NCBI GenBank assembly: GCA_021796335.1
Contig: JAJYHZ010000001.1
Coordinates: 219,454-283,453, forward strand
Direction of reading: 5' to 3'
Source: a bacterium
GTDB lineage: Bacteria; Patescibacteriota; Minisyncoccia; UBA6257; UBA9933
Length of the DNA: 64,000 bases
Part shown: piece after piece, positions 1 through 64,000 of the stretch
Layout of the letters: every line of letters begins with the position of its first letter
Numbering within the stretch: the stretch's first letter is position 1
Made by a program: the position numbers and the translations under genes
Notes under the pieces: generated by a model
What the model saw: only the letters and a program-made list of their open reading frames with translations
Told to the model about the DNA's origin: nothing
Database searches by the model: none

Positions 1-457
1 ACGTCTGCAAGTTATAATCGCGATAAATCGACTGAGAAGTTTTTATATCAAGCACTCCAAACTTTCCATCTATTAAAGCAAGCGCATCTAAAGTTCCTGC
101 GTATCTTTCATCGTAATTTACAAGCTGCTTTTCAACCCATTCCGGATCGACATGGATATTTTTTTCTTCGGCGAATTTTGCATATGCTTCCACTGACGGG
201 CGAATGGACGGATCGATTTCCGGAACTTCTCCGACCATAATTTTTTCAACTGCTTCATGAATCATTGTCCCTTCGGAAGCGGAGTTCTTTTTAACATCTT
301 CGCCTTCTTCAAAACTTCCCAATTCGGCATAATAGCGGTATAAAGCAGGCTTGGATTTAATCTCGACGATTTTGGTCACGCGAGGAAACCAAATACTACC
401 GTTATTGATATTATAACCAGCCAAACTTTTAAAATGTTCTAAATTGGAATAATACAT
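1..457 (-). CDS. PD-(D/E)XK nuclease family protein (Cas4/RecB-like), 3'-truncated by window edge
   Basis: Reverse-strand translation from the ATG at 457 reads MYYSNLEHFKSLAGYNINNGSIWFPRV...GTLDALALIDGKFGVLDIKTSQSIYRDY. The D-x(n)-D-I-K-T-x(n)-Y signature is typical of PD-(D/E)XK nucleases. It was not in the ORF track because it runs off the window edge. The start codon is uncertain. Confidence 0.5.
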   Translation of the reverse strand, partial: MYYSNLEHFKSLAGYNINNGSIWFPRVTKIVEIKSKPALYRYYAELGSFEEGEDVKKNSASEGTMIHEAVEKIMVGEVPEIDPSIRPSVEAYAKFAEEKNIHVDPEWVEKQLVNYDERYAGTLDALALIDGKFGVLDIKTSQSIYRDYNLQT

Positions 458-620
458 AAACTTTAAAATAAAATATATCCAAATATAACAGAATTTTAAG
501 GAAAATTTAATAGCTAAAAAAATAAAATAAAAAGAACTGTACCGAAATGAGAGGGAATAGCTCTTTTTTATTTTACTGTATGTCGCAAAATGAATGTTTT
601 ACGACATATAATAATTTCAA

Positions 621-809
621 TCACAGTTTAGAGATAACCATCTGGATAAGACTGATAAAAAATTGCAGTATTTTTATTAAAACCGCTGCCAAATCTTTTA
701 TAATCTGCGTTAAATCTAATTTAACAAACAAACTTAAAATCCATTTTACAATTTCTCCGATGATCGCCAAAATCTGCTGGATTATTTCGTTTACGGGCAA
801 ATTATTCAT
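621..809 (-). CDS. small hydrophobic/amphipathic hypothetical protein (62 aa)
   Basis: ORF in the gap between the nuclease start and the gltX stop. The product is helical and hydrophobic. No Shine-Dalgarno site is visible. Confidence 0.25.
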   Translation of the reverse strand: MNNLPVNEIIQQILAIIGEIVKWILSLFVKLDLTQIIKDLAAVLIKILQFFISLIQMVISKL

Positions 810-827
810 TTTAAATTTAATTATAAA

Positions 828-2279
828 CTATAATTTATCAATCGCAATTCCAATACGTCTTATTGATTCTTCTCTACCAAGAATTTCTAAAAGTTCAAAC
901 GGACCGGAAGAAGTGGTTTTACCGCTTAGAGCCGCCCGCAGAGGAAAAAGTAATTCCCCTCTGCCCCATATTTCGGTTAAAGGCATCAGGATTCCCTCAA
1001 TGAATTCTTTCTTAAAACCGTCCGGAATTTTTTCCAATTCCTTCAAAATCAGGTTTAAATGTTCTTTTGTTTTTTGCTCCGAAGTTTCGTTCCAAATCAG
1101 AATTCTTTTGTCATAGTCCGGCAATTCAAAAAATATCTCTGCTTTTTCCTTAAACTCCGACAGTTTTTTAATTCTTGATTTTTCCACGAAAATTATTTTC
1201 AACAGCAATTCCTTATTGCTTTTCCACTCGTTGGGAATGTATTCAAAAAGATCATCTAATAAATCTTCCGGACTCATTTTTTTAATGTGCTGCGCATTTA
1301 GCCATTCTAATTTTTCCAGATTAAAAATCGCGCCGGATTTTTGAACCCTGTTAATGCCGAATTCTTTTATTAATTCTTCAGGTGATAAAATTTCCAGGTC
1401 GCCTTTCGGATGCCAGCCCAAAAACGCCATGAAATTAATTAAGGCTTCCGGCAAATATCCTTGTTTTCGAAAATCGTTCAGGGAAGTTTCAACAAATCTC
1501 TTCGACAACTTACTCCTGTCAGGCGCCAAAATCAACGGCAAATGCGCGTATTCGACACTGTTAAGGCCCAGGGCTTTTTGAAGCGCGATTTGTTTTGGAG
1601 TATTCGAAATATGATCTTCTCCGCGAATAACATGCGTTATTCTCATTTCATAATCGTCTATAACCCCCGCCAAAGCGTATAAAGGAGATTTTAAATTTCG
1701 GGCAATAACGATATCTCCGATTAAAGACATATCCATAGAAACTTTCCCTCTGATTAAATCTTCAAATTCGATTTTTTCTTCCGGCATTTTAAAGCGAATT
1801 ACCGCTGTTTCCCCTCCTCCCTCAAGTAAACGCTTATTTACTTCTTCCTCGGATAAATTACGGCATTTACCGTTATATTTCGGAACCAATCCCTGGCTTA
1901 CCATGGCTTCACGGTCCTTCTCAAGTTCCTCGCGCGAACAAAAACAATAATAAGCCTTCTTCTCATCCAAAAGTCGTTTTAAATACTTATCATACAATTC
2001 CGTCCGTTCAGATTGCCTATACGGACCAAAATCGCCTCCCCTGTCCGGACCCTCATCCCAATCCAGCCCCAGCCATTTTAAGCCGCTTACTATATCATCC
2101 TCGTATTCCTTTTTAGAACGTTCTATATCCGTATCTTCTATTCTCAAAATAAAATCACCTCCCTGATTTCGTGTAAAAAGCCAGTTAAAAAGAGCTGTTC
2201 TTGCTGTTCCGAAGTGAAGCAGTCCGGTTGGCGAAGGCGCCATCCTGACTCTTATTTTCTTTTTCTCGTTTTTATCCAT
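828..2279 (-). CDS. gltX: glutamate--tRNA ligase (class I GluRS)
   Basis: APSPTGLLHFGTARTALFNWLF (HIGH region), VIRGEDHISNTPKQ and KLSKR (KMSKS-like) motifs. 483 aa. Confidence 0.9.
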   Translation of the reverse strand: MDKNEKKKIRVRMAPSPTGLLHFGTARTALFNWLFTRNQGGDFILRIEDTDIERSKKEYEDDIVSGLKWLGLDWDEGPDRGGDFGPYRQSERTELYDKYLKRLLDEKKAYYCFCSREELEKDREAMVSQGLVPKYNGKCRNLSEEEVNKRLLEGGGETAVIRFKMPEEKIEFEDLIRGKVSMDMSLIGDIVIARNLKSPLYALAGVIDDYEMRITHVIRGEDHISNTPKQIALQKALGLNSVEYAHLPLILAPDRSKLSKRFVETSLNDFRKQGYLPEALINFMAFLGWHPKGDLEILSPEELIKEFGINRVQKSGAIFNLEKLEWLNAQHIKKMSPEDLLDDLFEYIPNEWKSNKELLLKIIFVEKSRIKKLSEFKEKAEIFFELPDYDKRILIWNETSEQKTKEHLNLILKELEKIPDGFKKEFIEGILMPLTEIWGRGELLFPLRAALSGKTTSSGPFELLEILGREESIRRIGIAIDKL

Positions 2280-2357
2280 TTACGCATTCTACCATAAATT
2301 AGCCAAATTTTCTATAAAATGGTAAAATTATATTAGTTATTAAAACATTTAGGAGGT

Positions 2358-2783
2358 ATGCTGAAAGTGAAGAAAAAAACTCTCAGTTATTATAAAAAAC
2401 ACACCTTCTCTGAGATCGAACTGAAAATCCAAATCTTTAAGTCCCTTTTGGCTGGCGCAAAACTGCTCTCTGCAGCCTCGGAAATTTTAAAGGAACAAAT
2501 AAGGAAATTTATAAGGCGGCATGGCATCCTGGACACCAAAACAGGCGTTAAAACCTGGAAAGGCGAAAAAGAAGGAGCGCAAATTCAGCCGGCTCTTCAA
2601 TACGTAACCGATCCTTATCTGCTTATTGAATTGATAAGCCTTGATGCGACTTTGCCATTTATTAAAATTGATTATGGTAAACTGGAAAAAGCCGTAAAAA
2701 ATAAAAAAATCCAGCTCACAAGAAAACAGCTCAAAAGCATCACAAAAATCACTTTTGGGAAAGAAAAAGTTTTTCCTTTATAA
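2358..2783 (+). CDS. hypothetical protein (141 aa)
   Basis: A strong Shine-Dalgarno site (taGGAGGt) lies 4 nt upstream of the ATG. It is followed by an intrinsic terminator. It is the only convincing plus-strand gene in the first 25 kb. Confidence 0.55.
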   Translation: MLKVKKKTLSYYKKHTFSEIELKIQIFKSLLAGAKLLSAASEILKEQIRKFIRRHGILDTKTGVKTWKGEKEGAQIQPALQYVTDPYLLIELISLDATLPFIKIDYGKLEKAVKNKKIQLTRKQLKSITKITFGKEKVFPL

Positions 2784-2803
2784 AATTTAAGAAATATACT
2801 CCC

Positions 2804-2835
2804 CCGCACTTCCTTTGGTTGTGCGGATTTTTTTC
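2804..2835 (+). terminator. rho-independent terminator (ccgcac-N11-gtgcgg + T7)
   Basis: Hairpin CCGCAC/GTGCGG followed by atttttttc, directly after the 2358..2783 ORF. Confidence 0.5.
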
Positions 2836-2915
2836 ATACTTAACAAAATAAATTACATTAGAAAATATCTTTTAATTTTGAAAGGATTTTTAAACTCATT
2901 TGTCTATTATTCAGA

Positions 2916-4136
2916 TTATATTACAAATCGGCCATTTCTATAAATAATTTTCTTATTCCCGTTTCTTAAAAAAGCCGTCACTGTCCGATTTGTCGTGGAG
3001 ACGATATCCTCATGTATCGCGGAATCATTAAAGCCCAATTTTTCCCAACTTTCTTTTTTCATCTTTTTCAAATCTCCTTTATAGCAATCATGGAACGACT
3101 TTCCAATCGCAATATGCATATTTCCATACGGCCCGCTTATATTCTCATCATATAAAGTCTCTGCCATAAATTTCGTGATCCTTGAAAATCGCTTGTCGGT
3201 TAAAGAAAATTCTCCGATTTTATTTCCGCCCCTTGTTTTAACTAACTCTTTCAATAATTTTTCATTTTTTTTCGCCTTAGCTCTTATAATCTGCCCGTTT
3301 TTAAATTCCAATTCAATTCCGGAAATAACGTTTCCGAAACTGTATAAGGGCTGATTAAATTTTATCCATCCGCTTGTCCCTCGCCAATCAGGAGACGTAA
3401 AGATCTCAAAACTCGGCATATTGGATCCCGCTCCGCCCTTCCATCTGCGATTCTCTCCTAATTTTATCCATAAATTAACATCCGGTCCTGTAATATTGAA
3501 CTTGTCAGCTTGTAAATTATTTAATTTCTTTATATATTCCTGGATTTTGTGAAAAATAATTTTCCATTCTTTATTCGGATCGGGTTTGTCCAAATAGCAG
3601 GCTTTTATTATCTGATTCCAATATTCGTTTTGACTTAAATTTGCCTCTTTTGCCATTGCTTCAGTGCCGTAAAGTCCTATTATCCAACTGAGCTTGCCGT
3701 TATTTTCTTTTTCGTCTCGCCAATCGTTATAAGACTTAAAAGCAAGGCCGCGTTTCATCAGTTTTTTTGGATCAATCTCTTTTAAAGATTGTTTGTCGGT
3801 TTCACTGTCAATAAAAAGCATATGATCGATTTGATCGACCAATCCCCTGTAAAATTTACTCGGGAAAAAGCTTAAGTGATGATCCTGCGCCAGCAAATAA
3901 AAATCTTTGTCCAAATTATATTTGCCCGGCTCATTATCCGGATGATAACTTGAAATTATATGGCCTCCGGATCTTAAAATCGCTTTTCTCGCTTCAACCA
4001 TCAACGGCTTTGCGCTTTCGCCGCTAACCAGATAAACAACGTCTCCCTTTTTAATCCCTTTTCCGTTCCCTAAAGCAAAATTCACCAATAAATCCGCATA
4101 TTTTTCTAAAACTTTTTGAGGCGGCTGATATGTCAT
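2916..4136 (-). CDS. aminopeptidase, M29 (AmpS/PepS/aminopeptidase T) family
   Basis: 406 aa. GNMHIAIG and FEIFTSPDWRG-type motifs and overall layout typical of thermophilic metalloprotease family M29. Confidence 0.7.
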   Translation of the reverse strand: MTYQPPQKVLEKYADLLVNFALGNGKGIKKGDVVYLVSGESAKPLMVEARKAILRSGGHIISSYHPDNEPGKYNLDKDFYLLAQDHHLSFFPSKFYRGLVDQIDHMLFIDSETDKQSLKEIDPKKLMKRGLAFKSYNDWRDEKENNGKLSWIIGLYGTEAMAKEANLSQNEYWNQIIKACYLDKPDPNKEWKIIFHKIQEYIKKLNNLQADKFNITGPDVNLWIKLGENRRWKGGAGSNMPSFEIFTSPDWRGTSGWIKFNQPLYSFGNVISGIELEFKNGQIIRAKAKKNEKLLKELVKTRGGNKIGEFSLTDKRFSRITKFMAETLYDENISGPYGNMHIAIGKSFHDCYKGDLKKMKKESWEKLGFNDSAIHEDIVSTTNRTVTAFLRNGNKKIIYRNGRFVI

Positions 4137-5305
4137 AAATTACCCAATCTTATTATCTCTTCCGCAATAGTCTGGGCGGCCTGAGGTTTGGAAAAATTTT
4201 TAGCCGCAAGAGACATCAATTTCAACAATTCCGGATTTTGGAATAATCTATTTATTTGATCTATGAATAAATGCGGTTTTAAATTTTCATCCTCAATAAC
4301 GATAGCCGCTCCCTTATCGGCATATTCGTAAGCGTTTTTAATTTGATGCTCGCCCGCAATCTCTTTTGATAAGGGCAATAAAATCGCCGGCTTACCCGCC
4401 GCGGCAACTTCAAAGATTGATCCGCTCCCCGCTCTTGATACAATCAGATCCGCGGCCGCATAAGCGTCCTTAATGTCGTCATTGAAATACGCCGCGATCC
4501 TAAAGGCGAATTTCAAATCATCGGGCAGGGTGTCGGCCGTTAATTTCCATTCCGATTTTATCTCGTCGAAGTTATTTATCCCGGTTTGCAATAAAATCTG
4601 TAATCCTCCGCTGACCAGCTCCTTTCCGATATTCACAAAAAAATCATTAATCCGCATAGCTCCTTGAGATCCGCCCAAAACCAGAATAAGCGGTTTTTCC
4701 GGATTGAATTCAAAAATTTTTTTTGCAACTTGCCTGTTAATGTCACCTTCTTTCAGTAAAAAATTTCTTATCGGATTTCCGACTAAAGCTATCTTTGCCA
4801 AAACATCGCCTTTATCTTGTTCTTTTTCGTAATGATCCGCAAAAGATTCCGCCGTTTTTTCAAATCCTATCGCAATCCGATCCGCATATTTGCTGGAAAA
4901 AAGGTTGGAAAAACCGGCGATTGAATCGGATTCATGGATTATTATGGGAATGCGATAAAATTTGCATGCCAGAACGACGGGTACCGAACCTGTTCCGCCT
5001 TTTGAAAATAAAACGTCCGGCATTATCCAAAAAACTTTCCAAAATGCCTGAATAATACCTAATAATAATCTGGGTAATGTAAAAATATTTCGGATATCGG
5101 AATACCTTCTGCGCTTCGCCGAAATCAATTTCGAAATCCGCACTCCATTGCTTACTAAAACAAATTCAAAATTTCCCGGACATCCCAAATAAATAATTTC
5201 CATCGGAATTCTTTTTTGATCGGAAATAATTTTTAATTGTTCGGCGACGGAAATCAAAGGATAAATATGGCCGCCGGAATCTCCTCCTGTCAATAAAATC
5301 CTCAT
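4133..5305 (-). CDS. murG: undecaprenyldiphospho-muramoylpentapeptide beta-N-acetylglucosaminyltransferase
   Basis: MRILLTGGDSGGHIYP N-terminus, GGSQGA motif, 390 aa. Adjacent to ftsW. Confidence 0.85.
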   Translation of the reverse strand: MRILLTGGDSGGHIYPLISVAEQLKIISDQKRIPMEIIYLGCPGNFEFVLVSNGVRISKLISAKRRRYSDIRNIFTLPRLLLGIIQAFWKVFWIMPDVLFSKGGTGSVPVVLACKFYRIPIIIHESDSIAGFSNLFSSKYADRIAIGFEKTAESFADHYEKEQDKGDVLAKIALVGNPIRNFLLKEGDINRQVAKKIFEFNPEKPLILVLGGSQGAMRINDFFVNIGKELVSGGLQILLQTGINNFDEIKSEWKLTADTLPDDLKFAFRIAAYFNDDIKDAYAAADLIVSRAGSGSIFEVAAAGKPAILLPLSKEIAGEHQIKNAYEYADKGAAIVIEDENLKPHLFIDQINRLFQNPELLKLMSLAAKNFSKPQAAQTIAEEIIRLGNL

Positions 5306-5348
5306 AAAAAACTTATGCTTTAATTTATGATTTTTAATTTATAGTCTC

Positions 5349-6470
5349 CTAATTATATCTTGATATATTAGCAATGATTCCCATCATGGTCAAAAAAATG
5401 GCGAGAGCCGTTCCTCCATAGCTTACGAAAGGCAGCGGTACTCCCGTTAGCGGTAAAATTCCCGAAATCGCTCCTATATTTATGAACGCCTGAAGCGCAA
5501 CAATGGAAATAAACCCGATCACGATTAGCCGTCCAAACTGATCCCTGCAATTCATGGCAATCTTAAAGCCCCTGATAAAAATTAGGGCAAACAGAGTTAT
5601 TAAAAATATAGCGCCCAAAAAACCCAATTCTTCCGCTATTACGGCAAAAATTGAATCGCCGAACGGTTCCGGTAAAAATTTATATTTCGCCGTTGCTTGA
5701 CCGTATCCCACCCCCGTCAACCCGCCGGAACCGATTGCAATCAAAGCTTGATTCCTTTGATAACCGCTTCCTTGAATATCCGCTTTATTGTGATTAATAT
5801 AATCGATCACGCGCTGATAACGGTAGGGAGTTATTGAAATGACCGCTCCAATCGCGACCACACCCAGTAAAATTATTCCGGCGATATATTTCAATTTTGC
5901 CCCGCTTACGAAATAAATAACCAAACTCGAAACCAGAATAATCGCTATTGTCGTAGTTGCCGGCTGTAAAATAACCAAAACAGAAATAAAACCGAGCAAA
6001 ATCAAAAGCGGCAGCAAACCTTCGTTAAAACTGGATTGTCGGTTCGCTTTTTTACTGGAGAGCCAAGCCGCCAAATAAATTATAAAATTCAATTTTAAAA
6101 GTTCCGCCGGCTGAACCGAAAGCGGCCCCAAATTAATCCACCGTGTGGCGCCGCCGGCATGCATGCCCAACGGAGTAAATACTAAAATTAAAGCGATAAT
6201 GCTGATAATCAAAAGATATGGCGCCGCCGTTTTCCATTTTTTATAAGGTATGAAATATCCCGCTAAAAATCCCGCTATTCCCAAACTTAAGCCATAGAGG
6301 ATTTGATGTTTAAGATAATAGAAAGTGTCGTTAAAATGAATTTTTCCCAAATCGGAAGAGGCGCTTGAAAGCATTGCCAACCCGAAAATCACCAGGATAA
6401 AAACCGTGGTGATAAAAACATAATCGGGAGATCCGCCTTTCTTTCTTAAAGTTTTTAAAAATCTAAACAT
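5349..6470 (-). CDS. ftsW: SEDS family peptidoglycan glycosyltransferase FtsW/RodA
   Basis: Polytopic membrane protein with a LPEPFGDSIFAVIAEELGFLGA motif. 373 aa. Confidence 0.85.
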   Translation of the reverse strand: MFRFLKTLRKKGGSPDYVFITTVFILVIFGLAMLSSASSDLGKIHFNDTFYYLKHQILYGLSLGIAGFLAGYFIPYKKWKTAAPYLLIISIIALILVFTPLGMHAGGATRWINLGPLSVQPAELLKLNFIIYLAAWLSSKKANRQSSFNEGLLPLLILLGFISVLVILQPATTTIAIILVSSLVIYFVSGAKLKYIAGIILLGVVAIGAVISITPYRYQRVIDYINHNKADIQGSGYQRNQALIAIGSGGLTGVGYGQATAKYKFLPEPFGDSIFAVIAEELGFLGAIFLITLFALIFIRGFKIAMNCRDQFGRLIVIGFISIVALQAFINIGAISGILPLTGVPLPFVSYGGTALAIFLTMMGIIANISRYN

Positions 6471-7989
6471 GCGAATGCTTTAGAATTTTTCCGGCATTTA
6501 CAGCCGTTAATTCTCCGTTTCTTAAAGTAATTTGTCCGTTTACAATGACGGTTTCTATTTTCCCGTCCCTAATCAAAACCAAATCGGCGCAATATCCTTC
6601 TTTTATTACTCCCCTATTCTTCAAACCCAGTCTGCTTGCCGGCAAACTGGTTATTTTTTTAATCGCTTTTTCTGCCGGCAAAATCTTATCTTTAAAAACC
6701 AGATTAAGATAATTTAAAAAAGTGCCGATTCCCGAGTCCGACGGATTTCGATTGTCAAAATCCTGGCCGGAAGAAGAAATAATCGACCGATCATTGACTA
6801 AAGCCAAAGGTATCCGCTTTAGCGAAAGATTCCTAAAATTAACGACAACCTTTAATTTTGTCTGCCTTAAAAGTTCCAATAAGCCTTCTTTGGAATCCAA
6901 TTCCGTATTTTGTATGAATTCCTTTAAAGTCTTTCCTTCCAAATGCCTGAATTCGGGAACTCTGAAAATAACAATTTCTTCAGTCTTCAAAATCGGCATA
7001 TCTTTTTTTATTTTTTTCCGGATTTCAGAATCATTTATATTTTTTAAAATCTCGTTGAATCCGCCCCGCAAAGCCCAGCCCGGAAGAAAATAAAAAGCCG
7101 GAATTATCGTTTCGTCTGAAAGATGGAAATTAAAAAAAACGTCAGCAGAAGCGGAATTCTCGTTTATCGAATCCAAAGCAGATTCATAATCTCTTTCTAA
7201 ACCTTTCGGACAGGAAAAATTGTTTATCTGCGTTTTTGCCATCGTTTCTTTCGCTAAATTTATAATTTCGTTTACCGCCGGCAAAAAATTTTCTTTTAAT
7301 GTTTTTGCCGGCAAAACGGCATCGGAGCCGTTGCGCAACTTAAAACTTATCAAACCTCTGTGTTTTGCTGCCGCCTCGAAAAATAATTTAATTTCTTTTG
7401 TCGATGTCAATGCGGTTAGCGGAAAATTCAAATCGAAGGAAATTCCAAAAGCGCCTTCTTTCATTGACCGATCCAAAATCAGCCTGAATACGTCGATTTC
7501 TTTAACAGTCAAATCTCTGAAATCATCGCCGATTATTTCTTCTTTCACGGTTGAATGACCGATAAAAGTCCCGAAATTAACGCCCAGTTTTTTGGTTTTC
7601 ATGAAATCAAGGAATTCTCCGACGGAATGCCAATCGGTGTTAAATTTAAAATGTTCGGCCCAAAATCTATGTAAATCCGGTTTTCCGTACAAAAGTGGTG
7701 CAAGCGAAATTCCGCTTTGACCGCCGATAATCGTAGTCACGCCCTGCTTGATAAAATTCTCTTGTGAGGGTTTCGAAAATAACCCTAGATAGAGGTCGGA
7801 ATAGGTGTTTATATCGATAAATCCCGGCGCCAAATATGCGCTTCCCAACCCGTCGAAAATTTCATCTGCTTTATATTGCGGAAAAGAACCGACAGCCGCG
7901 ATTTTGTCGTGTTTTATCAAAACATCAGCCCTTGTTGCGGGCTGATTCGTGCCGTTTAAAAGCAAAATATTTTTAATTAGAATGGACAT
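6463..7989 (-). CDS. amidohydrolase family protein (D-aminoacylase/dihydroorotase-like fold)
   Basis: N-terminus IKNILLLNG...ADVLIKHDKIAAVG and C-terminus LVLIRDGKIETV are typical of the metal-dependent amidohydrolase superfamily. Overlaps ftsW by 8 bp. Confidence 0.6.
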   Translation of the reverse strand: MSILIKNILLLNGTNQPATRADVLIKHDKIAAVGSFPQYKADEIFDGLGSAYLAPGFIDINTYSDLYLGLFSKPSQENFIKQGVTTIIGGQSGISLAPLLYGKPDLHRFWAEHFKFNTDWHSVGEFLDFMKTKKLGVNFGTFIGHSTVKEEIIGDDFRDLTVKEIDVFRLILDRSMKEGAFGISFDLNFPLTALTSTKEIKLFFEAAAKHRGLISFKLRNGSDAVLPAKTLKENFLPAVNEIINLAKETMAKTQINNFSCPKGLERDYESALDSINENSASADVFFNFHLSDETIIPAFYFLPGWALRGGFNEILKNINDSEIRKKIKKDMPILKTEEIVIFRVPEFRHLEGKTLKEFIQNTELDSKEGLLELLRQTKLKVVVNFRNLSLKRIPLALVNDRSIISSSGQDFDNRNPSDSGIGTFLNYLNLVFKDKILPAEKAIKKITSLPASRLGLKNRGVIKEGYCADLVLIRDGKIETVIVNGQITLRNGELTAVNAGKILKHSHV

Positions 7990-8228
7990 TTAAAGAAAAT
8001 CAATTCTTTATGAAATTAATATTTATTTTAGAATTTTTTTATTAAAAACAAAAGGGCCTGCTCTGATTAATGCGATAATATGAATACCAGCGCATTCTTC
8101 TAAAAATATCGTTTATATTTGAAACGCAGTTGGAAGATCATATCTTCAATTCCTTTTAAACGAAGAAGTTTAAGCGAAATTTTATTTCGGTATCCCGCCA
8201 AAAAATAGAGTCATTTCAAAATAGGTAA

Positions 8229-8266
8229 AAATTCGCTTTAAAAATTAAAAAACCCCGCCAATTAAA
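8229..8266 (-). terminator. rho-independent terminator downstream of the LamG-domain gene
   Basis: Minus-strand RNA reads aaaacccugc-loop-gcgggguuuu followed by uuaauuuuu. The stem is 10 bp with one G-U pair. Confidence 0.45.
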
Positions 8267-8416
8267 GCAGGGTTTTTAATTAATTTCATCGTTTTCTCTC
8301 CTGAGTCTCGTCGGGAGTTATCTGACGGAATATCCTTCCATCCCCTTTTCTTAATAATCTGTATATCACTCTCATATGCATCGAAACTTAATCACTCGGA
8401 TCTCGGGACGGACCGC

Positions 8417-11152
8417 TTATGGATTCGTAATCGTGCAGGTGTTGCCGCAGGAGCCTGCCGGCGTCTTACCGGTCATGGTTTCGTAATGTGCGTCGATCTG
8501 CGCCTGCGAAAGCAAGTGATCATACACTGCCACCTTACCCACCGCGCCCTTGAACCATGTGTCCATCGCCATCGTACCGATGGTAAGAGGTGATGAACCC
8601 GCTTTCGGCGCAATATCGTACTGGCTCATACAGCCAGTCGGCGCGTGCGCAGCAAAATCTTGCTTAACGCCATCCACCCAGATGTTAATGGTGCCTGGAT
8701 ATGCCGAAGAACAAGCCGGGGGTGTTTGTGTCGTGTCATATTCCGCAACGACATAAACCCACATACCAGTCTTAAACAAGCCTGCGACCGGCTGCCAATC
8801 CGCCGCGCTGCCTAAACCCGCGGATGGATTAAAGACATAAGCGGAGAAGCGGTTCGGACGGTTTTCAGGGGTGACAGCGCTGTAAAGACGCGCCTCCCAC
8901 TCACAGCTTGGCGAGTAGTTCTCGCATTTTCCCATCCAATCAACATAGCCATCACCGCTTGCGTTCGGGAACTGAAGTGTGTCAAGCCGCACCCAACCTT
9001 CCCAGGTAAGCTGACCGGTAGTCGGGATGGAAAGCGCAGGATTAGACGGAACCGTAAGATACTCGCTTGAACCGTTAAAGTCGGCGGCGATATCGCCGTT
9101 AGGCATTGCTACCGTGCTTGGCGTACCGCCTTTGTAGGTGCCGTCATTACCGTGGCCAGAAAGATCTGTCTCGTGCCCCGACGAAGACGAATTCATCGAA
9201 AAATACATAACCGGATTATCGGCAAGTATGAGCGAGTCGTATGTCGAAGCCGGAACTGAAGCTGATACTGGGTCAAGAGTGGAAATCGGCGCCAAAGCGC
9301 TATTTACTGCAACCGATGAATTAGAAAAAACATAATTTTTGAACGAAGCATCCATAAAATCTGTTCTAACTCCCCCATAACCGGTGTTTGTCATCGGCGA
9401 TCCTCCTTGTGATCCGTTATCGGTTGTCTGAACCGCTAAAACCCAATTTCCAGTATTATTCTTGTCAATATAAACCTGGATAAGAACCGAACCATCCGGC
9501 TGGTTAGTTACAACCGAGCGAAGTCCGATCCATGTATTTAGCGGAATTAAATTGGGATTACTGTTCTGATTGTAATTTCCGGAATAAACCTTGTTTAAAG
9601 CAAGTGTGTAGTATGCGCCATTTTCTTTTTTCTTAATTACGGCCTGCCCGTCAACACGAATACCGGTATAATAAACATTATTCTGATCGACGTATCTATT
9701 AAAAAAGAAAATGCCATTTGACGCGTTCCTATTCGGACTCGAACTTAACCAATACTTAGACACATTAAAATACGCCTGTTGCGATTCATTTTGATTTGAT
9801 GATTTAGTTACCAAACGAAAGATATTTTGCGGATGATAACCGTTATCAGTATCCACCGGATTTGTACTGTTGTACAAAATTCTCCATGGATCATTACTCG
9901 GCAAGCTTCCCGTAATTGATTTTCCCACTCCATTATTTACATAAAAGTATGCGCCCGAACTTAACCACCAATCCGAATCAGCACTTGCACTCATGGAATC
10001 TGCTTCAGTAATTATTCGATTTGCATTGAGTCCATAATAATTAGAAGTGGAAGTAGAAATGTTTACAGTAGAAGAACTTGTCTGGATATTTGTCGTCGAC
10101 GTTGTTGGACTGTTTGATTGAATTGACGTATTGCTTAATGTCTCACTGCCAGCGTCTGCAAAAGCATTAATGTAATTGAGATCTGTTGCTGTAGATTGTT
10201 CTGTTCGAAACGCATAACCAAGACCAACTGTTTTTTCTGACGATCCTTGCGGAGTTACGTAAATATCATAACTATGGTTGGGAATATCGATTGCCAAGCG
10301 GAATGTGTAAGTATTCCCCGCAGTATAAGGAATTGCGGTTTGAGCTTGATAACTTGAGCCGTTTCTGGCATCAATGTTCCCGTTAGTATTGAATCTGACG
10401 ATTGCGGCAAGATCAGTAAATTTTGAAGCTAATTGAGAAGACAGTCCGATAACGCCGTCCATATTATTTCCGTTTGGTATTGCATCAAAAGTAGCAGTGA
10501 ATTTGCCATTTTGAGCAGTTATTGGATTTCCTTGCCAGACGGAATTTGTTGTTATTGAGTTGTTTGTATTTGTTGTTGTCGTCGACGTTGTTGGACTGTT
10601 TGATTGAATTGACGTATTGCTTAATGTCTCACTGCCAGCGTCTGCAAAAGCATTAATGTAATTGAGATCTGTTGCTGTAGATTGTTCTGTTCGAAACGCA
10701 TAACCAAGACCAACTGTTTTTTCTGACGATCCTTGCGGAGTTACGTAAATATCATAACTATGGTTGGGAATATCGATTGCCAAGCGGAATGTGTAAGTAT
10801 TCCCCGCAGTATAAGGAATTGCGGTTTGAGCTTGATAACTTGAGCCGTTTCTGGCATCAATGTTCCCGTTAGTATTGAATCTGACGATTGCGGCAAGATC
10901 AGTAAATTTTGAAGCTAATTGAGAAGACAGTCCGATAACGCCGTCCATATTATTTCCGTTTGGTATTGCATCAAAAGTAGCAGTGAATTTGCCATTTTGA
11001 GCAGTTATTGGATTTCCTTGCCAGACGGAATTTGTTGTTATTGTTAAGGTTGAATTAGTAACGGCATTAGCTGGTAAAATTATCAAGCTAAGCGCCATTA
11101 TTCCCAATAAAACACCTGAAAATGCTTTATTGAGATTAGAAGCATAATTCAT
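8417..11152 (-). CDS. secreted repeat protein with C-terminal LamG/concanavalin-A-like domain
   Basis: 911 aa with a signal peptide (MNYASNLNKAFSGVLLGIMALSLIILPANA). It has two identical ~162-aa modules and S/T-rich linkers. The C-terminal segment ...DLSGHGNDGTYKGG...FNGSSEYLTVP...WEGWVRL is typical of LamG-like jellyroll domains. The 3' third (8417-9400) is much GC-richer than the rest of the gene. Confidence 0.75.
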   Translation of the reverse strand: MNYASNLNKAFSGVLLGIMALSLIILPANAVTNSTLTITTNSVWQGNPITAQNGKFTATFDAIPNGNNMDGVIGLSSQLASKFTDLAAIVRFNTNGNIDARNGSSYQAQTAIPYTAGNTYTFRLAIDIPNHSYDIYVTPQGSSEKTVGLGYAFRTEQSTATDLNYINAFADAGSETLSNTSIQSNSPTTSTTTTNTNNSITTNSVWQGNPITAQNGKFTATFDAIPNGNNMDGVIGLSSQLASKFTDLAAIVRFNTNGNIDARNGSSYQAQTAIPYTAGNTYTFRLAIDIPNHSYDIYVTPQGSSEKTVGLGYAFRTEQSTATDLNYINAFADAGSETLSNTSIQSNSPTTSTTNIQTSSSTVNISTSTSNYYGLNANRIITEADSMSASADSDWWLSSGAYFYVNNGVGKSITGSLPSNDPWRILYNSTNPVDTDNGYHPQNIFRLVTKSSNQNESQQAYFNVSKYWLSSSPNRNASNGIFFFNRYVDQNNVYYTGIRVDGQAVIKKKENGAYYTLALNKVYSGNYNQNSNPNLIPLNTWIGLRSVVTNQPDGSVLIQVYIDKNNTGNWVLAVQTTDNGSQGGSPMTNTGYGGVRTDFMDASFKNYVFSNSSVAVNSALAPISTLDPVSASVPASTYDSLILADNPVMYFSMNSSSSGHETDLSGHGNDGTYKGGTPSTVAMPNGDIAADFNGSSEYLTVPSNPALSIPTTGQLTWEGWVRLDTLQFPNASGDGYVDWMGKCENYSPSCEWEARLYSAVTPENRPNRFSAYVFNPSAGLGSAADWQPVAGLFKTGMWVYVVAEYDTTQTPPACSSAYPGTINIWVDGVKQDFAAHAPTGCMSQYDIAPKAGSSPLTIGTMAMDTWFKGAVGKVAVYDHLLSQAQIDAHYETMTGKTPAGSCGNTCTITNP
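10085..11043. repeat. perfect tandem direct repeat, 2 x 486 bp, inside the CDS
   Basis: The sequence tgtcgtcgacgttgttggactgtttgattgaattgacgtattgcttaatg... recurs with an offset of exactly 486 bp (10091 vs 10577). About 470 bp of each copy are identical by eye. Confidence 0.85.
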
Positions 11153-11512
11153 TTATTTTTATCCGCTTTCGATATCACACTAATCTGAACGTTTTGGAAC
11201 CTCGACTATCTTTGCGCAAATAGTTTCTCGTTTTATAAGTAAATTAATCAAAAACACTGTGCATTAACCAATTAAAAACCTCGACAAGGAAACAAAACAT
11301 AAAAATTAATGCAGGTTTTATCGATAATTACCCATAAAAACCATATCTTCAGCAGATAAAAAAGCGTATCATCCAAATCTCAAAAAAGCAAGGAAAATAA
11401 GGGTTATTTACACTCTAAGGCAAAAATGATGTAACATTCTTGACAGAAGATTTAGAATTTATTTCTCTATAAAAATTGAGCGGTTAATTAAAAATAGGAC
11501 ATGGATTATTTT

Positions 11513-11560
11513 AAAAGTAAAACGCCACTGGCTAAAAATTGTGGCGTTTTACTTTTAAAA
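11513..11560 (-). terminator. hairpin terminator downstream of the 11592..12671 gene
   Basis: A 13-bp stem agtaaaacgccac/gtggcgttttact flanked by T/A runs on both sides. It lies ~35 bp below the stop codon. Confidence 0.5.
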
Positions 11561-11591
11561 ATTATGCCGGGAAAAAACAGCCAAGAAAGAG

Positions 11592-12671
11592 CTACGGCTG
11601 AATTTCTCTAACACTCATTTTTTTATAAATCAGACCGTTTTCATTTACGTTGTCGCTTCTCCAATATACCGCAATGTTCGGTTTGCCCGATTCGGACCCC
11701 GGACGCTTGTTACTATCGGTCAGTTTCAGCGCCGGATTTATGCCAGGTGCGCAAGCCACCCCTCCGACTCCGAAGTTATTGCCATCATCGACAAATTCAT
11801 TTATTTTTTTCCAATCTCCGCCGTTTGCGCCATCCGTCAAATCCATATAAGCTTCAAGCTTTACTTTACCTTCGGAGAGATCATAAACCACGAATTTATA
11901 TCCGATCCACCGATCGTATGGCATTCCGTTGGGCCATATTGTTTTATTTGCGATTGCCGTTGAATTCGGATGGCTTGTCTCTTTTTCAAAATCCGTATGA
12001 CCGTCGTATCTTATCCTCGCATCAATCCCCCTGGTATCGCAGAGATTCTGCAGTTCGTTTCCGGTAGCTCCGTGATTTGTGCGCGCAACTCCTTCAATGC
12101 CGCCCCATGGAGTGTTTTGGTCGGAAATACGCTCGGCATAAACAGTCATTTCTACATTATGCCAACTTTGTTTAAGAGCGGGATCGTAAATATACATTCG
12201 CGGAGTTGACCCTGATATGTATAAAAGCCCCTTACCGTCAGCGTAATATGCCGCATCTCCGTGATCGGCGTCAAACCATAAATCTTGAGGATCAACTCCG
12301 GAAAATTTTCTTGCTATACCGTCATTCCATTGTGAAAACCATTCTTTTCCATCCGCAGCCGTAGGATAAATTTCGGCTATTCCAAAGACATCTTTACCGG
12401 ATATCTTTGCTTTTGGAATTGTTCCCGAGCCGAATCCATAACCTGAAAAAGCCGAAGAAGTATTATTTTTGTACGATGAATTATTTTCAAATCCGTAATT
12501 TTCTAAAGTGCTCGGAGAAGTTGAAGTATATTGCGGCACTACGCCAGGCTTGGAAGATTTTTTTTTGCTTTTTGCAGCTTCGAATACAAACACGGCAAAT
12601 ATTGCAAAAATCAAAATTGCTATAAAAAATATCGTTTTGGGTTTTAATTTTAATCCTGCAAATTTACTCAT
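11592..12671 (-). CDS. exported hypothetical protein, probable beta-jellyroll (lyase/lectin-like) fold
   Basis: 359 aa with an N-terminal signal anchor ([17 protein letters not shown]). The body is rich in W, Y, G and D. Its composition is beta-sheet-like with no ATP-binding or nucleotide-binding motifs. GC content is moderately elevated. Confidence 0.55.
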
Positions 12672-12699
12672 TTTTAAAAACGGCCGAATGGCCTGGATA

Positions 12700-12728
12700 T
12701 TGACTTTTAATTTAATATCGTATATATT
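12700..12728 (+). promoter_or_regulatory. sigma70-like promoter TTGACT-17-TATATT
   Basis: -35 at 12700-12705 and -10 at 12723-12728 with an exact 17-nt spacer. There is no plus-strand CDS downstream. Confidence 0.4.
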
Positions 12729-12734
12729 ATTAAC

Positions 12735-12836
12735 GTGAGTGAAAAGTTTTTCTTGTCTTTATCCGCCTCGGCGGACGAGGACATCCAAGAAAAGCTCTAT
12801 CCCAGTTTCCTCCGCCGAAAGGCGGAGGTTTTTATT
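12735..12836 (+). ncRNA. candidate small RNA (~100 nt) between two minus-strand genes
   Basis: A promoter is followed by two GC hairpins (ccgcc-tc-ggcgg at 12763-12774, and cctccgcc-GAAA-ggcggagg at 12809-12828). The second hairpin is followed by tttttatttggttt. It is oriented against the flanking genes. Confidence 0.35.
12809..12836 (+). terminator. rho-independent terminator (8-bp GC stem, GAAA loop, T-run)
   Basis: cctccgccgaaaggcggagg followed by tttttattt. On the minus strand the hairpin follows an A-run and has no downstream U-run, so it terminates plus-strand transcription. Confidence 0.55.
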
Positions 12837-12866
12837 TGGTTTGATTTTATTTTAAAAGGAAATATT

Positions 12867-15617
12867 TTATTGCGGATTTAGCATTTTTATTCCATAATCA
12901 TTAGTCACCACCTTTACTCCGGTCTGCGCGATATAATCCACTATTTGCTGGAATAATGCCGGCGTGATCGCGTAATTATCATTACTTGAATCAACCCTGT
13001 GAAATACTAAAACCAGCCATGTTTTGTCGGCGATTGACTGGTTAATCCAATTTTCGAACTGAGCCAAAGTGGTCGTATTTACCGCTTCCTGATATTTCAA
13101 TAAAAAATGGTCTGTTGATTTATCATTAAATCCGCTTTGCGTCGTTCTCGCTCCGACATATAATCCTGAATTTTTTAAAATCTGAACGGAAGTTGCGTCA
13201 TATTCTCCAAAAGGATAAGCAAATGTTGTTACATTTATGCCGATGCTATTTAGGGCATCCCACGAACCAGTAATTTCGTTCTGTTGGTCCGCATACGATA
13301 ATTGCGGCAAATGCGAATGATCAATCGTGTGCGAACCAATTTCCATTCCTTGGCTCTGCATATCCAAAACTTGAGCCGCATTTACGTAATCCGTATAATT
13401 GCCGTTAAGCGTATTGGTTATTATGTAAAATGTCCCTGATAAATTCGCTTGTTTTAAAATCGGAAAAGCTGTCTGATAAGCAGATATGTCACCATCATCG
13501 AAATTCAACGAAACCATCCCTTCAGAAAATTTATAAGGATTGTTTCCTAAATCTTTTAAATAATAATCATCTACTTTTAAAGATCCGACTCCGGTCAAAC
13601 TATGAAAAATAGTTATGGTTTTTGTGCCTGACGGAACTGCAAATTTTACATCAACCCCATTCCAGTTGTTTGCAAGAGTCGGACTCGCAATCGTTTGATA
13701 TTGATATGTCCCATCGGACATATGTAGCGCGACTTCAACCGTGTTTTGCGCAGTAGCCATATATTTATCCGAAAATTCATATAAATCTCCCGAAGTCGCA
13801 TTAACTTCAGAAAAATACCATTTCGCATCGCCGTTAGTATAGGAAGAAATATCAATTTCAGCCGCTTTACTATTAGTGCCGTCCACACCCGAAACCGGAT
13901 AAATAAAATTTGGAGTATTTACTCCCCATCCTCCCTCATACCAATTTTGCGGCAAACCTGTTGCGGAATCTGCAATTTCAAAGGATGGGTTCTTAATTAA
14001 ATTATCAGTTGATGTAGGAGGCGGAGGAGGAGGCGTCGGAGAAGTTATATCATTTAAATTAAATTCCCCGGTTGTTAATGAACCGACGCTCACCAAAGAG
14101 TGCAAAATTGTAACAGATTGCGAATTAGCAGGAGCAATAAAAGTGGACGTTGCAACTGCCGGGCTAATTGATGCCCCGGGCCTTGATAAAAGCAAATAAG
14201 AATATGTTCCGTCTGCTAAATGCACTCTGGCAATTATTGCCGTTGATGTGTCGGCGGTATAATAGTCGGAAAATTGGTATTGATGGCCGGGAATAACCGC
14301 AACATCCTTAAAATACCATCTGGAAGCTCCGCTTGTATATGAAGATATGCTTATTTTTGCCGCATCATCATTATTAAATCCCGCGACAGGATAAGTAAAT
14401 GTTGTTTGGTTAACGCCCCAATTGCCCTTATACCAGCCCTGTGGCAGACCGCTTGAAGCATCCATTAATGAAAGCGAGGGATTGAAAATTAAGTTATCAG
14501 TATTTGTTGCCGCAGGCGGCGAAGGCGGAGGAGAAGGCGTTGATGTTGATAAATAAAAATTGTCGGTTGTCAGCGAACCTGCGCTGTCCAAATATTGGTA
14601 AATATTAAGCGATTGCACGCCCGTCGGCACGACAAAAGTTGTTGTGCTGTTTTTCCATGCGTTGGATGCCGATTGAGGAAAATCAATATAAGAATAATAC
14701 CCGCCGGATAAAGTATAGCGTATTTCCAATGTAGTCGGAACTGTTGCAATGTAGGAATCGGAGAAAGTGTAAGTTTGTCCCGGTGTTGCCGGAATATCGC
14801 CGAAGGTCCACTTGGCATCTCCGCTTGTGTATGAAGTCATATCAACCTTGGCTGCATTCCCTCCGTCAATGCCCGGTACGGAATAAGTAAAGTTCGATTG
14901 GTTTATTCCCCATTTATCTTCTGTCCATCCCGCAGGCAAGCCGTCTGCGCCTACTGAATCAAAGGAACCATTATTAATTAAATTGCCGCCAGAAGACGAT
15001 GGAGGCGGAGAAATTATTGAATTTGCAATCAAGGAAAAATTATCTACTGTGAGCGATCCCACATTATCTAAATATTGATATATTGTAAATGACTTAACTC
15101 CGGCAGGAACCGTAAAAGTAGATGTGGAAGATTGCCACGTATCCGAAATGCTTGGAAATACAATGTCGTCATAAGTATAATTCCCATTAATTAAGAGATA
15201 TCTGACCTCAATCGTAGTCGGAACTGTTGCAATATAAGAATCGGAGAAAGTGTAAGTTTGTCCCGGTGTTGCCGGAATATCGCCGAAGGTCCACTTGGCA
15301 TCTCCGCTTGTGTATGAAGTCATATCAACCTTGGCTGCATTCCCTCCGTCAATGCCCGGTACGGGATAAGTAAAGTTCGATTGGTTTATTCCCCAGCTGT
15401 CTTGCGACCAACCTGCCGGCGCTCCATTTGCGCCCGTAATTTCAAAAGACCCATTGGGAATAAGATTCGATAAATCGCTTGCTTTTGTCTTAGAAATTAT
15501 CGGAAAATTCAAGGAGTTAAAAACAAAAATTATTGAAAAAAATACAACTAGGAACCTAAGAAAAACTCTTTTCATAGTATTGAAGAAAATAAAACGACCT
15601 TTTATTTTAAATTTCAA
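12867..15617 (-). CDS. secreted protein with 4 CBM-like modules and a C-terminal polysaccharide deacetylase (CE4/NodB) domain
   Basis: 916 aa with a signal anchor. It has four ~160-aa modules (NGSFE...GWxxDxWGxNQSxFTY...YTSGDAKW...Y), which are CBM4/9-like, joined by P/S linkers. The C-terminus has NFDDGDISAY...GSHTIDHSHL, which are CE4 deacetylase motifs. Confidence 0.75.
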   Translation of the reverse strand: MKFKIKGRFIFFNTMKRVFLRFLVVFFSIIFVFNSLNFPIISKTKASDLSNLIPNGSFEITGANGAPAGWSQDSWGINQSNFTYPVPGIDGGNAAKVDMTSYTSGDAKWTFGDIPATPGQTYTFSDSYIATVPTTIEVRYLLINGNYTYDDIVFPSISDTWQSSTSTFTVPAGVKSFTIYQYLDNVGSLTVDNFSLIANSIISPPPSSSGGNLINNGSFDSVGADGLPAGWTEDKWGINQSNFTYSVPGIDGGNAAKVDMTSYTSGDAKWTFGDIPATPGQTYTFSDSYIATVPTTLEIRYTLSGGYYSYIDFPQSASNAWKNSTTTFVVPTGVQSLNIYQYLDSAGSLTTDNFYLSTSTPSPPPSPPAATNTDNLIFNPSLSLMDASSGLPQGWYKGNWGVNQTTFTYPVAGFNNDDAAKISISSYTSGASRWYFKDVAVIPGHQYQFSDYYTADTSTAIIARVHLADGTYSYLLLSRPGASISPAVATSTFIAPANSQSVTILHSLVSVGSLTTGEFNLNDITSPTPPPPPPTSTDNLIKNPSFEIADSATGLPQNWYEGGWGVNTPNFIYPVSGVDGTNSKAAEIDISSYTNGDAKWYFSEVNATSGDLYEFSDKYMATAQNTVEVALHMSDGTYQYQTIASPTLANNWNGVDVKFAVPSGTKTITIFHSLTGVGSLKVDDYYLKDLGNNPYKFSEGMVSLNFDDGDISAYQTAFPILKQANLSGTFYIITNTLNGNYTDYVNAAQVLDMQSQGMEIGSHTIDHSHLPQLSYADQQNEITGSWDALNSIGINVTTFAYPFGEYDATSVQILKNSGLYVGARTTQSGFNDKSTDHFLLKYQEAVNTTTLAQFENWINQSIADKTWLVLVFHRVDSSNDNYAITPALFQQIVDYIAQTGVKVVTNDYGIKMLNPQ
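14731..15420. repeat. intragenic direct repeat, period 483 bp, ~200 bp near-identical
   Basis: gtagtcggaactgttgcaat...gcattccctccgtcaatgcccggtacgg occurs at 14731 and again at 15214. It corresponds to two of the four CBM-like modules. Confidence 0.75.
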
Positions 15618-15661
15618 AAAATTTTTTCCGGCTAATAGAATAAATTTGACTGCAAAAGTTT

Positions 15662-15681
15662 TAAGCTGATTAATCAGCTTA
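15662..15681. promoter_or_regulatory. perfect 20-bp palindrome TAAGCTGATT/AATCAGCTTA upstream of the CE4 gene
   Basis: Exact inverted repeat ~45 bp upstream of the start at 15617 and downstream of the formyltransferase stop. Confidence 0.3.
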
Positions 15682-15838
15682 TATGTAATTTAAGTAAGAA
15701 AATTCTGCCTTTAAAACGGACAAAAAACATTGCCGGAATAACAAGCGAAAATTTATGGTTTTAAAGAGAAAAATAAGTAAGTTGAGTAAGTTGCTCGTTA
15801 TTTAAATTATAATCTATTTAGGCATAAACCTCAATCAA

Positions 15839-16513
15839 TCATCCTCTTCCCGGCCTGAAAAATTCTAATATCGCTGGCGCGATATCGCCGGAATAAACCG
15901 CTTTATTCCCTTTTAATTTAATTTTTCCGTTAACAACCAGATTCAAAATAAAGCTTTGCCATGCTCTTTCTTTTTCATTAATTCTTTCTGATAAAGCAAT
16001 TGCGGTGTCACTTGAGCGGATTAAAACCGGAAGTTTAAAGATAATAGGCCCTTCATCGTATTTTTCAGTCACAAAATGAATCGTAAATCCGCTTTGTTTT
16101 ATTTTTCTTTCTTTAAATGATTTGATGGCGGCTTCATGGACATGGCGCCCGTACATTCCGGGCCCGCCGAATTCGGGCAAAAGCGCCGGATGAATATTTA
16201 TCGTTTTTGCGGGATTCAACCCTTTCACCAATTTCAGCCACCCCGAACACATGACATAATCGGCCTGAAACTTTTTTACCAAATTTTGATATCCGGTTTT
16301 TTCAAAAGGACCGGGGAAATATTTAAAAGGAATTCCCAATTTTTTCGCTCTTTTAAAAACGCCGCCGCTTTGATGATTAGAAACTACGCCGACTATTTCC
16401 GCGTTCAAAACAGCCGGATTTGTCCGCGACTGTTGTACCATTTCTTCAAATCCGGATCCTCCGCTATCTTTTGTCCCCGACGCCAAAACCAGTATTTTCG
16501 GCTTAGTTCTCAT
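15839..16513 (-). CDS. formyltransferase family protein (PurN-like, phosphoribosylglycinamide formyltransferase fold)
   Basis: LVLASG...SGW..LV and NIHPALLPEFGG motifs. 224 aa. Confidence 0.65.
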   Translation of the reverse strand: MRTKPKILVLASGTKDSGGSGFEEMVQQSRTNPAVLNAEIVGVVSNHQSGGVFKRAKKLGIPFKYFPGPFEKTGYQNLVKKFQADYVMCSGWLKLVKGLNPAKTINIHPALLPEFGGPGMYGRHVHEAAIKSFKERKIKQSGFTIHFVTEKYDEGPIIFKLPVLIRSSDTAIALSERINEKERAWQSFILNLVVNGKIKLKGNKAVYSGDIAPAILEFFRPGRG

Positions 16514-17298
16514 TTGTTTAAAATATTAAATAAACTGATTCCAGTTGCCACTGCGACATTCAAGGATTCCGCCTTCCCTCGCCCCGGAATTTTATATTCC
16601 AGATCGGCCAGATTCAAAATATCCTGATTCAATCCGTGCGACTCATTGCCCATAATTAATGCAAATTTTTCTTTTTCAAAATCTAGCTGTTCTTTTCCAT
16701 CCAAGGAAGTTGCGATTATTGAATAATTTTTTAATTTTAAATCTTTTATAAATTCAATTAAATTCTGATTCTCGATGATATTCACGTGAAAAATCGAACC
16801 CATAGTTGATTGCAGAACCTTCGAATTATAAATGTCAACCGATCCTTCCCCTAAAACGATGTTTTTTATCCCGAACCAATCTGCGGTTCTGATTATAGTG
16901 CCCAGATTTCCCGGATCCCTGATTTCATCCAAAATCAAAAATGATATATTTTCATTTTCACCCTGAACCGGCCGAGAGGGTTCATTGATTTGGGCGCCGG
17001 ATTTTTTTACAACTGCCAATATTCCGGACGGCGTTTCCAAAGAAGAAAGCACGCCGAAATCCCGGTTATCGGCGATGAAAATTTTTATTTTCTTCCTTTC
17101 CGCTACTTCAATAATTTCCTTTGTTTTGGAACTGTTTAAAAGAAAATTTTTTATTACAATAAAGGAAAATTCCCGGCCGGCCGCAAACGCCTCTTCGATA
17201 ATTTTAAATCCTTCAATGACAAATTCGCCGTAATTGTCTCTATGCTTTTTTTGCTTTAGTAAAACTATTTTCTTTTTTAAAGTTGTTGATAATTTCAT
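16510..17298 (-). CDS. TrmH/SpoU family RNA 2'-O-methyltransferase (RlmB-like)
   Basis: DPGNLGTIIRTADWFG motif and a SpoU substrate-binding N-terminal domain. 262 aa. Confidence 0.75.
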   Translation of the reverse strand: MKLSTTLKKKIVLLKQKKHRDNYGEFVIEGFKIIEEAFAAGREFSFIVIKNFLLNSSKTKEIIEVAERKKIKIFIADNRDFGVLSSLETPSGILAVVKKSGAQINEPSRPVQGENENISFLILDEIRDPGNLGTIIRTADWFGIKNIVLGEGSVDIYNSKVLQSTMGSIFHVNIIENQNLIEFIKDLKLKNYSIIATSLDGKEQLDFEKEKFALIMGNESHGLNQDILNLADLEYKIPGRGKAESLNVAVATGISLFNILNK

Positions 17299-17561
17299 TC
17301 CAAAGAAAGAATCTTAAATCCTTTTTCCTTGACATCCTTCTCCGTCCAGACAAAACTATTGATTTTAAACTCTCCGACATAAGTTATTTTTTTCTCGATT
17401 TTTCTTCCGGTATATTTTTTTATTTTCTGATCCCATTCTTCCAAAATCAGAATATCGCCCTCATTTGCTTCAAAGTCATTCAATCGCATGTCATATCGCT
17501 TTTTTCCCGAAAGAATCGCTTCAAAATATTCCGGCCAGGTTTTTTTCTTAATTATTGCCAT
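17295..17561 (-). CDS. DUF3850/ASCH-like (PUA-fold) small protein
   Basis: 88 aa. KTWPEYFEAILSGKKRYDMRLNDF...GDILILEEWD matches the DUF3850/ASCH pattern. Confidence 0.55.
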   Translation of the reverse strand: MAIIKKKTWPEYFEAILSGKKRYDMRLNDFEANEGDILILEEWDQKIKKYTGRKIEKKITYVGEFKINSFVWTEKDVKEKGFKILSLE

Positions 17562-17732
17562 TTATTTACAAAACTTTGATTTTTTCCATTCTATTACAAG
17601 TTAACGAAAAATCAAAAATCAATAAAGAGACTCTTAGCCGAACCTTCCGTCTCTCTAGAGATAGATCAACATAATAATCCTTGTACACACCCGCCCCGAT
17701 GCTTCTCCGGCAGTTTTTATTGCCATCATTAA

Positions 17733-18068
17733 TTAAACTTGTAATAACTTAAATTTTATAATTTTTACCAAAGTTTCAGAATTGACCTTATCGCCGTAAT
17801 ATTTTTGATAAGTTTCCATCATCTCTTCATGGTTTCCGAACTTTTCATGGCCGATGTAGTCCGTTTCGTTTAATTCTTTCATCGGTTTTTCTTCTAATTC
17901 GATAATTTCCGCTTCTCCGAATTTTTCGCCCGTTTCCCAATTTATCAGATTAATTTTATCGCCTATCCGCAAGTCCTTATCATCAAACAACCTCCAAGTC
18001 ACATCCTTCCTGCCTTCTAAAATTTCTGTTGCCAAAAATGGCCTGAATTTAAGCGATTTTATAACCAT
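17733..18068 (-). CDS. ASCH domain protein
   Basis: 111 aa. LKFRPFLATEILEGRKDVTWRLFDDKDLRIGDKINL matches the ASCH fold pattern. Confidence 0.5.
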   Translation of the reverse strand: MVIKSLKFRPFLATEILEGRKDVTWRLFDDKDLRIGDKINLINWETGEKFGEAEIIELEEKPMKELNETDYIGHEKFGNHEEMMETYQKYYGDKVNSETLVKIIKFKLLQV

Positions 18069-18102
18069 AATTTATCATTACTTCCCATAACACTTTTATT
18101 GC

Positions 18103-18501
18103 TTATTGACTATCATGCAAGAATTTCTCCATTTTTATCATATTCACTAATCCGATAGCGTTTTTACCTTTCCTTACAAATCCTAATCTCTGATAAAATC
18201 CCACTGCATTTAAGGTTGCGTTCAAAGAAATTTTTTCTTTGCCAGCATTTTTAAATTTATCTTCCATCACGTCGTACAACCTTCTGCCTATTCCTTGCTT
18301 CAGAAAATCGGGATCAACATTGATTTGATATATTTCACCATCAGCGACTGAATATTGTCCGAATCCAACCAATTTACCTTTTTCTTCCGCCACTATCCAA
18401 TCCGAATTCTGAAATTGATATTTTACATTTTCTTCTAATATATCTCTAAGCCACTCACTTACTGCTTCGGGAGAATAAAATTCAGAATTAACCTCTCTCA
18501 C
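18103..18501 (-). CDS. GNAT family N-acetyltransferase
   Basis: LKQGIGRRLYDVMEDKFKNAG...LNATLNAVGFYQRLGF is an acetyl-CoA binding motif of the Q/RxxGxG/A type. Confidence 0.7.
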   Translation of the reverse strand: MREVNSEFYSPEAVSEWLRDILEENVKYQFQNSDWIVAEEKGKLVGFGQYSVADGEIYQINVDPDFLKQGIGRRLYDVMEDKFKNAGKEKISLNATLNAVGFYQRLGFVRKGKNAIGLVNMIKMEKFLHDSQ

Positions 18502-18589
18502 AACTTTTTTGTGTAATTCAGTAATAACTTTAGCATCATCTGTTTATATTTAGCAGCGAATCCACAGGTAAAACGAAGTTTTATCTGTG

Positions 18590-18625
18590 GCGAGCGAACC
18601 AAATAAAAAAATGTCACGCTCCGTG
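18590..18625 (-). terminator. putative terminator overlapping the secA stop codon
   Basis: Minus-strand RNA augccac-ggagc-guggcau-like hairpin followed by uuuuuuuauuu. Confidence 0.35.
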
Positions 18626-21154
18626 GCATTTTTTAAACTTTTTCCCCGAGCCGCATGGACAGGGATCATTTCTCCCCACTCCTTCGTATTTTGGATCAAT
18701 GTTTGAATCACTGCTTAACTTTACTGCCGGAACCGGTTCAGCTGCGGCTGATTTTTCATTAGAAAGAATTAAAATACTTTTCCAAACATCGGCGAATACC
18801 CAGTCTTGATAAGATTGAAGCAAATTTTGGAATAGTAAATAACTTTCACGGCGGTACTCGGTCAATGGATCATGCTGTCCGTAAGCCCTGATTCTGACTG
18901 ATTCCCGCAAATCATCCAGACTTTCCAGATGTCCCATCCATAATTTATCCAGAAATGCCAGCAATCTTACACGCACATTAACCTCGACAACCGGATCGAT
19001 TTTTTCGTTTATTTTTTTCAGCAAATACTCCCTGATATCCTCGATTTCCCGGGATTCTTCATCGCCCAAAGCACCCGCTTCAATCAAAAACTTAATCAAA
19101 TCGTTTCTTTCCGGAAACTGTGCGGATAGCCTATCCAATGCGCCCGAAACTATTTCAGTCAACTCTTCTGCTAAATTTTTCACCAGCAAATCATCTCTTT
19201 TTTTATAGATTGCGGTTCTTTGTTTATTTAGAACATCGTCATAATCCAATAAATGCTTTCGAGTATCAAAGTTAAATCCTTCAACCTTCTTCTGAGCTTC
19301 ATTTACGATTTTAGAAACCATTTTAGATTCAATAGGTTGATCTTCCGGCAAATTAAAAGTCTCCATTATTTTTTTGACCCGATCGCCCCCGAAAATCCGT
19401 AAAAGATCGTCGTCCAGCGAGAGATAAAACTGGGTTATACCCGGATCGCCCTGTCTTCCCGAACGTCCTTGCAACTGCTTGTCAATTCTTCGCGCTTCGT
19501 GCCTTTCAGTGCCAATGACAAAAAGTCCGCCCAGATTTTTTATTTTCTGAGCTTCTTCTAAATTCGGCGGATTGCCCCCTAAAATAATATCGACTCCGCG
19601 CCCCGCCATGTTTGTCGCAACGGTTACGCCACTCTTTTTCCCAGCTTGAGCGATAATCTCTCCCTCACGTTCGTTATTCTTAGCGTTCAAAGCTTCATGA
19701 GAAATTCCGGATCTTTTCAGTAAATCGGAAATAATTTCGTTTTTTTCGATCGAAGTCGAACCGATTAAAACTGGCTGTCCCGATTGATGCAGTTCTCTTA
19801 CTTTCTTCACCAGCGCCGCGTACTTTGCTTTGGAATTTTTATAAATCAAATCCGGCATGTCTTTTCGAATCATCTGCTTGTTTGTCGGTATGCTAACAAC
19901 CTCAAGTTTATAAACTTTATGGAATTCTTCCGCTGAAGTCTGCGCCGTACCGGTCATTCCAGAAATTTTTTCGTACAAACGAAAATAATTTTGAATCGTA
20001 ATTTGGGCATATGTTCGCGATTCCTGCTGTATTTTAACTCCTTCCTTCGCCTCGATTGCCTGATGCAAACCTCCAGAGTATCTTCTGCCCGGCATTAGTC
20101 TTCCGGTAAACTCGTCGACTATAATGATTTCTCCGTTCTTAACCACATATTGCTTATCTTTGTGAAAGAGTCCTTTTGCTTTCAAAGATTCATCAAGATA
20201 ATGGACAAGCTGAAAATTTTCCGGACTGTAAATATTTGATATATTTAACATCTCCTCGACTTTATTGATTCCACTGTCCGTAATCGCAACAGACTTCATT
20301 TTCTCGTCAACATCATAATCCTCATTCTCCTTCAAATTTTGAGCGATTTTCGAAAAAACTCTGTAAAACTCGCTTGATTCCGTATCCGGTGCGGCAATAA
20401 TAAGTGGGGTTCTCGCCTCGTCGATTAAAATACTGTCAATTTCATCTATAATCGCATAACTGTGTCCGTTTTGTACTTTGTCTTCCGGCCGATAAGCAAG
20501 ATTATCGCGTAAATAATCAAATCCGAATTCGTGGTTGGTTCCGTATAAAATATCGGTTTTATACGCTTCTTTTCTGCTGATTGGCCTTAAAAATTCCTTA
20601 AAAACTTTGAAACTGCCTTTTAAATCCCGTTCTGCGTCCGTTTCCTGTTCTTCACTCTTGTCAGGAATGTAAGCCGGATCGTATAAAAATGCACTTTCAT
20701 GCGTTAAACATCCCACAGTTAAGCCTAAAACATTGTAAATTTGGCCCATCCAGACGGTATCGCGCTCGGCTAGATAATCATTGACGGTTATGACATGAAC
20801 TCCTTTCCCTGTCAAAGCATTCAGATATGCCGCCAAAGTGGCGGTTAAAGTTTTTCCTTCACCCGTCATCATCTCGGCTATCTTCCCTTCATGCAAAACA
20901 ATTCCTCCTATAAGCTGCACATCGAAATGCCGCTGTTTGAGGGTTCTTTTGGAAGCTTCCCGAATTAAAGCGAATGCCTGCGGAAGCAAATCTTCCAAGA
21001 TGCTTCCTTCCGAATAAGTTTTCTTCAGTTCAAGACTCTTTTCTTTCAGTTGACCATCGGCAAACGACCCGAATTCCTTCTCAAGCTGATTTATTTTTTT
21101 GATGACCGGATCATAATCATATTCACCGAATATTTTTTTAAATAAATTTGACAT
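18614..21154 (-). CDS. secA: preprotein translocase ATPase SecA
   Basis: 846 aa. It has DEAD-like motor motifs and a C-terminal zinc-binding CPCGSGKKFKKCHG. Confidence 0.9.
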   Translation of the reverse strand: MSNLFKKIFGEYDYDPVIKKINQLEKEFGSFADGQLKEKSLELKKTYSEGSILEDLLPQAFALIREASKRTLKQRHFDVQLIGGIVLHEGKIAEMMTGEGKTLTATLAAYLNALTGKGVHVITVNDYLAERDTVWMGQIYNVLGLTVGCLTHESAFLYDPAYIPDKSEEQETDAERDLKGSFKVFKEFLRPISRKEAYKTDILYGTNHEFGFDYLRDNLAYRPEDKVQNGHSYAIIDEIDSILIDEARTPLIIAAPDTESSEFYRVFSKIAQNLKENEDYDVDEKMKSVAITDSGINKVEEMLNISNIYSPENFQLVHYLDESLKAKGLFHKDKQYVVKNGEIIIVDEFTGRLMPGRRYSGGLHQAIEAKEGVKIQQESRTYAQITIQNYFRLYEKISGMTGTAQTSAEEFHKVYKLEVVSIPTNKQMIRKDMPDLIYKNSKAKYAALVKKVRELHQSGQPVLIGSTSIEKNEIISDLLKRSGISHEALNAKNNEREGEIIAQAGKKSGVTVATNMAGRGVDIILGGNPPNLEEAQKIKNLGGLFVIGTERHEARRIDKQLQGRSGRQGDPGITQFYLSLDDDLLRIFGGDRVKKIMETFNLPEDQPIESKMVSKIVNEAQKKVEGFNFDTRKHLLDYDDVLNKQRTAIYKKRDDLLVKNLAEELTEIVSGALDRLSAQFPERNDLIKFLIEAGALGDEESREIEDIREYLLKKINEKIDPVVEVNVRVRLLAFLDKLWMGHLESLDDLRESVRIRAYGQHDPLTEYRRESYLLFQNLLQSYQDWVFADVWKSILILSNEKSAAAEPVPAVKLSSDSNIDPKYEGVGRNDPCPCGSGKKFKKCHGA

Positions 21155-21219
21155 AATTTTAATTCAAACCCGCCGAGGATCTGTTAATGTAAAAGGATTG
21201 GAACATCGGAAATCAAAAA

Positions 21220-21531
21220 TTATTTTTTCGATTTGAATTTCTCAATCTCAATCTTAAGGATGTCTTTTATTTTGTCGATTGCGGCTCGCACATCTTCATC
21301 TCCGTACTCCGCCCTCAGTGTGCCGCCTTTTATATGCAGATTGACTTTGGCATCATAAACTTTCCCCTGATGATGGTGTTTTGTATTCCTTGAAATTTCA
21401 ACATCGGCTTCCGCCTCTTCTTGGTTTTCCAATCTTGTCAAAAATTTTTCGACGGAGCCGATTTTTTCTTCTATATATTCTTTAATCGCCGGGGTAATCT
21501 CTAAATCCTTGGCCTTTATATTTATTTGCAT
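21220..21531 (-). CDS. hpf: ribosome hibernation promoting factor / RaiA (S30EA family)
   Basis: 103 aa. MQINIKAKDLEITPAIKEYIEEKI...H-rich loop...LRAE fits the YfiA/HPF fold pattern. Confidence 0.75.
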   Translation of the reverse strand: MQINIKAKDLEITPAIKEYIEEKIGSVEKFLTRLENQEEAEADVEISRNTKHHHQGKVYDAKVNLHIKGGTLRAEYGDEDVRAAIDKIKDILKIEIEKFKSKK

Positions 21532-21662
21532 ATTTTTTATTTTTATTGATTTATAGCCGATTAAAAGGCGATAAAAAAATTAATTTAAACCCATTTTAAT
21601 CTGAATAATAATACCATAATATTCCTTCAGCTTCAAATGAAACCATGCAAATAAAATCCATT

Positions 21663-21694
21663 ACAAAAAAACCGCCCCGCTAAACGGGACGGCT
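21663..21694 (-). terminator. strong rho-independent terminator
   Basis: Minus-strand RNA ccgucccg-uuuag-cggggcgg followed by U8. Confidence 0.6.
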
Positions 21695-21706
21695 TTCTCA
21701 AGAGAT

Positions 21707-21775
21707 TTATTTTCTCTTTGATGATTTCTTTTTAGCAGTAGTTTTCTTTTTTGCTGCTTTCTTTTTTGCTGCCAT
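21707..21775 (-). CDS. 22-aa lysine-rich small ORF (MAAKKKAAKKKTTAKKKSSKRK)
   Basis: ATG preceded by AAGGAAG, with a TAA stop followed 12 nt later by the strong terminator. It is too short for the ORF track. Confidence 0.35.
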   Translation of the reverse strand: MAAKKKAAKKKTTAKKKSSKRK

Positions 21776-22108
21776 TTTTTTAATTACTTCCTTTACTTTC
21801 GCATTGGAAGAAATTATTTTTTATTTTCAAAATATTGCCGACCAAACAATTATTTTGAAAATTCTTTTTCCAATAAAATATCTTTTGAATATTTTATCTT
21901 CTTATATTAATTTTGATACAAATGATTTTAAAAAACAATGTGGATAACTCAAATTTTAAAAAAATAAAAATTTAAGGAAAACTTTCAAAAAATTTAAAAA
22001 CTTTCCCCAGGGGACAACGGCGGTGATCCTCCCAGTATTTTTAATTTTGTGAGTGCTCGTCCGTTATCCCAATTTAATTATAGCAAATTTTTTTATTGCA
22101 AACAGGAT

Positions 22109-22744
22109 TCAATTTGAATTGGCGGGAATATTCTCATGTTTTTTAAAAACAATAAACTTGTAGCCGATAAAATTCCAAACCAGAGAAATTATAGTCGCAG
22201 ATAGCGCTCCGACATTGGCCCATCTCGCCGGAGTAAATCCGGCCAAGGGATGAATAACATTGACAATGAAAGAAGCACTAGCAACATTCACGCCGAATCC
22301 GATTACGCTTACCACTAAAAATTGCCCGAACTCTTTCACATTCGCATTCGCTTTGCTTTCGAAAGTCCAGTATTTATTCCAAAGATATGAGTTTATAGTC
22401 GCAACCGTAAACGAAATACCCTTAAAAACTGCATACCAAACTCCCGCAGTTACGGAAAAAGCGATCAATAAGATATTCAATATTCCCAGATCTATAAAAG
22501 TATTTAATGCTCCGGTTGCCGCAAATTTGGCAATCTGCAAAAATACAGGAATTTTTTTCGCGATCAGCGAAGAAATCCAAAGGGCGGCAATCGCAAATAA
22601 AATAAAAAATATTACGATTGCGATTCCCGCAGTTATAGTAATCGGCAAACCGGAAATCTTAATATTCTTTAAAATCGGCAGCGAAAACAATCCGAAAAAA
22701 AATCCGATAATCGATACCAGTAAATAATCTTTTTTTGTCAGCAT
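22109..22744 (-). CDS. GtrA family membrane protein with N-terminal 2-TM extension
   Basis: NTFIDLGILNILL...NSYLWNKYWTF is the GtrA signature. 211 aa. Confidence 0.6.
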   Translation of the reverse strand: MLTKKDYLLVSIIGFFFGLFSLPILKNIKISGLPITITAGIAIVIFFILFAIAALWISSLIAKKIPVFLQIAKFAATGALNTFIDLGILNILLIAFSVTAGVWYAVFKGISFTVATINSYLWNKYWTFESKANANVKEFGQFLVVSVIGFGVNVASASFIVNVIHPLAGFTPARWANVGALSATIISLVWNFIGYKFIVFKKHENIPANSN

Positions 22745-22797
22745 TTTTATTCTTGCCAGGTTTCAATTTATAAATTTGAAAATTTATAAATTATTCT

Positions 22798-23613
22798 CTA
22801 TTGAAGATAATTTATTACTAAATCATTCAAATCCGGATGGCTCTTTAAAATATCGGTGCCGTGCCCGCCGAATTGGAAACTTTTTGTTTCTTTCGCCACG
22901 CCGGCCGGAACCTTGCCATACAACGCTTGAACCTCAGAATTGTTTGATCCGTCATCCTTACTTGTTATGAACACGACCTTTTGGCCGAGCTTCAATTTTT
23001 CAATCAGAGGCGCGGCTTCGATTCCCTTATAATTTAATCCCGGCGAAAATAAAATTGCAGCCGGAAAATTTCCGTTCTCCGCCAGATATTCCAATGATAA
23101 ATTAGCTCCGATTGAAGCACCTATGAGGAAAATCTTGTCCGGCGTTGCTCCTTTACTCTCCAAATAATTAACTGCCGCGGCAATATCCAAAATGCTTTTT
23201 TGTGTATCTTTATTACTAAATTTAAGATAACCGTTCGGACCCCCTTCCGATTCTCCATGCCCCCTTAAATCAATCGCAATACTTTCAAATCCGTTATTTT
23301 GCAGATCGTTTGCCAGACTATTCCAAGATTCTTTAGTTGCGGGCATCATGTGCGTTAAAACTGCCCAACCGGCGGGATTTGTAAATTGCGCCTGATCTAC
23401 CGGAAAATAATCCGCGGCTATGGTTTTATTATCTGAAGTAGTTAAGGTTATTTTTTCCATCGGAGGCAAATTTGACTGTTGAGAATTCTGATTTTGTAAA
23501 GCGCTCTGACTCTGGTTAGAAACGAAAAATAATCCCGATAAACTGAAAATTGTCATTAACCCTATCAATATGATTATAGCACTTGAAGCTTTTTGTTTAA
23601 ATTTAGTTGCCAT
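22798..23613 (-). CDS. alpha/beta hydrolase (membrane-anchored)
   Basis: N-terminal TM helix, GASIG nucleophile elbow (GxSxG) and DLRGHGESEG. 271 aa. Confidence 0.65.
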   Translation of the reverse strand: MATKFKQKASSAIIILIGLMTIFSLSGLFFVSNQSQSALQNQNSQQSNLPPMEKITLTTSDNKTIAADYFPVDQAQFTNPAGWAVLTHMMPATKESWNSLANDLQNNGFESIAIDLRGHGESEGGPNGYLKFSNKDTQKSILDIAAAVNYLESKGATPDKIFLIGASIGANLSLEYLAENGNFPAAILFSPGLNYKGIEAAPLIEKLKLGQKVVFITSKDDGSNNSEVQALYGKVPAGVAKETKSFQFGGHGTDILKSHPDLNDLVINYLQ

Positions 23614-24171
23614 TTAGAATTTTACTTGTACCGGTTCTTTTTCAGATTCGTTTTCCAGCCCGAAAAATTCCTCTTTCGTGAAACCAAACACCCCCGCAAA
23701 TAGATTGGCGGGAAACATATTTATTCGGGTGTTATATTCCATGACATTGCCGTTATAAAACCTTCTGGCAGCTTGCAGTTTATCCTCCGTATCTGTAAGT
23801 TCCCGCTGTAGATCCAAAAAATTGGCATTGGCTTTTAATTCCGGATAATTCTCTGCAACCGCAAATAAAGTCTTTAGAGTTCCGCTTAATGTATTTTCAG
23901 CTCCGGCTCGCTGATCTTTTCCTTGCGCGCCCAAAGCTTGCGCTCGGGCCTGAGTTACATTCTCAAAAACCGTTCTTTCGTGGACCATATAGCCCTTAAC
24001 AGCTTCGATCAGATTAGGGATAAGATCATGCCTCCGTTTTAGCTGAACATCAATATCCGACCAGGCTTCCCTGACTCTGTATCTGTTTCGCACCAGCGAA
24101 TTAAAAGTGAAGATCAGCCACAAAACAATCGCGACTAAAATTATTATTAAAATTGTCGTTAAGTTGATCAT
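23614..24171 (-). CDS. lemA: LemA family protein
   Basis: N-terminal TM helix and ...ENYPELKANANFLDLQRELTDTEDKL.ARRFYN, which are LemA motifs. Confidence 0.8.
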   Translation of the reverse strand: MINLTTILIIILVAIVLWLIFTFNSLVRNRYRVREAWSDIDVQLKRRHDLIPNLIEAVKGYMVHERTVFENVTQARAQALGAQGKDQRAGAENTLSGTLKTLFAVAENYPELKANANFLDLQRELTDTEDKLQAARRFYNGNVMEYNTRINMFPANLFAGVFGFTKEEFFGLENESEKEPVQVKF

Positions 24172-24336
24172 AAAAATTTTTTCTAATAGTTACGGCCTTT
24201 ATTTTGAATTATTATAACAAATTTAATGCAGATTCAATATAGAAAAACCCAGCTTAATTCCATATTATTATTGCCGCTCTATTGTAAACAGCCAATCTAA
24301 CATACAAACGCAGTTTCTCGACCGTAAGGTCATGGG

Positions 24337-24384
24337 AAATCTAATCGTATATTTTGACGATCGTCAAAATATACGATTAGATTT
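24337..24384. repeat. perfect 48-bp palindrome with CGATCG centre
   Basis: aaatctaatcgtatattttgacga|tcgtcaaaatatacgattagattt was verified base by base. It overlaps the uvrC stop codon (24383-24385). Confidence 0.9.
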
Positions 24385-25585
24385 ATGGTTTTAAACTATT
24401 AAATCTTCTTTTCCGCCTGCTTGATTTCAAGGCAAATCTATGAGCTTCGTCTCTCGCTCTTAATAAAATTCCTTTAATGCTTTGGATCAGCTCTTTAGTT
24501 GACTTTCCTGCTTTTGGCGCAAATACCAGAATATCCCCCCCCAGCTTTGATATTCCCACTAACGGAATACTCATATTCAGCTTCTGCAGAATCTTGTAAG
24601 TAAAACTTATCTGCGGTCTTCCTCCGTCAATCATTATTAAATCCGGAAATTGCCATTCAGGATGTTGAAATCTTCGAGTTAAAACTTCCTCTAGGGCACG
24701 CAAATCATCGTTTGCCGGAGCTTCTTTTATTTTAAATAATCGGTATTGTTCTTTGTCAGGCAATCCGTCGGTAAAAACGACCATTGACCCGAAAGTTTCC
24801 TTGCCAGCAAAATGTGAAATATCATATCCTTCAATTCTGTTCAGATTAAAGACTGTAGCCTCCGTCTCTTCCCTCGCTATCAACGAAACATCCTGAACAT
24901 GCCTTAAAGCCGAAATTTTTTCCGGATTATCTTTTTTTAATTTATTTAATAATTGTTTTTTCTCGCCGCGCAAAAATAAGATTATATTTTTTATATTCTT
25001 TTGGTAATCTTCTTTTGAAATTGCTCCGGCGCACACTCCGGGGCATAATCCGATTTGATAATCAAAACATGGCTTTCCCGGAAAAGGATTTGCAGGTTTG
25101 CCCGCCGGCAAACAAGTGCTATAAGGGAAAACCCGTCTTATGATTTTCAACGCGTTTTTGATTAAATTCAGGCTTTGATAAGGACCGAATACGTAAAAAT
25201 CTCCAATTTTCAATCTCCAATTTTCAATTTCCCTGCCGCGTATAATTATCGGCTTCGGATAATCTTCTTTCTTGGAAATTAATACGTATAAAAATGATCG
25301 ATTATCTCTGTCTTTTATATTGTATTTCGGCCAATATTTTTTAATGAGATTCGCTTCCAAAATTATTGCCTCCAGAAGCGTATCCGTTTGGATGTATTTC
25401 ACACACCTGGCCAATTCTACCATTTCTTGAATACGCGGATTTAATGGACGCTGAAAATATTGCGAAATTCTCCGTCGCAAAGAAGTCGCCCTGCCCACAT
25501 ATAAAATCCCACCTTTTTTGTCAATAAATTGATAAACTCCGGGGGTTAATGGAAAATTTTTTATTTTTAGTGAATTCACAGTCAT
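24383..25585 (-). CDS. uvrC: excinuclease ABC subunit C (short form lacking C-terminal HhH)
   Basis: GIY-YIG N-terminus (GVYQFIDKKGGILYVGRATSLRRR) and a central UvrBC/RNaseH-like region (RDEAHRFA). It is only 400 aa. Confidence 0.75.
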   Translation of the reverse strand: MTVNSLKIKNFPLTPGVYQFIDKKGGILYVGRATSLRRRISQYFQRPLNPRIQEMVELARCVKYIQTDTLLEAIILEANLIKKYWPKYNIKDRDNRSFLYVLISKKEDYPKPIIIRGREIENWRLKIGDFYVFGPYQSLNLIKNALKIIRRVFPYSTCLPAGKPANPFPGKPCFDYQIGLCPGVCAGAISKEDYQKNIKNIILFLRGEKKQLLNKLKKDNPEKISALRHVQDVSLIAREETEATVFNLNRIEGYDISHFAGKETFGSMVVFTDGLPDKEQYRLFKIKEAPANDDLRALEEVLTRRFQHPEWQFPDLIMIDGGRPQISFTYKILQKLNMSIPLVGISKLGGDILVFAPKAGKSTKELIQSIKGILLRARDEAHRFALKSSRRKRRFNSLKP

Positions 25586-25694
25586 AAGTAATTATAACAC
25601 TCGATTTGCGATAGAAAGATGCCGAAATTTCTGCTAAAATAATTAAAGAGTCGCAATTCTTTTATTTTAAATTCCATATCAGAAAGAGGCAATT

Positions 25695-26036
25695 ATGGAT
25701 ATCAGAATTCTGGAAGTTAAAGATCTTAAATTTTTTTTCGTTATAATCCTTTTCCCCGTTCTGATAAGAGAAAACAACATTTTCTGGAGTGAATACTTTT
25801 ACAATATTATAATCGCGGAAAATGAAACGGAAGCGAAAAAAATACTTTTAAACTCTCTTCCGCCAAAAAAAGCCGAAATACTGAAAGTTTTAAAAAAACA
25901 AGGCAAGGCGGAATCTGGCTATTACAAAATCCATTTTAAGAAACTAAAAAATCCTGACGGGAAAGGAATTATAAATCTTCCACTTTCCATCCGGTCAAAC
26001 CTTAAAATCGACGATTCCGAATATATTGAAACCTAA
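25695..26036 (+). CDS. hypothetical protein (113 aa)
   Basis: Shine-Dalgarno site gAAGAGGc 5 nt upstream. The GGCC-GCAA-GGCC terminator lies immediately after the stop. Confidence 0.5.
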   Translation: MDIRILEVKDLKFFFVIILFPVLIRENNIFWSEYFYNIIIAENETEAKKILLNSLPPKKAEILKVLKKQGKAESGYYKIHFKKLKNPDGKGIINLPLSIRSNLKIDDSEYIET

Positions 26037-26060
26037 AAAGGCCGCAAGGCCTTTTTTTTA
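26035..26060. terminator. bidirectional terminator (A-run, ggcc-gcaa-ggcc, T-run)
   Basis: aaaaaggccgcaaggccttttttt lies between convergent genes, the hypothetical gene and uvrA. Confidence 0.5.
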
Positions 26061-26063
26061 AGG

Positions 26064-28604
26064 TTATACCAGGTAATTTTTCAAGTATCTCCCCGTAATA
26101 CTATTTGCATTTTTAACAATTTCTTCGGGAGTTCCCTTCGCGATTGCTTTTCCGCCTCTCTGACCCCCTTCCGGCCCCAAATCAATAATATAATCTGCCG
26201 ATTTTATGATATGCATATTATGCTCGATTACAATAACGGAATTTCCCTTGTCAATCAGTTTATTTAAAACTCTTAAAAGAAGCTCGATATCATGATAATG
26301 CAAACCGACTGTCGGCTCATCCAATAAATACAAAGTTTTCTTTCCTAGCGGATGCACCAGTTCCCGCGCCAATTTTATTCTTTGCGCCTCGCCTCCCGAC
26401 AAAGTCGTCGCGCTCTGCCCCAGTTGCAAATAGCCCAATCCGACTTCTTGCAAAACTTTCAGCTTGTCCGTTATTTGATATATATTTTCAAAAAATTCTA
26501 CTGCCTCATCTATTGTCATCTCGAGCACTTCCGCGATACTTTTCTTTTTATATTTTATTTGCAGAGTTTCTCTGTTGAATCTTTTTCCGTGGCAAACATC
26601 ACATTCCACCAGAACCGGCGGCAAAAAATGCATTTCTATTAAATTAAAACCCGCTCCTTCGCAAGCTTCGCACCTTCCGCCGCGCACATTAAACGAAAAT
26701 CGTGAAGCCGTATATCCTTTTCCCCGCGCATCGGGAAGTTCTGCAAAAAATTCTCGAATTGGCGTAAAAATCCCGGTATAAGTCGCTGGATTCGAACGTG
26801 GAGTTCTTCCGATTGGCGACTGATCAACCATTATAATCTTATCGACATATTCTCCGCCTAAAATTCTGCTCACATTTTGAAGCGGCTCATTGATCCGCGC
26901 TTTAACTAAATTTAAATTCTCATATAAAACATCATAAACCAAACTGGATTTTCCGCTGCCCGAAACGCCGGTAACGCAAACCAGTTTTCTCAAGGGGAAA
27001 TCGATGTCGATGTTTTTCAAATTATTCGCCCGCGCGCCGATTATGCTTATTTTCTCGCTCATCCTTGTTCTTCTTTGCGGCACCTCAATTTGCGACTCTC
27101 CTTTCAAATATTTAAGAGTCAGCGACTTTGGAAATTCCTCTTTTTCCTTTTTCTTTCCCCTTTTTAACAACTCTTTTATCAGGCCAGCTGCCACTACCTC
27201 ACCTCCATTCCTGCCCGCAAACGGTCCCAAATCAACCAAAAAATCGGATTCTTTTATAGTCATTTCATCATGCTCAACAATTACCACCGAATTATTCCTA
27301 TTCCGCAAATCCTTTAAAGTGCCTACCAGCCTGTCAGTATCTCTTTCATGGAGTCCGATCGTTGGCTCATCCAAAACATACAGCGTATTTGACAAATGAG
27401 ATCCAATCTGAGAAGCCAGCCTTATTCTTTGCGCCTCTCCACCGGATAAGGTTTCCGCTTCGCGATCCATGCTTAAATAATCCAAACCGACTTCGATCAA
27501 AAAATATAACCGGTCCGAAATTTCTTTGACCACGTTTTGAGCGATAATTCTCTGTCTTTCGGTTAATTTTTTTTGGTAATTTTCAAAAAATTCGAAAGTT
27601 TCATTGATCGGCATGCGGACTATTTCCCAGATATTTTTCCCGTCTAGTTTTACCGATAATGCTTCCGGTTTCAGCCGTTTCCCTTCGCAATCCGGGCAAA
27701 TTGTTTTCAAAAATAGATCTGTTTTTCCCAACCCGCCGCAAGTCGGACACGCGCCATGCGGGCTGTTGAAAGAAAACAATCTTGGCTCCACCTCAGGAAA
27801 AGAAAAATTATCTTTCGGACAAGTCCATTTTGAAGAGAGCATAAATTCCTCTTGATTCTTTTTCTTTTCATCCAAAATTACCGTTACCAATCCCTTGCTA
27901 TAATTTAAAGCAGTTTCAACCGCTTCGAACATCCTGGCTTGATCGCTAGTTATAACGCGGTCAACAACAATATCTATGTTGTGTTCTTTGTACTTTGATA
28001 ATTCGACTTTGTCATGCAATGAATGAAGTTTTCCGTCTATTCTTGCCTCGGAAAATCCTAAAGACAAAAAATCATAAAGCAGCTGATAATATTCTCCCTT
28101 TCTTCCCTGCACTACCGGCGATAAAATTATTACAGAATCTTCATTTTTATTTCCTCTTTCTTTTTTATTTTTTACTCTATCTGTGATAATATCCACTATT
28201 TCTTCCAATGAAAGCTTTTCAATTCTTGTTCCGTCAATGGGGCAATACACTTCGCCCAACCTTGCAAACAAAACTCTCAGATAATCATAGACTTCCGTCA
28301 AAGTTCCCACTGTTGAACGCGGATTATGGCTTAAGGCGCGTTGATCTATCGCAATCGCCGGCGACAATCCGATTATTTCATCTACATCAGCCCGCTCCAT
28401 TTGCCCCAAAAACTGCCTTGCGTAAGGTGAAAGTGATTCTATATACCTTCTTTGCCCTTCGGCAAAGATTGTGTCAAAAGCCAGACTGGATTTTCCGCTG
28501 CCCGAAACGCCCGAAAAAACTACCAGTTTGTTTTTTGGAATTTCCAGACTTATATTCTTCAGATTGTGCACCCGAGCTCCCTTTATGCTTATTTTGTCCT
28601 CCAT
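26064..28604 (-). CDS. uvrA: excinuclease ABC subunit A
   Basis: Two ABC ATPase modules ([12 protein letters not shown] / LSGGEAQR, and [13 protein letters not shown] / [12 protein letters not shown]) plus zinc-finger cysteines. 846 aa. Confidence 0.9.
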
Positions 28605-28877
28605 AACATAAATTCCCCTCTGTTTTATTCCAAAGGGTATATAATAATTAAAATTGCATTCTAATTATGCCAGAATTCTATGAAATTTCAATATCTTTTA
28701 TTAATTTAACCATTTAAAAATTGCCGTGAAAATTCATAATAAGATTATGGGATAGAATTTCCGGGTTTCTTTATCTCCTCTTCGTAAACAATATGTCAAG
28801 TTCAGAGAATAATCCGAAATTTTCCCTGCCTGCCTGCGGGCGTGTTTACAATTTATAAAAAAGCGCGAAAAATTATC

Positions 28878-29120
28878 TTATTCGATAAACTCTTTCTCGT
28901 CCTTTTTTTCTTCTTTTTTCTCCAGTAATATTTCGATGAAAATCACGCTTATGACAAGTATGGTGATTTGCGAAATTGTTTCCGTTACAACACGATCAAA
29001 AACTATTCTGCCCACAATCAGTCCGAATAATCCGCCCATATGCTCAGCCATAAAGTGAATAGTAAAGCTGTGCACGAATAATCTAATCAGTTTTTTGAAT
29101 TTTTGGCTAAATTTTCTCAT
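28878..29120 (-). CDS. small membrane protein, hypothetical
   Basis: 80 aa with one or two hydrophobic helices and a KE-rich tail. Confidence 0.3.
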   Translation of the reverse strand: MRKFSQKFKKLIRLFVHSFTIHFMAEHMGGLFGLIVGRIVFDRVVTETISQITILVISVIFIEILLEKKEEKKDEKEFIE

Positions 29121-29205
29121 ACAATTTAGACAAATCGATTAGATTAAAAACGCCCCGATTTATCTAACCGAGGCGATCTTGTTTTTGGATTTTACGTATA
29201 TTTCC

Positions 29206-29421
29206 CTATTCTTTAAATTGCGATTCAGCTGCGCCAAAATCGCCTTGGTTAAATAAATCCCTTTTATTATTATTTTTAATATACAGGAATAAACCGTAAA
29301 TTCCGTCCATTTCTGAAGGATTTATATTATGGGACCCGTGAAATTGTGCACAGTAAATCTTTGTCATTTCACTAATTATAACGATTGATTTTTCAATCTG
29401 TTTCATTGACATTTTCGTCAA
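29206..29421 (-). CDS. hypothetical small protein
   Basis: 71-aa ORF. Its 5' end overlaps the predicted plus-strand promoter, so the two calls conflict. Confidence 0.2.
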   Translation of the reverse strand: MTKMSMKQIEKSIVIISEMTKIYCAQFHGSHNINPSEMDGIYGLFLYIKNNNKRDLFNQGDFGAAESQFKE

Positions 29422-29433
29422 TATTCATTAAAA
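29405..29433 (+). promoter_or_regulatory. sigma70-like promoter TTGACA-17-TAAAAT
   Basis: -35 at 29405-29410 and -10 at 29428-29433 with an exact 17-nt spacer. Confidence 0.4.
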
Positions 29434-29439
29434 TCTTAA

Positions 29440-29633
29440 ACCGCGATGAATTTGCTGTCGAGATTTACTTGGAAAACTTACTCCAGGCAAATACTAAAAA
29501 TCTTGCTCGAATATCCTCCGCAATTTTCCCCCCATGAAAAGATTATCCAGCAAGGGGCAGATCCTACTAGGGCGGGGCAGATCCGCCCTGGCAAAAAAGA
29601 TTGGGGACGCGCCAGCCGCGTCATCATTTTTTT
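29440..29633 (+). ncRNA. candidate ~190-nt structured RNA (or leaderless small-protein mRNA)
   Basis: The promoter is followed by the GC-rich direct repeat gggcagatcc x2 and the inverted repeat gggcgg...ccgccc. It ends at hairpin gacgcg-ccagc-cgcgtc + aucauuuuuuu (29606-29633). The 82-aa ORF at 29446 runs through the terminator and is not protein-like. Confidence 0.3.
29606..29633 (+). terminator. rho-independent terminator
   Basis: gacgcg/cgcgtc stem and T7 run. On the minus strand it is preceded by an A-run, so it is plus-oriented. Confidence 0.5.
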
Positions 29634-29638
29634 AAAAA

Positions 29639-31522
29639 TTAATCCACTTCAAAATCACGATCAATTTGTATTAATTCCTCAATATTTTTTTTGATTGATT
29701 TAGGCGTAATGTTATGTTTTTTATTATATTCCGTCTGAATTTTCCTTCTTCTTTCCACTTCTGTCATCGCCCGCTTCATCGATCCCGTAATTTTATCAGC
29801 ATATAAAATAACTTTTCCTTCCACATTTCTGGCCGCACGACCCATTGTTTGAATCAGCGAGGTTTCGTTCCTTAAAAATCCTTCCCTATCAACATCAAAA
29901 ATCGCCACCAGAGTTACTTCCGGCAAATCCAATCCTTCGCGCAGCAAATTAACTCCTACTAAGACATTAAATTTTCCCGTTCTGAAATCGGTTAAAATTT
30001 GAGTGCGTTCCAAAGTTTTGGTATCCGAATGCATGAAATTAGCCTTTATCCCTTCTTTGATTAAATAATCGGTCAAATCTTCCGCCATCTTCTTTGTCAG
30101 CGTATTTATAATCGCCCGTTCTTTTTTATTTACGATTTCTTTTATTTCATCAATTACGTCATCAACCTGGCTTCTGTTTTTCTTTTTATCGAAAACCGGA
30201 CGCACTTCAATCGGCGGATCGATTAATCCCGTCGGCCTGATTATCTGTTCAACCACCCGGGAAGAATTTTCCAATTCCCAGTCAGCCGGAGTAGCGGAAG
30301 TAAAAACCGCCTGATTAATTCTTTCCTCAAATTCTGAGAATTTCAGCGGCCGGTTATCCAGAGCCGAAGGCAATCTCCATCCGTATTGAATCAAAACTTC
30401 TTTTCGCGAATGATCCCCCTCATACATTCCCCTGATTTGCGGAATGGCGATATGCGATTCGTCTATAATAGTCAAAAAATCCGGCACTTTTTTTGTCTGT
30501 AACTGTCCGTGTCGTGTACGTACTGTCTGTGTCTTGGTGGGAAAATAAGAAAGCAAGGTGTCTGGCGGCTCGCCCGCAAGTTTTCCAGACAAATGCCTGG
30601 AATAATTTTCAATTCCGTGACAAAAGCCCAAAGTCTTCAGCATTTCCGTGTCGTAATTAGTTCTTCGCTCCAGCCTCTCCGCTTCCAAATATAATCCTTT
30701 TTTATTGAAATATTCTAACCGCTCTTTTAATTCCTTTTTAATTTCCTTTATGGCGTTAATAATCTGCGGCTGGCTTGAAATAAAATGTTTGGGCGGGAAA
30801 ATAATGGCTTCGCTTAAATTTTCTGTAATATTTCTGGTTAGCGGATCAATAATGGAAATCTCTTTTATTTTTTGGCTTTCAATTTCAATCCGATAGTTTA
30901 TATTGTCCGATATCGGCTGAATTTCAAAAATATCTCCCCTTACGCGGAATTCACCCCTGTGCAACATCCCCGAAGTCCGCTTGAATTGGATTTTCACCAA
31001 CTGGCGGATAAAATCTCCCCTCGTAATCGGCTGACCGGTTTCCAGATGGATAGCAGATTCATAGTAATTCGACGGCAAACCTAGGTTATAAATACAGGAA
31101 ACCGAGGCAACAACAATCACATCCCGCCTTATTGAAAGAGCGCTTGTCGCCTGATGGCGCAACCTGTCAATTTCTTCGTTTATCATCGCTTCTTTTTCGA
31201 TATAAGTATCGGAAGTCGGCATATAAGCTTCCGGCTGATAATAATCGTAATAAGAAACGAAATAGTTGACCGAATTTTCCGGAAAAAAATTTTTGTATTC
31301 GCGATAAAGCTGCGCCGCCAAAGTCTTATTTGGAGCGATAACCAGTACGGGCATATCGAAATTGGCTATGACATTAGCCATTGTGAAAGTCTTACCCGAA
31401 CCGGTCACCCCCAAAAGAGTTTGAAATCTTTCCTTTTTTTTCACTCCTTCTGTGAGCTGTTCTATTGCTTTCGGCTGGTCTCCAGTCGGTTCATATTTTG
31501 AATAAAGTTTAAATAATTGCAT
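29639..31522 (-). CDS. uvrB: excinuclease ABC subunit B
   Basis: 627 aa with helicase motifs (GVTGSGKT, DESH) and a C-terminal UVR domain. Confidence 0.9.
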   Translation of the reverse strand: MQLFKLYSKYEPTGDQPKAIEQLTEGVKKKERFQTLLGVTGSGKTFTMANVIANFDMPVLVIAPNKTLAAQLYREYKNFFPENSVNYFVSYYDYYQPEAYMPTSDTYIEKEAMINEEIDRLRHQATSALSIRRDVIVVASVSCIYNLGLPSNYYESAIHLETGQPITRGDFIRQLVKIQFKRTSGMLHRGEFRVRGDIFEIQPISDNINYRIEIESQKIKEISIIDPLTRNITENLSEAIIFPPKHFISSQPQIINAIKEIKKELKERLEYFNKKGLYLEAERLERRTNYDTEMLKTLGFCHGIENYSRHLSGKLAGEPPDTLLSYFPTKTQTVRTRHGQLQTKKVPDFLTIIDESHIAIPQIRGMYEGDHSRKEVLIQYGWRLPSALDNRPLKFSEFEERINQAVFTSATPADWELENSSRVVEQIIRPTGLIDPPIEVRPVFDKKKNRSQVDDVIDEIKEIVNKKERAIINTLTKKMAEDLTDYLIKEGIKANFMHSDTKTLERTQILTDFRTGKFNVLVGVNLLREGLDLPEVTLVAIFDVDREGFLRNETSLIQTMGRAARNVEGKVILYADKITGSMKRAMTEVERRRKIQTEYNKKHNITPKSIKKNIEELIQIDRDFEVD

Positions 31523-31598
31523 ACATAAAAATAAAACTGAGCCGCAGCTATTTTAAGTATAGATAAAAAAATAAGGGCGGTCACGAACACCCGCCCCA

Positions 31599-31862
31599 TT
31601 ATAAACTCTCCAGTAATTTCTTTTCGCACCTCGATATCTCCCCGATAAATTCGGAGTTGATCTTTAAATTACTGAAAATTGTCTTAATATCATCAAAGGT
31701 AACTTCTCCCATCCTTCTCCCTAAAAGCAGTTTCTCATGACTGCAATTTTCAGGTGAATAATAAATCATCAGTTTCCCTTCTTTGAAAATACAAACAAAA
31801 ATAGATACTTTTGCGCCGCAGCTTGTGCAGCTTATATCCGGTAAGGCTATTTGCTTTATCAT
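31599..31862 (-). CDS. hypothetical small Cys-containing protein (possible zinc ribbon)
   Basis: 87 aa. CTSCG...C...NCSH. Confidence 0.3.
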   Translation of the reverse strand: MIKQIALPDISCTSCGAKVSIFVCIFKEGKLMIYYSPENCSHEKLLLGRRMGEVTFDDIKTIFSNLKINSEFIGEISRCEKKLLESL

Positions 31863-31902
31863 TATTATCCTCCTTTGATTTAAGATCTAAAATCCTTATA
31901 AC

Positions 31903-32655
31903 TTATTCGAATTTATTTATCAAGAAGCTTCCTACTATGGCTGCGGTTTCCGCCCGCAAAATCAATTTTCCTAAATTTATTATTATAAATTTATCCTGAG
32001 TTTGTCGAAGGACCTCCTTCATCTCGCCATATGCCCAACCTCCTTCTGGTCCCACCCAAATGCCGATCTTTTTACCTATAACTTCGGTCTTATTTATAAG
32101 ACCGCCGCTTGCATCAAAAAATATATTCAAATCATTGTCTTTTGCATATTCAACCGCTTTATAAAAAGATAAGATTTCACCCAGAATCGGCAATTGCCCC
32201 CTGCCGGATTGTTCTGCGGATTCTTTCATAATCTTTTCCAGTCTCTCTCTATTTAAATTCAGCTTTACCGTTCTTTCAGCAATAATCGGAATAATCTCTT
32301 TAATACCTAGTTCAGTTGTTTTCTGCACAACTAATTCAAAATTCTCCTTCTTTAAAATCGAGCAGTATAAAATCCCGTAATTGCCTGTTTCGTTTCGGTT
32401 CATTTTTAATTCCATAATTTCTACCGCGACAGAATTTCTATCGACACTTCTAATTTTGCAGACAGCCTCGTTTAATTCGCCATCTCCCAGGATAATTTGC
32501 TCGCCAACATGTAATTTCAGAACATTCCTGATTTGACTCACAGATTCTTTATCTGAAATATTCAACTCTCCCTTGTTTTTTAAATTATATTTTCCTATAA
32601 ATCTGTGTATTTTCATGCGATAATCGCCACGAATAAATAAACAAATCTTCGCCAA
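31903..32655 (-). CDS. rsmE: 16S rRNA (uracil1498-N3)-methyltransferase
   Basis: IWVGPEGGW motif and a PUA-like N-terminus. The likely true start is the internal MKIHRF (~32616). Confidence 0.75.
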   Translation of the reverse strand: MAKICLFIRGDYRMKIHRFIGKYNLKNKGELNISDKESVSQIRNVLKLHVGEQIILGDGELNEAVCKIRSVDRNSVAVEIMELKMNRNETGNYGILYCSILKKENFELVVQKTTELGIKEIIPIIAERTVKLNLNRERLEKIMKESAEQSGRGQLPILGEILSFYKAVEYAKDNDLNIFFDASGGLINKTEVIGKKIGIWVGPEGGWAYGEMKEVLRQTQDKFIIINLGKLILRAETAAIVGSFLINKFE

Positions 32656-32703
32656 TCACCGATTCATTTGTGATTCGCATTATCCGTCTTTTATTAGTTT
32701 AAA

Positions 32704-33804
32704 TCAGCAAATAAGCATCCCGTCTCCAAATGAAAAAAATTTAAAATTATTTTCTTTGGCAATTTTATATAATTTTAAAACTTCTTCTCTGGAAATAAAA
32801 GAAGATACGAGCATTAATAAGCTTGATTTCGGAACATGAAAATTTGTTATTAAACCGCCCGTGAATTTGAATTTATACCCTTCTTGAATAAACAAATCGG
32901 TCATTCCGGATAAATTGACCAATTCGCCGCGGCTGTTCGAAGCCGATTCTAAAGTTCTTGCGACTGTCGTGCCTACGGCAATAATATTTTTCTTTTCTTT
33001 TTTAAGTTTATTCAATAATTTGGCGGTTTTCTTATCAATTTCAAAATACTCTTTATGCAGTTTTTTATTCAATAAATTTTCCCTATTTAAAGTCGCAAAA
33101 GTTCCCAAATTTACATGTAAAATTATAAATTCCGTTTTAATTCCGGATTTTTTCAATTTTCCGATCAATCGTTTTGTAAAATGCAAAGAAGCAGTCGGTG
33201 CCGCCACTGATCCTACTTTCTTGGCAAAAACAGTCTGATATTTTTCTTTAATTTCTTTTTGAGTTAAAGGAGAATGTTTAATATACGGCGGGATAGGCAT
33301 TTCGCCATATTTGTCCAAAACTTCATAAACTTTATTTAAAGAAAAAGACGGCTTCAGATAATAAAATTTTTCATTTTGACTAACAACTCTAAAAAATACC
33401 TTTTTATTTAGCTCCAGTTTCGATCCGATATTTAATTTTCTGTCCGACATTGCTTTAATTAAACTATCGACAATTTTAATGTATAAAATTTTTACTTTCC
33501 CGCCGCCTTGTCCCGATTCCAAAACGGCTTTTTTTAATTCTAATCTCGCTGGAATTACTTTTGTTTTATTAAAAACCAAAACAGAATTTTTTGGCAAATA
33601 TTTTTCTAAATTAAGAAATTCATCAATTTTAACTTTACCTGTTTTTCGGTTATAAATTAACAATTTTGCGGAGTCTCTTGGCGAAGCCGGTTTTTGGGCA
33701 ACAAGCTTCTTAGGCAATTCATAATTATATTTATTTAAATATTTATCAAAATTCATAGCCTGGAAAAATTTTGGATTAAAATCAATATGAAAATTATCAA
33801 TCAA
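32704..33804 (-). CDS. queA: S-adenosylmethionine:tRNA ribosyltransferase-isomerase
   Basis: YELPKKLVAQKPASPRDSAKLL N-terminus and TGGLITNFHVPKSSLLMLVSSF C-terminus. Confidence 0.85.
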   Translation of the reverse strand: MIDNFHIDFNPKFFQAMNFDKYLNKYNYELPKKLVAQKPASPRDSAKLLIYNRKTGKVKIDEFLNLEKYLPKNSVLVFNKTKVIPARLELKKAVLESGQGGGKVKILYIKIVDSLIKAMSDRKLNIGSKLELNKKVFFRVVSQNEKFYYLKPSFSLNKVYEVLDKYGEMPIPPYIKHSPLTQKEIKEKYQTVFAKKVGSVAAPTASLHFTKRLIGKLKKSGIKTEFIILHVNLGTFATLNRENLLNKKLHKEYFEIDKKTAKLLNKLKKEKKNIIAVGTTVARTLESASNSRGELVNLSGMTDLFIQEGYKFKFTGGLITNFHVPKSSLLMLVSSFISREEVLKLYKIAKENNFKFFSFGDGMLIC

Positions 33805-33808
33805 AATT

Positions 33809-35056
33809 TCATAACAAACCTTTTTTAATTTTTCTTCTTATATTTTCAACAAAAGAATTAAAGAAATAAAGATTATGGAAGGTTAAAAGTTTTAAGGCAG
33901 TTATTTCATGCGCCCGATATAAATGATGGACATAACTCCTGGTATAATTCTGACAAACCGTGCAATCACACTTTAAATCAAGCGGTTTTCTATCCTTCGC
34001 AAAAATTGCTTTAGATATGTCCAATTTTTGAGAGGCGGATCCAGAAGCAAAGTCCCGCACGGAGCTTTGCTCTGGTGCGTGGATAAAAGCCTGGCCATGG
34101 CGCGCAAAGTGTGTCGGGACCGTGCAATCAAATGTATCAACCCCGCTTTTGATAATTTTCTCAATATCTTCCAAATACCCGATCCCCAGCAAATGCCTCG
34201 GCTTGTTTTCCGGCAGCTCTTCGATAACCCAATCAATCATTTTGATCATTGATTTTTTATCGTCCCCAAATTCACCGCCAATTCCGAATCCGTCAAAGGG
34301 AAGCGATCCTATAAATTTTGCACTTTCTTTTCTTAATTCCTTAAATTTTCCACCTTGAACAATTCCGTACAAGGCTTGCCTATTTTGACTTTTACTTTTT
34401 AACCCTTGGTTCCGAAAAGCTTCTAAACTTTTCAACGCCCACCTGTGAGTCCGTTCCATTGATTCTTTATTGTAATTAAAATCAGCCGTCGGCGGAGGAC
34501 ATTCGTCAAAAGCAAAAATGATGTCGGCTCCGATTTCCCCCTGGATTTTTATTGATTCTTTCGGACCTAAAAACAATTTACTGCCGTCTATATAAGACCT
34601 GAAATAAACTCCGCTCTCGGTTATTTTTATTTCCTTTGGCTGCTGTCCGATTTTTACATTCGCAGATTTGGATGAATTCGCGGGTTGGGGCCGCTTAATG
34701 ATTTTTCCAATCCCTAAATCTTTCCCGAATCCCAAGCTGAAAACCTGAAACCCGCCCGAATCAGTCATAATCGGCTTCGTCCAATTCATAAATTTATGGA
34801 TGCCGCCGTTTAATTTGATATTTTTTTCTCCAGGTCTCAAATGTAAATGAAACGTATTGGAGATTAAAATCTGCGATTTTGTTTGTGAAACCTCTTGATT
34901 GTCCAAAGTTTTTACAACCGCCTGAGTCGCTACCGGAACCAAAGAAGGTGTTTCTATAACGCCATGCTCCGTTTTAATCAAACCTAATCTGGCTCTGCTT
35001 TTTTTTGATTTCTTTAAAATTTCAAAATCAATCATCTCATTTAATCTATCATCCAA
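33809..35056 (-). CDS. tgt: queuine tRNA-ribosyltransferase
   Basis: TPSLVPVATQA...NTFHLHLRPG and zinc site CDCTVCQNYTRSYVHHL. 415 aa, slightly long. Confidence 0.85.
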   Translation of the reverse strand: MDDRLNEMIDFEILKKSKKSRARLGLIKTEHGVIETPSLVPVATQAVVKTLDNQEVSQTKSQILISNTFHLHLRPGEKNIKLNGGIHKFMNWTKPIMTDSGGFQVFSLGFGKDLGIGKIIKRPQPANSSKSANVKIGQQPKEIKITESGVYFRSYIDGSKLFLGPKESIKIQGEIGADIIFAFDECPPPTADFNYNKESMERTHRWALKSLEAFRNQGLKSKSQNRQALYGIVQGGKFKELRKESAKFIGSLPFDGFGIGGEFGDDKKSMIKMIDWVIEELPENKPRHLLGIGYLEDIEKIIKSGVDTFDCTVPTHFARHGQAFIHAPEQSSVRDFASGSASQKLDISKAIFAKDRKPLDLKCDCTVCQNYTRSYVHHLYRAHEITALKLLTFHNLYFFNSFVENIRRKIKKGLL

Positions 35057-35156
35057 ATCAATTTTTGCAAATTCATAATCGCCGTTTTAAAGCAAACAAC
35101 CACTCGGCATCGCGGGTGGTTGTTTGCTATTTGCATTCAGTACTTATACTGACGCT

Positions 35157-37550
35157 TTATACAAGTTCCGTTTCTTTTTCCCTTACAAAGAAATGATAAA
35201 TGCCGAATCCTATTAGAAGTCCGAGTAAAAGATCGAACAGCCAGTTGCCGAACAGAGTCCCTATGGTTCCAAGTATTGAAGCAGAAATCGACGGGCCGCC
35301 CGCCACGATTATAGTCAGGTAAGAACTTACGGCTTGGAATCTTCCCCTGTAATCTGAATAGTTCATAATCGAAGTAAATACCAGTGAATCTCCCCCTTTG
35401 GCAGAATTATTTACTTTTACTTTCATATTGACGGCGCTTTGGCTGTTTGCCGCAACAGTTCCGATCATAAACTTAAGATTATTATTCTCTTGAGAAGAAG
35501 GCTGTATATCTGCGCTTTCATAAGAGACTTCGTTCGGCAAAGCAATTTGCAAAACCGCATTTGAAACCGCGCGATTACCGCTATTCTTATACACGACGGT
35601 ATAAGTCATTTCATCTCCCGCATTCGGATTATTATTATCAACCGAAGGAGTGAGTGAAACTGTTATGCCCGGAGCCGCAGGAGGAGTGTAAACCGCTATC
35701 CCCGTACTTGGAATTGCATACGCCGGAGATTTAGTAGTAAAAGTAAGCATACTTCCGTAACTCGTACCCGCCGCGTTTTGCGCAACCGCCCTGAAATAAT
35801 ATGTCGTGTTTGAATTTAATCCGGATAAAGCGAACGATAAAGGAACGGACAATGAATCATGCCCGGCCGGCTGAACAGTTGTTTCGAATCCAAAAGAAGG
35901 GGTCGCCCCCCATTCAAACCAGGCGTTTGTAAATAGATTATTAGTTATAACCGCTCCGTTTAATACGGTGGAGTTCTGGTATACAATGCTTGCCGGTAAA
36001 GTCGTCACCATCGGTGCTTGCCCGCCTGCGCTTATAACTGCTCCGCTGCCGGTCGTAAATGTCAGAATACTTCCGTAATTCGTGCCAAAAGAATTTTGTG
36101 CAACCGCTCGATAATAATAAACGGCATTAGGAGTAAGGTTGCTTATAAAAGTATTTACGTTCATAAACCCGTTAATCTGCTGGAATCCAGACGTATATCC
36201 CAAGTTTTGTGTCGGTCCGTATTCAAACCACATACTTGCAACTGATCCGTTTGAATTCACGTCTCCATTTAAGGTTGCGGAATTCGAGGTAATATTAGTT
36301 GCCGCATCAGTATTGACGGTCGGAGCAGAAGAGATAAATCCCGTGCCGAATTGAGAGGTATTAAACGACACTATGCTTCCGTAAGTCGTGCCAAAAGAAT
36401 TTTGAGCGACTATGCGAAAATAATATGTAGTATTTGTGTTTAATGAGGAGAGGAAACTGGCGATATTAACCGCAAAATTTCCGCTTCCCGCATCCTGTGA
36501 TGCCGTTGTGAATCCCAAAGATCCGGTCGGTCCGTATTCAAACCAAACATTGGTTTCCGAATTGTTCGAATTAACAGTTCCGTTCAAAACCGCCGAATTT
36601 TGCGTAATATTAGTGGCCAAATTAGTGGTCACGATAGGAGCCACTCCGTTTATTGCGCCAGTTTGAGTTGTAAACGAAATCACATTCCCATAAGTTGTCC
36701 CAAAGGAATTTTGAGCAACTGCCCGGAAATAATAAGTTTGTCCAGAATTAAGTCCGCTCAAAAATGAAGTTATATTGAAAGCCGAATTTCCGCTGCCAAT
36801 ATTTTGGAACCCAATAGTTGATCCCAAAGAAGGGCTTGTTCCATATTCAAACCAAACGGTGGTATTTGATCCGTTTGGATTAACGCTGCCGTTTAAACTT
36901 GCGGAATTTTGCGAAATATTTGTTACAAATTGATTTAAGATAGCCGGAGCTTGGTTTTGCGCGGACTGCGACTGGCTGCTTAATTGGGCCCTGAAAACAA
37001 TATAGCCCTGTGCGCTCCATCCCGGCGCGATATCACCTATATTCAGGCCGGAAAAAGAAACTATTTCCGAACCGTTTTGGCCGTTTAATAAACCGGTTGA
37101 ATTACTCGAATCATGATTAGCGAACCATTTTACCGTTCCGGGAAGAAAAGCCAGGGTTTGAGAATTTCCCGAACTGATATTTAATGAAACATTCCCATTC
37201 GCCGAATTCGCGTTAGAAGAAAAAATTGTCCCGTTTATTGTTTGAGAAGTAAAATTTCCCGTTGGTAAATTTACGCTCGCATGCGTCTGTGAAGCCGTAA
37301 CATCCGAAGTGTTGTGGTAATAAACCAAAAAACTGATTACGTCTCCGGGATTTGCGGAAACAGAAGTTGACCAGCAGCTAGTGCATCCCGGATGCTGCGT
37401 ATAATTGGAAATCTGCAATGTCGGATAATCTTTGGGGTCAGTATTAAATGTCGCTGTTGCCGCTTGCGCGCTCAATAACGGCAAAAATATCGCCATTGTA
37501 AAAATTCCGACAAAACCTGCTTTTAAAATTATTGTTAACTTTTTTTTCAT
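35157..37550 (-). CDS. cell-surface repeat protein (4 Fn3/PKD-like modules + DUF11-like domain + C-terminal TM anchor)
   Basis: 797 aa with a signal peptide. It has four ~95-aa repeats (NITxNSAxLNGxVNxN..xWFEYG...YYFRAVAQNSFGTxYG). The DUF11-like segment is TYTVVYKNSGN. The C-terminal segment WLFDLLLGLLIGFGIYHFF is a TM helix. Confidence 0.7.
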   Translation of the reverse strand: MKKKLTIILKAGFVGIFTMAIFLPLLSAQAATATFNTDPKDYPTLQISNYTQHPGCTSCWSTSVSANPGDVISFLVYYHNTSDVTASQTHASVNLPTGNFTSQTINGTIFSSNANSANGNVSLNISSGNSQTLAFLPGTVKWFANHDSSNSTGLLNGQNGSEIVSFSGLNIGDIAPGWSAQGYIVFRAQLSSQSQSAQNQAPAILNQFVTNISQNSASLNGSVNPNGSNTTVWFEYGTSPSLGSTIGFQNIGSGNSAFNITSFLSGLNSGQTYYFRAVAQNSFGTTYGNVISFTTQTGAINGVAPIVTTNLATNITQNSAVLNGTVNSNNSETNVWFEYGPTGSLGFTTASQDAGSGNFAVNIASFLSSLNTNTTYYFRIVAQNSFGTTYGSIVSFNTSQFGTGFISSAPTVNTDAATNITSNSATLNGDVNSNGSVASMWFEYGPTQNLGYTSGFQQINGFMNVNTFISNLTPNAVYYYRAVAQNSFGTNYGSILTFTTGSGAVISAGGQAPMVTTLPASIVYQNSTVLNGAVITNNLFTNAWFEWGATPSFGFETTVQPAGHDSLSVPLSFALSGLNSNTTYYFRAVAQNAAGTSYGSMLTFTTKSPAYAIPSTGIAVYTPPAAPGITVSLTPSVDNNNPNAGDEMTYTVVYKNSGNRAVSNAVLQIALPNEVSYESADIQPSSQENNNLKFMIGTVAANSQSAVNMKVKVNNSAKGGDSLVFTSIMNYSDYRGRFQAVSSYLTIIVAGGPSISASILGTIGTLFGNWLFDLLLGLLIGFGIYHFFVREKETELV

Positions 37551-37706
37551 AATGTTTTCTTGGAATAAATTTTAGTAATTAATTTATTGAATACATTAAT
37601 TAATCGAACCTTTATTTTTCAAATTTTAATTATTTTTAAAAAAGTTTGGGAGGAGGCGTTATCCGCTCCCCCCGTTAGTTATCCCCTTTCTTCTTGCCGC
37701 CCCGGC

Positions 37707-38891
37707 TTAATTCGCCGGGAAAGGTGCCGGGCCATCAGGCTCGCCACTATTTGGCGGCGGACCGTTTGCCGGAAGAGGCGCGGGACCTGTTGGCCCCGGA
37801 ATGACGAACCTCTGCGGCTCCGGTTTTTTTATTTGCTTTCCGCCGGCATAACCGCCGACGGCTCCTAACAGTGCCCCCGCAGCTTCGCAGCGCGGGTCGC
37901 TATCGTGGTGTGGGAAAAAAATCCTATATAGCCCGGCTAGTACTCCTCCAGCCAGAAAATATGGCTGGTACCGCCGGGCCGCGAAGCCAAGTGCCAATAA
38001 TGCCGAACTGCTAGTCGAGGTAATAGTGTCCACTCCGATACAATGTACTACCGGAACGGACACTGAAGCGAACGCGGTCCCGCATTTGCTTTGAACCGCT
38101 ACGCGCATCTGGGAAACTTCTTTCCTTTTTGCGACGTAGAATGTTTTTACAATAGGCTGATTGTAATCGCCGACTACTTCAGCCTCAGTTCTGCTGCCAT
38201 CAAACTCTACCCAGCCGTATGTTTGAGTCCCGGCCGGATTTATGGAGGTCGAAATCAAATACCCGTTCTCAACCTCCATCATCTGATCGACTGTAATAGT
38301 CGGCGACGCGCATGCCACCGGCTTTTCAACAACCGGAGGAGGGACATTAACTGACGCGGGAGGAGGAACTTTAAGGCTTTCAATGGCCTTTCGCAGTTCC
38401 TTTATCTGATTTTTTAATCCGCCTATCTCAGCTTTTGCTTCAGCTTTAGCCTCAACCCTAACCGCCGCCTTTCGTACACGCACATACTTCTTTTTTACTC
38501 GTCGCTTTTTTACACCGCCAACAATGCCTGGGCATAGAGCCTCCTCTTCACAGAGGTGCGGCCCCCATACCAACGCTACCCACTGGCCGTCTTGCCGCTG
38601 AACCTGGACCGGCGACCCGAACATCATTACCGGCCCTTCTTTTCTCACTATATCATACGCCACTTCAACCGGCGTATTTTTTTTAATCCACAAAGCGCCG
38701 CCCACGGTCCGGACATACACATCTGCCGGAGACAAGATTTTTTTCACTTCGATCTTCTGCGTCTTTTTTAAAGACGCATAGTTTTTTTGAATATTCACAA
38801 TCCCCACCTGCCAGCCGAAGCTAACCGAGGGAACAAAAAACCCGACCAAAACGGCAACTGTAAAAAACGAAAAAAATTGCTTCCTCATCAT
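37707..38891 (-). CDS. compositionally foreign (GC-rich) exported hypothetical protein
   Basis: 394 aa. Shine-Dalgarno site aaAGGAGGtttta before the ATG and an N-terminal signal/TM helix. It has a KAEAKAE coiled-coil segment, a glycine-zipper-like GALLGAVGGYAGG and a Pro-rich tail. The DNA is visibly GC-rich against an AT-rich background. Confidence 0.6.
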   Translation of the reverse strand: MMRKQFFSFFTVAVLVGFFVPSVSFGWQVGIVNIQKNYASLKKTQKIEVKKILSPADVYVRTVGGALWIKKNTPVEVAYDIVRKEGPVMMFGSPVQVQRQDGQWVALVWGPHLCEEEALCPGIVGGVKKRRVKKKYVRVRKAAVRVEAKAEAKAEIGGLKNQIKELRKAIESLKVPPPASVNVPPPVVEKPVACASPTITVDQMMEVENGYLISTSINPAGTQTYGWVEFDGSRTEAEVVGDYNQPIVKTFYVAKRKEVSQMRVAVQSKCGTAFASVSVPVVHCIGVDTITSTSSSALLALGFAARRYQPYFLAGGVLAGLYRIFFPHHDSDPRCEAAGALLGAVGGYAGGKQIKKPEPQRFVIPGPTGPAPLPANGPPPNSGEPDGPAPFPAN

Positions 38892-39118
38892 TTAAAACCT
38901 CCTTTTTCCAATCCTATTTATTTTTCAATTTAACTTAAGAAATATCTTAAATAATAATAAACATTTTAAAAAAAAATGTCAAGAGCTAAATGTTTTAGGT
39001 ACATACATTCGGCGGTTTATGAAAAGGCTATTCGAAAATAGTGAAAGTATGGTGATTCTATTATGCCGGATGCAATAAAGTACCTTGATTCTGTGATTTA
39101 TTGCCTTTTTCCTGTGGA

Positions 39119-39424
39119 TTATCTAATTTTTCCCATTAATTCAGAGCTTTCTTTCTTGAAATTTTCCACCTCTTCTTTGATTATTTCATCCAAATCTTCA
39201 ATTTTGCTTTTCAAAAAATTTAAAATCATTTCTTCCGAGGAATTGCCGGCAAGCAGTTTTTCAAAATCATCCTTTTCCTCGTCGGATAATATGTCTAAAA
39301 CTCTTATAATAACTGCCTGAAAAATTATCTGTCCGATACTTATTAACGCCTCCTCCTGCTGTTCCGGAGAAAGTAATTCCAATCCCAAATCGTAAATTAT
39401 ATTATTATTTGTCTTTTTGTCCAT
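39119..39424 (-). CDS. acidic small hypothetical protein (101 aa)
   Basis: Clean ORF directly downstream of the 896-aa gene. It is E/D-rich and helical. Confidence 0.45.
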   Translation of the reverse strand: MDKKTNNNIIYDLGLELLSPEQQEEALISIGQIIFQAVIIRVLDILSDEEKDDFEKLLAGNSSEEMILNFLKSKIEDLDEIIKEEVENFKKESSELMGKIR

Positions 39425-39457
39425 AATTTTATGCTAATAACCACTAACAACTGCCAA

Positions 39458-42148
39458 CTATTTTCCGGCGACCTTTCCAAAATTATTTCTAAGAAAATTA
39501 AAAATCGTGGGGTTTTGTTTTAAAATCATTCGGCGGTCTTCGACAGGTATTTTTCTTATTATTTTCTCTAGCTTATCTACTAAAGCTTCTTTATCCTGGA
39601 TCGCCCACCAATTCGGGCTTCCCCACTCCGGCCTTGCGTAAGTCGGATCAAACCTGTTTGAAACGCCGTAAATAAATTTATTCTTATCTTGAGTTAAAAT
39701 ATCGGCGATGTGATGATTTTTCAAAGCATCAAGCGAAACAACGGAGTTGTCCGGATTGATTTTAAACATTGATTCAAAATATTTTTTAAAATCACTGTCG
39801 GATAGAACATTGTGCGCGCCGGCTGATTCCGGATGATTGTAATCGAAATGCGCCTCTGATCCCGGCGCGTGATAATGAAAATAATAGTCCGGATAATCTT
39901 CGGTCGCGCGGCTTCCCGCTTCATGGATATTTTTTTGAGCAGAATTATCTATCCCGAATTGCCCGCGATTTTCGGGAGTATTGTCAAGCACGCGGTTATG
40001 TGAAAATTCAGCGCCGTGGCCGAATGACAAACTGCTACCGTGCGGATCAATTTGAATGGAACCATGTCTGATATGTCTCATCATTTCTTCATATCCGGCC
40101 ATATTTTTTGAATAACCCAACTTTTCCAATTGCTTTAATGTATCCGGATTCTTTAACGCGCTTTCGGCCTGATTATGCCATAAATTATGCGCCTCTGTTT
40201 CCGCCCAATGATGTAAGTCGCCTTTGCTTTCGTTCCAGCCGAAAGATCTTGCCAATTCGTGATTTGTATCATGCTTATCTATAAACTTGTCGATAATGGA
40301 TCCTTCCGGTCCACGACTTCCTATCTCCAATTTGATTGGTTGATTTACGTGCTCAATTCCGATGTTGCCCGCATGCTGGCCGGGAATATTCTCTCCGGCA
40401 AATTGCCCATTCCCGCCTTTATTCCCGATATTCAAATGATTGTGTCCGATTGGCTCCAAATGATTTAATGAATTGCCGCCGCCAACCGTTGCATGGCGAT
40501 GCATTAAATTATTTATTTGGGAATCCCAACCATGGACATGCGAAAGCGTTCCCAATCCGTATCCTGCAGCCATACCCGTTCCCAGCATTGCCACGCCTTT
40601 TATTAATTTTTTCTTCCTATTTTTTGTCTGAAGTTGTTCTAATACTTTTTGGTATCTTTCTCCATATTCGCGCATTTTTTCCGCAGTCAATTCGCCGCCG
40701 GATAATTGCTCCCCTAATTTTTCTTTTTCACTCTTATGGAATTTTTCAATATTTCTGGATAAAACCGTATCTACACCCTTTCCGGTAAATTGACTCAGGG
40801 CGGCTCCGCCAAAGGCGCCCAAAATCCTCCTGCCGACAAAAACTGCAGCGCCGATTCCCGCAGCCGTTCCGCCGGAAACAGCAGTTGTAATCGCCACTGA
40901 TGATAAAATCCTGACGCTTCTTGGCAACTTTAAATACCCGTCCAAAGCTTTTTTGAAAATGTTCTTTTTCTTCGGTGGCCAGCTTTCAATTTTATTTTCT
41001 TGCAATGCAAGAGTTTCATTATAAATTAAGATTTTTGCAATCTCCTCAGCTTTGAATTTTTTGAGCTCATTTTCCAAATCATCGCCCTGCATGCCTCGCT
41101 CTACTAAATTATTTTTCTTTTGTTCAAGCAAAGCATTGCCGTAATTTATGTTTGCCTCTTCATAATCCAATTTAAACGCCTCCGCATTATAAATCGCTTC
41201 AGCGCGCTCGCGCGTGAAAAATCCGCCGGCCGCCGATACCTGGCTTATATATTTTTCTTTTCGTCTCAAAGCTTCCTTATATTCATCGGCCTCTGGAGGC
41301 AGTGATTTTAGTTTTTCCGGATCATCGGGACTTAATAAACCTTTGAATGATTTAATAGTTGATTCGAGAGCCCATCTTTCTTCTTTTTTTAAATTATTCC
41401 CGAAAATTCCGATATAATCTTTATAAGCATTCGCATACTCCTCGCGCCTATTATCTCTTATATTTTTCCATTCTTTTATTTCCTCTCCTTTGGTTTGTTT
41501 TTCGGTTTTAAATTTATTCTTGCCAGCCTCAAAGAATTCCCCCATATAATCTTTGCTTGCCAGATCTTGTTTTTTATTTTTTTCTTCGCCATTACTTTCA
41601 TCGAGGTTAAATCCCTTTTCACCCGCTTCAAAATATTCTGCCATATAATCCTTCTGTCTTGTCTTCCTTTTATTCTCCGAGCTTATTGGCTTATCAGTGC
41701 TATTTTCTGGTTTATCAAAGATTTCTTCTCCCTCGGGATCGGGAGTCGGATCAACCACATCATGGCTTTCAAGCTCAGCTTCTATTTCGCCATCTTCGGC
41801 TTTATTAACTGTACTATCAGAAACTGAATCGGCAACTTTTCCTGAATTTCCGCCATTGTCTTTTTGAATCAGTTCTTCCTTAATTTTTTTTAGTTTAAAC
41901 TCTATGGAATCCAATTTTTTTACATTTGACCTGCTATTATCTTCTTCATCAATGCTTATTAAATCCTCATTTAATCGATTTAAACGATTAATAATTTCCG
42001 CAGAATTATCCATTTTCCCGATTTCATCGCTTAATTCATGAATTTTTTTCAAAACCCCTCTGGCGGTCAGAGTTTCTCCGCCTTTTCCTTTGGCGATTAA
42101 TTTGTCTATCCCGCTGTGATCTTTATTATTAGGATAACCTTCTTTCAT
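39458..42148 (-). CDS. large orphan membrane-associated protein with internal repeats and His/Gly/Asn-rich C-terminal region
   Basis: 896 aa. It has repeated KDYM(A/G)E(Y/F)FEAG motifs. A central pair of Gly/Ala-rich TM helices reads SSVAITTAVSGGTAAGIGAAVFV...MLGTGMAAGYGLG. The C-terminal region is H-rich (HVHGW, HRH, HNH). Confidence 0.6.
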   Translation of the reverse strand: MKEGYPNNKDHSGIDKLIAKGKGGETLTARGVLKKIHELSDEIGKMDNSAEIINRLNRLNEDLISIDEEDNSRSNVKKLDSIEFKLKKIKEELIQKDNGGNSGKVADSVSDSTVNKAEDGEIEAELESHDVVDPTPDPEGEEIFDKPENSTDKPISSENKRKTRQKDYMAEYFEAGEKGFNLDESNGEEKNKKQDLASKDYMGEFFEAGKNKFKTEKQTKGEEIKEWKNIRDNRREEYANAYKDYIGIFGNNLKKEERWALESTIKSFKGLLSPDDPEKLKSLPPEADEYKEALRRKEKYISQVSAAGGFFTRERAEAIYNAEAFKLDYEEANINYGNALLEQKKNNLVERGMQGDDLENELKKFKAEEIAKILIYNETLALQENKIESWPPKKKNIFKKALDGYLKLPRSVRILSSVAITTAVSGGTAAGIGAAVFVGRRILGAFGGAALSQFTGKGVDTVLSRNIEKFHKSEKEKLGEQLSGGELTAEKMREYGERYQKVLEQLQTKNRKKKLIKGVAMLGTGMAAGYGLGTLSHVHGWDSQINNLMHRHATVGGGNSLNHLEPIGHNHLNIGNKGGNGQFAGENIPGQHAGNIGIEHVNQPIKLEIGSRGPEGSIIDKFIDKHDTNHELARSFGWNESKGDLHHWAETEAHNLWHNQAESALKNPDTLKQLEKLGYSKNMAGYEEMMRHIRHGSIQIDPHGSSLSFGHGAEFSHNRVLDNTPENRGQFGIDNSAQKNIHEAGSRATEDYPDYYFHYHAPGSEAHFDYNHPESAGAHNVLSDSDFKKYFESMFKINPDNSVVSLDALKNHHIADILTQDKNKFIYGVSNRFDPTYARPEWGSPNWWAIQDKEALVDKLEKIIRKIPVEDRRMILKQNPTIFNFLRNNFGKVAGK

Positions 42149-42151
42149 AAT

Positions 42152-42886
42152 TTATTTCTCGATTAACGGTACAAAGGCAAACCCGAAATATTCTTTTTGA
42201 TTATATTTATTTTTAGATATTTTGTCTATAACAACGATGCTTTGTCCGACCGGCGCCACGATTCTGCCGCCTATTTTAAGCTGCCTTTTCCAGGCAATAG
42301 GAACATCTTTTTGAGCGCTGGCACCCGCAATAATTCTATCAAACGGTGCTTCTTTTTTATAGCCCTTGCTGCCATCCCCTAAAATCGATTCCACGACTTT
42401 CTTCTCTATAAAATTATATTTAGAAACATTTTCCCCGGTCATTTCCCGCAATTCCGGAATTATTTCAATTGCGACAATTTTCCCCTGTAAATTAAATTTT
42501 TCCGCGTCAGTCTGAGCTTGGTCCGCGTTTGTCTGCGCCCTGCTTACAATTTGAGCCAAAATGGCCGTTTGCCAACCGCTGCCGGAACCTATTTCCAAGA
42601 TCTTTTCTCCGGCTCGCGGCTGCAATAATTCAAGCATAAAAGCCACGGTAAGCGGCTGCGAAATCGTCTGGCCGAACCCAATTGGAAGAGCTATATTTTC
42701 GTATGCCTCGGTTTTAAAATCCTCGGTGATAAAATCAATCCTGTCAATATTCTTAAAGACTTCTATCAGCTCGAAAGTCTTTAAATAGCCGTCTTTTACC
42801 AAAGAATCCGCAAGGTCGTCGTTTTGAATGCTCATATGAATAATTATGACTGATCCGAAAGCAATTTTAAACGTAACAATCCCCAA
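42152..42886 (-). CDS. pcm: protein-L-isoaspartate O-methyltransferase
   Basis: GFGQTISQPLTVAFMLELL and EIGSGSGWQTAILAQIV (SAM-binding motif). The likely true start is the internal Met (~42835), which would avoid overlap with the upstream gene. Confidence 0.8.
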   Translation of the reverse strand: MGIVTFKIAFGSVIIIHMSIQNDDLADSLVKDGYLKTFELIEVFKNIDRIDFITEDFKTEAYENIALPIGFGQTISQPLTVAFMLELLQPRAGEKILEIGSGSGWQTAILAQIVSRAQTNADQAQTDAEKFNLQGKIVAIEIIPELREMTGENVSKYNFIEKKVVESILGDGSKGYKKEAPFDRIIAGASAQKDVPIAWKRQLKIGGRIVAPVGQSIVVIDKISKNKYNQKEYFGFAFVPLIEK

Positions 42887-43299
42887 AAAATTATTATTCC
42901 AAAAACAAAATTGTAAATCAGCTCAAGAAAAAAAATCGAGGAAAAAAACAGTTTTGGAGCCAAAAAAACATACGACAAGGCCGTAAAAATAACCACGCCG
43001 GATATGTAAGTTGCCGCCGGACTCCATGCAGTTATTTTCTTTTGAATAAGCAAGTTAAGCAATCCGAAAACCAGCAAAATAACCAGTTCCCGCGAAAAAA
43101 CGGGTGTGAATTTCAAAATTAACAATGCCAGCAAAATTAATGCAACTTCTTCCAAAATATTTCTCGTTAAAAAAGGAATTGCCAAAATTATCAATAAAAC
43201 AAAATCCGGCCTTACATCGAAAAAAGAAATTCCCGAAAACTGAAGAAATTCAAAAAACAAAATTATTATGGTAAAAGGGATGATTTTTAACGCGTTCAT
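42844..43299 (-). CDS. polytopic membrane protein, hypothetical
   Basis: 151 aa with 4-5 hydrophobic helices. Directly downstream of dnaJ. Confidence 0.45.
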   Translation of the reverse strand: MNALKIIPFTIIILFFEFLQFSGISFFDVRPDFVLLIILAIPFLTRNILEEVALILLALLILKFTPVFSRELVILLVFGLLNLLIQKKITAWSPAATYISGVVIFTALSYVFLAPKLFFSSIFFLELIYNFVFGIIIFWGLLRLKLLSDQS

Positions 43300-44421
43300 T
43301 TACTGATCCAATTCTTTTTTTAAATCGTCCAAAAGTTTCTTTATTTTACTGTTAATCTTTCTGGGAGTTTTTACTTTAAACTCGATATATAAATCTCCCT
43401 TCCCAAATCTGTTGAAATGGGGCATTCCTTCCCCCGATACTTTTAACGGTTTACTTAAGTCAAAATCCGGCGGGATTTCAATATTTATATTTCTTCCCGA
43501 AATTGTTCGCACTTCAAGCTTTTTATTGTCGGCTGAAATCAACAGGAGATCTAAAAGGGAAATTTCTTTTTTAATTATCAAATCATCGCCTTTTCTCTGA
43601 AAAACGTCATGCGGTTTGACTCTGACCCGGATAAACAAATCACCGTCTTCCGCTCCTCTCTCGCCAGATTCTCCCCCGCCGTTGACCTTTATCATTTGTC
43701 CATCGCTTATGCCGGACAAAATTTTCAGCATAATTTCTTTTTCTCCTTTTACCCGGCCGGTTCCTTTGCAAACTTCGCAAATTTTATTTGGAATTTCTCC
43801 GATACCATGACACTTTGCGCAAGTTTTTATCTGCGAAAAGCTTCCGAAAAAAGTATTTCTGGTTTCTTTGATTTCTCCCTTTCCATCGCAAATTTCGCAT
43901 TTATTCGTTCCCGCTTTCGGATCATGACCGATCCCTCCGCATCTTTGGCACTTTACGTCGGTTTTATATTTTATTTGTTTCTCGACTCCTCTGAAAGATT
44001 CTTCTAAAGTGATCTCTTGCACGATTTCAATATCTGATCCGCGCTTATATGTCTTTCTTTTTTGACGAATTCCCATGCCGTCAAAAAACGCCTCGAAGAT
44101 ATCGCCCATGTCGCCGAAATCGTTGAAGTCGAATCCCCCGAAACCTTGGCCGAAATCCCAGCCTGAGGATGATCCGCCTCCGGCGGAAAACCCGCCAAAA
44201 CCCTGTTGACCATCAAAAACTCGCCCGAATTTATCGTATTGGGCTTTTTTTTCGCGATTCGAAAGAATCTGATAAGCTTCGTTGATTTCCTTGAATCTTT
44301 TTTCATCCCCTCCTTTTTTGTCGGGGTGGTATTGATGAGCTAATTTGCGAAAAGCTTTTTTAATTTCATCTTCCGAGGCGTCGCGAGAAACGCCTAAAAT
44401 TTTATAATAATCTTTCTCCAT
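43300..44421 (-). CDS. dnaJ: molecular chaperone DnaJ
   Basis: J-domain ([31 protein letters not shown]), a G/F region and four CxxCxGxG zinc-finger repeats. Confidence 0.9.
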
Positions 44422-44432
44422 AAATTAATCGG

Positions 44433-45461
44433 TTAAAGAATAATAACTTCCTTCGAACGATCTTCGAGTGAAATTCTTATAAATCCCAAAGAAATCAAAA
44501 TTTCATAAATAATGTAAGCTAAAAACGAAACAATTATCCTAATCGGCCAAGAAATGCTTGCTGCCGTTAAAAATATTAATGCCCCGATTCCAACATAAAC
44601 AAAATTTTTCAAATTGTCTGGTAATTTCATGAAATTGTCTTTTGCCGCCTGAAATGCGATATCCGGAATTTTCATCATCGGATCTATAGAACTGTTTATA
44701 AAACCGGATATTTTATCGTAAAAACTTTTATTTGCCGCATTAACCAGCTGTTGTTTTTCTTTGGTCGGCAAATATTTCGCCTGCGGCAATTCATTTACGC
44801 TATTTTGGGAAATATTATTGGCGACTTCTTCCAAAGTCGAGGTCGTAGTGAAACCCGGTACAAATTTATTTATCCAGCCCTGATTTACGGAAAAAATATC
44901 CTCGAAAACAGTGTGAGATATCGGCATATTTTGCGTTGATTCTAAAAACATCGGTATTACGGCGCTCACTATCAGCGCCACCGCAACAATTCCTCCATAA
45001 ACGACCACACGGCTTATTTCTCCAAATCTTATCTTTAATGAATTATTGATTATTTTTCTTCCCGCCGCGTTCGCCGAATATAAAATAAGAAAATTCACCG
45101 CGATAAAAATCAATATCCAAATATTACTGTTTATAAAAATAAACCCCAGGGCAAAACTCTGCAGAGCGATCAAAAAGGCGGCTTGTCCCGATTCGCTGAC
45201 CAAAAAGGTTTGCAAAACAAAAAAAATCAGAAATAAAACAAACACGATAATAACCCAGACAAGGTTGCCCGTTCCACCCGATTCTAAAAGAAACTTCAAA
45301 AACCAGCCGAAGAAAAATGCCGAGATGATTCCCAAAAACGACAACGAAGCCGTTCTGAGGGAAAAAGAATTGTTTTGTTCAATGCGCTTATTCAGTATTT
45401 GAACTTCCATTTTTTTGATTATACATCCCGCACACAAATTATTCCAGCGGAATGAAATCAA
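44433..45461 (-). CDS. polytopic membrane protein, hypothetical (between dnaK and dnaJ)
   Basis: 342 aa with 6-8 TM helices and no recognisable catalytic motif. Confidence 0.45.
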   Translation of the reverse strand: MISFRWNNLCAGCIIKKMEVQILNKRIEQNNSFSLRTASLSFLGIISAFFFGWFLKFLLESGGTGNLVWVIIVFVLFLIFFVLQTFLVSESGQAAFLIALQSFALGFIFINSNIWILIFIAVNFLILYSANAAGRKIINNSLKIRFGEISRVVVYGGIVAVALIVSAVIPMFLESTQNMPISHTVFEDIFSVNQGWINKFVPGFTTTSTLEEVANNISQNSVNELPQAKYLPTKEKQQLVNAANKSFYDKISGFINSSIDPMMKIPDIAFQAAKDNFMKLPDNLKNFVYVGIGALIFLTAASISWPIRIIVSFLAYIIYEILISLGFIRISLEDRSKEVIIL

Positions 45462-45476
45462 AAATAAATCGGAAAA

Positions 45477-47315
45477 TCACTGCTCACTTGATCCATTCTC
45501 TTCTCCTTCATTATGCGCGTGATACATCGATTGACCGATTTTTGAAAGTTCGTCGGAAAGTTCTCGAGTTCTTTCCGAAATCGCAGCTTCATCTTCTCCG
45601 TCTTTGACGGCTTTTAACTCCTCGATTTTTTTATTTACCGCATTCTTAATTTCTTGCGAGACTTTGTCTCCGGAATCCCTCAGTGATTTTTCCGCGATAT
45701 AAATCAACTGTTCGGCCTGATTCTTTATTTCAATTAAATTCTTTTTCTTTTTGTCCTCTTCAGCATGTACCGCAGCTTCCTGTTTCAATTTTTCAACTTC
45801 TTCCTTTGAAAGCTGAGTGGAAGCCTCTATTCTGACGGACTGGCTTTTCCCCGAAGCTTTATCCTTTGCCGAAACATTTAAAATCCCATTCGCATCTATA
45901 TCGAAAGTGACTTCAACTTGCGGAATTCCTCTCGGCGCCGGTGGAATCCCGTCTAAAATAAATCTTCCCAAAGTTTTATTATCTTTAGCCATCGGACGTT
46001 CCCCTTGTAAAATATGTATCTCCACGGAAGTTTGATTATCCGCCGCAGTCGAAAAAACTTGCGATTTTGAAGTCGGAATGGTTGTATTCTTCTCGATTAG
46101 CGAAGTAAATACTCCTCCTAAAGTTTCGATTCCGAGTGAAAGAGGAATGACGTCTAAAAGCAGAACATCTTTGACATCGCCCTGGAAAATTCCGGCCTGA
46201 ACCGCAGCTCCAATTGCCACCACCTCATCCGGATTTATTCCCCTATGGGCTTCTTTTCCGAATAAATCCTTAACTGCTTCCTGTATTCTCGGCATTCTGG
46301 TTTGTCCTCCCACTAGAACCACTTCGTTTATATCCGAAATTTTTAATCCCGCATCAGACACAATCTTTTTTACAATTTCAACCGATTTATCAACATATCC
46401 GCCGACAAGTTCCTCTAATTTAGCCCTCGTCATTTTCATTATGAAATGTTTCGGGCCCGAAGCATCGGAAGTTATATAAGGAAGATTAATTTCTGTTTCG
46501 AAAGCGGTGGAAAGCTCATGCTTCGCCCTTTCGGCTGCCTCTTTTAATCGTTGTAAAGCCAGCGGATCACCCGAAAGATCGATTCCTTCTTGTTTTTTAT
46601 ATTCTGAAACCAAATATTCGATAATCGTCTTGTCAAAATCATCTCCGCCTAAATGCGTATCTCCACCGGTCGCCTTTACTTCAACAACATCATCGCCGAT
46701 TTCTAAAACAGATACGTCAAATGTTCCGCCGCCAAAATCATAAACGACGATTTTCTCGTTTTTTTGCCGGTTTAAACCGTAAGCCAAAGCCGCGGCAGTC
46801 GGTTCATTGATGATTCGTTTAACCTGAAAACCGGCAATTTCTCCGGCATTTTTTGTTGCCTGTCTCTGTGCATCGTCAAAGTAGGCGGGAACGGTAATAA
46901 CTGCTTCGGTTATGGTTTCTCCCAATTTTGCCTCCGCATCGGCTTTCAACTTTGCCAAAACCATTGCGGAAATTTCTTCCGGCTTATACCAACGATCCGC
47001 CATTTTCACTTCAACGCCGCCTCCGGACGCTTCCTTTAATTCAAAGGGAAACCATGCTTTGTCCTGCTGAACTTCAGTATCGCTGAATTTACGCCCGATC
47101 AAGCGTTTGACGGAAAATATCGTGTTCTTTGGATTAACGACCGCCTGACGTTTTGCCAGCATCCCGACAAGTCTTTCGCCGGATTTACTGACGGCCACAA
47201 TTGAAGGGGTTGTCCGCGCTCCTTCATGATTTTCCAAAACTCTCGGCTCGCCTCCATCCATAACCGCCATAGCTGAATTTGTTGTACCGAGATCTATACC
47301 TAAAATTTTTGCCAT
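45477..47315 (-). CDS. dnaK: molecular chaperone DnaK (Hsp70)
   Basis: [18 protein letters not shown] and DLGGGTFD. 612 aa. Confidence 0.95.
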
Positions 47316-47400
47316 AATTAAATTATAGTAATTAGTTTTAGAAATTAGTTGAAAAAAATAAATTTAAAAACTATTCACTAAAAACTGAAAACTATTTTTG

Positions 47401-47889
47401 TTATTTTGCTATTTTCACCCGCGCTGGGCGAATTAATTTATTATTCAATAAATATCCTTTTTCGATTTCCTCGACAATGGTTCCGGACGGCTGATCTGAT
47501 TCTATTTCTATAACCGCCTCATGATACGCCGGATTAAATATTTGATTCTTAGAGACCGCAACCTTTTCCAATCCGTAACTTTTTAAAATGTCCTCCAACT
47601 GGGATTTAATCAAATAAATTCCTTTTTCTCCCTTGCCTTCTTTTTCCAGCGCCACCAACGCCAGATCGAAACTGTCTAGAACTAAAATCAATTCGCGAAT
47701 AACCGATTCATTGGCAAATTTAGCCATTGTTTCCAGTCTCTTGGCTTCGTCTTTTTTATAATTTATAAAGTCAGCCCTGGCTCTTTGCCATCCGTCCAAA
47801 TATTCGTCACGCTCTTTTTTGATTTTTTCAAGTCCGACATTATCCGAACCTGAAAAATCGGACTGATTGTTTATATCTTTTTCGTCCAT
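47401..47889 (-). CDS. grpE: nucleotide exchange factor GrpE
   Basis: DEYLDGWQRARADFINYKKD and the C-terminal beta domain. 162 aa. Confidence 0.85.
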   Translation of the reverse strand: MDEKDINNQSDFSGSDNVGLEKIKKERDEYLDGWQRARADFINYKKDEAKRLETMAKFANESVIRELILVLDSFDLALVALEKEGKGEKGIYLIKSQLEDILKSYGLEKVAVSKNQIFNPAYHEAVIEIESDQPSGTIVEEIEKGYLLNNKLIRPARVKIAK

Positions 47890-48060
47890 CTTCGAAAATC
47901 AAGTGTCTTTATGCTCTAAATTATATTAAATCTTAAAAATTAATCAAGATTCGATTAAATTTTCATCGACACCAAACCTTTTTCAGTATCTAAAATACGA
48001 AATACGAATTCAGAAACAAGCCTGTGATGAATAATTTATAAGCATAAATTTTATTTACGT

Positions 48061-48696
48061 TTATAAATTATCCAATGATTCTTTTTTGAAAAATCGTTTC
48101 CAAATCCACACCGCGATGAATGCGGCAATCACTATTAGTAAGATATTGTCAAATTGTTTGAAATAAGTTCGCAAAATCGGCCAATTTTCCCCTAAAATAA
48201 ATCCCAATTTTGCCAAAATATAAGACCAAATCATCGCGCCAATGAATGTAAATGGCAGAAAATATCTCATTTTCATTTTTGCCATTCCGGCCGGAAAAGA
48301 TATGAATGTATTGACAATCGGCACTATCCTCCCTATTAAAACCGAGACGGATCCGTATTTTTCAAACCATATCTGGGCCCGGTTTAAGCTTTTGTCACTG
48401 ATTAAAGTTCTAACAACTCTGCTTCTCTCCCGCAAACCGTTTGCCAAAACGTAGGCCGCCAGCATGTACGATAAATATCCCCCTACCAAATTTCCTATGG
48501 CGCCACATAGAACGACGAACCAGAAATTAAAGACTCCCTGCGATGCCAAAAATCCCGAAAACGGCATTATAACTTCCGACGGAATCGGAATATTCAAGCT
48601 TTGAATTATCATTAACCCGACAATTCCCAAATATCCCCCTCGTTGAATGATGATTAAAATTGCCGAAATGATTTTTTCGATTATTAATGAAAGCAT
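48061..48696 (-). CDS. DedA/TVP38 family membrane protein
   Basis: YLGIVGLMIIQSLNIPIPSEVIMPFSGFLA and G..GN..GY motifs. Confidence 0.7.
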   Translation of the reverse strand: MLSLIIEKIISAILIIIQRGGYLGIVGLMIIQSLNIPIPSEVIMPFSGFLASQGVFNFWFVVLCGAIGNLVGGYLSYMLAAYVLANGLRERSRVVRTLISDKSLNRAQIWFEKYGSVSVLIGRIVPIVNTFISFPAGMAKMKMRYFLPFTFIGAMIWSYILAKLGFILGENWPILRTYFKQFDNILLIVIAAFIAVWIWKRFFKKESLDNL

Positions 48697-48700
48697 GGGT

Positions 48701-49690
48701 CTATCCTCTTAATATTTTTGCCGCTTGCTCCGGTTTCACCATTGTTATATCAATTCCAGTTCCAACCTCAAATCCTCCGAAAAATCGTATTTTTGGCTGA
48801 ATCTCAATATGCCAATGATAATGAGTATATTTTTTTTTATTCTGTAGAGGTGCCGTATGAATGAAAAAAATATAATCCGGATCACCCAAATTTTTTTCCA
48901 ACTTCAATAATGATTTTTGCAAAGCGTCAATAATACCCTTTAAAGTCTTTTCGTCCGTATTTTCAAAATAAGGCAAATGCTTTCTCGGAAAAACTCTGAG
49001 CTCGAACGGTTCTTTGGAAGCAAACGGAGTAAAAACAATGGCATCTTTGTTTTTATAAACCAATCTTTTCTTGGATTCCAACTCGAATTCCTCCATCTCG
49101 CAATGAACGCATTTCTTGTGACTTTTATAAAACCGCGCTGATCCTTCCAAAGAACGAGCGACATCGGGAGGAATAATTGGGAGTGAAAGAATCTGATAAT
49201 GAGGATGAAATATGGAAGCTCCCGCCTTTTGCCCCCAGTTATGAAAAATAAAAAAGTATTTAAGGTATTTATTTTTCGCAACCATTTTTTCCCTTTTCTG
49301 AAAAATTTTGAACAGCTCAAGAGCAGTTTTTTTATCCAAATGGGCGAAATTTTTATAATGATTTCTTGTAATTACAATATCATGAAATCCTTCTCCGTTT
49401 TCAAAATTGTAAATTCCCTTCAAATTTATACGCGGACGAATATTTCTATGCGCCAAAACAGGATATTTATTCGGGATGATTTGAATTTTCCACTTCTTCA
49501 AATCCGGATAAACTAAAATAGGATCGCCGTTTCCGTTTTTTTGCGGATCTTCAAAAAGGCATCCCTTAATAGGAGCTATTTTTCGTTTTTCTTTTCGCTT
49601 AAATTGATCCGGCCTCTGAGCCCTTTTGGGCGCGATCACAACCCAATCGCCGGAAACCAAATCTTGCCGCAACTCGCTTGTATTTGCCAT
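48701..49690 (-). CDS. galactose-1-phosphate uridylyltransferase family protein (GalT/HIT-like)
   Basis: HPHYQI (HxHxQ active-site motif) and CVHCE (zinc site). 329 aa. Confidence 0.65.
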   Translation of the reverse strand: MANTSELRQDLVSGDWVVIAPKRAQRPDQFKRKEKRKIAPIKGCLFEDPQKNGNGDPILVYPDLKKWKIQIIPNKYPVLAHRNIRPRINLKGIYNFENGEGFHDIVITRNHYKNFAHLDKKTALELFKIFQKREKMVAKNKYLKYFFIFHNWGQKAGASIFHPHYQILSLPIIPPDVARSLEGSARFYKSHKKCVHCEMEEFELESKKRLVYKNKDAIVFTPFASKEPFELRVFPRKHLPYFENTDEKTLKGIIDALQKSLLKLEKNLGDPDYIFFIHTAPLQNKKKYTHYHWHIEIQPKIRFFGGFEVGTGIDITMVKPEQAAKILRG

Positions 49691-49693
49691 ATT

Positions 49694-51577
49694 TCAATTA
49701 GTTTTTTTGCTAAGCCTGTTGTTATAATACCACTTCAAAACATCATTTGCCACTGGCACCGCGTTTAAACTGCCCTGCTTCGAATTTTCAATTAAAATCA
49801 AAATTACAATCTGAGGGCTACTTGAAGAATCGGCCGGCCCATAGCCCACGAAAAATGCATTTTCTTTGGTATTTAAAGCGACTTGGGCACTTCCGGTTTT
49901 TGCGCCAACCAAAAATGGCAGATCTTTCAGCATATAAGAAGTTCCGTAACTTTCTTGTGTTCCTTCGATCATTCCTTTCTGCACTTCTGCTATTGCGCCA
50001 GACATATAAGTTAAATCAGCCGCCAACTTCGGTTTGGTTTCGCTGACAATATCGCCCTTGCTGTCGGTTATTTTTGAAACGATATAAGGCTGATATATTT
50101 TCCCGCCGTTGGCGATTGCTGAAATATAATCCAGAAGTTCGATCGGAGTTACCATTAAGTCTCCTTGGCCTATGCTCACATTATAAGTATCTCCCAAATG
50201 CCACGGCTGGCCGACGCGCGTTTCTTTTTCCTGCGGATTAGGCAATAATCCCGTTTTCTCGCCAGGCAAATCAATTCCGGTTTTTTGATCCAATCCGAAT
50301 TTTTTCCAATAATCATTGAGTTTATCGATACCCAATCCTTTTTGGTTTTCATAACCGCCCCCCACTTCATAAAAATAAACATCACTTGATTTTGCCAGGG
50401 CCGAGTATAAATTTACCCACCCTTGGTATTGCCAATCCAAAAACCTAGTCGGCTTATTAGGGTTATACGGATTCGGTACATCAAGATAACCGGGTGAAAA
50501 AATCTGATCCGACGGAGAAATAATATTCTCCGTCAAAGCCGCCGTTGCGACCAGCGGCTTAATTGTCGAGCCAGGGCTATAAACCCCGGAAACCGCCCGG
50601 TCGAAAAGCGGCTTTGCCTGACTTGTTAAATCAGCCGTTGTTATATTGTTGGGATTAAAACTCGGAAAACTCATCAGAGCCAAAATCTCTCCGGTTTGCG
50701 GATTCATTGCGAGTGCAGCTCCCGACGTTCTACCCAATTTGGCCAATTGAGCCTCCATACTCTGATAAAAATAATTTTGGAAATCCTTGTCTATGGATAG
50801 ATAGAGATTATCCCCGTTTTCCGGTTCTACCGTCGAATTCTCTCCTATGCTTTGATTTTTCGCATTACGATAATCATAAATGGCGCCGTTTTTACCTCTA
50901 AGCTGCTGATCGTATTCCGATTCAATGCCCGCCTTCCCCACAATATCATTCAATTCCAAATTATTGTTATTTTTCAGGTCATTTTCCGAAACGATTCCCG
51001 TATATCCCAAAACATGGCTAAAAGCGTCCGTATACGTATAATTTCTATTATAGTCATTCTCCACGGTAACATCTTTGTAGTTCAAATTTTTTATTTCCGC
51101 GACCTGCTCAATTGTCAAATTTCGCGCCAGTATCACCGAATTTTGTTTCTCTAAATTAATAGCCGAAAGCCATTCCTGAATTTGATTTTCAGGTAGATTT
51201 AAAATATCCTCCAGTTTTTTTAATTCGTTCTTTTTCTCGATATCGGATTTTTGGAAAAAATCTGCGACATTTAAAACAGCTTTAAAGCTTGGCACATTAC
51301 TCACCAGTGAATTGCCAGAACGATCAAAAATCAATCCTCTTTGTGCCGGAATTACGGTGATGTCGCTCATATTCGCCAACGCCCTTGCCTGATAAAATTT
51401 CCCATCCTTCAAGTCTAAGTAAGAAATTCTTAGAAAAACAACGAAAGCGATAATCAATGCGATTGCAGTAATAAAATTAAACGCTTTTTTAGAAAGCGGA
51501 ACTTCCAAAGAGTTAAAACTTTGGGACATATCGTCCAAAACTGATTCTTCTAAAAAAAATTCTTCCTTTTTACTCAT
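49694..51577 (-). CDS. penicillin-binding protein 2 / FtsI-type peptidoglycan D,D-transpeptidase
   Basis: N-terminal TM helix, STIKP (SxxK), SGN-like and KTGSAQ (KTG) motifs. 627 aa. Confidence 0.85.
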   Translation of the reverse strand: MSKKEEFFLEESVLDDMSQSFNSLEVPLSKKAFNFITAIALIIAFVVFLRISYLDLKDGKFYQARALANMSDITVIPAQRGLIFDRSGNSLVSNVPSFKAVLNVADFFQKSDIEKKNELKKLEDILNLPENQIQEWLSAINLEKQNSVILARNLTIEQVAEIKNLNYKDVTVENDYNRNYTYTDAFSHVLGYTGIVSENDLKNNNNLELNDIVGKAGIESEYDQQLRGKNGAIYDYRNAKNQSIGENSTVEPENGDNLYLSIDKDFQNYFYQSMEAQLAKLGRTSGAALAMNPQTGEILALMSFPSFNPNNITTADLTSQAKPLFDRAVSGVYSPGSTIKPLVATAALTENIISPSDQIFSPGYLDVPNPYNPNKPTRFLDWQYQGWVNLYSALAKSSDVYFYEVGGGYENQKGLGIDKLNDYWKKFGLDQKTGIDLPGEKTGLLPNPQEKETRVGQPWHLGDTYNVSIGQGDLMVTPIELLDYISAIANGGKIYQPYIVSKITDSKGDIVSETKPKLAADLTYMSGAIAEVQKGMIEGTQESYGTSYMLKDLPFLVGAKTGSAQVALNTKENAFFVGYGPADSSSSPQIVILILIENSKQGSLNAVPVANDVLKWYYNNRLSKKTN

Positions 51578-51647
51578 ATATGATAATTAATCTAAAACAA
51601 TCGAATAAAAGACGCAAATAAGAAAAATTAATTTTTCAATTTAAACC

Positions 51648-51685
51648 AGGTATACAATTTTAACGATCGTTGAAATTGTATACCT
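51648..51685. repeat. 38-bp palindrome (1 mismatch) with CGATCG centre
   Basis: aggtatacaattttaacga|tcgttgaaattgtatacct lies between the mutM stop and the PBP2 start. The core TTTTRACGATCGTYAAA is shared with the 24337 palindrome. Confidence 0.85.
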
Positions 51686-51753
51686 TTAAGGAAGTTAGAA
51701 ATCATCGGCCTTATCTCGCCTCAATGGATAATAGGAAATTCCACGAAGGCGGA

Positions 51754-52713
51754 TTAGAGTTTTTGGCAAACCGGACAAAAATGCGCCGATCTGCCTCCAA
51801 TTCTAATCCTTTCTATCTTTCCTCCGCAAACGGGACAAGGCCGTCCTTCCTTCCTGTATACGGATCTTACGTTGCCGTAATTGCCCGATTTTCCGGCCGT
51901 ATCCCTGAAATCGCTGATCGAAGTTCCACGCAGCTTAATTGCTTTCTTTAAAATTCCGCCGGTAGCTTTATATATTTTTTTCAACTCTCCTTCGGATAAG
52001 GAATTCGCCCGCCTTAGGGGATGAATTTGCGCCTTCCATAAAATTTCATCGGAATAAATATTCCCTATTCCTGAAATTTTTTCCTGGTCCATCAAAATTT
52101 GTTTTATTTTTCCGGGAAGCGAACGGATTATTTTGTTAAATTTCTCAAAAGTAAATCTGCCGTCAAGCGGATCTATTCCTAATTTCTTCAATTCGGGAAT
52201 GTTTTCAATCTCATTCCGTTTTCCAAAAACCACTTTGGCAAATTTTCTCAAATCTGAAAGAGCCAATTGTTCCCCGCTGTCCAAATAAAAAATGACATGG
52301 ATATAATTGTTCACCTTCTCATTTAAAGGACCTTTAATCAAGGAAATCACACTATTTCTTCCATCTTCGGATAGGCGCATTCGGGTTTTCGTTTTTCGAA
52401 CACTCCATTTCCCGACCAATAAATGTCCTGTCATCTTCTGGTGAATAAGCAATAGCATATCGTCGGCGGCTAGTTGCTTATTGTCAGCCGATTTGCTATT
52501 TGCTGTTTTTGGTTTGCCCAAATATATAAGTATGTTTTTGCCTCGCCGCTTTATTTCTTTTATCCTTAATCCCTTAATTTGATTTTCCAAATCCTCCGCT
52601 TTTGGCCGCTTAATTAATTTTGGCGCGTCAAACCAAACGCCAACAATGCGTTTTCCTATAATTTTTTTATTAAGATCCCCAACGATTGTTTGAACTTCGG
52701 GCAATTCCGGCAT
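51754..52713 (-). CDS. mutM: formamidopyrimidine-DNA glycosylase (Fpg/Nei family)
   Basis: MPELPEVQT N-terminus (catalytic Pro2, Glu3) and a C-terminal zinc finger CPVCGGKIERIRIGGRSAHFCPVCQ. It has an insertion and is 319 aa. Confidence 0.85.
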   Translation of the reverse strand: MPELPEVQTIVGDLNKKIIGKRIVGVWFDAPKLIKRPKAEDLENQIKGLRIKEIKRRGKNILIYLGKPKTANSKSADNKQLAADDMLLLIHQKMTGHLLVGKWSVRKTKTRMRLSEDGRNSVISLIKGPLNEKVNNYIHVIFYLDSGEQLALSDLRKFAKVVFGKRNEIENIPELKKLGIDPLDGRFTFEKFNKIIRSLPGKIKQILMDQEKISGIGNIYSDEILWKAQIHPLRRANSLSEGELKKIYKATGGILKKAIKLRGTSISDFRDTAGKSGNYGNVRSVYRKEGRPCPVCGGKIERIRIGGRSAHFCPVCQKL

Positions 52714-52933
52714 AATATAATTTTTTTCTCAAATATTTATTTTCTCCTGATAATGTGAAAATTCTAAATTGAATAAAAGAAAAATTTTCCACAAAAATTT
52801 CGTTTCTTGATCCGTCCACTGACTGACAAACGGAAAGTTAGGAATTTGACAGGTAAAAATTTTCCGGAGATTCCTAAATTTTCACGACCAGAAGATTTTT
52901 GTGCACTTTTTCCGTAAAAAGTGCAGTTTTCCA

Positions 52934-54256
52934 TCAGTTTTCTCCGAAACCTTCCTTTTGAGGAATTAGACTCGGATCTGTCGGTAAAGTAAAATAAAAA
53001 GTGCTGCCTCGGTTAAGCTGAGACTCCGCCCAAACTTCCCCTCCATGCCTGTTTATGATGTTTTTTACGATATAAAGCCCTAAGCCGCTTCCGTTTGTGG
53101 CGACTTTTTGCGCGTTATCTGCCCTGAAGAATTTAGTGAATAATTTATTAATTTCTTCTTTGGGTATTCCTATTCCGGTATCTTTCACACTGATCTGGAT
53201 GTAGGGTTTATCCGCAATCGGCTTAGCTTCCACGACCACCTCTCCGTTTTGAATATTGTATTTTATGGCATTGGCAACCAAATTTGACAATGCGATAGAT
53301 AACTTTTGATAGTCGATTAGAACCTGCGGCAACGGCTTTTCTGGTTTTTTTAAATAAAGTTTTATTCCGGATTCATTTGCAAAAGGCATAATATTTTTTA
53401 AAACATTCTCAATAAAAGCGACAATGTCGGTGTTTTGTAATTTATACCCGAATTTGCCCTCCTCAATCTGATTTACGTCCAATAAATCATTTACGATCTT
53501 TATGATATTCGCTGCCGCCATATTGCCCATATCAACCAATTCTTTTTGGCTATCACTGAGTTTTTCTTTTTCAAGCGATTCAAAAATCCAATTGATTGAG
53601 GTCAACGGAGTTCTTAGCTGATGGGCGGCAACCTCGATAAACTCGCTTTTTGATTCCATTAACTCCACCTCTCTTGTACGATTATGGATAACTTTGACAA
53701 ATCCCAGCAAATTTCCGTTCGGATCGACTATCCGGTCAGTGGAAATCTCAAGCTCAAGCCGCGGATCTTTAAACGTCATATCGGTTACCTGAGGATAAAC
53801 GCCCGGATCCGATTTCCGTATTACGAGCGGTGCCAAAGAAGGATATAAAACCATGCTTAAAATTGCTAGCCTGGAATCCTTGGCCCTTTCGGGAGAAAAG
53901 TTTTTATCAAGAATGCCATCCGCTTTAACCTTGAAAATATTTTCCGCGGCTCTGTTGAAAATTAAAATCCGAGAATCACGGTCGTAAGCAATCAAACCGT
54001 CGGAAAAATTCGAAATAATGCTCTTGAGTTCGTTTCTTTCTATTTTTACCTCCGTATTCAATTTATTCGCTCTTATACTGTTAACCAATAAAATCGCCAA
54101 TAAAACTATAAATATGGCTGCGGAGATCAAAAACCAGATCATCGGCATGTAAGTGATATCTATAATCAAAATTGCGAATGCTAAGGGCAAAAAATACCAG
54201 AATAAGCGCATTTCCGGTAATTTCAAATAAAGGCTGAATTTTTGCCGATTTTCCAT
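52934..54256 (-). CDS. sensor histidine kinase (2 TM + PAS + HisKA + HATPase)
   Basis: H-box HQLRTPLTSINW, N-box NLVANAIKYN and G-boxes DTGIGI / GSGLGLYIV. No response regulator in the window. Confidence 0.85.
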   Translation of the reverse strand: MENRQKFSLYLKLPEMRLFWYFLPLAFAILIIDITYMPMIWFLISAAIFIVLLAILLVNSIRANKLNTEVKIERNELKSIISNFSDGLIAYDRDSRILIFNRAAENIFKVKADGILDKNFSPERAKDSRLAILSMVLYPSLAPLVIRKSDPGVYPQVTDMTFKDPRLELEISTDRIVDPNGNLLGFVKVIHNRTREVELMESKSEFIEVAAHQLRTPLTSINWIFESLEKEKLSDSQKELVDMGNMAAANIIKIVNDLLDVNQIEEGKFGYKLQNTDIVAFIENVLKNIMPFANESGIKLYLKKPEKPLPQVLIDYQKLSIALSNLVANAIKYNIQNGEVVVEAKPIADKPYIQISVKDTGIGIPKEEINKLFTKFFRADNAQKVATNGSGLGLYIVKNIINRHGGEVWAESQLNRGSTFYFTLPTDPSLIPQKEGFGEN

Positions 54257-54294
54257 GGAAAAATTAACTAGACGTATTTATTGACAATTTATCA

Positions 54295-55419
54295 TTACAA
54301 ATCCAAAGAGTAAAGTTTGTTATCATAACGGTTTATGAAAAAAAGTTCATTCCCGCTCAAAGTTAAATCAACGGCATCGATAATATTGTTGTCCGAATCG
54401 TATAAAGGCTGAAACTTGTTATTCTGTAAATCAATTTGGTAAATTCCGTCATTAAAATAAATTCCGTGCTTCAAATAGTTGTCCAAGATCTCCGGATCGG
54501 AAAAGACGCTTTGATCTTTTGGAATAGCGCAATAAATCTGGCTCAAACTTGAAATCAGGCATTTGTCGGGAAAAGTAAAGAAATTAAAATCCGCTTTTTT
54601 GTTCCCGCTTCCATCAATTAATGTCAAACGGTTATTCCCGTTATCAACCGAGAATTTTATTCCCAAATCTCCAAATTTCGACCAATTCACCATTAATCCT
54701 TTCCCGGAAGCGATTTCCGACAAAGTTTTGTTTTTTAGATTCAAGTTCCAAATCTCAGAATCGATATCCGAAGACGGCTTGGAAGATAAAATAACATTAT
54801 CGGTATTAATCCAGTTCAAGTTAAAATCAATCGGACTTAACCCCGAAAGCTTGGTTATCGCAGAAGTGAATTTATCAAGCCCTGTTTTAAATATTCCTGA
54901 ATCGCTTGAATATATAATCGATTTTCCGTCCGGAGAAATATCCATATCGCCCAATTGATCAAAAGATTGCTGCCACATATTTTTATCGGAATTATACACG
55001 TCAAAATCATTCTCTCCTGTGCCTGATTTTAGTAAGATCATTTTACCATCATTGGAAATTTTTATATTTCCCAAACCGATTAAAGTCGAACTGGCTATCA
55101 AATTTTCGGTTCCGGACGCAATCTCAAATATCTGAGCATTATGATAGTTTTGTCCGTTATCATAAATATAATAAATATTGGGATTAGGGGTGGTTGAACT
55201 CGAATAGGCAACCCAATATCCCATGGCGGGATTTTTGCTTAAAATATGCAATTTGTCGGTCGTCGTAGATTGGCTTTGAACGCTGAATTGCGCCGTTGGA
55301 TTTTGATTTGAAATAGTCGGATTATTATTAGTTTTTGATTTCCAGGCAAAATAAATTCCAACAAGTAAAGCAATAATCACCAAACCTATAATAATAAAAA
55401 TTAATTTTTTCTTATTCAT
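54295..55419 (-). CDS. membrane-anchored protein with PD40/TolB-like beta-propeller repeats
   Basis: N-terminal TM helix and repeated ...SPDGK.I.YSS... motifs. It is the first gene of a tightly packed operon continuing to 57590. Confidence 0.5.
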   Translation of the reverse strand: MNKKKLIFIIIGLVIIALLVGIYFAWKSKTNNNPTISNQNPTAQFSVQSQSTTTDKLHILSKNPAMGYWVAYSSSTTPNPNIYYIYDNGQNYHNAQIFEIASGTENLIASSTLIGLGNIKISNDGKMILLKSGTGENDFDVYNSDKNMWQQSFDQLGDMDISPDGKSIIYSSDSGIFKTGLDKFTSAITKLSGLSPIDFNLNWINTDNVILSSKPSSDIDSEIWNLNLKNKTLSEIASGKGLMVNWSKFGDLGIKFSVDNGNNRLTLIDGSGNKKADFNFFTFPDKCLISSLSQIYCAIPKDQSVFSDPEILDNYLKHGIYFNDGIYQIDLQNNKFQPLYDSDNNIIDAVDLTLSGNELFFINRYDNKLYSLDL

Positions 55420-55421
55420 GA

Positions 55422-56420
55422 TTATATCTGTATATGAATATTGTCTCCGGTCGTAGTATTGTACGTTTTTCCGTTTGCTTCTTTATACTCATTAACAACA
55501 CGGCTGAATCCTGCTTGTTTCGCCGCTGCCATCATCTTTTGGACGGCATCCGTCAACTGCGCAGGACTGAGATTTTTTACATAATTTGGATCAAGCGCAA
55601 TATCAACGCAACTGCCATTGTAATGGCATTGGCTGTTATGTTGAACCGTCGGAGGCCAAGCCTCGGTAACCTGCCAGTCACCCGAAGGTATACCCATATT
55701 GGTAGCCAAAGCAGAAAGTTTATTAAGATTTCCTGTCATTTGCGAAGAAAATTGGCAACTATTGACTCCTCCCGAGCATGCCGTAAGACCAGTTTTTTTA
55801 ACATTAAAATAATCCGCATATGGATCATATGTATTGCAATTATTGCAAACTGTCTGTCCCTGCCAATTCTTGCCGAATTGAAATACGCCGGTGTTCTGCT
55901 GTGGAACCGTAGTTGTGGGCATCAAACTTTTTATTTGCTGATCGACATTACCGACATTTAAAAGATTCGGATCAATGGTGTTTAAAATCAAAGCTCCGCC
56001 GATTAAAAGCGCTAGACCGGAAAGCGCTCCGATTATATAATTATTGCCCTCCATATTAAGCGAAGGAACCCCGCTGGAAACTATTTTCAAAACCGCTCCG
56101 TAAATTAAGGCGCCCAAAGCCACGACACCCACAATTCCCAAGGCATATTCATAAATATTTATAATCAATTGTCCCGGAGTCGTTGCGGAATTGATAAATC
56201 CACTTGGTAAAAATTGGACATTCGCCGAACCGTTTGCGTTCAAACTGCCGTTGAAATTACTGTTCCCTCCGCCCGGCGATGCAACTTGGCCGTTTGAAAT
56301 AGATGCGCTCGTTGAAGCATAGCTGACTCGAACAGTTACGTCTTCGAATACAACTATGACCGTTCCCAAAACCAAAATGATTAATAGAAGTACCGAAAAT
56401 ATTCTTAAAAAAATTTTCAT
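55422..56420 (-). CDS. T4SS-associated membrane protein with Cys-rich extracytoplasmic domain (hypothetical)
   Basis: 332 aa with three N-terminal TM helices and then a ~190-aa domain with 8 Cys. It overlaps the next gene by 4 bp (ATGA). Confidence 0.45.
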   Translation of the reverse strand: MKIFLRIFSVLLLIILVLGTVIVVFEDVTVRVSYASTSASISNGQVASPGGGNSNFNGSLNANGSANVQFLPSGFINSATTPGQLIINIYEYALGIVGVVALGALIYGAVLKIVSSGVPSLNMEGNNYIIGALSGLALLIGGALILNTIDPNLLNVGNVDQQIKSLMPTTTVPQQNTGVFQFGKNWQGQTVCNNCNTYDPYADYFNVKKTGLTACSGGVNSCQFSSQMTGNLNKLSALATNMGIPSGDWQVTEAWPPTVQHNSQCHYNGSCVDIALDPNYVKNLSPAQLTDAVQKMMAAAKQAGFSRVVNEYKEANGKTYNTTTGDNIHIQI

Positions 56421-57109
56421 TGCGCGATATTTAGATTTATCAGCTTTTGCGCCCTTTCCAAATCGTTGCTCAAATTTTGCGTTTGGTTTTCGATTGTTAT
56501 CGGAGACTGATTTTGATCGCCGATAGCCAAATTAAAGATATTCGAATCGGATTGCGAATTACTTGCCGCCTGTCCATTCACATACCATTTTGTTATCAGA
56601 TTACTTCCGCTGAAAAAGAACGGCCATACGGTAAAATAATATGATCCCTTGCTGACATTACCGTTATAATAAGGCGAATCTATCACCACTTCCGGATTTT
56701 TAATCGGAATGGTTATTATTTCGTCCAAATTATTCCCGTTATAATCGGGAATTGAAATCCTCACGTTTATATCATTTCCGTTATAAGTCGTATTATCTCT
56801 GAAGGAAATGGCCTTGATGCCCAATCCGTTCTGTTCGTTTTCGTACAAATTATCGTTTATATACCAGCGCACCGGAGTTTGCGACAGATTGACTATTTTC
56901 CCGTTATCAACAAGCTCGAATGAAACTTTTATAATGCTGTTAAAAGTCGGAAAAATTTTCCCTTTAAACCAGGAAGGCGCGAAACTGTCCGCCGACCAGC
57001 TGACTAGAAATTGCGGCGCATCGCTTTGTGCTTTTGCAATTACAATGAAACCGCTTAATAAAATTGATGTCGTAAAGATTATTATAAATTTATTTTTTAT
57101 CCCGCGCAT
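56417..57109 (-). CDS. secreted hypothetical protein (T4SS cluster)
   Basis: 230 aa with a signal peptide. It is N/Y-rich and beta-rich. Confidence 0.45.
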   Translation of the reverse strand: MRGIKNKFIIIFTTSILLSGFIVIAKAQSDAPQFLVSWSADSFAPSWFKGKIFPTFNSIIKVSFELVDNGKIVNLSQTPVRWYINDNLYENEQNGLGIKAISFRDNTTYNGNDINVRISIPDYNGNNLDEIITIPIKNPEVVIDSPYYNGNVSKGSYYFTVWPFFFSGSNLITKWYVNGQAASNSQSDSNIFNLAIGDQNQSPITIENQTQNLSNDLERAQKLINLNIAQ

Positions 57110-57200
57110 AATTTTTCGGTTATTTAGACAAATCTATGATCTGTATGAAATTTGGAAAATTTTTATGAATCCGCAACTTTCATTTAAAAATTCGCGGAAT

Positions 57201-57590
57201 TCATTCTATCGGCAATTTTGTCACAGCTGAAATTCCTTTCGCTTTTTCCGGATGGTTGATGAAATAAATTGCGATTGCGACAGCCAATGGTTCTATTAAA
57301 AATCCGAACGCGTCTCCGGCAAGACCGTTTATCACGGTTCCCGCCGCGAACGTGCCAAGCTGTCTGAAACCGCGCGCTCCCATCATGAACATCCAGATTT
57401 CAACAGCGAATCCGGCAATTCCATTCAGGATTTCTGAAACCATTATACCAAATCCAGTCAAACCTCCCAAGGATCCGACTGTGGATATCAAATCAACCCC
57501 CGACTCCAGTAAACCCAAAACCAACAGCGCCAAAATTACGATGAGCGCCAACGGCAATCCGACTTTAGGCTGACTTTTTTCTTCTTCCAT
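57201..57590 (-). CDS. small polytopic membrane protein, possible VirB2/pilin-like or VirB3-like T4SS subunit
   Basis: 129 aa with 3-4 glycine-rich TM helices. Its position downstream of VirB4 suggests a T4SS role. Confidence 0.35.
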   Translation of the reverse strand: MEEEKSQPKVGLPLALIVILALLVLGLLESGVDLISTVGSLGGLTGFGIMVSEILNGIAGFAVEIWMFMMGARGFRQLGTFAAGTVINGLAGDAFGFLIEPLAVAIAIYFINHPEKAKGISAVTKLPIE

Positions 57591-57820
57591 ATTTTATTTA
57601 ACCATTTTCTATTAGTTTTAGTTTTAGTGGCTGTCCGAAAACTGTTATCCCGAACTCGCTTATCCCGTATCAGAATTTATTTTTGTGTAGAATTCAGGAT
57701 TTATAGGACGTTTTTCAGATGCTGAAATAAAGCTTGCGCTGAATTTATTTCAGTATTCGGCATGACAAAACGATTTATGTTTTATCATGCCCCCGAACGG
57801 CGCCTTGGGTATTATAAATA

Positions 57821-59572
57821 TTATGAACTTTTCTCCTGCTCCATTTCTAATAATTGTTCCGGATTTGTCGTTATTGTTTTGTCTTCAAAATAAGACGCCA
57901 CTATTTTGAGCGCAACGTGCTTCAAACCCACCAAAAACAATCCTTCGCCGACATCGGCCTGGCTCAACAGTCCTTTCTCGATTTCGCTCAAACTGAAAGT
58001 TTTTTCCAAAACGCCGATAGCAGACGGAGCCTGCTTTAATAATAACTGCAAAGATGAATTTGTTATTATCGGCTGGCCGTACTGCGAATTTAAAAAGTCT
58101 TCCACGTTCTGAGTAATCGTCGTAAGCCCCAAATAGTATTTTCTGCATCGCTTTGCCAAAGAAAATAAAAATGACGCGCTGTCCGGATACTTCATCATCC
58201 ACCACGCTTCATCGATTATCAAAATTCTTTTTTTTAGTTCCGATCTGATCAAATTCCACACAAAATTCAAAACGATATATACCGCAATCGGCCTTAACTC
58301 TTCCTCTAAATCCCTGATCGAAAAAACAACCAACCTGTTTTTTATATCAACGTTCGTCGGCTTATTCGCGAATCCGGCATAAGTCCCCTTTGTAAATTTA
58401 TATAATCGGGATGCCAAACTTTGACCGCCTTCGATATTTTCCAAAACAGTCTGTAAATCTTCGAGCAGTGGCGGCTCTATTTTTGAAAAATCTTCCACAT
58501 CGGCGGTAATCCCGCGCGAAGCATAAGTTTCCGTAATGGCTCGGTCCAAAAGCGCATCTTCTTCCGGCGTAATCTGCCCTACCATCAGCTTTAATAAACC
58601 GGCCAGGTTTAAAATATGAGATTTGAATACATCGGCCGGATCTTCGCCCTTCGGAACAATTGGAATATCCAAAGGATTAATAGAAGTTTTTGAAGTTAAA
58701 GAAATTTTCAAAACGCTTCCCCCAACCGCCTCCGCAAGCCTTTGGTATTCGTTTTCAGGATCAATAACCATAATGTCTATTCCCATCATCAATGAACGCA
58801 GGATCTCCAATTTTGTCGCATAAGATTTCCCCGCGCCGGCTTTCGCAAAAACCACCTGGTTCGCATTTTCCAAAGAAAACCTGTCAAAAATAACCAGCGA
58901 ATTATTAAACCGGTTAATCCCGTACAAAACTCCCGTGTCCGAAGTCAGATCGGTTGAAACAAAAGGAAACAAGGATGAAGCCGGATTTGTGTTTAAGGGC
59001 GTATAAATAGCCAACTTATCCTGGCCTGTCGGCATTGTTGATATGAATCCTTCGATATGCTGAAAAATCGCCGGTTTCGCATAGACCATCTGGCTATCCA
59101 GAATCGAAATAACCTGTTCTTCCAGCTTATTCAATTCATCCACGGTCTTCGCATAAATAGTTACATAGACCCCTACATTGAAAAGTTTTTCCTGAGCCTG
59201 CTGCAATTGGTCGCGCAAATTTTCTATATCCTGATAAGCGGTTTCCAGAACAGGATCGCGGACCAATCCTTTATCGTCTCTTTCAGAAAGCTGGGACTCG
59301 ATTTGAGTAACCTTCTTTCTCAGCTGCTTCAAAGCGGTGGTGGTATCAACCGGATGGACGAAAACGGAAACATCCAAAAGATTCGGAAGATTTATTATTG
59401 AATCAAACCATCCCGTGGACAAATATCGCGGATAAGTGAAAACAAAAAGAGTTTTAGAAACTATATCCCCCAACCTTAAATAATTCGGATTCACTTCCAA
59501 GGCCGCGGGAGCAATCACATTTTTCACATCTTCCTCCTTCGAATTGAATGGTTGTGGAATTTCTATTTTCAT
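57821..59572 (-). CDS. VirB4-like T4SS ATPase (TrsE/TcpF/Orf16-type), core + ATPase domains
   Basis: Walker A AKAGAGKSYAT, Walker B/DEAW motif LIIDEAWWMM and YPRYLSTGWFDSIINLPNLLDVSVFVHPVD, typical of Gram-positive VirB4 homologues. 583 aa, which is short. Confidence 0.8.
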   Translation of the reverse strand: MKIEIPQPFNSKEEDVKNVIAPAALEVNPNYLRLGDIVSKTLFVFTYPRYLSTGWFDSIINLPNLLDVSVFVHPVDTTTALKQLRKKVTQIESQLSERDDKGLVRDPVLETAYQDIENLRDQLQQAQEKLFNVGVYVTIYAKTVDELNKLEEQVISILDSQMVYAKPAIFQHIEGFISTMPTGQDKLAIYTPLNTNPASSLFPFVSTDLTSDTGVLYGINRFNNSLVIFDRFSLENANQVVFAKAGAGKSYATKLEILRSLMMGIDIMVIDPENEYQRLAEAVGGSVLKISLTSKTSINPLDIPIVPKGEDPADVFKSHILNLAGLLKLMVGQITPEEDALLDRAITETYASRGITADVEDFSKIEPPLLEDLQTVLENIEGGQSLASRLYKFTKGTYAGFANKPTNVDIKNRLVVFSIRDLEEELRPIAVYIVLNFVWNLIRSELKKRILIIDEAWWMMKYPDSASFLFSLAKRCRKYYLGLTTITQNVEDFLNSQYGQPIITNSSLQLLLKQAPSAIGVLEKTFSLSEIEKGLLSQADVGEGLFLVGLKHVALKIVASYFEDKTITTNPEQLLEMEQEKSS

Positions 59573-59588
59573 TTAAATAATTTTCTTT

Positions 59589-59608
59589 AGGTTAATTAGA
59601 ATAATTAG
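59589..59608 (-). promoter_or_regulatory. CTAATTA iteron-like motif copy A (20-mer ctaattattctaattaacct)
   Basis: Lies 16 nt upstream of the VirB4-ATPase ATG. It is a near-identical 20-mer to copy B and consists of three 8-bp-spaced CTAATTA units. Confidence 0.4.
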
Positions 59609-59679
59609 TAATTAGTTTAAATTTTATTTATTATTTTAACTCGTTATCGCGTTAACCCGTTAATACCTAATCTATTGGT

Positions 59680-60333
59680 TTATTTATCTTGTCGTACTAT
59701 ATGCAATTCTTTCTTTTCCATCGGCTGCGGATTGTATAAATTGTAAAATAATTCTATCAATTCCTCGGTCATAAGCGCGACCGCCCGCAAACCGATTGCA
59801 GATAACCCGGCGACAACCTCATCAGTCCTTTGATCTAATTGGCTTATCTTTTCTTCCAGGGTTTGTGCATCCTCCGACGCGTTTTTTTTCTTCTTGCCAA
59901 AAAACGGAATTGCTTCCATAACTTTTTCGGTTCCCTCGGAGATATTTATCGCATCATATGGAACGACAACGAAAAAATTTTTGGACATAATTTCGTTTGA
60001 TTCAACGAAAGATTTCACAAATTCCACGTACTCGGAAATCTGATCTTTCAGCAAGTCGTTCTTTTCGTTCTCCTGCATCTCACTTAAATTATCCAAATAC
60101 CCTTTGATATTTAATTTCCTCGAGTGAATGACTATTTGTAATGAAAAATCGAGGGAATTCAAAAAATTTTGATAAGCTCCCAAAATCGCGTTCTGCTCGT
60201 CTTCGGATTTCAATTCGAAGTTAATTCCCGTTACCATCAAAACCCGCCGTAAAGAGCCGCTTTTTAAAATAACTGTCCCGTCGCGGATTTCTTCGATATC
60301 AACAAATTGTTGGGTTGATTGGGATTCTTTCAT
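59680..60333 (-). CDS. protein resembling the N-terminal (CagE/TrbE/VirB4 N-domain) part of VirB4
   Basis: 217 aa with no TM helix. DGTVILKSGSLRRVLMVTGINFELKSEDEQNAILGAYQNFLNSL matches the pattern of the VirB4 N-terminal domain as I recall it. It lies 107 bp upstream of the ATPase ORF on the same strand. Confidence 0.45.
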   Translation of the reverse strand: MKESQSTQQFVDIEEIRDGTVILKSGSLRRVLMVTGINFELKSEDEQNAILGAYQNFLNSLDFSLQIVIHSRKLNIKGYLDNLSEMQENEKNDLLKDQISEYVEFVKSFVESNEIMSKNFFVVVPYDAINISEGTEKVMEAIPFFGKKKKNASEDAQTLEEKISQLDQRTDEVVAGLSAIGLRAVALMTEELIELFYNLYNPQPMEKKELHIVRQDK

Positions 60334-60402
60334 AATAACTAATAGTAACTAGTCGTTGGTTTTTAGTTTTCGCAATAAACTTTTCAACATTTTCATAACT
60401 TC

Positions 60403-60711
60403 TTACAAGAATAATTTCAAACGAATGAATTCTTGTTTAGGTCTTAAGCCTAATTTCTTTGATAATAATAGCTGAGTTTCTGATTCTACGCCAGACCCAG
60501 AGGCAATAGAGATAACTTGATAGAACTCCTTTTTATGTCTTCGAGATAATCCTTCTGCGATATTTGAGGGTATTGATATGGCGCATCTCTTTATTTGGGA
60601 AGTTGTTCCATATAATTCATATTTTGGAAAAAACCTTGTTAGTTCATAAATTTCCAGAACTAATTCCATTGATTTATTCCAAACAATCAAATTTTTATAA
60701 GAGTTTTCCAT
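60403..60711 (-). CDS. four-helix-bundle protein (23S rRNA intervening-sequence protein / Avd-like family)
   Basis: 102 aa. LIVWNKSMELVLEIYELTRFFPKYELYGTTSQIKRCAISIPSNIAEGLSRRHKKEF..IASGSGVESETQLLLSKKLG is the canonical family pattern (VWQKA...P..E.YGL.SQ.RRAA.SI.SNIAEG...E...L). Confidence 0.7.
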   Translation of the reverse strand: MENSYKNLIVWNKSMELVLEIYELTRFFPKYELYGTTSQIKRCAISIPSNIAEGLSRRHKKEFYQVISIASGSGVESETQLLLSKKLGLRPKQEFIRLKLFL

Positions 60712-60757
60712 TTTTTTAAAAAATAATATCTAAAAACTAACGGCTAATACTAACCGA

Positions 60758-61270
60758 TTACCTGTAATCCACTCTCTTCGCCACTTCTTTTTCTCCGGTT
60801 AATTTTCTAAATACGCTGTATGAATCGGTTTGTTTTATCGGACCGGTTTTTTCCCTTCTCGGAATCGGATTTTTCGTCGTGGTTAAATCATTCCAAAGCT
60901 TTCCGATAGACGGCATGCCAAATGAGAAATCCTTCAAATTTTTCCTTTCTTCTAAAACTTTCTCATTGGGAATATCGATAACCGTGGTTTTCAATTCCCT
61001 TTGCCACAAATACATTCGCGGCTGCCAGAAAAAATTCAAAGCCGAAATTATTATTTTAATCAAAGGCTGTCCATTGTATCTGACAAAAGCCAAGGAAATT
61101 CCGATTACGGCTACGAAAGTCGTGAGTAATAACCAAATCCAGAACGGAAAAATAAAATAACCGATAAAACTGATTGCGCCCGCTCCCAATAAATAAAGAA
61201 GCTGCTTTAAAGTAAGCGGTCCGGCAATCTTATCCTCAACTTCAATAAATTGGGGTATTTGAAAGCGCAT
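60758..61270 (-). CDS. PrgI/TcpE-family (VirB3-like) T4SS membrane protein
   Basis: 170 aa. QIPQFIEVEDKIAGPLTLKQLLYLLGAGAI followed by two TM helices and RYNGQPL. This matches the Tn916 Orf17/PrgI pattern that normally sits directly upstream of the VirB4 homologue. Confidence 0.6.
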   Translation of the reverse strand: MRFQIPQFIEVEDKIAGPLTLKQLLYLLGAGAISFIGYFIFPFWIWLLLTTFVAVIGISLAFVRYNGQPLIKIIISALNFFWQPRMYLWQRELKTTVIDIPNEKVLEERKNLKDFSFGMPSIGKLWNDLTTTKNPIPRREKTGPIKQTDSYSVFRKLTGEKEVAKRVDYR

Positions 61271-61292
61271 ACAACAAAAATTAATCTAATTT

Positions 61293-61315
61293 CTAATTAG
61301 TCTAATTATTCTAAC
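61293..61315 (+). promoter_or_regulatory. CTAATTA iteron-like motif copy C (inverted orientation)
   Basis: ctaatttc taattagt ctaattat tctaac has four 8-bp-spaced units. It overlaps the stop of the upstream four-helix-bundle gene and lies ~35 bp upstream of the prgI-like start. Confidence 0.35.
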
Positions 61316-61659
61316 TTATTTTTAATTTTATTTCGAATTGAATTAAAAATTAAATTTAATTCCTTCGCTTCCTGCCATAATTTTCGAGCATCCTCTTTTA
61401 AGTCTGGAGATGTGACCACAGCCATTCTTAACCAATATTTTGTTTCTCGAGCTTCTTTTTTGCGAATCTCGATCTTATGTTGAAAATCCTTGCTTGATTC
61501 CGCATCGTCGGCTTCACAATAATTTGCGCCAATACTTGTTCCCGCTCTAACCAGCTGAATTATTATCGGCTTTATAATTGAATTTTGGAGAATTTTTTTA
61601 GAAAAATTTATAATTTCTTCACCAAATTTAGCGGTTCTTTCTTCCAAATCATATTTCAT
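61306..61659 (-). CDS. four-helix-bundle protein (23S rRNA IVS protein / Avd-like family), second divergent paralogue
   Basis: 117 aa. IIQLVRAGTSIGANYCEADDAESSKDFQHKIEIRKKEARETKYWLRM is a family hallmark (RSGTSIGANY.EA....S..DF..K..IA.KEA.ET.YWL). Confidence 0.7.
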   Translation of the reverse strand: MKYDLEERTAKFGEEIINFSKKILQNSIIKPIIIQLVRAGTSIGANYCEADDAESSKDFQHKIEIRKKEARETKYWLRMAVVTSPDLKEDARKLWQEAKELNLIFNSIRNKIKNKLE

Positions 61660-61674
61660 AATTGGAATTTACTT

Positions 61675-61694
61675 AGGTCAATTAGAATAATTAG
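61675..61694 (-). promoter_or_regulatory. CTAATTA iteron-like motif copy B (20-mer ctaattattctaattgacct)
   Basis: Lies 15 nt upstream of the four-helix-bundle gene ATG at 61659. It shares 19 of 20 nt with copy A at the same spacing from the ATG. Confidence 0.4.
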
Positions 61695-61947
61695 AGATTA
61701 GGTCAATTTTTACTATTCTATTTCCTTCAAATCTATTGATTTTCATTCTAACTCGTTAATAAGTAAATTAATGTAGCTATTTCCCTAATGTCCTCAAATC
61801 CACCATGTTTTCTTCCGCCGAATATCTTCTAATTTAATTTCTTCCGATAATTCGGAAAAATCTTTCCTTTTTTAAAACAATCTTGTCGTCAAAATTATTC
61901 TCATTATTAGTTGCATCACATATATCTGTTGTATATTGGTATTGTAT

Positions 61948-63135
61948 TTATTTCTCCAGCATCCTCAGATCCACGATATCTTCCTTCACAGGGATATCTT
62001 CCAGTTTTACTTCTTCCCGTGGCTCGGGCAGCTCCGCCGGTTTATTTAATGTAACGGTGTTATTTTCTTTTTCGACTTCCTTTTTAGGCAAAGGCTGATA
62101 AAAATTGACTGTTTTGGCCGGCTGTTCACCAATGATTTGTTTTTGAGGCAATACTGATTCCAGTTTATTTTCTCCGATAATATCCGGCAGTTCCGGCTTG
62201 TCAATTTTATTTAATTCCACGACCTTCGGCGCTGCCTGATAAAAATTAATACTGCTATTTTCTTTCGGCTTCAAAGGAAGATCTTCCAAAATTACAGGTT
62301 GCTCAAAATTGGCATTTTTTAATTCGGACTGTTCGGAAATTTTCACGCTTGGTTGGACGGCGGATTGCGGAGTCTGCGGCAGCGGATTATTGATTTGTTG
62401 CGCGATTTTTTCTTGCGCATTCATTTCAGCCGGCTGTCCGGAAGTTTGATTCAAAAAAGAATTTTTAAAATCGCTGTAATGCACGATTTTCATTTTCGGT
62501 TTTTCGGTCTCTCCGATTTCTGATGTTTTTGTTTTATTGAATAAACTTACCTCCGCTTCAACCGGTTTCTCGGGCATAGGAGGAATCTTCTCATCCCGCC
62601 TGAAAAGTCCGAAAATTCCGGAAAAAGAGGGCTTGGACTGCTTTATGGCGTTTACTTTTTTCTCTTCGTGAATAATAGCCGGCGCCTCTCCGATTTCATT
62701 CAAATTGACGGTCTTTGCGACTTCAGATGATGGAGCCGACGAAATTGCAATTTGCTCTGATTTCGAACCAAAATCAACCGGATTGTCGTTTACGGCAACC
62801 GATTCCTTATCTGAAACCGGACTGTATACTTCATTTAATTCATTTTGAATTGGAGAAAAAATTTTTCGATTGATTTCTTTTGCCAAAGATTCCGCAATTT
62901 CGTTTTTTACTCCCAAAGCAGCGATTTCTCTTTCCAGATCCGCGGCGCTTATAAAACCCAATATAATATAACCGCCGATTGAAGCAAGATCATATTTTTG
63001 ATCATCTGTTAAATGGAATGTATCGCCTAAATTCCATAATAAATTGGCGCTTTCTTCGGAAAATAAGGCTTCTTTTAAATTATCCGACAAAGTGTCATAT
63101 CTCCTGTCGATTTGTTCTTGCGGTATTTTTTTCAT
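61948..63135 (-). CDS. hypothetical protein, low-complexity P/E/K/Q-rich C-terminal half
   Basis: 395 aa with no TM helix. It is the first complete gene upstream of the T4SS-like block. Confidence 0.45.
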   Translation of the reverse strand: MKKIPQEQIDRRYDTLSDNLKEALFSEESANLLWNLGDTFHLTDDQKYDLASIGGYIILGFISAADLEREIAALGVKNEIAESLAKEINRKIFSPIQNELNEVYSPVSDKESVAVNDNPVDFGSKSEQIAISSAPSSEVAKTVNLNEIGEAPAIIHEEKKVNAIKQSKPSFSGIFGLFRRDEKIPPMPEKPVEAEVSLFNKTKTSEIGETEKPKMKIVHYSDFKNSFLNQTSGQPAEMNAQEKIAQQINNPLPQTPQSAVQPSVKISEQSELKNANFEQPVILEDLPLKPKENSSINFYQAAPKVVELNKIDKPELPDIIGENKLESVLPQKQIIGEQPAKTVNFYQPLPKKEVEKENNTVTLNKPAELPEPREEVKLEDIPVKEDIVDLRMLEK

Positions 63136-64000
63136 TAAGTTTTTATTTCTTCTTTCTTCTCTTCTTTTTCATCTTCTTCCTCGCCAAAAGCGACCTTGCC
63201 CATGGATTTTTTGATAGTCTTCTCAATTCCTTGCCGAGTTTCATCATCATAAGTATGCAACGTTTTACTCATATAGCTTGCAAACAGCCTAATCGAGGAA
63301 ATGTCCATTTTTGGAAACATACTATGAACAGCGTTAACCCTTTGCGCTTTCACCAAAGCGTTCGTAATTGATTGTCGTAAAGATTCTAAGGCCTTCGGAG
63401 ATATATTCAAGTTCGGTTTTGCCTTAAATGCTTCCAAAATTTCAATTGCGTTTGCGAACTCCGCAGGTTTCATATCTCTATAAATTTTTGCCCTTTCTTT
63501 CTCTTCTTCATCCCGAAGTTTCTTGTAATCGTCATGCATTTTAACTTGTTCCGGAGAAGATGTTTGTTTTGCCCACCAAGCTTCCGGTTTATCTTCTATA
63601 TCTTTCACATTTTCAGCCATGGCATCGGCTTGCTTCTTTAGAGACAATGTCTTTGAATTCTCTGTTGATCTCTTCGCTACATCGTCATAATCAAATCCTC
63701 GGGTATCAAATTGCTTCTCCAGCTTTCCCACCTCATCTGGATTCATAAGAACTTCTTTCAATACCTTTCCGCCTTTTTTAAATTTATTCTTTTTGGCGGC
63801 TTCATCTAACAAAACCATTTTTTGAAAACCGGATGCAGCCAATATTCTAGACTCGATTTGATCCTTGGATAAACCGCTCAAACTGTCACGATATTCCTTC
63901 TCTCCGGTTCTGGATAATTTCTTAGTCTGGGTCTGCAAACTTGTCAGCCCTTTGGAAGCAGCTCCTGCGCCCAACAATTTACCCAAAGTTCCCCTGTTTG
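63135..64000 (-). CDS. hypothetical protein, 5'-truncated by window edge
   Basis: The open frame continues past 64000. The track Met at 63986 is really a TTG, and upstream in-frame codons show no stop. The product is K/E-rich and helical. Confidence 0.4.
   Translation of the reverse strand, partial: NRGTLGKLLGAGAASKGLTSLQTQTKKLSRTGEKEYRDSLSGLSKDQIESRILAASGFQKMVLLDEAAKKNKFKKGGKVLKEVLMNPDEVGKLEKQFDTRGFDYDDVAKRSTENSKTLSLKKQADAMAENVKDIEDKPEAWWAKQTSSPEQVKMHDDYKKLRDEEEKERAKIYRDMKPAEFANAIEILEAFKAKPNLNISPKALESLRQSITNALVKAQRVNAVHSMFPKMDISSIRLFASYMSKTLHTYDDETRQGIEKTIKKSMGKVAFGEEEDEKEEKKEEIKT

Follow-up and report, generated by a model that had tools for sequence, protein, structure and literature searches.

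The minus-strand gene block analysed here, within a window (the whole analysed stretch of DNA) of 64,000 nucleotides, is likely, taking our explanation as a whole, to be the central and distal part of the Paceibacteria version of a known chromosomal type IV secretion system (T4SS) of the ultra-small Patescibacteria, namely the vertically inherited, MPF-FATA-derived T4SS of a Wolfebacteria-like Paceibacteria patescibacterium. One of its genes encodes a pilin joined to a cell-wall peptidase domain, and small selfish gene cassettes interrupt the cluster. The "Patescibacteria T4SS" has been described (Wang et al., 2023; Quinonero-Coronel et al., 2025); therefore, the locus is not an uncharacterised novelty, although its membrane components had been presented as uncharacterised in the original prediction. 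To a system class published in 2023-2025, this locus adds two modestly novel details.

Gene order and chromosomal setting

The nine minus-strand ORFs originally listed are all present, with the coordinates given for them (Table 1). The conserved module comprises 11 genes in the order p247-p519-VirB6-like-p395-PrgI-TrsD-VirB4-p129-p230-p332-p374, as established from 80 related species-level genomes (VirB4 58-78% identical). The complete order is identical in 23 of the 80 loci, most of the others being truncated by contig ends, and this conservation places the start of the module ~3.6 kb past the window end. The T4SS is hence not "minimal," as had been proposed, because the module reaches past the window and includes a VirB6-like polytopic protein and two more secreted proteins; nor do the other proteins lack obvious counterparts, since they have conserved positional orthologues across Paceibacteria. 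When the sequence past position 64000 was inspected, the VirB6-like gene was found to continue and to be followed by p519 and p247. Instead of several overlaps of 2-4 bp, the predicted block contains one true overlap (p230/p332, 4 bp); p332 and p374 are separated by 2 bp, and the remaining intergenic gaps measure 35-230 bp.

KsgA lies upstream of the cluster, and the surroundings consist of housekeeping genes. The same gene order in this same neighbourhood recurs in 80 different species, which argues for vertical inheritance, and the G+C content of the cluster is similar to that of the rest of the window. The reported absence of VirD4 (T4CP) and relaxase genes from the window holds and extends, together with the absence of an integrase and of an att-like boundary, to 10 kb on either side; the search for a coupling protein and a relaxase covered ~84 kb of the 201-kb contig. 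The genome could still encode a coupling protein at another site; in Patescibacteria, T4CP homologues are often located at a distance from virB4.

Table 1. Features of the T4SS cluster in window coordinates.
Feature	Position	Strand	Basis
p374, membrane-anchored TolB-like beta-propeller, last conserved module gene	54295..55419	-	N-terminal TM segment, family profile
p332, signal anchor, low-complexity linker, VirB2-like pilin hairpin (aa ~82-149), C-terminal Hedgehog/DD-peptidase (LAS) zinc-peptidase fold (aa ~190-332)	55422..56420	-	
p230, secreted, two Ig/FN3-like beta-sandwich domains in tandem	56417..57109	-	signal peptide, AF2/Foldseek
p129, small Gly-rich polytopic membrane protein	57201..57590	-	conserved directly downstream of VirB4
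Long, strongly structured VirB4/p129 spacer	57591..57820	-	folding
VirB4 ATPase, C-terminal two-thirds of canonical VirB4	57821..59572	-	NF045971, motifs
Solo 5' arm of 4HB1 cassette	59582..59626	-	abuts VirB4 start codon in 107-nt TrsD/VirB4 spacer
TrsD-like protein, free-standing VirB4 N-terminal domain	59680..60333	-	partial VirB4-model and TrsD-model matches
Degenerate 4HB cassette	60340..60757	-	ORF 60403-60711, 102 aa, C-terminally truncated
PrgI/VirB3-like membrane protein, two TM segments	60758..61270	-	PF12666
Intact 4HB1 cassette, IVS-like build	61272..61716	-	5' arm 61668-61712, ORF 61306-61659 (117 aa), 3' arm 61272-61305
Frameshifted degenerate duplicate of last ~23 codons of p395	61777..61845	-	between p395 and 4HB1 cassette
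p395, T4SS-linked conserved protein, no TM segment	61948..63135	-	synteny
p722, VirB6-like polytopic protein, C-terminal part	63135..64000	-	gene continues to ~65303 (window-equivalent)
p519 and p247, further module genes	beyond p722, up to ~67609 (window-equivalent)		

The secretion core and its envelope proteins

Profile searches agree with the prediction of a Gram-positive-type (MPF-FATA-like) core, giving significant matches to both the PrgI and the VirB4 families. The PrgI (VirB3-like) protein, found in 73 of the 80 loci, matches PF12666 (40.7 bits; gathering score 27) and has its TM segments within aa 24-63. The ORF described as resembling the VirB4 N-domain (79/80 loci) indeed aligns with VirB4 models over their N-terminal ~135-190 positions (positions 2-134 of NF045971, 99-236 of NF045975, and 4-186 of TIGR00929) and with the TrsD model NF041427 (E 4e-11, below cutoff); its precomputed Pfam matches are TraC-like and VirB4_TrbE_N. 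The ATPase itself matches NF045971 (VirB4-like CD1110 family) at model positions 181-732 of 752 with 379.9 bits (cutoff 325), as well as P-loop_TraG and AAA_10, and the Walker A (AGAGKS) and Walker B (DEAW) motifs attributed to it can both be read. By these profiles, VirB4 is here split into a TrsD-like N-domain and a CD1110-type ATPase.

Upstream of this core, the 283-aa ORF at 63135-63986 corresponds to the C-terminal part of a longer VirB6-like gene (722 aa), which crosses the window edge and is complete on the source contig. Its product has a signal peptide, six TM segments, and a hydrophilic C-domain of ~330 aa. The part in the window has no Pfam match of its own in our scan, a precomputed match to TrbL_3 is weak, and five of 56 family members match TrbL/VirB6 PF04610 (best E 1.3e-7), so that the VirB6 assignment is a weak one. 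p519 is a secreted, Cys-rich protein, and in some relatives adhesin-type domains are added to it. Located between the genes for the VirB6-like protein and PrgI, p395 (66/80 loci) is comprised of a ~95-aa N-terminal domain and a Pro/Glu-rich low-complexity tail, and has no Pfam or PDB matches; the duplicate of its last codons gives a local alignment score of 60, compared with a maximum of 38 in 300 shuffles.

Downstream of VirB4, the small glycine-rich membrane protein of the original prediction is recovered as p129, which is hydrophobic, contains 14% Gly, and occurs in 63 of the 80 loci. Despite this conservation, it falls into no known family: no member has a Pfam or PDB match, hhalign comparisons with PrgF, PrgG, the pilin family, and the VirB6-like family were negative, and the homologues found are only "hypothetical protein" entries, all from Patescibacteria. 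The spacer before it is unusually long, since p129 starts ~20-60 nt after the VirB4 end in the related loci examined, and folds with an MFE of -56.3 kcal/mol (z -4.83; equally good folding in 0/200 shuffles); it has no Rfam match.

The predicted secreted protein, p230 (68/80 loci), does carry a signal peptide. Its AF2 model (pLDDT 84.9) is all-beta with two domains, and Foldseek matches it to SiiE BIg, CbhA Fn3, Hoc, and RbmA; an identity as a VirB8-like protein, which the original prediction had suggested modelling for, was rejected on this tandem Ig/FN3-like model, and hhalign with PrgL of pCF10 was negative. p374, which always follows p332 (57/80 loci), had been called a PD40 beta-propeller. 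By itself it is sub-threshold for PD40, but the profile of its family (57 sequences) matches the PDB TolB beta-propeller (E 1.9e-10), and PG_binding_1 is added in two members.

p332 was originally seen as a 3-TM protein with a Cys-rich ectodomain. The N-terminal anchor, two further hydrophobic helices, and six Cys are there, but modelling and profiles identify the protein as a VirB2-like pilin fused to a Hedgehog/DD-peptidase fold. The T4SS_pilin model PF18895 is matched by 62 of 71 positional orthologues and 46 of 49 sequence relatives, compared with an E of only 7.2 for p332 itself. The AF2 model has a pLDDT of 80.6 (90-98 in the C-domain); the p332 profile matches the Sonic hedgehog N-domain (E 4e-8), and Foldseek ranks HhN first (probability 1.0), with the Ply500, ChiX, and RB49 L-Ala-D-Glu peptidases next. 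E253, H261, H266, D273, and H329 are invariant and include an H-x6-D...H Zn triad; in p332 itself, the usual HxH motif has Asn in place of its first His. Other family members have SLT, 3D, or NlpC/P60 domains at the same position, which argues for a wall-hydrolase role. The domain is a candidate wall hydrolase whose catalytic competence is suggested by the conserved residues only, and p332 may be a polymerising pilin or merely a membrane-tethered peptidase. The cluster thus encodes both a pilin and a candidate wall hydrolase, and the statement that it has no hydrolase was misleading.

We propose that VirB4 and TrsD would dock on PrgI and on the VirB6-like channel and energise the assembly of an envelope-spanning apparatus that includes VirB2-like pilin subunits. 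The pilin-tethered peptidase would cut the peptide stems of peptidoglycan, in its own cell or possibly in the host; it would thereby open a path and stand in for the VirB1/PrgK-type hydrolase that is missing. The Ig-like, propeller, and p519 proteins may form an extracellular, wall-associated part that touches the host cell. With neither a coupling protein nor a relaxase encoded in the cluster or nearby, the most likely function of the machine is host contact, or the transfer of proteins or other macromolecules, rather than conjugation; a non-conjugative role in an episymbiont, also part of the original prediction, is likewise proposed in the literature (PMC10633639, PMC12102498).

Relaxase-free import or export of DNA (ComB-like or Ced-like uptake, or GGI-like release) feeding a nucleotide-auxotrophic cell is an improbable alternative. 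A pilin is present, T4SSs are linked with competence genes in the class ABY1, and VirB4 shows weak partial similarity to the archaeal DNA importers CedB and CedD (E 1e-11 and 8e-4, far below cutoffs); however, the CedB match is confined to the shared ATPase core, the T4SS locus contains no competence or DNA-processing genes, and competence in Southlakia depends on ComEC and type IV pili, whereas its T4SS is essential independently of ComEC.

Four-helix-bundle cassettes

Both predicted four-helix-bundle (4HB) proteins match PF05635 and TIGR02436, the first (4HB1) with E 8e-14 and 4e-20, respectively, the TIGR02436 match being full length, and the second with E 1.9e-32 and 4e-30, the PF05635 match covering profile positions 1-94 of 106 only. 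Their genes are not parts of the machine but sporadic cassettes of ~430 nt, each an ORF between inverted-repeat arms, inserted in operon spacers; one intact cassette, one decaying cassette, and one solo arm are present here. In the intact cassette, a terminal stem of ~44 paired bases closes the ORF in the global fold (MFE -99.2, z -3.94; 0/100 shuffles as good), the arm duplex energy being -24.2 kcal/mol. More than 80 metagenome loci preserve the arms along with the ORF, and the conservation stops ~46 nt before the start codon and ~25-30 nt after the stop. The degenerate cassette has no significant terminal stem (z -0.3) and occupies a junction, PrgI/TrsD, that holds a cassette in only three of the 80 related loci. 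The solo arm, a 45-nt repeat, is 82% identical to the 5' arm of 4HB1, and these two sites are the only ones in 64 kb that match a 23-mer taken from it (0 expected); the TrsD/VirB4 spacer in which it lies shows no significant folding, and this spacer has a median length of 4 nt in cassette-free loci. The "iterons" of the original prediction are thus real repeats (the 45-nt repeat and TAATTAG-type units), but they are arms of cassettes and not replication iterons.

That the 4HB proteins are true accessory or regulatory subunits of the T4SS (e.g., Avd-like binders of nucleic acids or proteins), with the repeats as regulatory binding sites, is improbable, slightly more so than DNA import or export. 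The enrichment is striking: within 1.35 Mb of VirB4-centred loci, 18 of 20 4HB ORFs sit in the p395/PrgI, PrgI/TrsD, and TrsD/VirB4 spacers (binomial 5e-12), always co-oriented with the operon, and T4SS genes flank 19 of 80 loci with close relatives of 4HB1. The genes are, however, absent from 62 of the 80 related loci, and the junctions occupied vary even between closest relatives. Copies at the same junction are ~34% identical, whereas copies that are 65-77% identical sit in unrelated operons, many of which carry the cassette; the neighbours are diverse (116 clusters among 152), one of the two copies here is truncated, and the repeats are complementary arms enclosing an ORF rather than tandem binding sites. 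The selfish-cassette reading is accordingly preferred to the accessory genes of the original prediction, although the enrichment around PrgI-TrsD-VirB4 could hide a functional link. The design, an ORF bracketed by inverted-repeat arms, is like that of 23S rRNA intervening sequences (IVS), as compared with the Coxiella IVS; purely by this analogy, the arms may pair within the polycistronic transcript into a stem of the RNase III type.

Relation to conjugative elements and published systems

The PrgI-VirB4 core is the same as that of pCF10, the best VirB4 match is a conjugal-transfer family (CD1110), and PrgI and TrsD belong to conjugation-system families; it is nevertheless very unlikely that the block is part of a conjugative element of the Tn916/pCF10/pCW3 type (an ICE or integrated plasmid remnant) that transfers DNA, given the lack of relaxase, T4CP, integrase, and att-like boundary in the window and 10 kb to either side, the conserved order and KsgA neighbourhood, the non-deviant composition, and a published survey that found relaxases in only ~100 of several thousand genomes.

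The Patescibacteria T4SS class, which we consider this locus to represent, comprises TrsD, PrgI, VirB6, and VirB2-like pilins, lacks a relaxase, and lies near ksgA/dnaA. The essentiality data come from Saccharimonadia, whereas the present locus belongs to Paceibacteria: in Southlakia, the T4SS of the same class is essential for epibiotic growth, and so are peptidase and lysozyme genes that lie downstream of virB4.

Conserved architecture of the VirB4 module

All nine minus-strand open reading frames of the original prediction were found (see the table), and profile searches recover the two families on which its type IV secretion system (T4SS) call was based. The PrgI (VirB3-like) protein matches PF12666 with 40.7 bits (gathering score, 27), and VirB4, which carries the motifs AGAGKS (Walker A) and DEAW (Walker B), matches the CD1110 VirB4 family NF045971 with 379.9 bits (cutoff, 325) over model positions 181-732. 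Of the VirB4 models, the 217-aa protein encoded directly upstream of VirB4 matches the N-terminal ~135-190 positions only, and it also matches the TrsD model; VirB4 is therefore split into a TrsD-like N-domain protein and an ATPase. The matches to VirB4, PrgI, and TrsD rule out a generic FtsK/HerA ATPase operon. The two four-helix-bundle reading frames (4HB1 and 4HB2) match PF05635/TIGR02436. The remaining four proteins, named by their length in amino acids, have the physical features anticipated for them, namely those of a small glycine-rich polytopic membrane protein (p129), a secreted protein (p230), a membrane protein with a Cys-rich ectodomain (p332), and a beta-propeller protein (p374); searched singly against profiles, none of them gave a significant family match. 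The expected coupling of genes by overlaps of 2-4 bp holds for p230/p332 (4 bp), whereas the other pairs are separated by gaps of 2-230 bp. The G+C content of the block is unremarkable, an Rfam scan of positions 53.5-64 kb of the window gave no match, and no operon boundaries can be called because promoter and terminator scans returned signals at background level only.

Coordinates of the features discussed, as positions in the window
Feature	Position	Strand	Description
Large gene	35157-37550	minus	797 aa
Large gene	37707-38891	minus	394 aa
Large gene	39458-42148	minus	896 aa
Histidine kinase	52934-54256	minus	PAS-HisKA-HATPase
p374	54295-55419	minus	TolB-like
p332	55422-56420	minus	candidate pilin-peptidase fusion
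p230	56417-57109	minus	Ig-like (model)
p129	57201-57590	minus	orphan membrane protein
VirB4/p129 spacer	57591-57822	minus	three predicted hairpins
VirB4	57821-59572	minus	ATPase
Solo arm	59582-59626		5′ arm of a 4HB1 cassette
TrsD-like	59680-60333	minus	VirB4 N-domain protein
4HB2	60403-60711	minus	four-helix bundle, degenerate cassette
PrgI	60758-61270	minus	VirB3-like
4HB1	61306-61659	minus	four-helix bundle, intact cassette
p395 3′-end duplicate	61777-61845	minus	degenerate, frameshifted

Genes beyond the window end were taken from the source contig (ENA ERZ27233565, 201 kb). The 283-aa reading frame at the end of the window belongs to a longer gene, of which it is the tail; this gene encodes a 722-aa polytopic protein (p722) and is followed by genes for a 519-aa secreted Cys-rich protein (p519), a 247-aa protein (p247), and then KsgA. 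A VirB4 scan with one genome per species yielded 80 loci from Wolfebacteria, Jorgensenbacteria, and other Paceibacteria metagenome-assembled genomes (MAGs), with VirB4 proteins 58-78% identical; the closest VirB4 relatives are all from Patescibacteria MAGs. The TrsD-like protein is found in 79 of the 80 loci, and each “orphan” protein in 51-79 of them, as judged by iterative HMMs built from the reading frames of these loci. The order p247-p519-p722-p395-PrgI-TrsD-VirB4-p129-p230-p332-p374 is the same in 23 complete loci, and the remaining loci are compatible with it, most deviations being contig ends. Since both the order and the orthologs recur across related loci, the module is a conserved cluster of 11 genes, of which the originally described block spans the distal two-thirds.

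Family-level searches and structural models assign some of the orphan proteins. The p374 family profile retrieves the TolB beta-propeller (E 1.9e-10), and two p374 relatives carry an added peptidoglycan-binding domain. The model of p230 (pLDDT 84.9) contains two Ig/FN3-like sandwiches that resemble adhesin modules; this Ig-like fold, together with the absence of similarity to pCF10 PrgL by hhalign, rules out p230 as a VirB8/TcpC-like protein. p722 has a signal peptide, six transmembrane segments, and a hydrophilic tail of ~330 aa; it has a weak precomputed match to TrbL_3 and none in our own Pfam scan, and 5 of its 56 orthologs match TrbL/VirB6 (PF04610). Comparison of the p395, p519, and p722 profiles with the PDB returned nothing or coiled-coil noise only, and profile searches with p395 detected no relative of known function. 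Pfam and PDB profile searches with p129 were negative, as were hhalign comparisons with pCF10 PrgF and PrgG, the pilin family, and the VirB6-like family, and its profile retrieved only hypothetical proteins from 5.8 billion sequences.

The ~230-nt spacer between VirB4 and p129 is predicted to form three hairpins, with a stability (MFE -56.3 kcal/mol, z -4.83) that none of 200 shuffled sequences reached. It lacks an Rfam match, and among the related loci examined the distance from VirB4 to the p129 start is only ~20-60 nt. The spacer may be a structured RNA of a new kind or the remnant of an element.

Two further observations concern the surroundings. A histidine kinase gene lies 38 nt downstream of p374, with no adjacent response regulator; its synteny is confined to the four closest relatives, which makes membership in the module improbable. 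Three large genes lie ~15 kb from the T4SS, two of them (896 and 394 aa) with no Pfam match on record and the third (797 aa) with CLIPPER and faint fn3 matches; they may encode surface or adhesin proteins.

Predicted pilin and peptidase-fold domains of p332

A word-indexed homolog search with p332 returned only the query itself, and an exhaustive HMMER scan identified 3,329 relatives. The T4SS pilin profile PF18895 matches 62 of 71 positional orthologs and 46 of 49 sequence relatives of p332, and the copy in the window, which on its own reaches only E 7.2, is too divergent to score. In the AlphaFold (AF2) model (pLDDT 80.6 overall, 90-98 in the C-domain), residues 82-149 form a predicted two-helix hairpin (helices 82-114 and 119-149, pLDDT 86-95). 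p332 thus has the layout of a VirB2/TrbC pilin (PF18895/PF04956) at residues ~80-150, a signal peptide followed by a hydrophobic hairpin, with the profile match holding at the family level.

In the C-domain, E253, H261, H266, D273, and H329 are invariant in the alignment of 49 sequences, and the profile built from these sequences retrieves the Sonic hedgehog N-terminal domain (ShhN, E 4e-8) in an alignment that spans the zinc motif. Foldseek comparison of the model with known structures returned HhN with probability 1.0, followed by Ply500, ChiX, and the RB49 L-Ala-D-Glu peptidases, so that residues ~190-332 combine a predicted Hedgehog/DD-peptidase (LAS, M15) fold with the H-x6-D...H zinc ligands. 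E311, part of an “NEY” motif, corresponds to ShhN E176 in the alignment and has a conservation of at least 90%. Family profile matches, conserved residues, and the model thus point to the fusion of a VirB2-like pilin domain with a LAS zinc-peptidase fold that has putative peptidase activity. The predicted fold and the triad are those of the LAS family (MEROPS M15), which comprises ShhN, bacterial Hh-like peptidases (Roelink, 2018; PMC6027127), Ply500, and RB49. Unlike these proteins, the Cys-rich p332 domain is joined to a T4SS pilin domain, contains a ~14-residue loop inserted before the last His, and reads NxH in place of HxH, Asn replacing the first His.

Some other family members carry SLT, 3D, or NlpC/P60 domains instead of the Hedgehog-like C-domain. 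The family alignments (A1/A7; e.g., L029, L038, and L030) show relatives with swapped domains following the pilin hairpin, the alternatives including the Hedgehog-like peptidase, classical M15-like domains with “SxHxxGxAxD...HIH” motifs, SLT, 3D, NlpC/P60, and Cys-rich domains that belong to no known family. Some genomes contain two p332-type genes in tandem.

The original prediction also held that a VirB1 hydrolase is lacking. A VirB1-type hydrolase with SLT and/or CHAP domains (as in PrgK, TraG, and TcpG) is indeed absent from the window's proteins; p332, however, contains the unrelated LAS-fold peptidase domain. The fusion of a pilin with a Hedgehog/DD-peptidase-type wall peptidase is a concrete candidate for the “missing VirB1”.

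Four-helix-bundle cassettes in operon spacers

Of the 80 related loci, 62 lack the four-helix-bundle genes, which were at first taken for accessory genes of the module. In the others, these genes are co-oriented with the operon and lie at the junctions p395/PrgI (11), PrgI/TrsD (3), and TrsD/VirB4 (4), with an occupancy that differs even in the closest relative; 18 of 20 such genes in the VirB4-centered loci fall within 18% of the junctions (binomial 5e-12). Each is flanked by sequences rich in short repeats that are mutually complementary. The energy of the duplex between the two arms is -21.2 kcal/mol, compared with -14.4 kcal/mol for mismatched pairs (p 3e-4), and is also below that of the flanks of other genes (p 0.003). 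Among the VirB4 loci, with their divergent cassettes, the mismatched-arm control is informative; for 4HB1-like cassettes it is not, because their arms are conserved across loci. In a global fold of the 4HB1 cassette, a terminal stem of ~44 paired bases encloses the whole reading frame (z -3.94); most cassettes in related loci share this design, whereas 4HB2 is truncated and has lost the stem. The repeats that were taken for iterons are complementary arms around a reading frame and not replication iterons, and no replication gene accompanies them.

The spacer between TrsD and VirB4 measures 107 nt, compared with a typical 4 nt, and holds a solo 5′ arm of a 4HB1 cassette that abuts the VirB4 start codon; its distance to this start codon is the same as that of the intact arm to the 4HB1 start codon. 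It looks as if the reading frame and the 3′ arm had been precisely deleted. The spacer itself gave no significant fold as a hairpin remnant. At the p395/PrgI junction, ~100 nt downstream of the real p395 stop and shortly before the 4HB1 cassette, lies a degenerate duplicate of the last ~23 p395 codons (..EEIKLEDI..VDLRTLGK*; alignment score 60, shuffle maximum 38). This junction may thus have undergone an earlier rearrangement or insertion.

A metagenome scan with 4HB1 identified more than 480 relatives, of which the best 80 are 65-77% identical to it, far above the ~34% identity of the copies that sister genomes carry at the same junction. Arms and reading frame are conserved jointly, and similarity stops ~46 nt upstream of the start and ~25-30 nt downstream of the stop, which delimits an element of ~430 nt. 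The cassette neighbors form 116 clusters among 152, with PrgI, TrsD, and VirB4 the commonest, and T4SS genes flank 19 of the best 80 4HB1-relative loci. The 4HB1 cassette also has close relatives within VirB2-like pilin gene arrays and at the VirB4/p129 and p519/p722 junctions (metagenome loci L086, L092, L100, L115, and others); the preference thus spans the whole T4SS cluster rather than one site. On one metagenome contig (L138), a DUF3800-II RNA (Rfam RF02961, 71.6 bits, positions 727-797) lies ~180 nt upstream of a 4HB1-like cassette.

A comparable element is the intervening sequence (IVS) of the Coxiella burnetii 23S rRNA, which is 428 nt long, has a terminal stem of 28 bp with an S23p reading frame in the loop, and is excised by RNase III (PMC4990558). 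4HB1 shares with this class the S23p/PF05635 family, the size (~430-445 nt), and the location of the reading frame in the loop of a long stem formed by terminal inverted repeats. Unlike the rRNA IVS, the cassettes sit in spacers between protein-coding operon genes. Insertion into rRNA genes was not seen in 40 related loci devoid of T4SS genes, none of which contains rRNA; the cassettes are IVS-like rather than IVSs, since they are not inserted in a 23S/16S rRNA helix. Because the cassettes equal the Coxiella IVS in both design and size, the four-helix-bundle genes, which are sporadic, bracketed by arms, and found in diverse gene contexts, are read by analogy as selfish, IVS-like cassettes that occupy operon spacers, rather than as subunits of the T4SS, and the arms may likewise be processed by RNase III. 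Annotators should not count these frequent genes as T4SS components.

Function and relation to known systems

As originally noted, the window contains no VirD4 or relaxase gene; it has no integrase gene either, and the Pfam-annotated gene lists contain none of the three within 10 kb on either side; the conjugative hallmark of pCF10, Tn916, and pCW3, a relaxase with a coupling protein (VirD4/TcpA), is thus absent over this range. The neighbors are housekeeping genes (SecA, UvrABC, DnaK/DnaJ/GrpE, MurG, FtsW, PBP2, Fpg, and KsgA). No sign of carriage by a mobile element was found, with no integrase over the same range and with chromosomal synteny conserved in 80 species. Among the proteins tested (p230, by modeling and by comparison with PrgL), no VirB8-like (NTF2-fold) subunit such as PrgL, TraM, or TcpC was found. 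The locus fails the defining features of a conjugative element, and the lack of DNA-processing partners argues for host contact or the transfer of protein or other macromolecules rather than conjugation. DNA import or export by the machine is a conceivable alternative.

A feasible model for a machine of host contact or macromolecule transfer may be that VirB4 and TrsD, docked on PrgI and a VirB6-like channel, drive assembly of an apparatus that crosses the envelope and includes VirB2-like subunits. If active, the tethered LAS peptidase would cut the peptide stems of peptidoglycan and open a path, and the Ig-like p230, the TolB-like p374, and p519 could form the wall-associated part that contacts the host. 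It is also tempting to speculate, with rather more doubt than confidence, that the four-helix-bundle genes are the cargo of ~430-nt mobile IVS-like cassettes that occupy spacers of protein operons in Patescibacteria with a more than ten-fold preference for the T4SS (PrgI/TrsD/VirB4 junctions and pilin arrays), that the arms fold into stems of the RNase III type, by which the polycistronic mRNA is cut or insulated, and that the Paceibacteria pilin is a bifunctional pilin and peptidoglycan peptidase. If so, the cassettes would reshape the expression of an essential host-interaction machine, and a wall-cutting enzyme would be placed on the pilus subunit itself. Mobile elements of this type, if processed by RNase III in mRNAs, would widen the concept of the intervening sequence beyond rRNA.

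Among Gram-positive conjugation systems, the plasmid-borne ones of the pGO1/pSK41/pIP501 type also encode a separate TrsD/TraD directly upstream of the TrsE/TraE VirB4, and the pCF10 Prg/Pcf operon (PrgH-PrgI-PrgJ-PrgK-PrgL) combines the same PrgI family with a CD1110-family VirB4 and an upstream VirB6-like gene. However, the former systems include a relaxase, a T4CP, a TrsG/TraG hydrolase (SLT and CHAP), and a VirB8-like protein, none of which was found here. Likewise, the PrgK-type hydrolase, the PcfC coupling protein, and the PcfG relaxase of pCF10 are without counterparts; PrgF, PrgG, and PrgL have no profile similarity to p129 or p230, and pCF10, unlike the present module, is without a pilin.

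Few machines are known to be essential for Patescibacteria living as epibionts, and the T4SS is one of them; a 2025 review summarizes work on it. Wang et al. (2023; PMC10633639) showed that Southlakia depends for its epibiotic growth on a Gram-positive-like T4SS that has pilins but neither coupling protein nor relaxase. This requirement is known from Tn-seq alone, and only for this Saccharimonadia system. In a survey of ~2,500 Patescibacteria virB4 genes (Quinonero-Coronel et al., 2025; PMC12102498), TrsD is the most frequent virB4 partner, PrgI, VirB6, and VirB2-like pilins lie near virB4, relaxases are scarce, and virB4 is close to ksgA/dnaA. The chromosomal system of Southlakia epibionticum (SEML1_0006-0019) shares with the present locus a monoderm, MPF-FATA-like core made up of VirB4, TrsD, and PrgI/VirB3 and, tentatively, a VirB6-like protein, one or more VirB2-like pilins next to virB4, the lack of a relaxase or coupling protein nearby, the chromosomal location near ksgA, and wall-hydrolase genes, here a candidate, downstream of virB4. 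The present locus has the monoderm (FATA/CD1110-like) VirB4 with TrsD and VirB3/PrgI, the pilin next to virB4 at the family level, and, over the window and 10 kb on either side, a housekeeping context free of relaxase and coupling protein genes. It fits the published description feature by feature, the VirB6-like assignment being weak. By contrast with the Southlakia system, a single pilin-domain gene, fused to a Hedgehog/DD-peptidase domain, replaces an array, and the Paceibacteria layout adds the conserved p129, Ig-like p230, TolB-like p374, p395, p519, and p247, none of which was found named in the available portions of the two descriptions. The class is already published, and the locus adds nothing categorically new to it; modestly novel are the pilin-Hedgehog/DD-peptidase fusion and the IVS-like four-helix-bundle cassettes, which are enriched in T4SS operons. 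It does contribute a conserved list of 11 genes for Paceibacteria, the largest class, including the pilin-peptidase candidate, the TolB-like propeller, the Ig-like protein, and the orphan membrane protein beside VirB4.

Follow-up and report, generated by a model that had tools for sequence, protein, structure and literature searches.

Two adjacent genes very probably encode a VirB4 ATPase that is naturally split into two subunits, in a chromosomal T4SS of a Patescibacteria bacterium

The window, i.e., the whole stretch of 64,000 nucleotides analysed here, belongs to a Patescibacteria (Paceibacteria/Wolfebacteria-like) bacterium and carries on its minus strand a gene for a short soluble protein, hereafter ORF1, followed by a gene for a VirB4-like ATPase, hereafter ORF2 (Table 1). 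A first-pass annotation had described the two as a VirB4 homologue divided over two open reading frames, and the coordinates and protein lengths it gave are correct. Upstream, beside the VirB4 pair, a VirB3-like protein of the PrgI family is encoded (40.7 bits on its Pfam model, cut-off 27), which has a hydrophobic segment (Kyte-Doolittle 19-residue mean 2.47) and is expected to pair with the N-terminal domain of VirB4.

Table 1. Features of the split VirB4 locus and its surroundings (positions in the window)
Feature	Position	Strand	Basis
ORF2, VirB4 core gene (583 aa)	57821..59572	-	profile and PDB matches, Walker A/B
AT-rich intergenic spacer (107 nt)	59573..59679	-	between ORF1 and ORF2
45-nt repeat copy inside the spacer	59582..59626	-	solo inverted-repeat arm
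ORF1, TrsD-like gene (soluble protein, 217 aa)	59680..60333	-	profile and homologue matches
Four-helix-bundle (23S rRNA-IVS protein family) gene in the interval from PrgI to the TrsD-like gene	60403..60711	-	PF05635, TIGR02436
PrgI/VirB3-like membrane protein gene	60758..61270	-	Pfam PF12666
Four-helix-bundle gene (61306..61659) with 52-nt inverted repeats (61276-61327 / 61660-61711)	61276..61711	-	PF05635

The identity of ORF2 as the VirB4 core is indicated by the NCBIfam model NF045971 (conju_CD1110), which it passes with 379.9 bits (cut-off 325), by matches to the Pfam families P-loop_TraG, AAA_10, DUF87 and TraC_F_IV (at positions 291-373 of 375), and by the alignment of its residues 211-568 with the VirB4 C-terminal domain in PDB entry 4AG5 (E 2.3e-46). 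The core motifs reported earlier are in place, with YPRY at residue 47, Walker A (GAGKS) at residues 246-250 and Walker B (IDEAW) at residues 453-457. Judged by these matches, ORF2 is the second half of the N-terminal domain (approximately residues 1-210) together with the predicted C-terminal ATPase domain; a complete N-terminal domain is absent from this polypeptide, the missing part being located in ORF1. The ATG at 59572 is taken as the start of ORF2, as an N-terminal motif is conserved from there on in 24 relatives. Gene callers in two assemblies use a GTG at 59527, which is preceded by AAGGAGG and would yield a protein of 568 residues; this candidate was rejected in view of the conservation, in 24 relatives, of the 15 residues upstream of it, and the AGGAGG near this GTG codes for a conserved K/E-E-D motif.

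In full-length VirB4 profiles ORF1 matches approximately the initial 190 positions, the E-values being 2.6e-13 for NF045975 (positions 99-236 of 894), 5.4e-8 for TIGR00929 and 7.9e-8 for NF045971. Precomputed Pfam matches are PF26593 (TraC-like) and PF27097 (VirB4_TrbE_N), while in the local Pfam library PF11130 (TraC_F_IV) reached 14.7 bits, which is under its cut-off; a hit to PIN_12 was dismissed as a chance match (23 bits, cut-off 32, no other evidence for a PIN domain). On the NCBIfam model for TrsD/TraD, NF041427, ORF1 covers positions 10-200 of 201 (E 3.9e-11) with 43.1 bits against a curated cut-off of 200, and it is a remote relative of TrsD/TraD but no curated member of that family. 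BLASTP aligns residues 4-201 of ORF1 with residues 31-216 of TrsD from plasmid pSK41 (E 1e-6, 22% identity), which is nearly the full length. Homologues of ORF1 number 6188, the best 120 of which are all free-standing proteins of 185-227 residues, and among the best 150 representatives after clustering at 50% just two exceed 700 residues. The peptide quoted in the first-pass annotation, DGTVILKSGSLRRVLMVTGINFELKSEDEQ, is present in ORF1, and its statement that the protein has no transmembrane helix agrees with a maximum Kyte-Doolittle 19-residue mean of 1.25, compared with the value given above for the neighbouring PrgI.

An AF2 model of ORF1 alone was of moderate quality (mean pLDDT 70.5), and its top 14 Foldseek matches in the PDB were all R388 TrwK/VirB4 (probability 0.84-1.0), these being weak matches with E-values from 6e-3 to 0.15, TM of at most 0.45 and rmsd of 9-12 A; a search of the ORF1 sequence against PDB chains gave no meaningful match, the best being an unrelated plant enzyme (E 0.93). 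ORF1 had been proposed to be the N-terminal domain of VirB4. Its N-terminal position stands, but not its equation with the whole domain: because the alignment with 4AG5 begins only at ORF2 residue 211, ORF1 corresponds to roughly the first half.

Aligned to full-length VirB4, the two proteins cover adjacent, non-overlapping segments, ORF1 taking positions 2-134 and ORF2 positions 181-732 of the 752 positions of the CD1110 profile, and ORF1 taking positions 4-186 of 792 on TIGR00929, where the coverage of ORF2 starts at position 250. When joined in silico, the pair aligns with TIGR00929 in one stretch (4-736 of 792) and end to end with NF045975, and the score rises while the alignment remains continuous. 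In the naturally fused relative P0124 (797 aa), ORF1 corresponds to residues 4-222 (52% identity) and ORF2 to residues 230-795 (62% identity). The break falls in a variable linker about midway through the N-terminal domain of VirB4. These data also bear on the alternative that ORF1 is an independent accessory protein, derived from a diverged duplicate of a VirB4 N-terminus and standing beside a complete VirB4. It might find support in Quinonero-Coronel et al. (2025, PMC12102498), where TrsD has no assigned function and is characterised solely as 'remotely homologous to the N-terminal portion of VirB4', and where some TrsD-like genes of Gracilibacteria do not adjoin virB4. However, ORF2 lacks the region covered by ORF1, the joined pair scores higher in a single continuous alignment, and in natural fusions each part occurs exactly once and the order is unchanged, which makes an accessory protein of this kind improbable.

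The distribution of split and fused forms was assessed in 80 species-representative Patescibacteria genomes, using a query built from 17 closer sequences. At the orthologous loci the same split was found in 74 of the 79 informative genomes and a natural fusion in the other five; in the one uninformative genome a contig end interrupts the locus. Throughout the genomes scanned, the VirB4 gene follows immediately downstream on the same strand, and the relatives with the same split share 46-68% identity. In a neighbour-joining tree calculated without support values, fused forms appear at at least four separate places among the split forms. That split and fused versions are both viable is accounted for by the location of the break, because it falls in a poorly conserved linker of variable length.

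Outside the Patescibacteria, ORF1 and ORF2 resemble TrsD/TraD and TrsE/TraE of the pGO1/pSK41 subclass of MPF-FATA T4SS on staphylococcal and enterococcal conjugative plasmids, in which a soluble protein of about 220 residues is encoded directly upstream of a shortened VirB4-like ATPase and after a VirB3-like gene. In pSK41, trsD (227 aa) lies 14 nt upstream of the 672-aa VirB4-like gene (TrsE), and the breakpoint is the same, with ORF2 residue 15 aligning with TrsE residue 33. The two pairs differ in that their identity is only 22-23%, that the spacer is 107 nt long in the window in contrast to 14 nt, and that the pair in the window is chromosomal whereas that of pSK41 is plasmid-borne. Single-chain VirB4/TrbE/TraC ATPases such as R388 TrwK, the CD1110 family and Thermoanaerobacter VirB4 have the same domains in the same order; unlike in these, the N-terminal domain of the ORF1/ORF2 pair is carried on two polypeptides and divided near its middle.

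With respect to the gap between the two genes, its position and length had been given correctly by the first-pass annotation, as had its AT-richness (20.6% G + C, window 38.6%) and the absence of a frameshift-compatible overlap; every frame of the gap contains several stops, and a TAA directly precedes the ATG of ORF2. The claim of a CTAATTA-containing 20-mer in the gap was borne out in part, in that three CTAATTA heptamers lie at 59593-59615; within the window this heptamer is not over-represented (14 observed, 20 +/- 4.8 in shuffles). The 45-nt segment in the gap, whose end is 9 nt upstream of the ATG of ORF2, is a direct repeat of 61668-61712 (82% identity) and is complementary to 61273-61314 (83%), and it represents an isolated arm of the inverted repeat bracketing the four-helix-bundle gene at 61306..61659. 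Neither a promoter or terminator consensus site nor a significant RNA fold, whether hairpin or terminator (z -0.16 and -0.03), was found in the 107-nt gap, and an Rfam search of 59300-62000 gave no match. In relatives, the same spacer holds inverted-repeat cassettes or ORF-less hairpins.

That a single virB4 was recently disrupted by a frameshift, a nonsense mutation or a small insertion, resulting in a pseudogene or a patched gene, might be suspected from the unusual AT-richness of the gap, from its repeat arm akin to the neighbouring cassette, from the reading frames of ORF1 and ORF2, which are offset by 2, and from one relative (L017) whose VirB4 gene looks internally frameshifted. However, both ORFs are intact and of full length with conserved termini, the split occupies the same position in all but five of the informative Patescibacteria species, at the identities given above, as well as in pSK41, and in many relatives the gap measures merely 0-12 nt; such a disruption is accordingly very improbable, and the 107-nt spacer is a variable intergenic site and not the scar of a disrupted gene. 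An assembly or indel error that artificially interrupted a continuous gene with a stop and a gap has to be considered, the source of the window being a metagenome-derived assembly, yet it is the least credible explanation and can hardly be entertained at all: all three frames of the gap contain multiple stops, and the gap together with the surrounding 1001-nt region is identical in three other assembly records, namely one NCBI MAG contig and two ENA metagenome assemblies. Two of these records carry 1-2 substitutions relative to the window at other positions and thus represent separate assemblies. The first-pass annotation had left the choice between a genuine two-gene split and an old, repaired disruption, and the complementary coverage, the recurrence of the split in 74 of 79 species and the identity of the gap in three records support the former.

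Taken together, ORF1 and ORF2 very probably form, as its two subunits, a VirB4 ATPase that is naturally split and belongs to a chromosomal Patescibacteria T4SS, a relative of the machinery used for conjugation by single-membrane bacteria. The pairing of TrsD with VirB4 as such is already known (NCBIfam NF041427; Quinonero-Coronel et al. 2025, PMC12102498). The T4SS treated there, and for Ca. Southlakia epibionticum by Wang et al. (2023), is the same system, with a TrsD homologue, VirB4 and PrgI/VirB3 together on the chromosome. According to PMC12102498, TrsD homologues outnumber every other T4SS component in Patescibacteria, with 1,664 of them adjoining virB4, and the TrsD homologue of Ca. S. 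epibionticum appears there as essential. This T4SS is reported to be essential for epibiotic growth of the one tested Patescibacteria species. In the parts of PMC12102498 that were searched the pair is not termed a split VirB4, and fused variants and a variable spacer go unmentioned, these points stemming from the present comparison; in the main text of Guglielmini et al. (2014) TrsD is not mentioned. The complementarity of the pair and the location of the break are what the present analysis adds to the published TrsD/virB4 pair, and the finding, although real, is ordinary and adds little that is new.

As a mechanism, two polypeptides would be made from adjacent genes that are probably co-transcribed, as suggested by a gap without a terminator-like site, and would associate non-covalently, thereby rebuilding a complete VirB4. 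VirB4 protomers are linked to one another by their N-terminal domains, which are also embedded in the membrane and touch VirB3 and VirB8 (PMC12857230). By analogy with solved VirB4 complexes, the TrsD-like half would form the membrane-proximal surface that makes dimer contacts and binds VirB3, here PrgI. This would offer a function for TrsD/TraD: as a separate protein equivalent to the first half of the N-terminal domain of VirB4, it would anchor the ATPase to the membrane and to VirB3. In genome annotation, the two genes should be treated as encoding a single functional VirB4 of two chains and not as a pseudogene or as a 'hypothetical protein plus truncated ATPase'.

Finally, two four-helix-bundle genes lie close to the pair. 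The one at 61306..61659 (PF05635, 52 bits) is enclosed by 52-nt inverted repeats with 77% complementarity, their duplex having a z of -4.73, and in the RNA fold at 61276..61711 a closing stem encloses the whole ORF (z -4.18). Stems of 23S rRNA intervening sequences are cut by RNase III. It is conceivable, albeit unlikely, that throughout the Patescibacteria the intergenic site of the split has repeatedly been occupied by rRNA-IVS-like cassettes, i.e., small four-helix-bundle or GxxExxY-like genes within 35-50-nt inverted repeats or spacer-wide ORF-less hairpins, and that the cassette in the window has decayed to one arm. If the stems were cut by RNase III, the operon mRNA would be processed between the VirB4 halves and their expression possibly uncoupled. 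In the literature searched, nothing relevant was found on inverted-repeat-flanked four-helix-bundle genes, nor were such an IVS-like element class and its role in mRNA processing. The other gene, at 60403..60711 (PF05635, 112 bits; TIGR02436, 104 bits), is located between 17-nt inverted repeats (60350-60366 and 60730-60746) with 88% complementarity, whose duplex is not significant (z -0.98). The order of the PrgI and TrsD-like genes, between which it resides in the window, is the same in the relatives L004 and L006.

The two open reading frames that the first-pass annotation had read as the separate halves of a VirB4 homologue were both found where it had placed them, on the minus strand, with a reading-frame offset of 2. 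The upstream, TrsD-like protein (ORF1) has no hydrophobic stretch of membrane-helix length, and the VirB4 core protein (ORF2) carries a YPRY motif at residue 47, a Walker A motif GAGKS at residues 246-250 and a Walker B motif IDEAW at residues 453-457.

Coordinates of the split virB4 pair, its gap and the associated repeats
Feature	Position	Strand	Length	Remark
ORF1	59680..60333	-	217 aa	TrsD-like
ORF2	57821..59572	-	583 aa	VirB4 core
Gap	59573-59679		107 nt	20.6% G+C vs 38.6% for the window
Repeat segment in gap	59582-59626		45 nt	82% identical to 61668-61712
Inverted repeat	61276-61327 / 61660-61711		52 nt	77% complementary, brackets the gene 61306..61659

With respect to profile coverage, ORF2 scores 379.9 bits (cut-off 325) against the CD1110-type VirB4 model of NCBIfam, yet with coverage limited to positions 181-732 of 752; it matches TIGR00929 (VirB4_CagE) from position 250 on and the N-terminal TraC_F_IV model of Pfam in its final part (291-373 of 375), the further Pfam matches being P-loop_TraG, AAA_10 and DUF87. 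ORF1 in turn covers the beginning of such full-length models, i.e., positions 4-186 of 792 in TIGR00929, 99-236 of 894 in NF045975 and 2-134 of 752 in NF045971, and it spans the TrsD/TraD model NF041427 in full (10-200 of 201, E 3.9e-11), although with a score far under the curated 200-bit cut-off of that model. When joined in silico, the two proteins give one unbroken alignment each to TIGR00929 (4-736 of 792) and NF045975 (99-893 of 894), with scores exceeding those of either protein singly. This coverage places the split roughly midway through the VirB4 N-terminal domain and not at the boundary of the N- and C-terminal domains. Since the C-terminal domain of known structure from Thermoanaerobacter VirB4 (4AG5) aligns only to ORF2 residues 211-568 (E 2.3e-46), residues 1 to about 210 still belong to the N-terminal domain. 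AlphaFold2 modelled ORF1 with moderate confidence (mean pLDDT 70.5), and the 14 top-ranking Foldseek hits of this model in the PDB were all TrwK/VirB4 chains of R388; their scores are weak (E 6e-3 to 0.15, TM <=0.45), and the result agrees with a VirB4 relationship without deciding it.

Among 6188 homologues of ORF1 at E <= 1e-3, the best 120 are all free-standing patescibacterial proteins of 185-227 aa (59-100% identity), and in an exhaustive search with clusters at 50% identity only 2 of the best 150 representatives exceed 700 aa. A locus scan with one genome per species yielded 80 loci, all from Patescibacteria, 74 of which show the split with VirB4 encoded immediately downstream; five have a single fused ORF and one is truncated at the end of its contig. 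A Wolfebacteria genome whose ORF1 homologue is 68% identical has its VirB4 gene beginning 4 nt past the stop codon of that homologue. Together with the complementary profile coverage, these comparisons support a genuine two-gene split of VirB4, as the first-pass annotation had considered, and, within the limits of sequence comparison, the disruption of a single virB4 gene is excluded. The same holds for an assembly error: the exact ORF1 protein is present in three other assembly records, in which the gap and the surrounding 1001-nt region are also identical, and two of these contigs differ from the window elsewhere by one and two substitutions and therefore represent separate assemblies of near-identical strains. 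In one relative (L017, 4654-5057), roughly the first 150 residues of the VirB4 core are encoded in a different frame from the remainder, owing either to a frameshift in the gene or to a sequencing error.

A known counterpart is found on the staphylococcal plasmid pSK41, where trsD (227 aa) lies 14 nt upstream of a gene for a 672-aa VirB4-like protein and both come after a small membrane-protein gene. Almost the whole of ORF1 aligns to TrsD (22% identity, E 1e-6), and because residue 33 of the 672-aa protein pairs with residue 15 of ORF2 (23% identity, E 9e-37), the breakpoint is the same in both systems. Quinonero-Coronel et al. (PMC12102498) report 2,272 TrsD homologues, 1,664 of them adjoining virB4, and list the TrsD homologue of Ca. 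Southlakia epibionticum as essential, so that the window pair is a typical representative of a system already described; the passages searched contain no explicit statement of TrsD/VirB4 complementarity and no mention of fused variants or a variable spacer. The pair has been described before as TrsD plus VirB4, and the latter three points are refinements, not discoveries; only the pattern of cassettes and hairpins in the spacer may be new.

Single-chain fusions occur in several separate lineages (loci L006, L020, L026, L032, L033 and L036; proteins P0124 and P0266), with linkers of about 7 to about 100 residues. In P0124 (797 aa), whose gene adjoins that for the VirB3-like membrane protein PrgI and lies near dnaA, residues 4-222 align to ORF1 and 230-795 to ORF2. 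P0266 (898 aa) has a proline/alanine-rich junction linker of ~100 residues and some free-standing TrsD-like homologues (P0185, P0243) have long low-complexity C-terminal tails; therefore, the breakpoint lies in a variable linker, which is probably disordered. A neighbour-joining tree of the VirB4 core, computed without support values, has fused forms at at least four separate places among the split ones and suggests an ancestral split and recurrent fusion within this clade.

The two proteins are complementary, their genes are adjacent in conserved order with intact motifs, and a PrgI/VirB3 gene lies upstream of ORF1. The two chains would assemble into one VirB4, the TrsD-like half supplying the portion of the N-terminal domain closest to the membrane. 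In Gram-negative systems of solved structure, that portion is embedded in the membrane, connects the protomers and touches VirB3 and VirB8 (reviewed in PMC12857230).

The gap contains several stop codons in every frame, with a TAA directly before the ATG of ORF2. A GTG at 59527, 45 nt downstream of the ATG at 59572 and preceded by AAGGAGG, would give a protein of 568 aa and is the start chosen by the gene callers in two public assemblies. It was rejected because the 15 residues upstream of it are conserved in 24 relatives (M-x-I-K-I-P-x-x-Y...E-D-V-K-N-V-I-A-P-A, from the ATG), and accordingly the 583-aa ORF2 and the 107-nt gap stand. An obvious ribosome-binding motif is absent from most genes of the secretion cluster.

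Neither an RNA fold (z about 0) nor an Rfam family match nor a terminator-like site was found in the gap, and from the last of these only, ORF1 and ORF2 may be supposed to be co-transcribed. The gap's repeat segment resembles one arm (61668-61712) of the inverted repeat around a gene of the four-helix-bundle family of 23S rRNA intervening-sequence proteins; the predicted RNA fold of this cassette (61276-61711) has a closing stem that encloses the complete ORF (z -4.18). The preferred reading of the gap is a degenerate copy of a cassette or hairpin element of this kind, although a plain AT-rich regulatory spacer is about equally probable. In a Jorgensenbacteria relative (L051), cttaattactaattatttac lies directly upstream of virB4, 20 nt from its start, and resembles the CTAATTA run of the gap, a likeness that may be due to chance in AT-rich DNA.

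The corresponding spacer varies in length among relatives, with extremes of a 14-nt overlap and 445 nt. Three relatives harbour a four-helix-bundle gene inside it, each within inverted repeats of 35-42 nt, and at L021 (4627-5073) the spacer contains a GxxExxY-like gene (129 aa), not of the four-helix-bundle family, bracketed by a 41-nt inverted repeat. Ten of 15 spacers of 76-120 nt fold as a whole into a single hairpin (z -2.5 to -10.8); hairpin spacers were noted at L008, L009, L044, L050, L059, L064, L065, L074, L077, L082 and L085. Built from short repeated 6-8-mers in species-specific sequence, they look like ORF-less versions of the four-helix-bundle cassettes or miniature inverted-repeat elements.

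The 82 related loci contain 16 four-helix-bundle genes at distances of <=4 kb from the TrsD-like gene, all co-oriented with it. Flank pairing was assessed for 17 such genes including the window's two, one gene being left out as its flank was too short, and was far better than in shuffles for 13 of them; control flanks of TrsD-like genes showed no such pairing (mean z -0.16). These genes are found in spacers between genes of the secretion operon and invariably share its orientation; they usually lie inside long inverted repeats that could pair into a stem enclosing the entire ORF, in the manner of ribosomal-RNA intervening sequences (sites noted: window 61276-61711 and 60350-60746; L004, L007, L021, L033, L034, L041, L067, L077, L082, L085). 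The two in the 64-kb window are both located in the secretion cluster.

Every ORF of at least 150 aa in the window (1-64000) that is not contained in a larger one is encoded on the minus strand; the 64 kb thus seem to have a single reading direction throughout. The window yielded no tRNA genes. Three ORFs probably code for repeat-domain surface proteins: 12867..15617, with a 264-nt repeat of 86% identity (14688-15434), 35157..37550, with four repeat units spaced ~310 nt (35733-36864), and 8417..11152, in which two exact copies of a 300-nt segment lie 486 nt apart (10090-10875), a duplication that could also be an assembly effect.

Follow-up and report, generated by a model that had tools for sequence, protein, structure and literature searches.

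The window, by which we mean the whole 64-kb stretch of patescibacterial DNA that was analysed, carries on its minus strand a type IV secretion system (T4SS) operon in which a prgI-family gene is followed by virB4 in two pieces, an N-terminal gene (virB4N) and a C-terminal gene (virB4C). Two small ORFs bracket prgI: ORF A lies in the spacer between prgI and virB4N, and ORF B in the spacer between prgI and the gene upstream of it. Each forms part of a compact element, termed here cassette A and cassette B, in which the ORF is framed by inverted arrays of short repeats (Table 1). Rfam and tRNA scans of the window yielded no rRNA, tRNA or other match, and a promoter and terminator scan of positions 59500-62000 was uninformative, returning no more matches than shuffled sequences.

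Table 1. Cassettes, arms and host genes of the prgI-virB4 region (positions within the window)
Feature	Position	Strand	Description
virB4C, C-terminal virB4 gene	57821-59572	-	Host operon; NF045971 CD1110-type VirB4, E 2.4e-113
Solo B-type 5'-arm copy	59582-59626	-	In the virB4N-virB4C spacer; matches the CTAAT motif
virB4N, N-terminal virB4 gene	59680-60333	-	Host operon; NF041427 TrsD/TraD, E 3.9e-11
Cassette A, whole element	60334-60757	-	424 nt; takes up the entire prgI-virB4N spacer
3' arm of cassette A	60336-60366	-	Overlaps the final codons of the putative ancestral ORF; stops just before the virB4N ATG
In-frame remainder of putative ancestral ORF A	60349-60402	-	17 codons and TAG after the premature TAA
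ORF A	60403-60711	-	Four-helix-bundle protein of 102 aa with a truncated C-terminus
5' arm of cassette A	60730-60756	-	TTAG-containing units, period 7
prgI-family gene	60758-61270	-	Host operon, outside the cassettes; PF12666, E 3.6e-10
Cassette B, whole element	61276-61711	-	436 nt; 5' arm, ORF B and 3' arm
3' arm of cassette B	61276-61327	-	Array of ATTAG-containing units
ORF B	61306-61659	-	Intact 117-aa four-helix-bundle protein (23S_rRNA_IVP/TIGR02436)
5' arm of cassette B	61660-61711	-	Array of CTAAT-containing units directly upstream of the ATG

An earlier note on this DNA had described the two ORFs as divergent members of a four-helix-bundle family that bracket a prgI-like gene and carry the hallmark motif of the family, and each part of that description was borne out. 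Against PF05635 and TIGR02436, respectively, ORF A scores 112 bits (E 1.9e-32) and 104 bits (E 4e-30), and ORF B 52.2 bits (E 8e-14) and 72 bits (E 4e-20, over profile positions 3-109 of 109), in every case above the curated cut-offs of 33.8 bits for PF05635 and 24 bits for TIGR02436. The R-x3-S-x3-N-x2-E part of the GxxRxxxSxxxNxxE motif (PMC3936711) is readable in both translations, as R42-CAI-S46-IPS-N50-IA-E53 in ORF A and R-AGT-S-IGA-N-YC-E in ORF B, and its columns are invariant in alignment A1. The two proteins share 23% identity and are hence correctly called divergent. Each has a direct relative among the solved structures of the 'S23 ribosomal protein family', namely XCC0516 (2GSC), a pentameric four-helix-bundle protein matching ORF A in sequence with E 4e-21 and 42% identity, and BT_0352 (2RLD), matching ORF B over residues 6-114 with E 1.2e-14. 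The AlphaFold model of ORF A (pLDDT 90) has four helices and superposes on 2GSC with a TM-score of 0.93 and an rmsd of 0.7 Å.

ORF B has at least 7,998 homologues, counted as clusters, the best ones being 72-81% identical and distributed across Patescibacteria. Within this family dN/dS is at most about 0.1, synonymous sites are saturated, and pN is 0.14-0.17 as against a pS of 0.63-0.89. Cassette B is an intact member of this very large and conserved patescibacterial family and, judging from these comparisons, its protein is under purifying selection and the sequences of its arms are constrained as well. The arms, each of 52 nt, are 77% complementary in inverted orientation; the 3' arm includes the final 7 codons and stop codon of ORF B and reaches to within 5 nt of the prgI start. 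When the sense RNA (61265-61720) is folded to minimum free energy, a terminal stem encloses the whole ORF, with a dG of -99.2 kcal/mol and a z of -4.4, and 0 of 100 shuffles were as stable. The repeat units of the arms are spaced at 7, 9 and 9 nt and give a period-9 self-match of 0.45-0.46. The pattern CTAAT-N2-5-CTAAT-N2-5-CTAA has only three occurrences in the window, where 0.01 would be expected, and its inverted copy lies at 61286-61314, within the 3' arm. Similar CTAAT-array arms are recognisable by their conserved sequence in B-type cassettes of other genomes.

Cassette A has a comparable plan in a more eroded form. Its 5' flank gives a period-7 self-match of 0.48, and the 17-nt cores of its arms, at 60730-60746 and 60350-60366, form an inverted repeat of 88%. 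The ends of the spacer pair with a dG of -39.7 (z -3.8), and the duplex of the cognate flanks, at -30.3 kcal/mol, ranks 3 of 40 when set against non-cognate pairings. The terminal stem appears in the centroid structure only and the whole-element fold, with a z of -0.05, is weaker than that of cassette B. Homologues of ORF A are usually 117-125 aa long, whereas ORF A is cut short by an in-frame TAA at 60403-60405. Read-through past this codon gives EVMKMLKSLLRKLKTND followed by a stop, which fits the C-terminal consensus of the family, LLEEVMKMLNSLL, so that the ancestral ORF would have spanned 60349-60711 and encoded about 120 aa. The fit of the post-stop translation to the consensus indicates that the nonsense mutation is recent. 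With this fresh mutation and its weaker stem, cassette A is decaying.

A comparison of 80 species-level related prgI-virB4 loci places both cassettes in context. The prgI-virB4N-virB4C core is invariant in these loci and prgI is kept in all 80, whereas a cassette is present in only 17, which together hold 23. The earlier note had raised the question of whether related T4SS loci lacking the two genes exist, and 63 of the 80 (79%) have no cassette. Spacer lengths are bimodal: those without a cassette, the prgI-virB4N spacer of most relatives among them, are mostly 18-170 nt long, and the filled ones 414-590 nt. Three different spacers around prgI and virB4 are occupied, in one case in the opposite orientation, and the contents range from A-like or B-like four-helix-bundle genes to decayed ORFs and ORF-less hairpins. 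Equivalent spacers of some relatives hold an unrelated cargo, a GxxExxY/PDDEXK_3 ORF (TIGR04256, E 1e-17 to 1e-30). PADLOC detected no defence system; it gave a marginal Cas4-like match for one GxxExxY protein, as expected from the PD-(D/E)XK fold. No transposase or recombinase was found inside or adjoining the cassettes.

The cassettes of these loci form a decay series that runs from the intact ORF through nonsense mutation (ORF A), frameshift (L037) or truncation (L010 and L017) and the ORF-less hairpin (L033, L010, L052, L064, L018 and L066) to the solo arm, and one copy is both inverted and frameshifted. In L033 the ORF-less hairpin has arms about 90% identical to those of a cassette that occupies the adjoining spacer in this genome and whose ORF is placed exactly in the loop. 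Cassettes A and B, which belong to different subtypes, are best explained as independent acquisitions, and from the distribution of the cassettes we infer that they may be mobile. The reading of the genes as selfish spacer insertions, one of three that the earlier note had offered, thus holds and can be sharpened to cassettes of about 430 nt, which are sporadic, fill otherwise short spacers and are bounded by inverted arms, with one copy in decay.

The positional preference of the cassettes is nonetheless real: all 23 lie in the three prgI/virB4 spacers, whereas the 305 other spacers have none (Fisher p=4e-10). This preference, together with the purifying selection on B, means that the cassettes are not simply neutral junk, and shows that some host-level or element-level function is under selection. 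A second reading in the earlier note, that the two proteins are dedicated partners of the T4SS, perhaps structural components or chaperones of PrgI/VirB3 or VirB4, could claim the same enrichment, as well as the shared orientation and tight spacing of the genes within the operon. It is nevertheless very improbable, given that 79% of orthologous loci have no cassette, that a cassette may sit in any of the three spacers with differing subtypes and sometimes a nuclease-fold protein instead, that ORF A is truncated, and that close homologues reside in sufCB, ksgA, rpoB and cas contexts.

The earlier note had also taken the split VirB4 as a sign of insertion. As regards the window itself this did not hold, since the split is the usual state, seen in about 70 of the 80 relatives, and the N-terminal piece matches a free-standing TrsD/TraD-type family; cassette insertion as the cause of the split was set aside on these grounds, and it is at most conceivable that a cassette originally split virB4. 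The part of the suggestion that stands concerns the junction, which houses a cassette in some relatives and in the window contains a solo arm that is an 82% direct copy of 61668-61712. The likeness between the solo arm and cassette B continues through about 100 nt ahead of the start codon at either site, and by this resemblance the solo arm is probably the leftover of a lost cassette. Folding of the virB4N-virB4C spacer of the window produced no hairpin (z -0.19), so that the feature is classed as a solo arm, as distinct from an ORF-less stem.

The same anatomy is found well beyond secretion operons. In unrelated operons, 72 independent homologues have inverted arms on either side, again with a strong signal at period 7. 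The contexts include the junctions between sufC and sufB, transketolase and pfkB, another gene and ksgA, cyt b and cyt bd, and cas6 and cas4, as well as polysaccharide genes, positions upstream of rpoB, and pilus and T4SS-pilin clusters. Both neighbours are co-oriented in 36 of 55 cassettes elsewhere (p=3e-10). Among 80 metagenomic A-type relatives, prgI or virB4 is the neighbour in 6, and a T4SS-pilin cluster adjoins one B-type relative. Inverted arms were also seen at two of the three four-helix-bundle genes examined on cyanobacterial plasmids, the array-flanked genes being NPUN_RS35280 of Nostoc punctiforme (NC_010632.1) and ANA_RS23230 of Anabaena sp. 90 (NC_019429.1), the latter in a cas6-cas4 context.

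Pairing between the arms is strongest within a cassette. Cognate 5' and 3' flanks pair at -32.1 kcal/mol, as against -18.8 kcal/mol for non-cognate ones, in the T4SS loci (p=1.5e-8), and at -41.0 versus -24.4 in the 72 independent metagenomic cassettes (p=1.4e-25). Self-matching at period 7 amounts to 0.41-0.44 in the flanks, whereas intergenic DNA elsewhere gives 0.32 (p=5e-17) and the ORFs themselves 0.26, and typical arms have (AGGGACT)n opposite (CCCTAAT)n or (CAGTGAA)n opposite (TTCACTG)n. While inverted arms are common to the B-type copies, the A-type arm sequences are wholly different between cassettes and are still complementary. The 72 stems showed no excess of G:T over A:C mismatches (79 versus 105, p=0.065), and hence give no support for selection on pairing specifically in the sense RNA; the arms may instead function at the level of DNA. 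In an RNAalifold run on ten B-type cassettes the terminal stem did not emerge, because differences in repeat number break their alignment, and as the B arms are conserved in sequence, covariation cannot be scored. The idea of one repeat unit per subunit of the pentamer was rejected, since the units per arm, with a median of 4-4.6, vary in number from 3 to 14 and do not cluster sharply at 5.

The third reading in the earlier note linked the ORFs to diversity-generating retroelements (DGRs), as remnants of a DGR whose reverse transcriptase (RT) and TR/VR pair lie outside the window, with nearby secreted-protein genes as candidate targets; a variant of this reading takes them as distal Avd genes of such a DGR. 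PF05635 is indeed the commonest Pfam family adjoining DGR RTs (PMC10053308), many ORF A homologues carry a precomputed PF22296, and the PHROG 'Avd protein of DGR' matches ORF A with E 1e-5. The model of ORF A superposes on the Avd of BPP-1 with TM-scores of 0.75 (4DWL_D) and 0.73 (8UBE_D), and the two share the four-helix-bundle fold and the superfamily, in which the solved relatives are pentamers. The likeness to bAvd that the earlier note had expected therefore exists in structure for ORF A, but it does not reach far into sequence, where identity is 6-7% and the Foldseek E-values are 0.5-1.5, nor does it include ORF B, which has no match with the Avd PHROG. By structure and sequence alike ORF A is far nearer to XCC0516, which is not a DGR protein.

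The other components of a DGR were likewise absent from what was searched. A crude scan for ORFs with a GxPxG...YxDD motif found no RT in the window, in agreement with the earlier note, and none in 165 related loci totalling 967 kb, nor was there a Pfam RT among 20 neighbouring genes. No TR/VR pair exists within the 64 kb, where none of seven direct-repeat families is adenine-biased; for instance, repeat D2 has 36 mismatches that fall evenly among the bases, and the copies of D1 show no mismatch at all (100% identity). The long direct repeats of the window are tandem domain repeats only, and those of 300 nt and 264 nt in the giant secreted-protein genes, being tandem, in-gene and without adenine bias, are not VR/TR. 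Moreover, the window has two different subtypes only 0.6 kb apart, each with inverted arms of its own, and their kin reside in unrelated operons. Taken together, these observations make the DGR reading the least credible of all, and we give it next to no weight. We read the cassettes as sporadic insertions into a secretion-system operon, dispensable for the T4SS and part neither of it nor of a DGR.

The closest parallels are the rRNA intervening sequences (IVS) of Coxiella burnetii and Leptospira, whose S23p cargo belongs to the same 23S_rRNA_IVP four-helix-bundle family. The 23S IVS of Coxiella measures 428-444 nt and is closed by a terminal stem of 28 bp. Three GACAGAT heptamers stand in tandem immediately before the ATG of S23p, RNase III cleaves the element at the first of these repeats, and the ORF inside it is decaying (PMC4990558). 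The cassettes described here share the size (424-436 nt), the complementary termini that form a long stem around the ORF (weaker in cassette A than in B), the tandem heptamers directly upstream of the start codon, and the proneness of the ORF to decay, including ORF-less versions (PMC4990558). They differ in occupying the spacers of a protein-coding operon, whereas the IVS lie in helix 25 or 45 of 23S rRNA, in having a second cargo family, GxxExxY, in the equivalent cassettes of relatives, and in the strong purifying selection on the B-type family, unlike the Coxiella ORF. Insertions in the 16S and 23S rRNA of CPR bacteria occur in the same organisms, and 23S_rRNA_IVP ORFs are found in few of them, scattered across sites (PMC11270868). 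Group I introns or LAGLIDADG/GIY-YIG homing endonuclease elements make up most of these rRNA insertions, whereas the four-helix-bundle cassettes have no intron or known endonuclease and target mRNA spacers.

Other short repeat elements offer partial resemblances. Like MITEs and REP-type palindromes, the cassettes are short, non-autonomous, intergenic and bounded by inverted repeats, and have ORF-less hairpin forms; in contrast to them, they carry a conserved protein gene, their A-type arms are tandem arrays that differ from copy to copy, and no cognate transposase was seen. Heterocystous cyanobacteria have short tandemly repeated repetitive (STRR) heptamers. In Geobacter metallireducens, octa- or heptanucleotide repeats in tandem make up 53 inverted pairs in operon spacers, and IS110-family elements insert at a fixed distance from them (PMC2700814). 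Both kinds of repeat recall the cassettes in their tandem units of 7-8 nt, inverted pairs and location in operon spacers (PMC2700814), but have been described as repeats or regulator-binding sites, and the literature searched contains no link between them and an enclosed four-helix-bundle or GxxExxY ORF or an rRNA IVS. The term 'GxxExxY' had no match in that literature, and heptamer arms were linked to four-helix-bundle genes only in the Coxiella IVS, such absence being no proof.

We consider it likely that each ORF is the cargo of a small, self-contained IVS-like cassette of about 430 nt residing in an operon spacer, which consists of a 23S_rRNA_IVP/TIGR02436 gene between two inverted arrays of short tandem repeats with units of 7-9 nt. 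By analogy with the IVS of Coxiella, Leptospira and Salmonella, the arms would pair in the polycistronic transcript to form a long stem from which the ORF is looped out. Such a stem could be a substrate for RNase III, and the insertion would be excised, or else insulated, from the flanking cistrons, which would account for the tolerance of cassettes in both operons and rRNA. Our leading guess is that the small protein reads the repeat arms of its own cassette. Cotranscription with the operon, RNase III processing, movement of the cassettes and the role of the protein are steps that we infer from sequence comparison and from this analogy.

The principal competitor, which we regard as clearly less probable, holds that the arms act in DNA. 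The cassettes would then be non-autonomous transposable or homing units with the RNA stem as a by-product, their inverted tandem-repeat ends, or the hairpin or cruciform that these form, being the target either of a recombinase acting in trans or of the cargo acting in cis. The ORF would have entered hairpin elements that already existed and had arms like its own, by insertion or by copying, as the closely similar arms in L033 could suggest. The PD-(D/E)XK nuclease fold of GxxExxY, the lack of a G:U over A:C bias in the stems and the IS110-associated repeat pairs of G. metallireducens would all suit action in DNA, and the B-type arms behave like terminal inverted repeats in being conserved across genomes and contexts despite saturated synonymous sites. 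The A-type arms point the other way, as their complete variation with retained complementarity is more readily explained by a constraint on pairing than by a common site of protein binding; furthermore, the cassettes have no transposase or recombinase in or beside them, and in the one case where this anatomy has been characterised by experiment, the element is processed as RNA by RNase III. An unlikely reading, albeit less so than a dedicated partnership with the T4SS, is that the cassettes are host-beneficial regulatory modules of the operon, in which processing or insulation at the stems adjusts how stable the prgI, virB4N and virB4C messages are relative to one another and how well each is translated, and the small protein is an RNA-binding autoregulator. 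The confinement of all 23 cassettes to the prgI/virB4 spacers, the T4SS neighbours of A-type and B-type relatives elsewhere, and the purifying selection on the B protein would be explained on this account. It sits poorly with the 63 loci that work without a cassette, with an interchangeable cargo whose copies decay and in one instance are inverted and frameshifted, with the presence of the same cassettes in many unrelated operons, and with promoter and terminator signals that do not rise above those of shuffles.

Building on the preferred reading of IVS-like cassettes, we tentatively raise a broader possibility that we hold to be doubtful as yet: the operon PF05635/TIGR02436 and GxxExxY (TIGR04256) genes, the ORF-bearing 23S IVS, the STRR-type arrays and the ORF-less hairpins might constitute one widespread class of protein-plus-repeat cassettes, in which the protein recognises its own arms. 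Such recognition would account for the conservation of arms beside saturated synonymous sites. If this is true, arm recognition would drive the processing or spread of the elements, the DGR protein Avd would represent a relative that became domesticated, and the T4SS operon of CPR bacteria would be a natural hot spot for the study of the class.

Few uncharacterised small genes are as common in bacterial genomes as those for four-helix-bundle and GxxExxY proteins, the B subtype alone having at least 7,998 clusters, and these observations bear on the origin and function of rRNA IVS, a question that has stood since 1990. For annotators, an Avd-like gene without an RT is no evidence of a DGR. The model predicts sites of RNase III processing within cassette-carrying operons, and NPUN_RS35280 of Nostoc punctiforme and the cas6-cas4-associated ANA_RS23230 of Anabaena sp. 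90 provide test cases in cultured organisms. The anatomy of an ORF between inverted tandem repeats in operons, with its two cargo families, its stages of decay and its T4SS hot spot, thereby offers a concrete and testable model for these genes.

The minus-strand gene run spanning 57.8-63.1 kb of the window includes ORF A and ORF B, two small genes on either side of a PrgI-family gene (see the table). Both score above the curated cut-offs for PF05635 (23S_rRNA_IVP) and for TIGR02436 (four helix bundle protein), and their mutual identity is only 23%. ORF A matches XCC0516 (2GSC; E 4e-21) and ORF B matches BT_0352 (2RLD; E 1.2e-14), and the AlphaFold model of ORF A (pLDDT 90) superposes on 2GSC with a TM score of 0.93. 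Together, the family cut-offs, structural matches and superposition confirm the earlier note's observation of two divergent four-helix-bundle genes beside a prgI-like gene. The source contig is of patescibacterial origin (ENA ERZ27233565 k141_1681766, 201 kb), with a near-identical copy in GCA_021836325.1, and the relatives of its PrgI are of the Wolfebacteria/Paceibacterota type.

Genes and repeat arms of the gene run, in transcription order, and GxxExxY cargo genes at related loci (L-numbers)
Feature	Coordinates	Strand	Remarks
First gene of run		-	395 aa; no family match
ORF B	61306-61659	-	117 aa, full-length; second
PrgI-family gene	60758-61270	-	third
ORF A	60403-60711	-	102 aa; fourth
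VirB4 N-terminal gene	59680-60333	-	free-standing, TrsD/TraD-like; fifth
VirB4 ATPase body	57821-59572	-	CD1110 family, E 2.4e-113; last
Cassette B arms	61660-61711 + 61276-61327	-	52 nt each, 77% complementary; enclose ORF B
Cassette A arms	60730-60756 + 60336-66	-	shorter, gapped
GxxExxY (TIGR04256, PF13366)	L007 5627-6040; L008 1438-1833		T4SS spacers; same-kind inverted arms
GxxExxY (TIGR04256, PF13366)	L012 4083-4511, 5243-5689; L026 5738-6124		T4SS spacers
GxxExxY (TIGR04256, PF13366)	L033 4513-4923; L010 1865-2101		L010 copy decayed to 79 aa

Each ORF lies within its own pair of inverted arms, forming cassettes of 424 nt (A) and 436 nt (B). In both, the 5' arm starts directly after the upstream stop codon and finishes just before the cassette ATG, and the 3' arm overlaps the final codons of the ORF and reaches the start of the next gene. 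The 456-nt sense RNA of cassette B folds with a terminal stem that closes off the whole of ORF B (dG -99.2 kcal/mol, z -4.4, with none of 100 shuffles equally good). The spacer ends of cassette A form a duplex of -39.7 kcal/mol (z -3.8); its terminal stem is confined to the centroid structure, and the whole element folds with a z of -0.05. The 5' arm of cassette A has a period of 7, and the units in the cassette B arms are spaced by 7, 9 and 9 nt. A solo copy of the cassette B 5' arm (59582-59626, 82% identical over 45 nt) lies in the virB4N|virB4C spacer (59573-59679), which has no hairpin fold. The virB4C ATG occupies the same position relative to this solo arm as does the ORF B ATG relative to its own, and the resemblance continues for about 100 nt upstream of each start codon.

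Inverted tandem-repeat arms are a general feature of these cassettes. Among 21 cassettes of T4SS loci, cognate 5' and 3' flanks pair at -32.1 kcal/mol versus -18.8 for non-cognate flanks (p=1.5e-8); among 72 independent cassettes from a metagenome scan with homologues resembling ORF A (A-type), the values are -41.0 versus -24.4 kcal/mol (p=1.4e-25), and 58% of these cassettes rank in the top 5% when set against their own non-cognate distribution. The arms of the metagenomic set are inverted arrays of tandem heptamers, typically with 3-6 units per arm, and the unit varies between cassettes, as in (AGGGACT)n facing (CCCTAAT)n, (AGGTAAC)n facing (CCTGTTA)n and (CAGTGAA)n facing (TTCACTG)n. The flanks have a period-7 self-match of 0.41-0.44, compared with 0.32 for the rest of the intergenic DNA at these loci (p=5e-17) and 0.26 for ORF interiors.

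Elsewhere the cassettes occupy a variety of operons, none of them a DGR. Co-directional A-type sites include the spacers transketolase|pfkB, M23 peptidase or Rpf-like gene|ksgA, cyt b|cyt bd and sufC|sufB, as well as polysaccharide epimerases; other A-type relatives adjoin trpD, sdhA and SpoIIE genes, and six abut prgI or virB4. Both neighbours are co-oriented in 36 of the 55 cassettes that have two (p=3e-10). Homologues resembling ORF B (B-type) are found next to a T4SS-pilin cluster, flanked by giant surface-protein genes, upstream of rpoB and within a type IV pilus locus. Cultured cyanobacteria carry comparable elements: NPUN_RS35280 (NC_010632.1) has (TCAGGAG)n facing (CTCCTGA)n with a dG of -81, and ANA_RS23230 (NC_019429.1), between cas6 and cas4, has (ACAGGTG)n facing (TGTCACC)n with a dG of -95. 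The latter cassette lies at 1489-1967 of Anabaena sp. 90 pANA02 (L192), and since its 3' array, (TGTCACC)x4, falls within the 5' end annotated for cas4, the start of that gene has probably been annotated too far upstream. In a plasmid collection searched with the A-type protein, A-type genes are found on 28 records, mostly cyanobacterial (11 Nostoc, 4 Calothrix, plus Trichormus, Anabaena and others), and several of these plasmids are conjugative, with an MPF_T-type T4SS. STRR heptamer repeats were originally described in these same cyanobacterial hosts.

The earlier note had offered three readings of the two genes: dedicated partners of the T4SS, remnants of a DGR, or selfish insertions into intergenic spacers. 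The first of these is at odds with the distribution of the cassettes across 80 species-representative loci retrieved with an alignment of PrgI homologues. All 80 retain prgI and virB4, and profile search places 23 cassettes in just 17 of them; hence the cassette genes are dispensable for the T4SS. What is borne out is insertion: the cassettes are sporadic, bounded by inverted arms, and the spacer lengths of relatives are bimodal, being mostly 18-170 nt and otherwise 414-590 nt. All 23 matches lie in three spacers, namely upstream of prgI, prgI|virB4N and virB4N|virB4C, whereas the 305 other spacers at these loci have none (Fisher p=4e-10), making these three a genuine hot spot. Seven of the matches carry a GxxExxY ORF and the remainder a four-helix-bundle ORF, the two kinds of cargo using the same spacers and lying in cassettes with inverted arms of one kind; long spacers free of a four-helix-bundle gene are occupied by this unrelated GxxExxY/PDDEXK_3 family (TIGR04256, E 1e-17 to 1e-30). 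Across loci L006-L085, about 70 of the 80 have virB4 as separate N and C genes and 9 have it as a single ORF, these being more distant relatives (L046, L048, L056, L057, L059, L066, L068, L074, L078). A cassette or hairpin occupies the split junction in L006, L007, L008, L012, L026, L049, L143, L033, L052, L010 and L064. A different repeat family, a GC-rich palindrome (GTCATTCC[C/T]GCG...CGGGAATGAC), occupies the same spacers in some Wolfebacteria (L017 5312-5399 and 4550-4663; L050 4502-4662; L013 5302-5403); in L017 it has a dG of -51.5 and a z of -10.6.

The DGR reading is not supported either. Avd (4DWL), the DGR protein, is distant to the ORF A model (TM 0.75, 6% identity). A motif scan found no RT motif pair in the window, in agreement with the earlier note, or in 165 related loci, and the window contains no adenine-biased repeat pair; both genes are thus unconnected to any DGR in view. 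The secreted-protein genes within 8417-15617, proposed as DGR targets, do contain repeats: a 300-nt direct repeat in the giant gene 8417-11152 (10090-10389 and 10576-10875, 100% identity) and a 264-nt repeat in 12867-15617 (14688-14951 and 15171-15434, 86% identity), each pair with a spacing of about 485 nt. As their mismatches show no adenine bias, they are tandem domain repeats rather than a VR/TR pair; the unusual 100% identity of the 300-nt pair may stem from a recent duplication, from gene conversion or from an effect of the assembly. A 69-nt repeat, present in four copies at 35733-36734 (about 310-nt spacing, 71-78% identity to the reference copy) inside a 797-aa ORF (35157-37550), looks like a repeated domain of a secreted protein.

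The cassettes are found in various stages of decay. ORF A ends at an in-frame TAA and its homologues have 117-125 aa; the 17 codons past the TAA, EVMKMLKSLLRKLKTND followed by TAG, still fit the C-terminal helix of the family, so ORF A carries a nonsense mutation of recent date, and the gene formerly covered 60349-60711. In L037 the four-helix-bundle copy is encoded on the opposite strand and broken into two matches by a frameshift, and truncated copies are seen in L010 (79 aa) and L017. ORF-less hairpins made of cassette-type arms fill spacers of 98-158 nt in L052, L033, L018, L010, L064 and L066 (z -2.6 to -5.4). The virB4N|virB4C hairpin of L033 is made up of both arms of that genome's own GxxExxY cassette, first the 5' and then the 3', joined by a 9-nt loop, and is about 90% identical to the arms of that cassette in prgI|virB4N. 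Such hairpins may be either what is left of cassettes or sites at which ORFs land. Further ORF-less inverted pairs and extra B-type CTAAT-array arms occur in loci that also hold a full B-type or A-type cassette (L188 499-609; L089 2234-2360; L180 1454-1491 and 3362-3537).

B-type cassettes bear signs of constraint. ORF B, the sole gene of cassette B, encodes a four-helix-bundle protein that has at least 7,998 homologues; the best of these are 72-81% identical across Patescibacteria. Comparison with seven B-type genes from other contexts gives pN of 0.14-0.17 and pS of 0.63-0.89, that is, saturated synonymous sites and a dN/dS at or below about 0.1. Across genomes the B-type 5' arm reads (CTAATTnnn)x3-4, then AAATCCCAAT, then ATG, and the 3' arm reads ATTGGGATTTGATTAG, then (AATTAGnnn)n; in the window the motif occurs in three places only, against 0.01 expected. 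That the arms remain recognisable despite saturated synonymous sites implies that something reads their sequence, and cassette B is thus a constrained module rather than junk.

The protein family, the rRNA IVS and scattered sightings of such genes within operons, including 23S_rRNA_IVP ORFs inside cas operons (PMC3936711), are already known. In the searchable literature we did not find the ORF-plus-inverted-tandem-repeat cassette in mRNA operon spacers, its two interchangeable cargo families, conserved arms and decay stages, or its T4SS hot spot in Patescibacteria. The closest parallel is the 23S IVS of Coxiella burnetii, an element of 428-444 nt whose terminal inverted repeats pair to give a 28-bp stem, whose decaying ORF encodes the four-helix-bundle protein S23p, and which has three tandem GACAGAT heptamers and one degenerate copy directly upstream of the ATG, the first repeat being the RNase III cut site (PMC4990558). 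Insertions in CPR 16S and 23S genes also contain 23S_rRNA_IVP ORFs (PMC11270868). The window elements resemble the rRNA IVS in cargo, size, stem and repeats, but differ in being located in operon spacers.

By this rRNA precedent, the arms would pair within the transcript and RNase III would cleave the resulting stem. A live rival is that the arms act in DNA, either in the manner of transposon ends or by supplying homology for hairpin-targeted copying. The 72 metagenomic stems have no excess of G:U over A:C mismatches (79 versus 105), a result that did not support an RNA-only role and is in keeping with action in DNA, as is the PD-(D/E)XK nuclease fold of the GxxExxY cargo. Moreover, paired inverted tandem repeats in operon spacers of Geobacter, alongside which IS110 elements insert, show that repeats of this kind can serve as DNA targets (PMC2700814). 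ORF A and ORF B are cargo of IVS-like cassettes that were independently inserted into operon spacers, and cutting of the stem by RNase III, if it occurs, would render such insertions tolerable.
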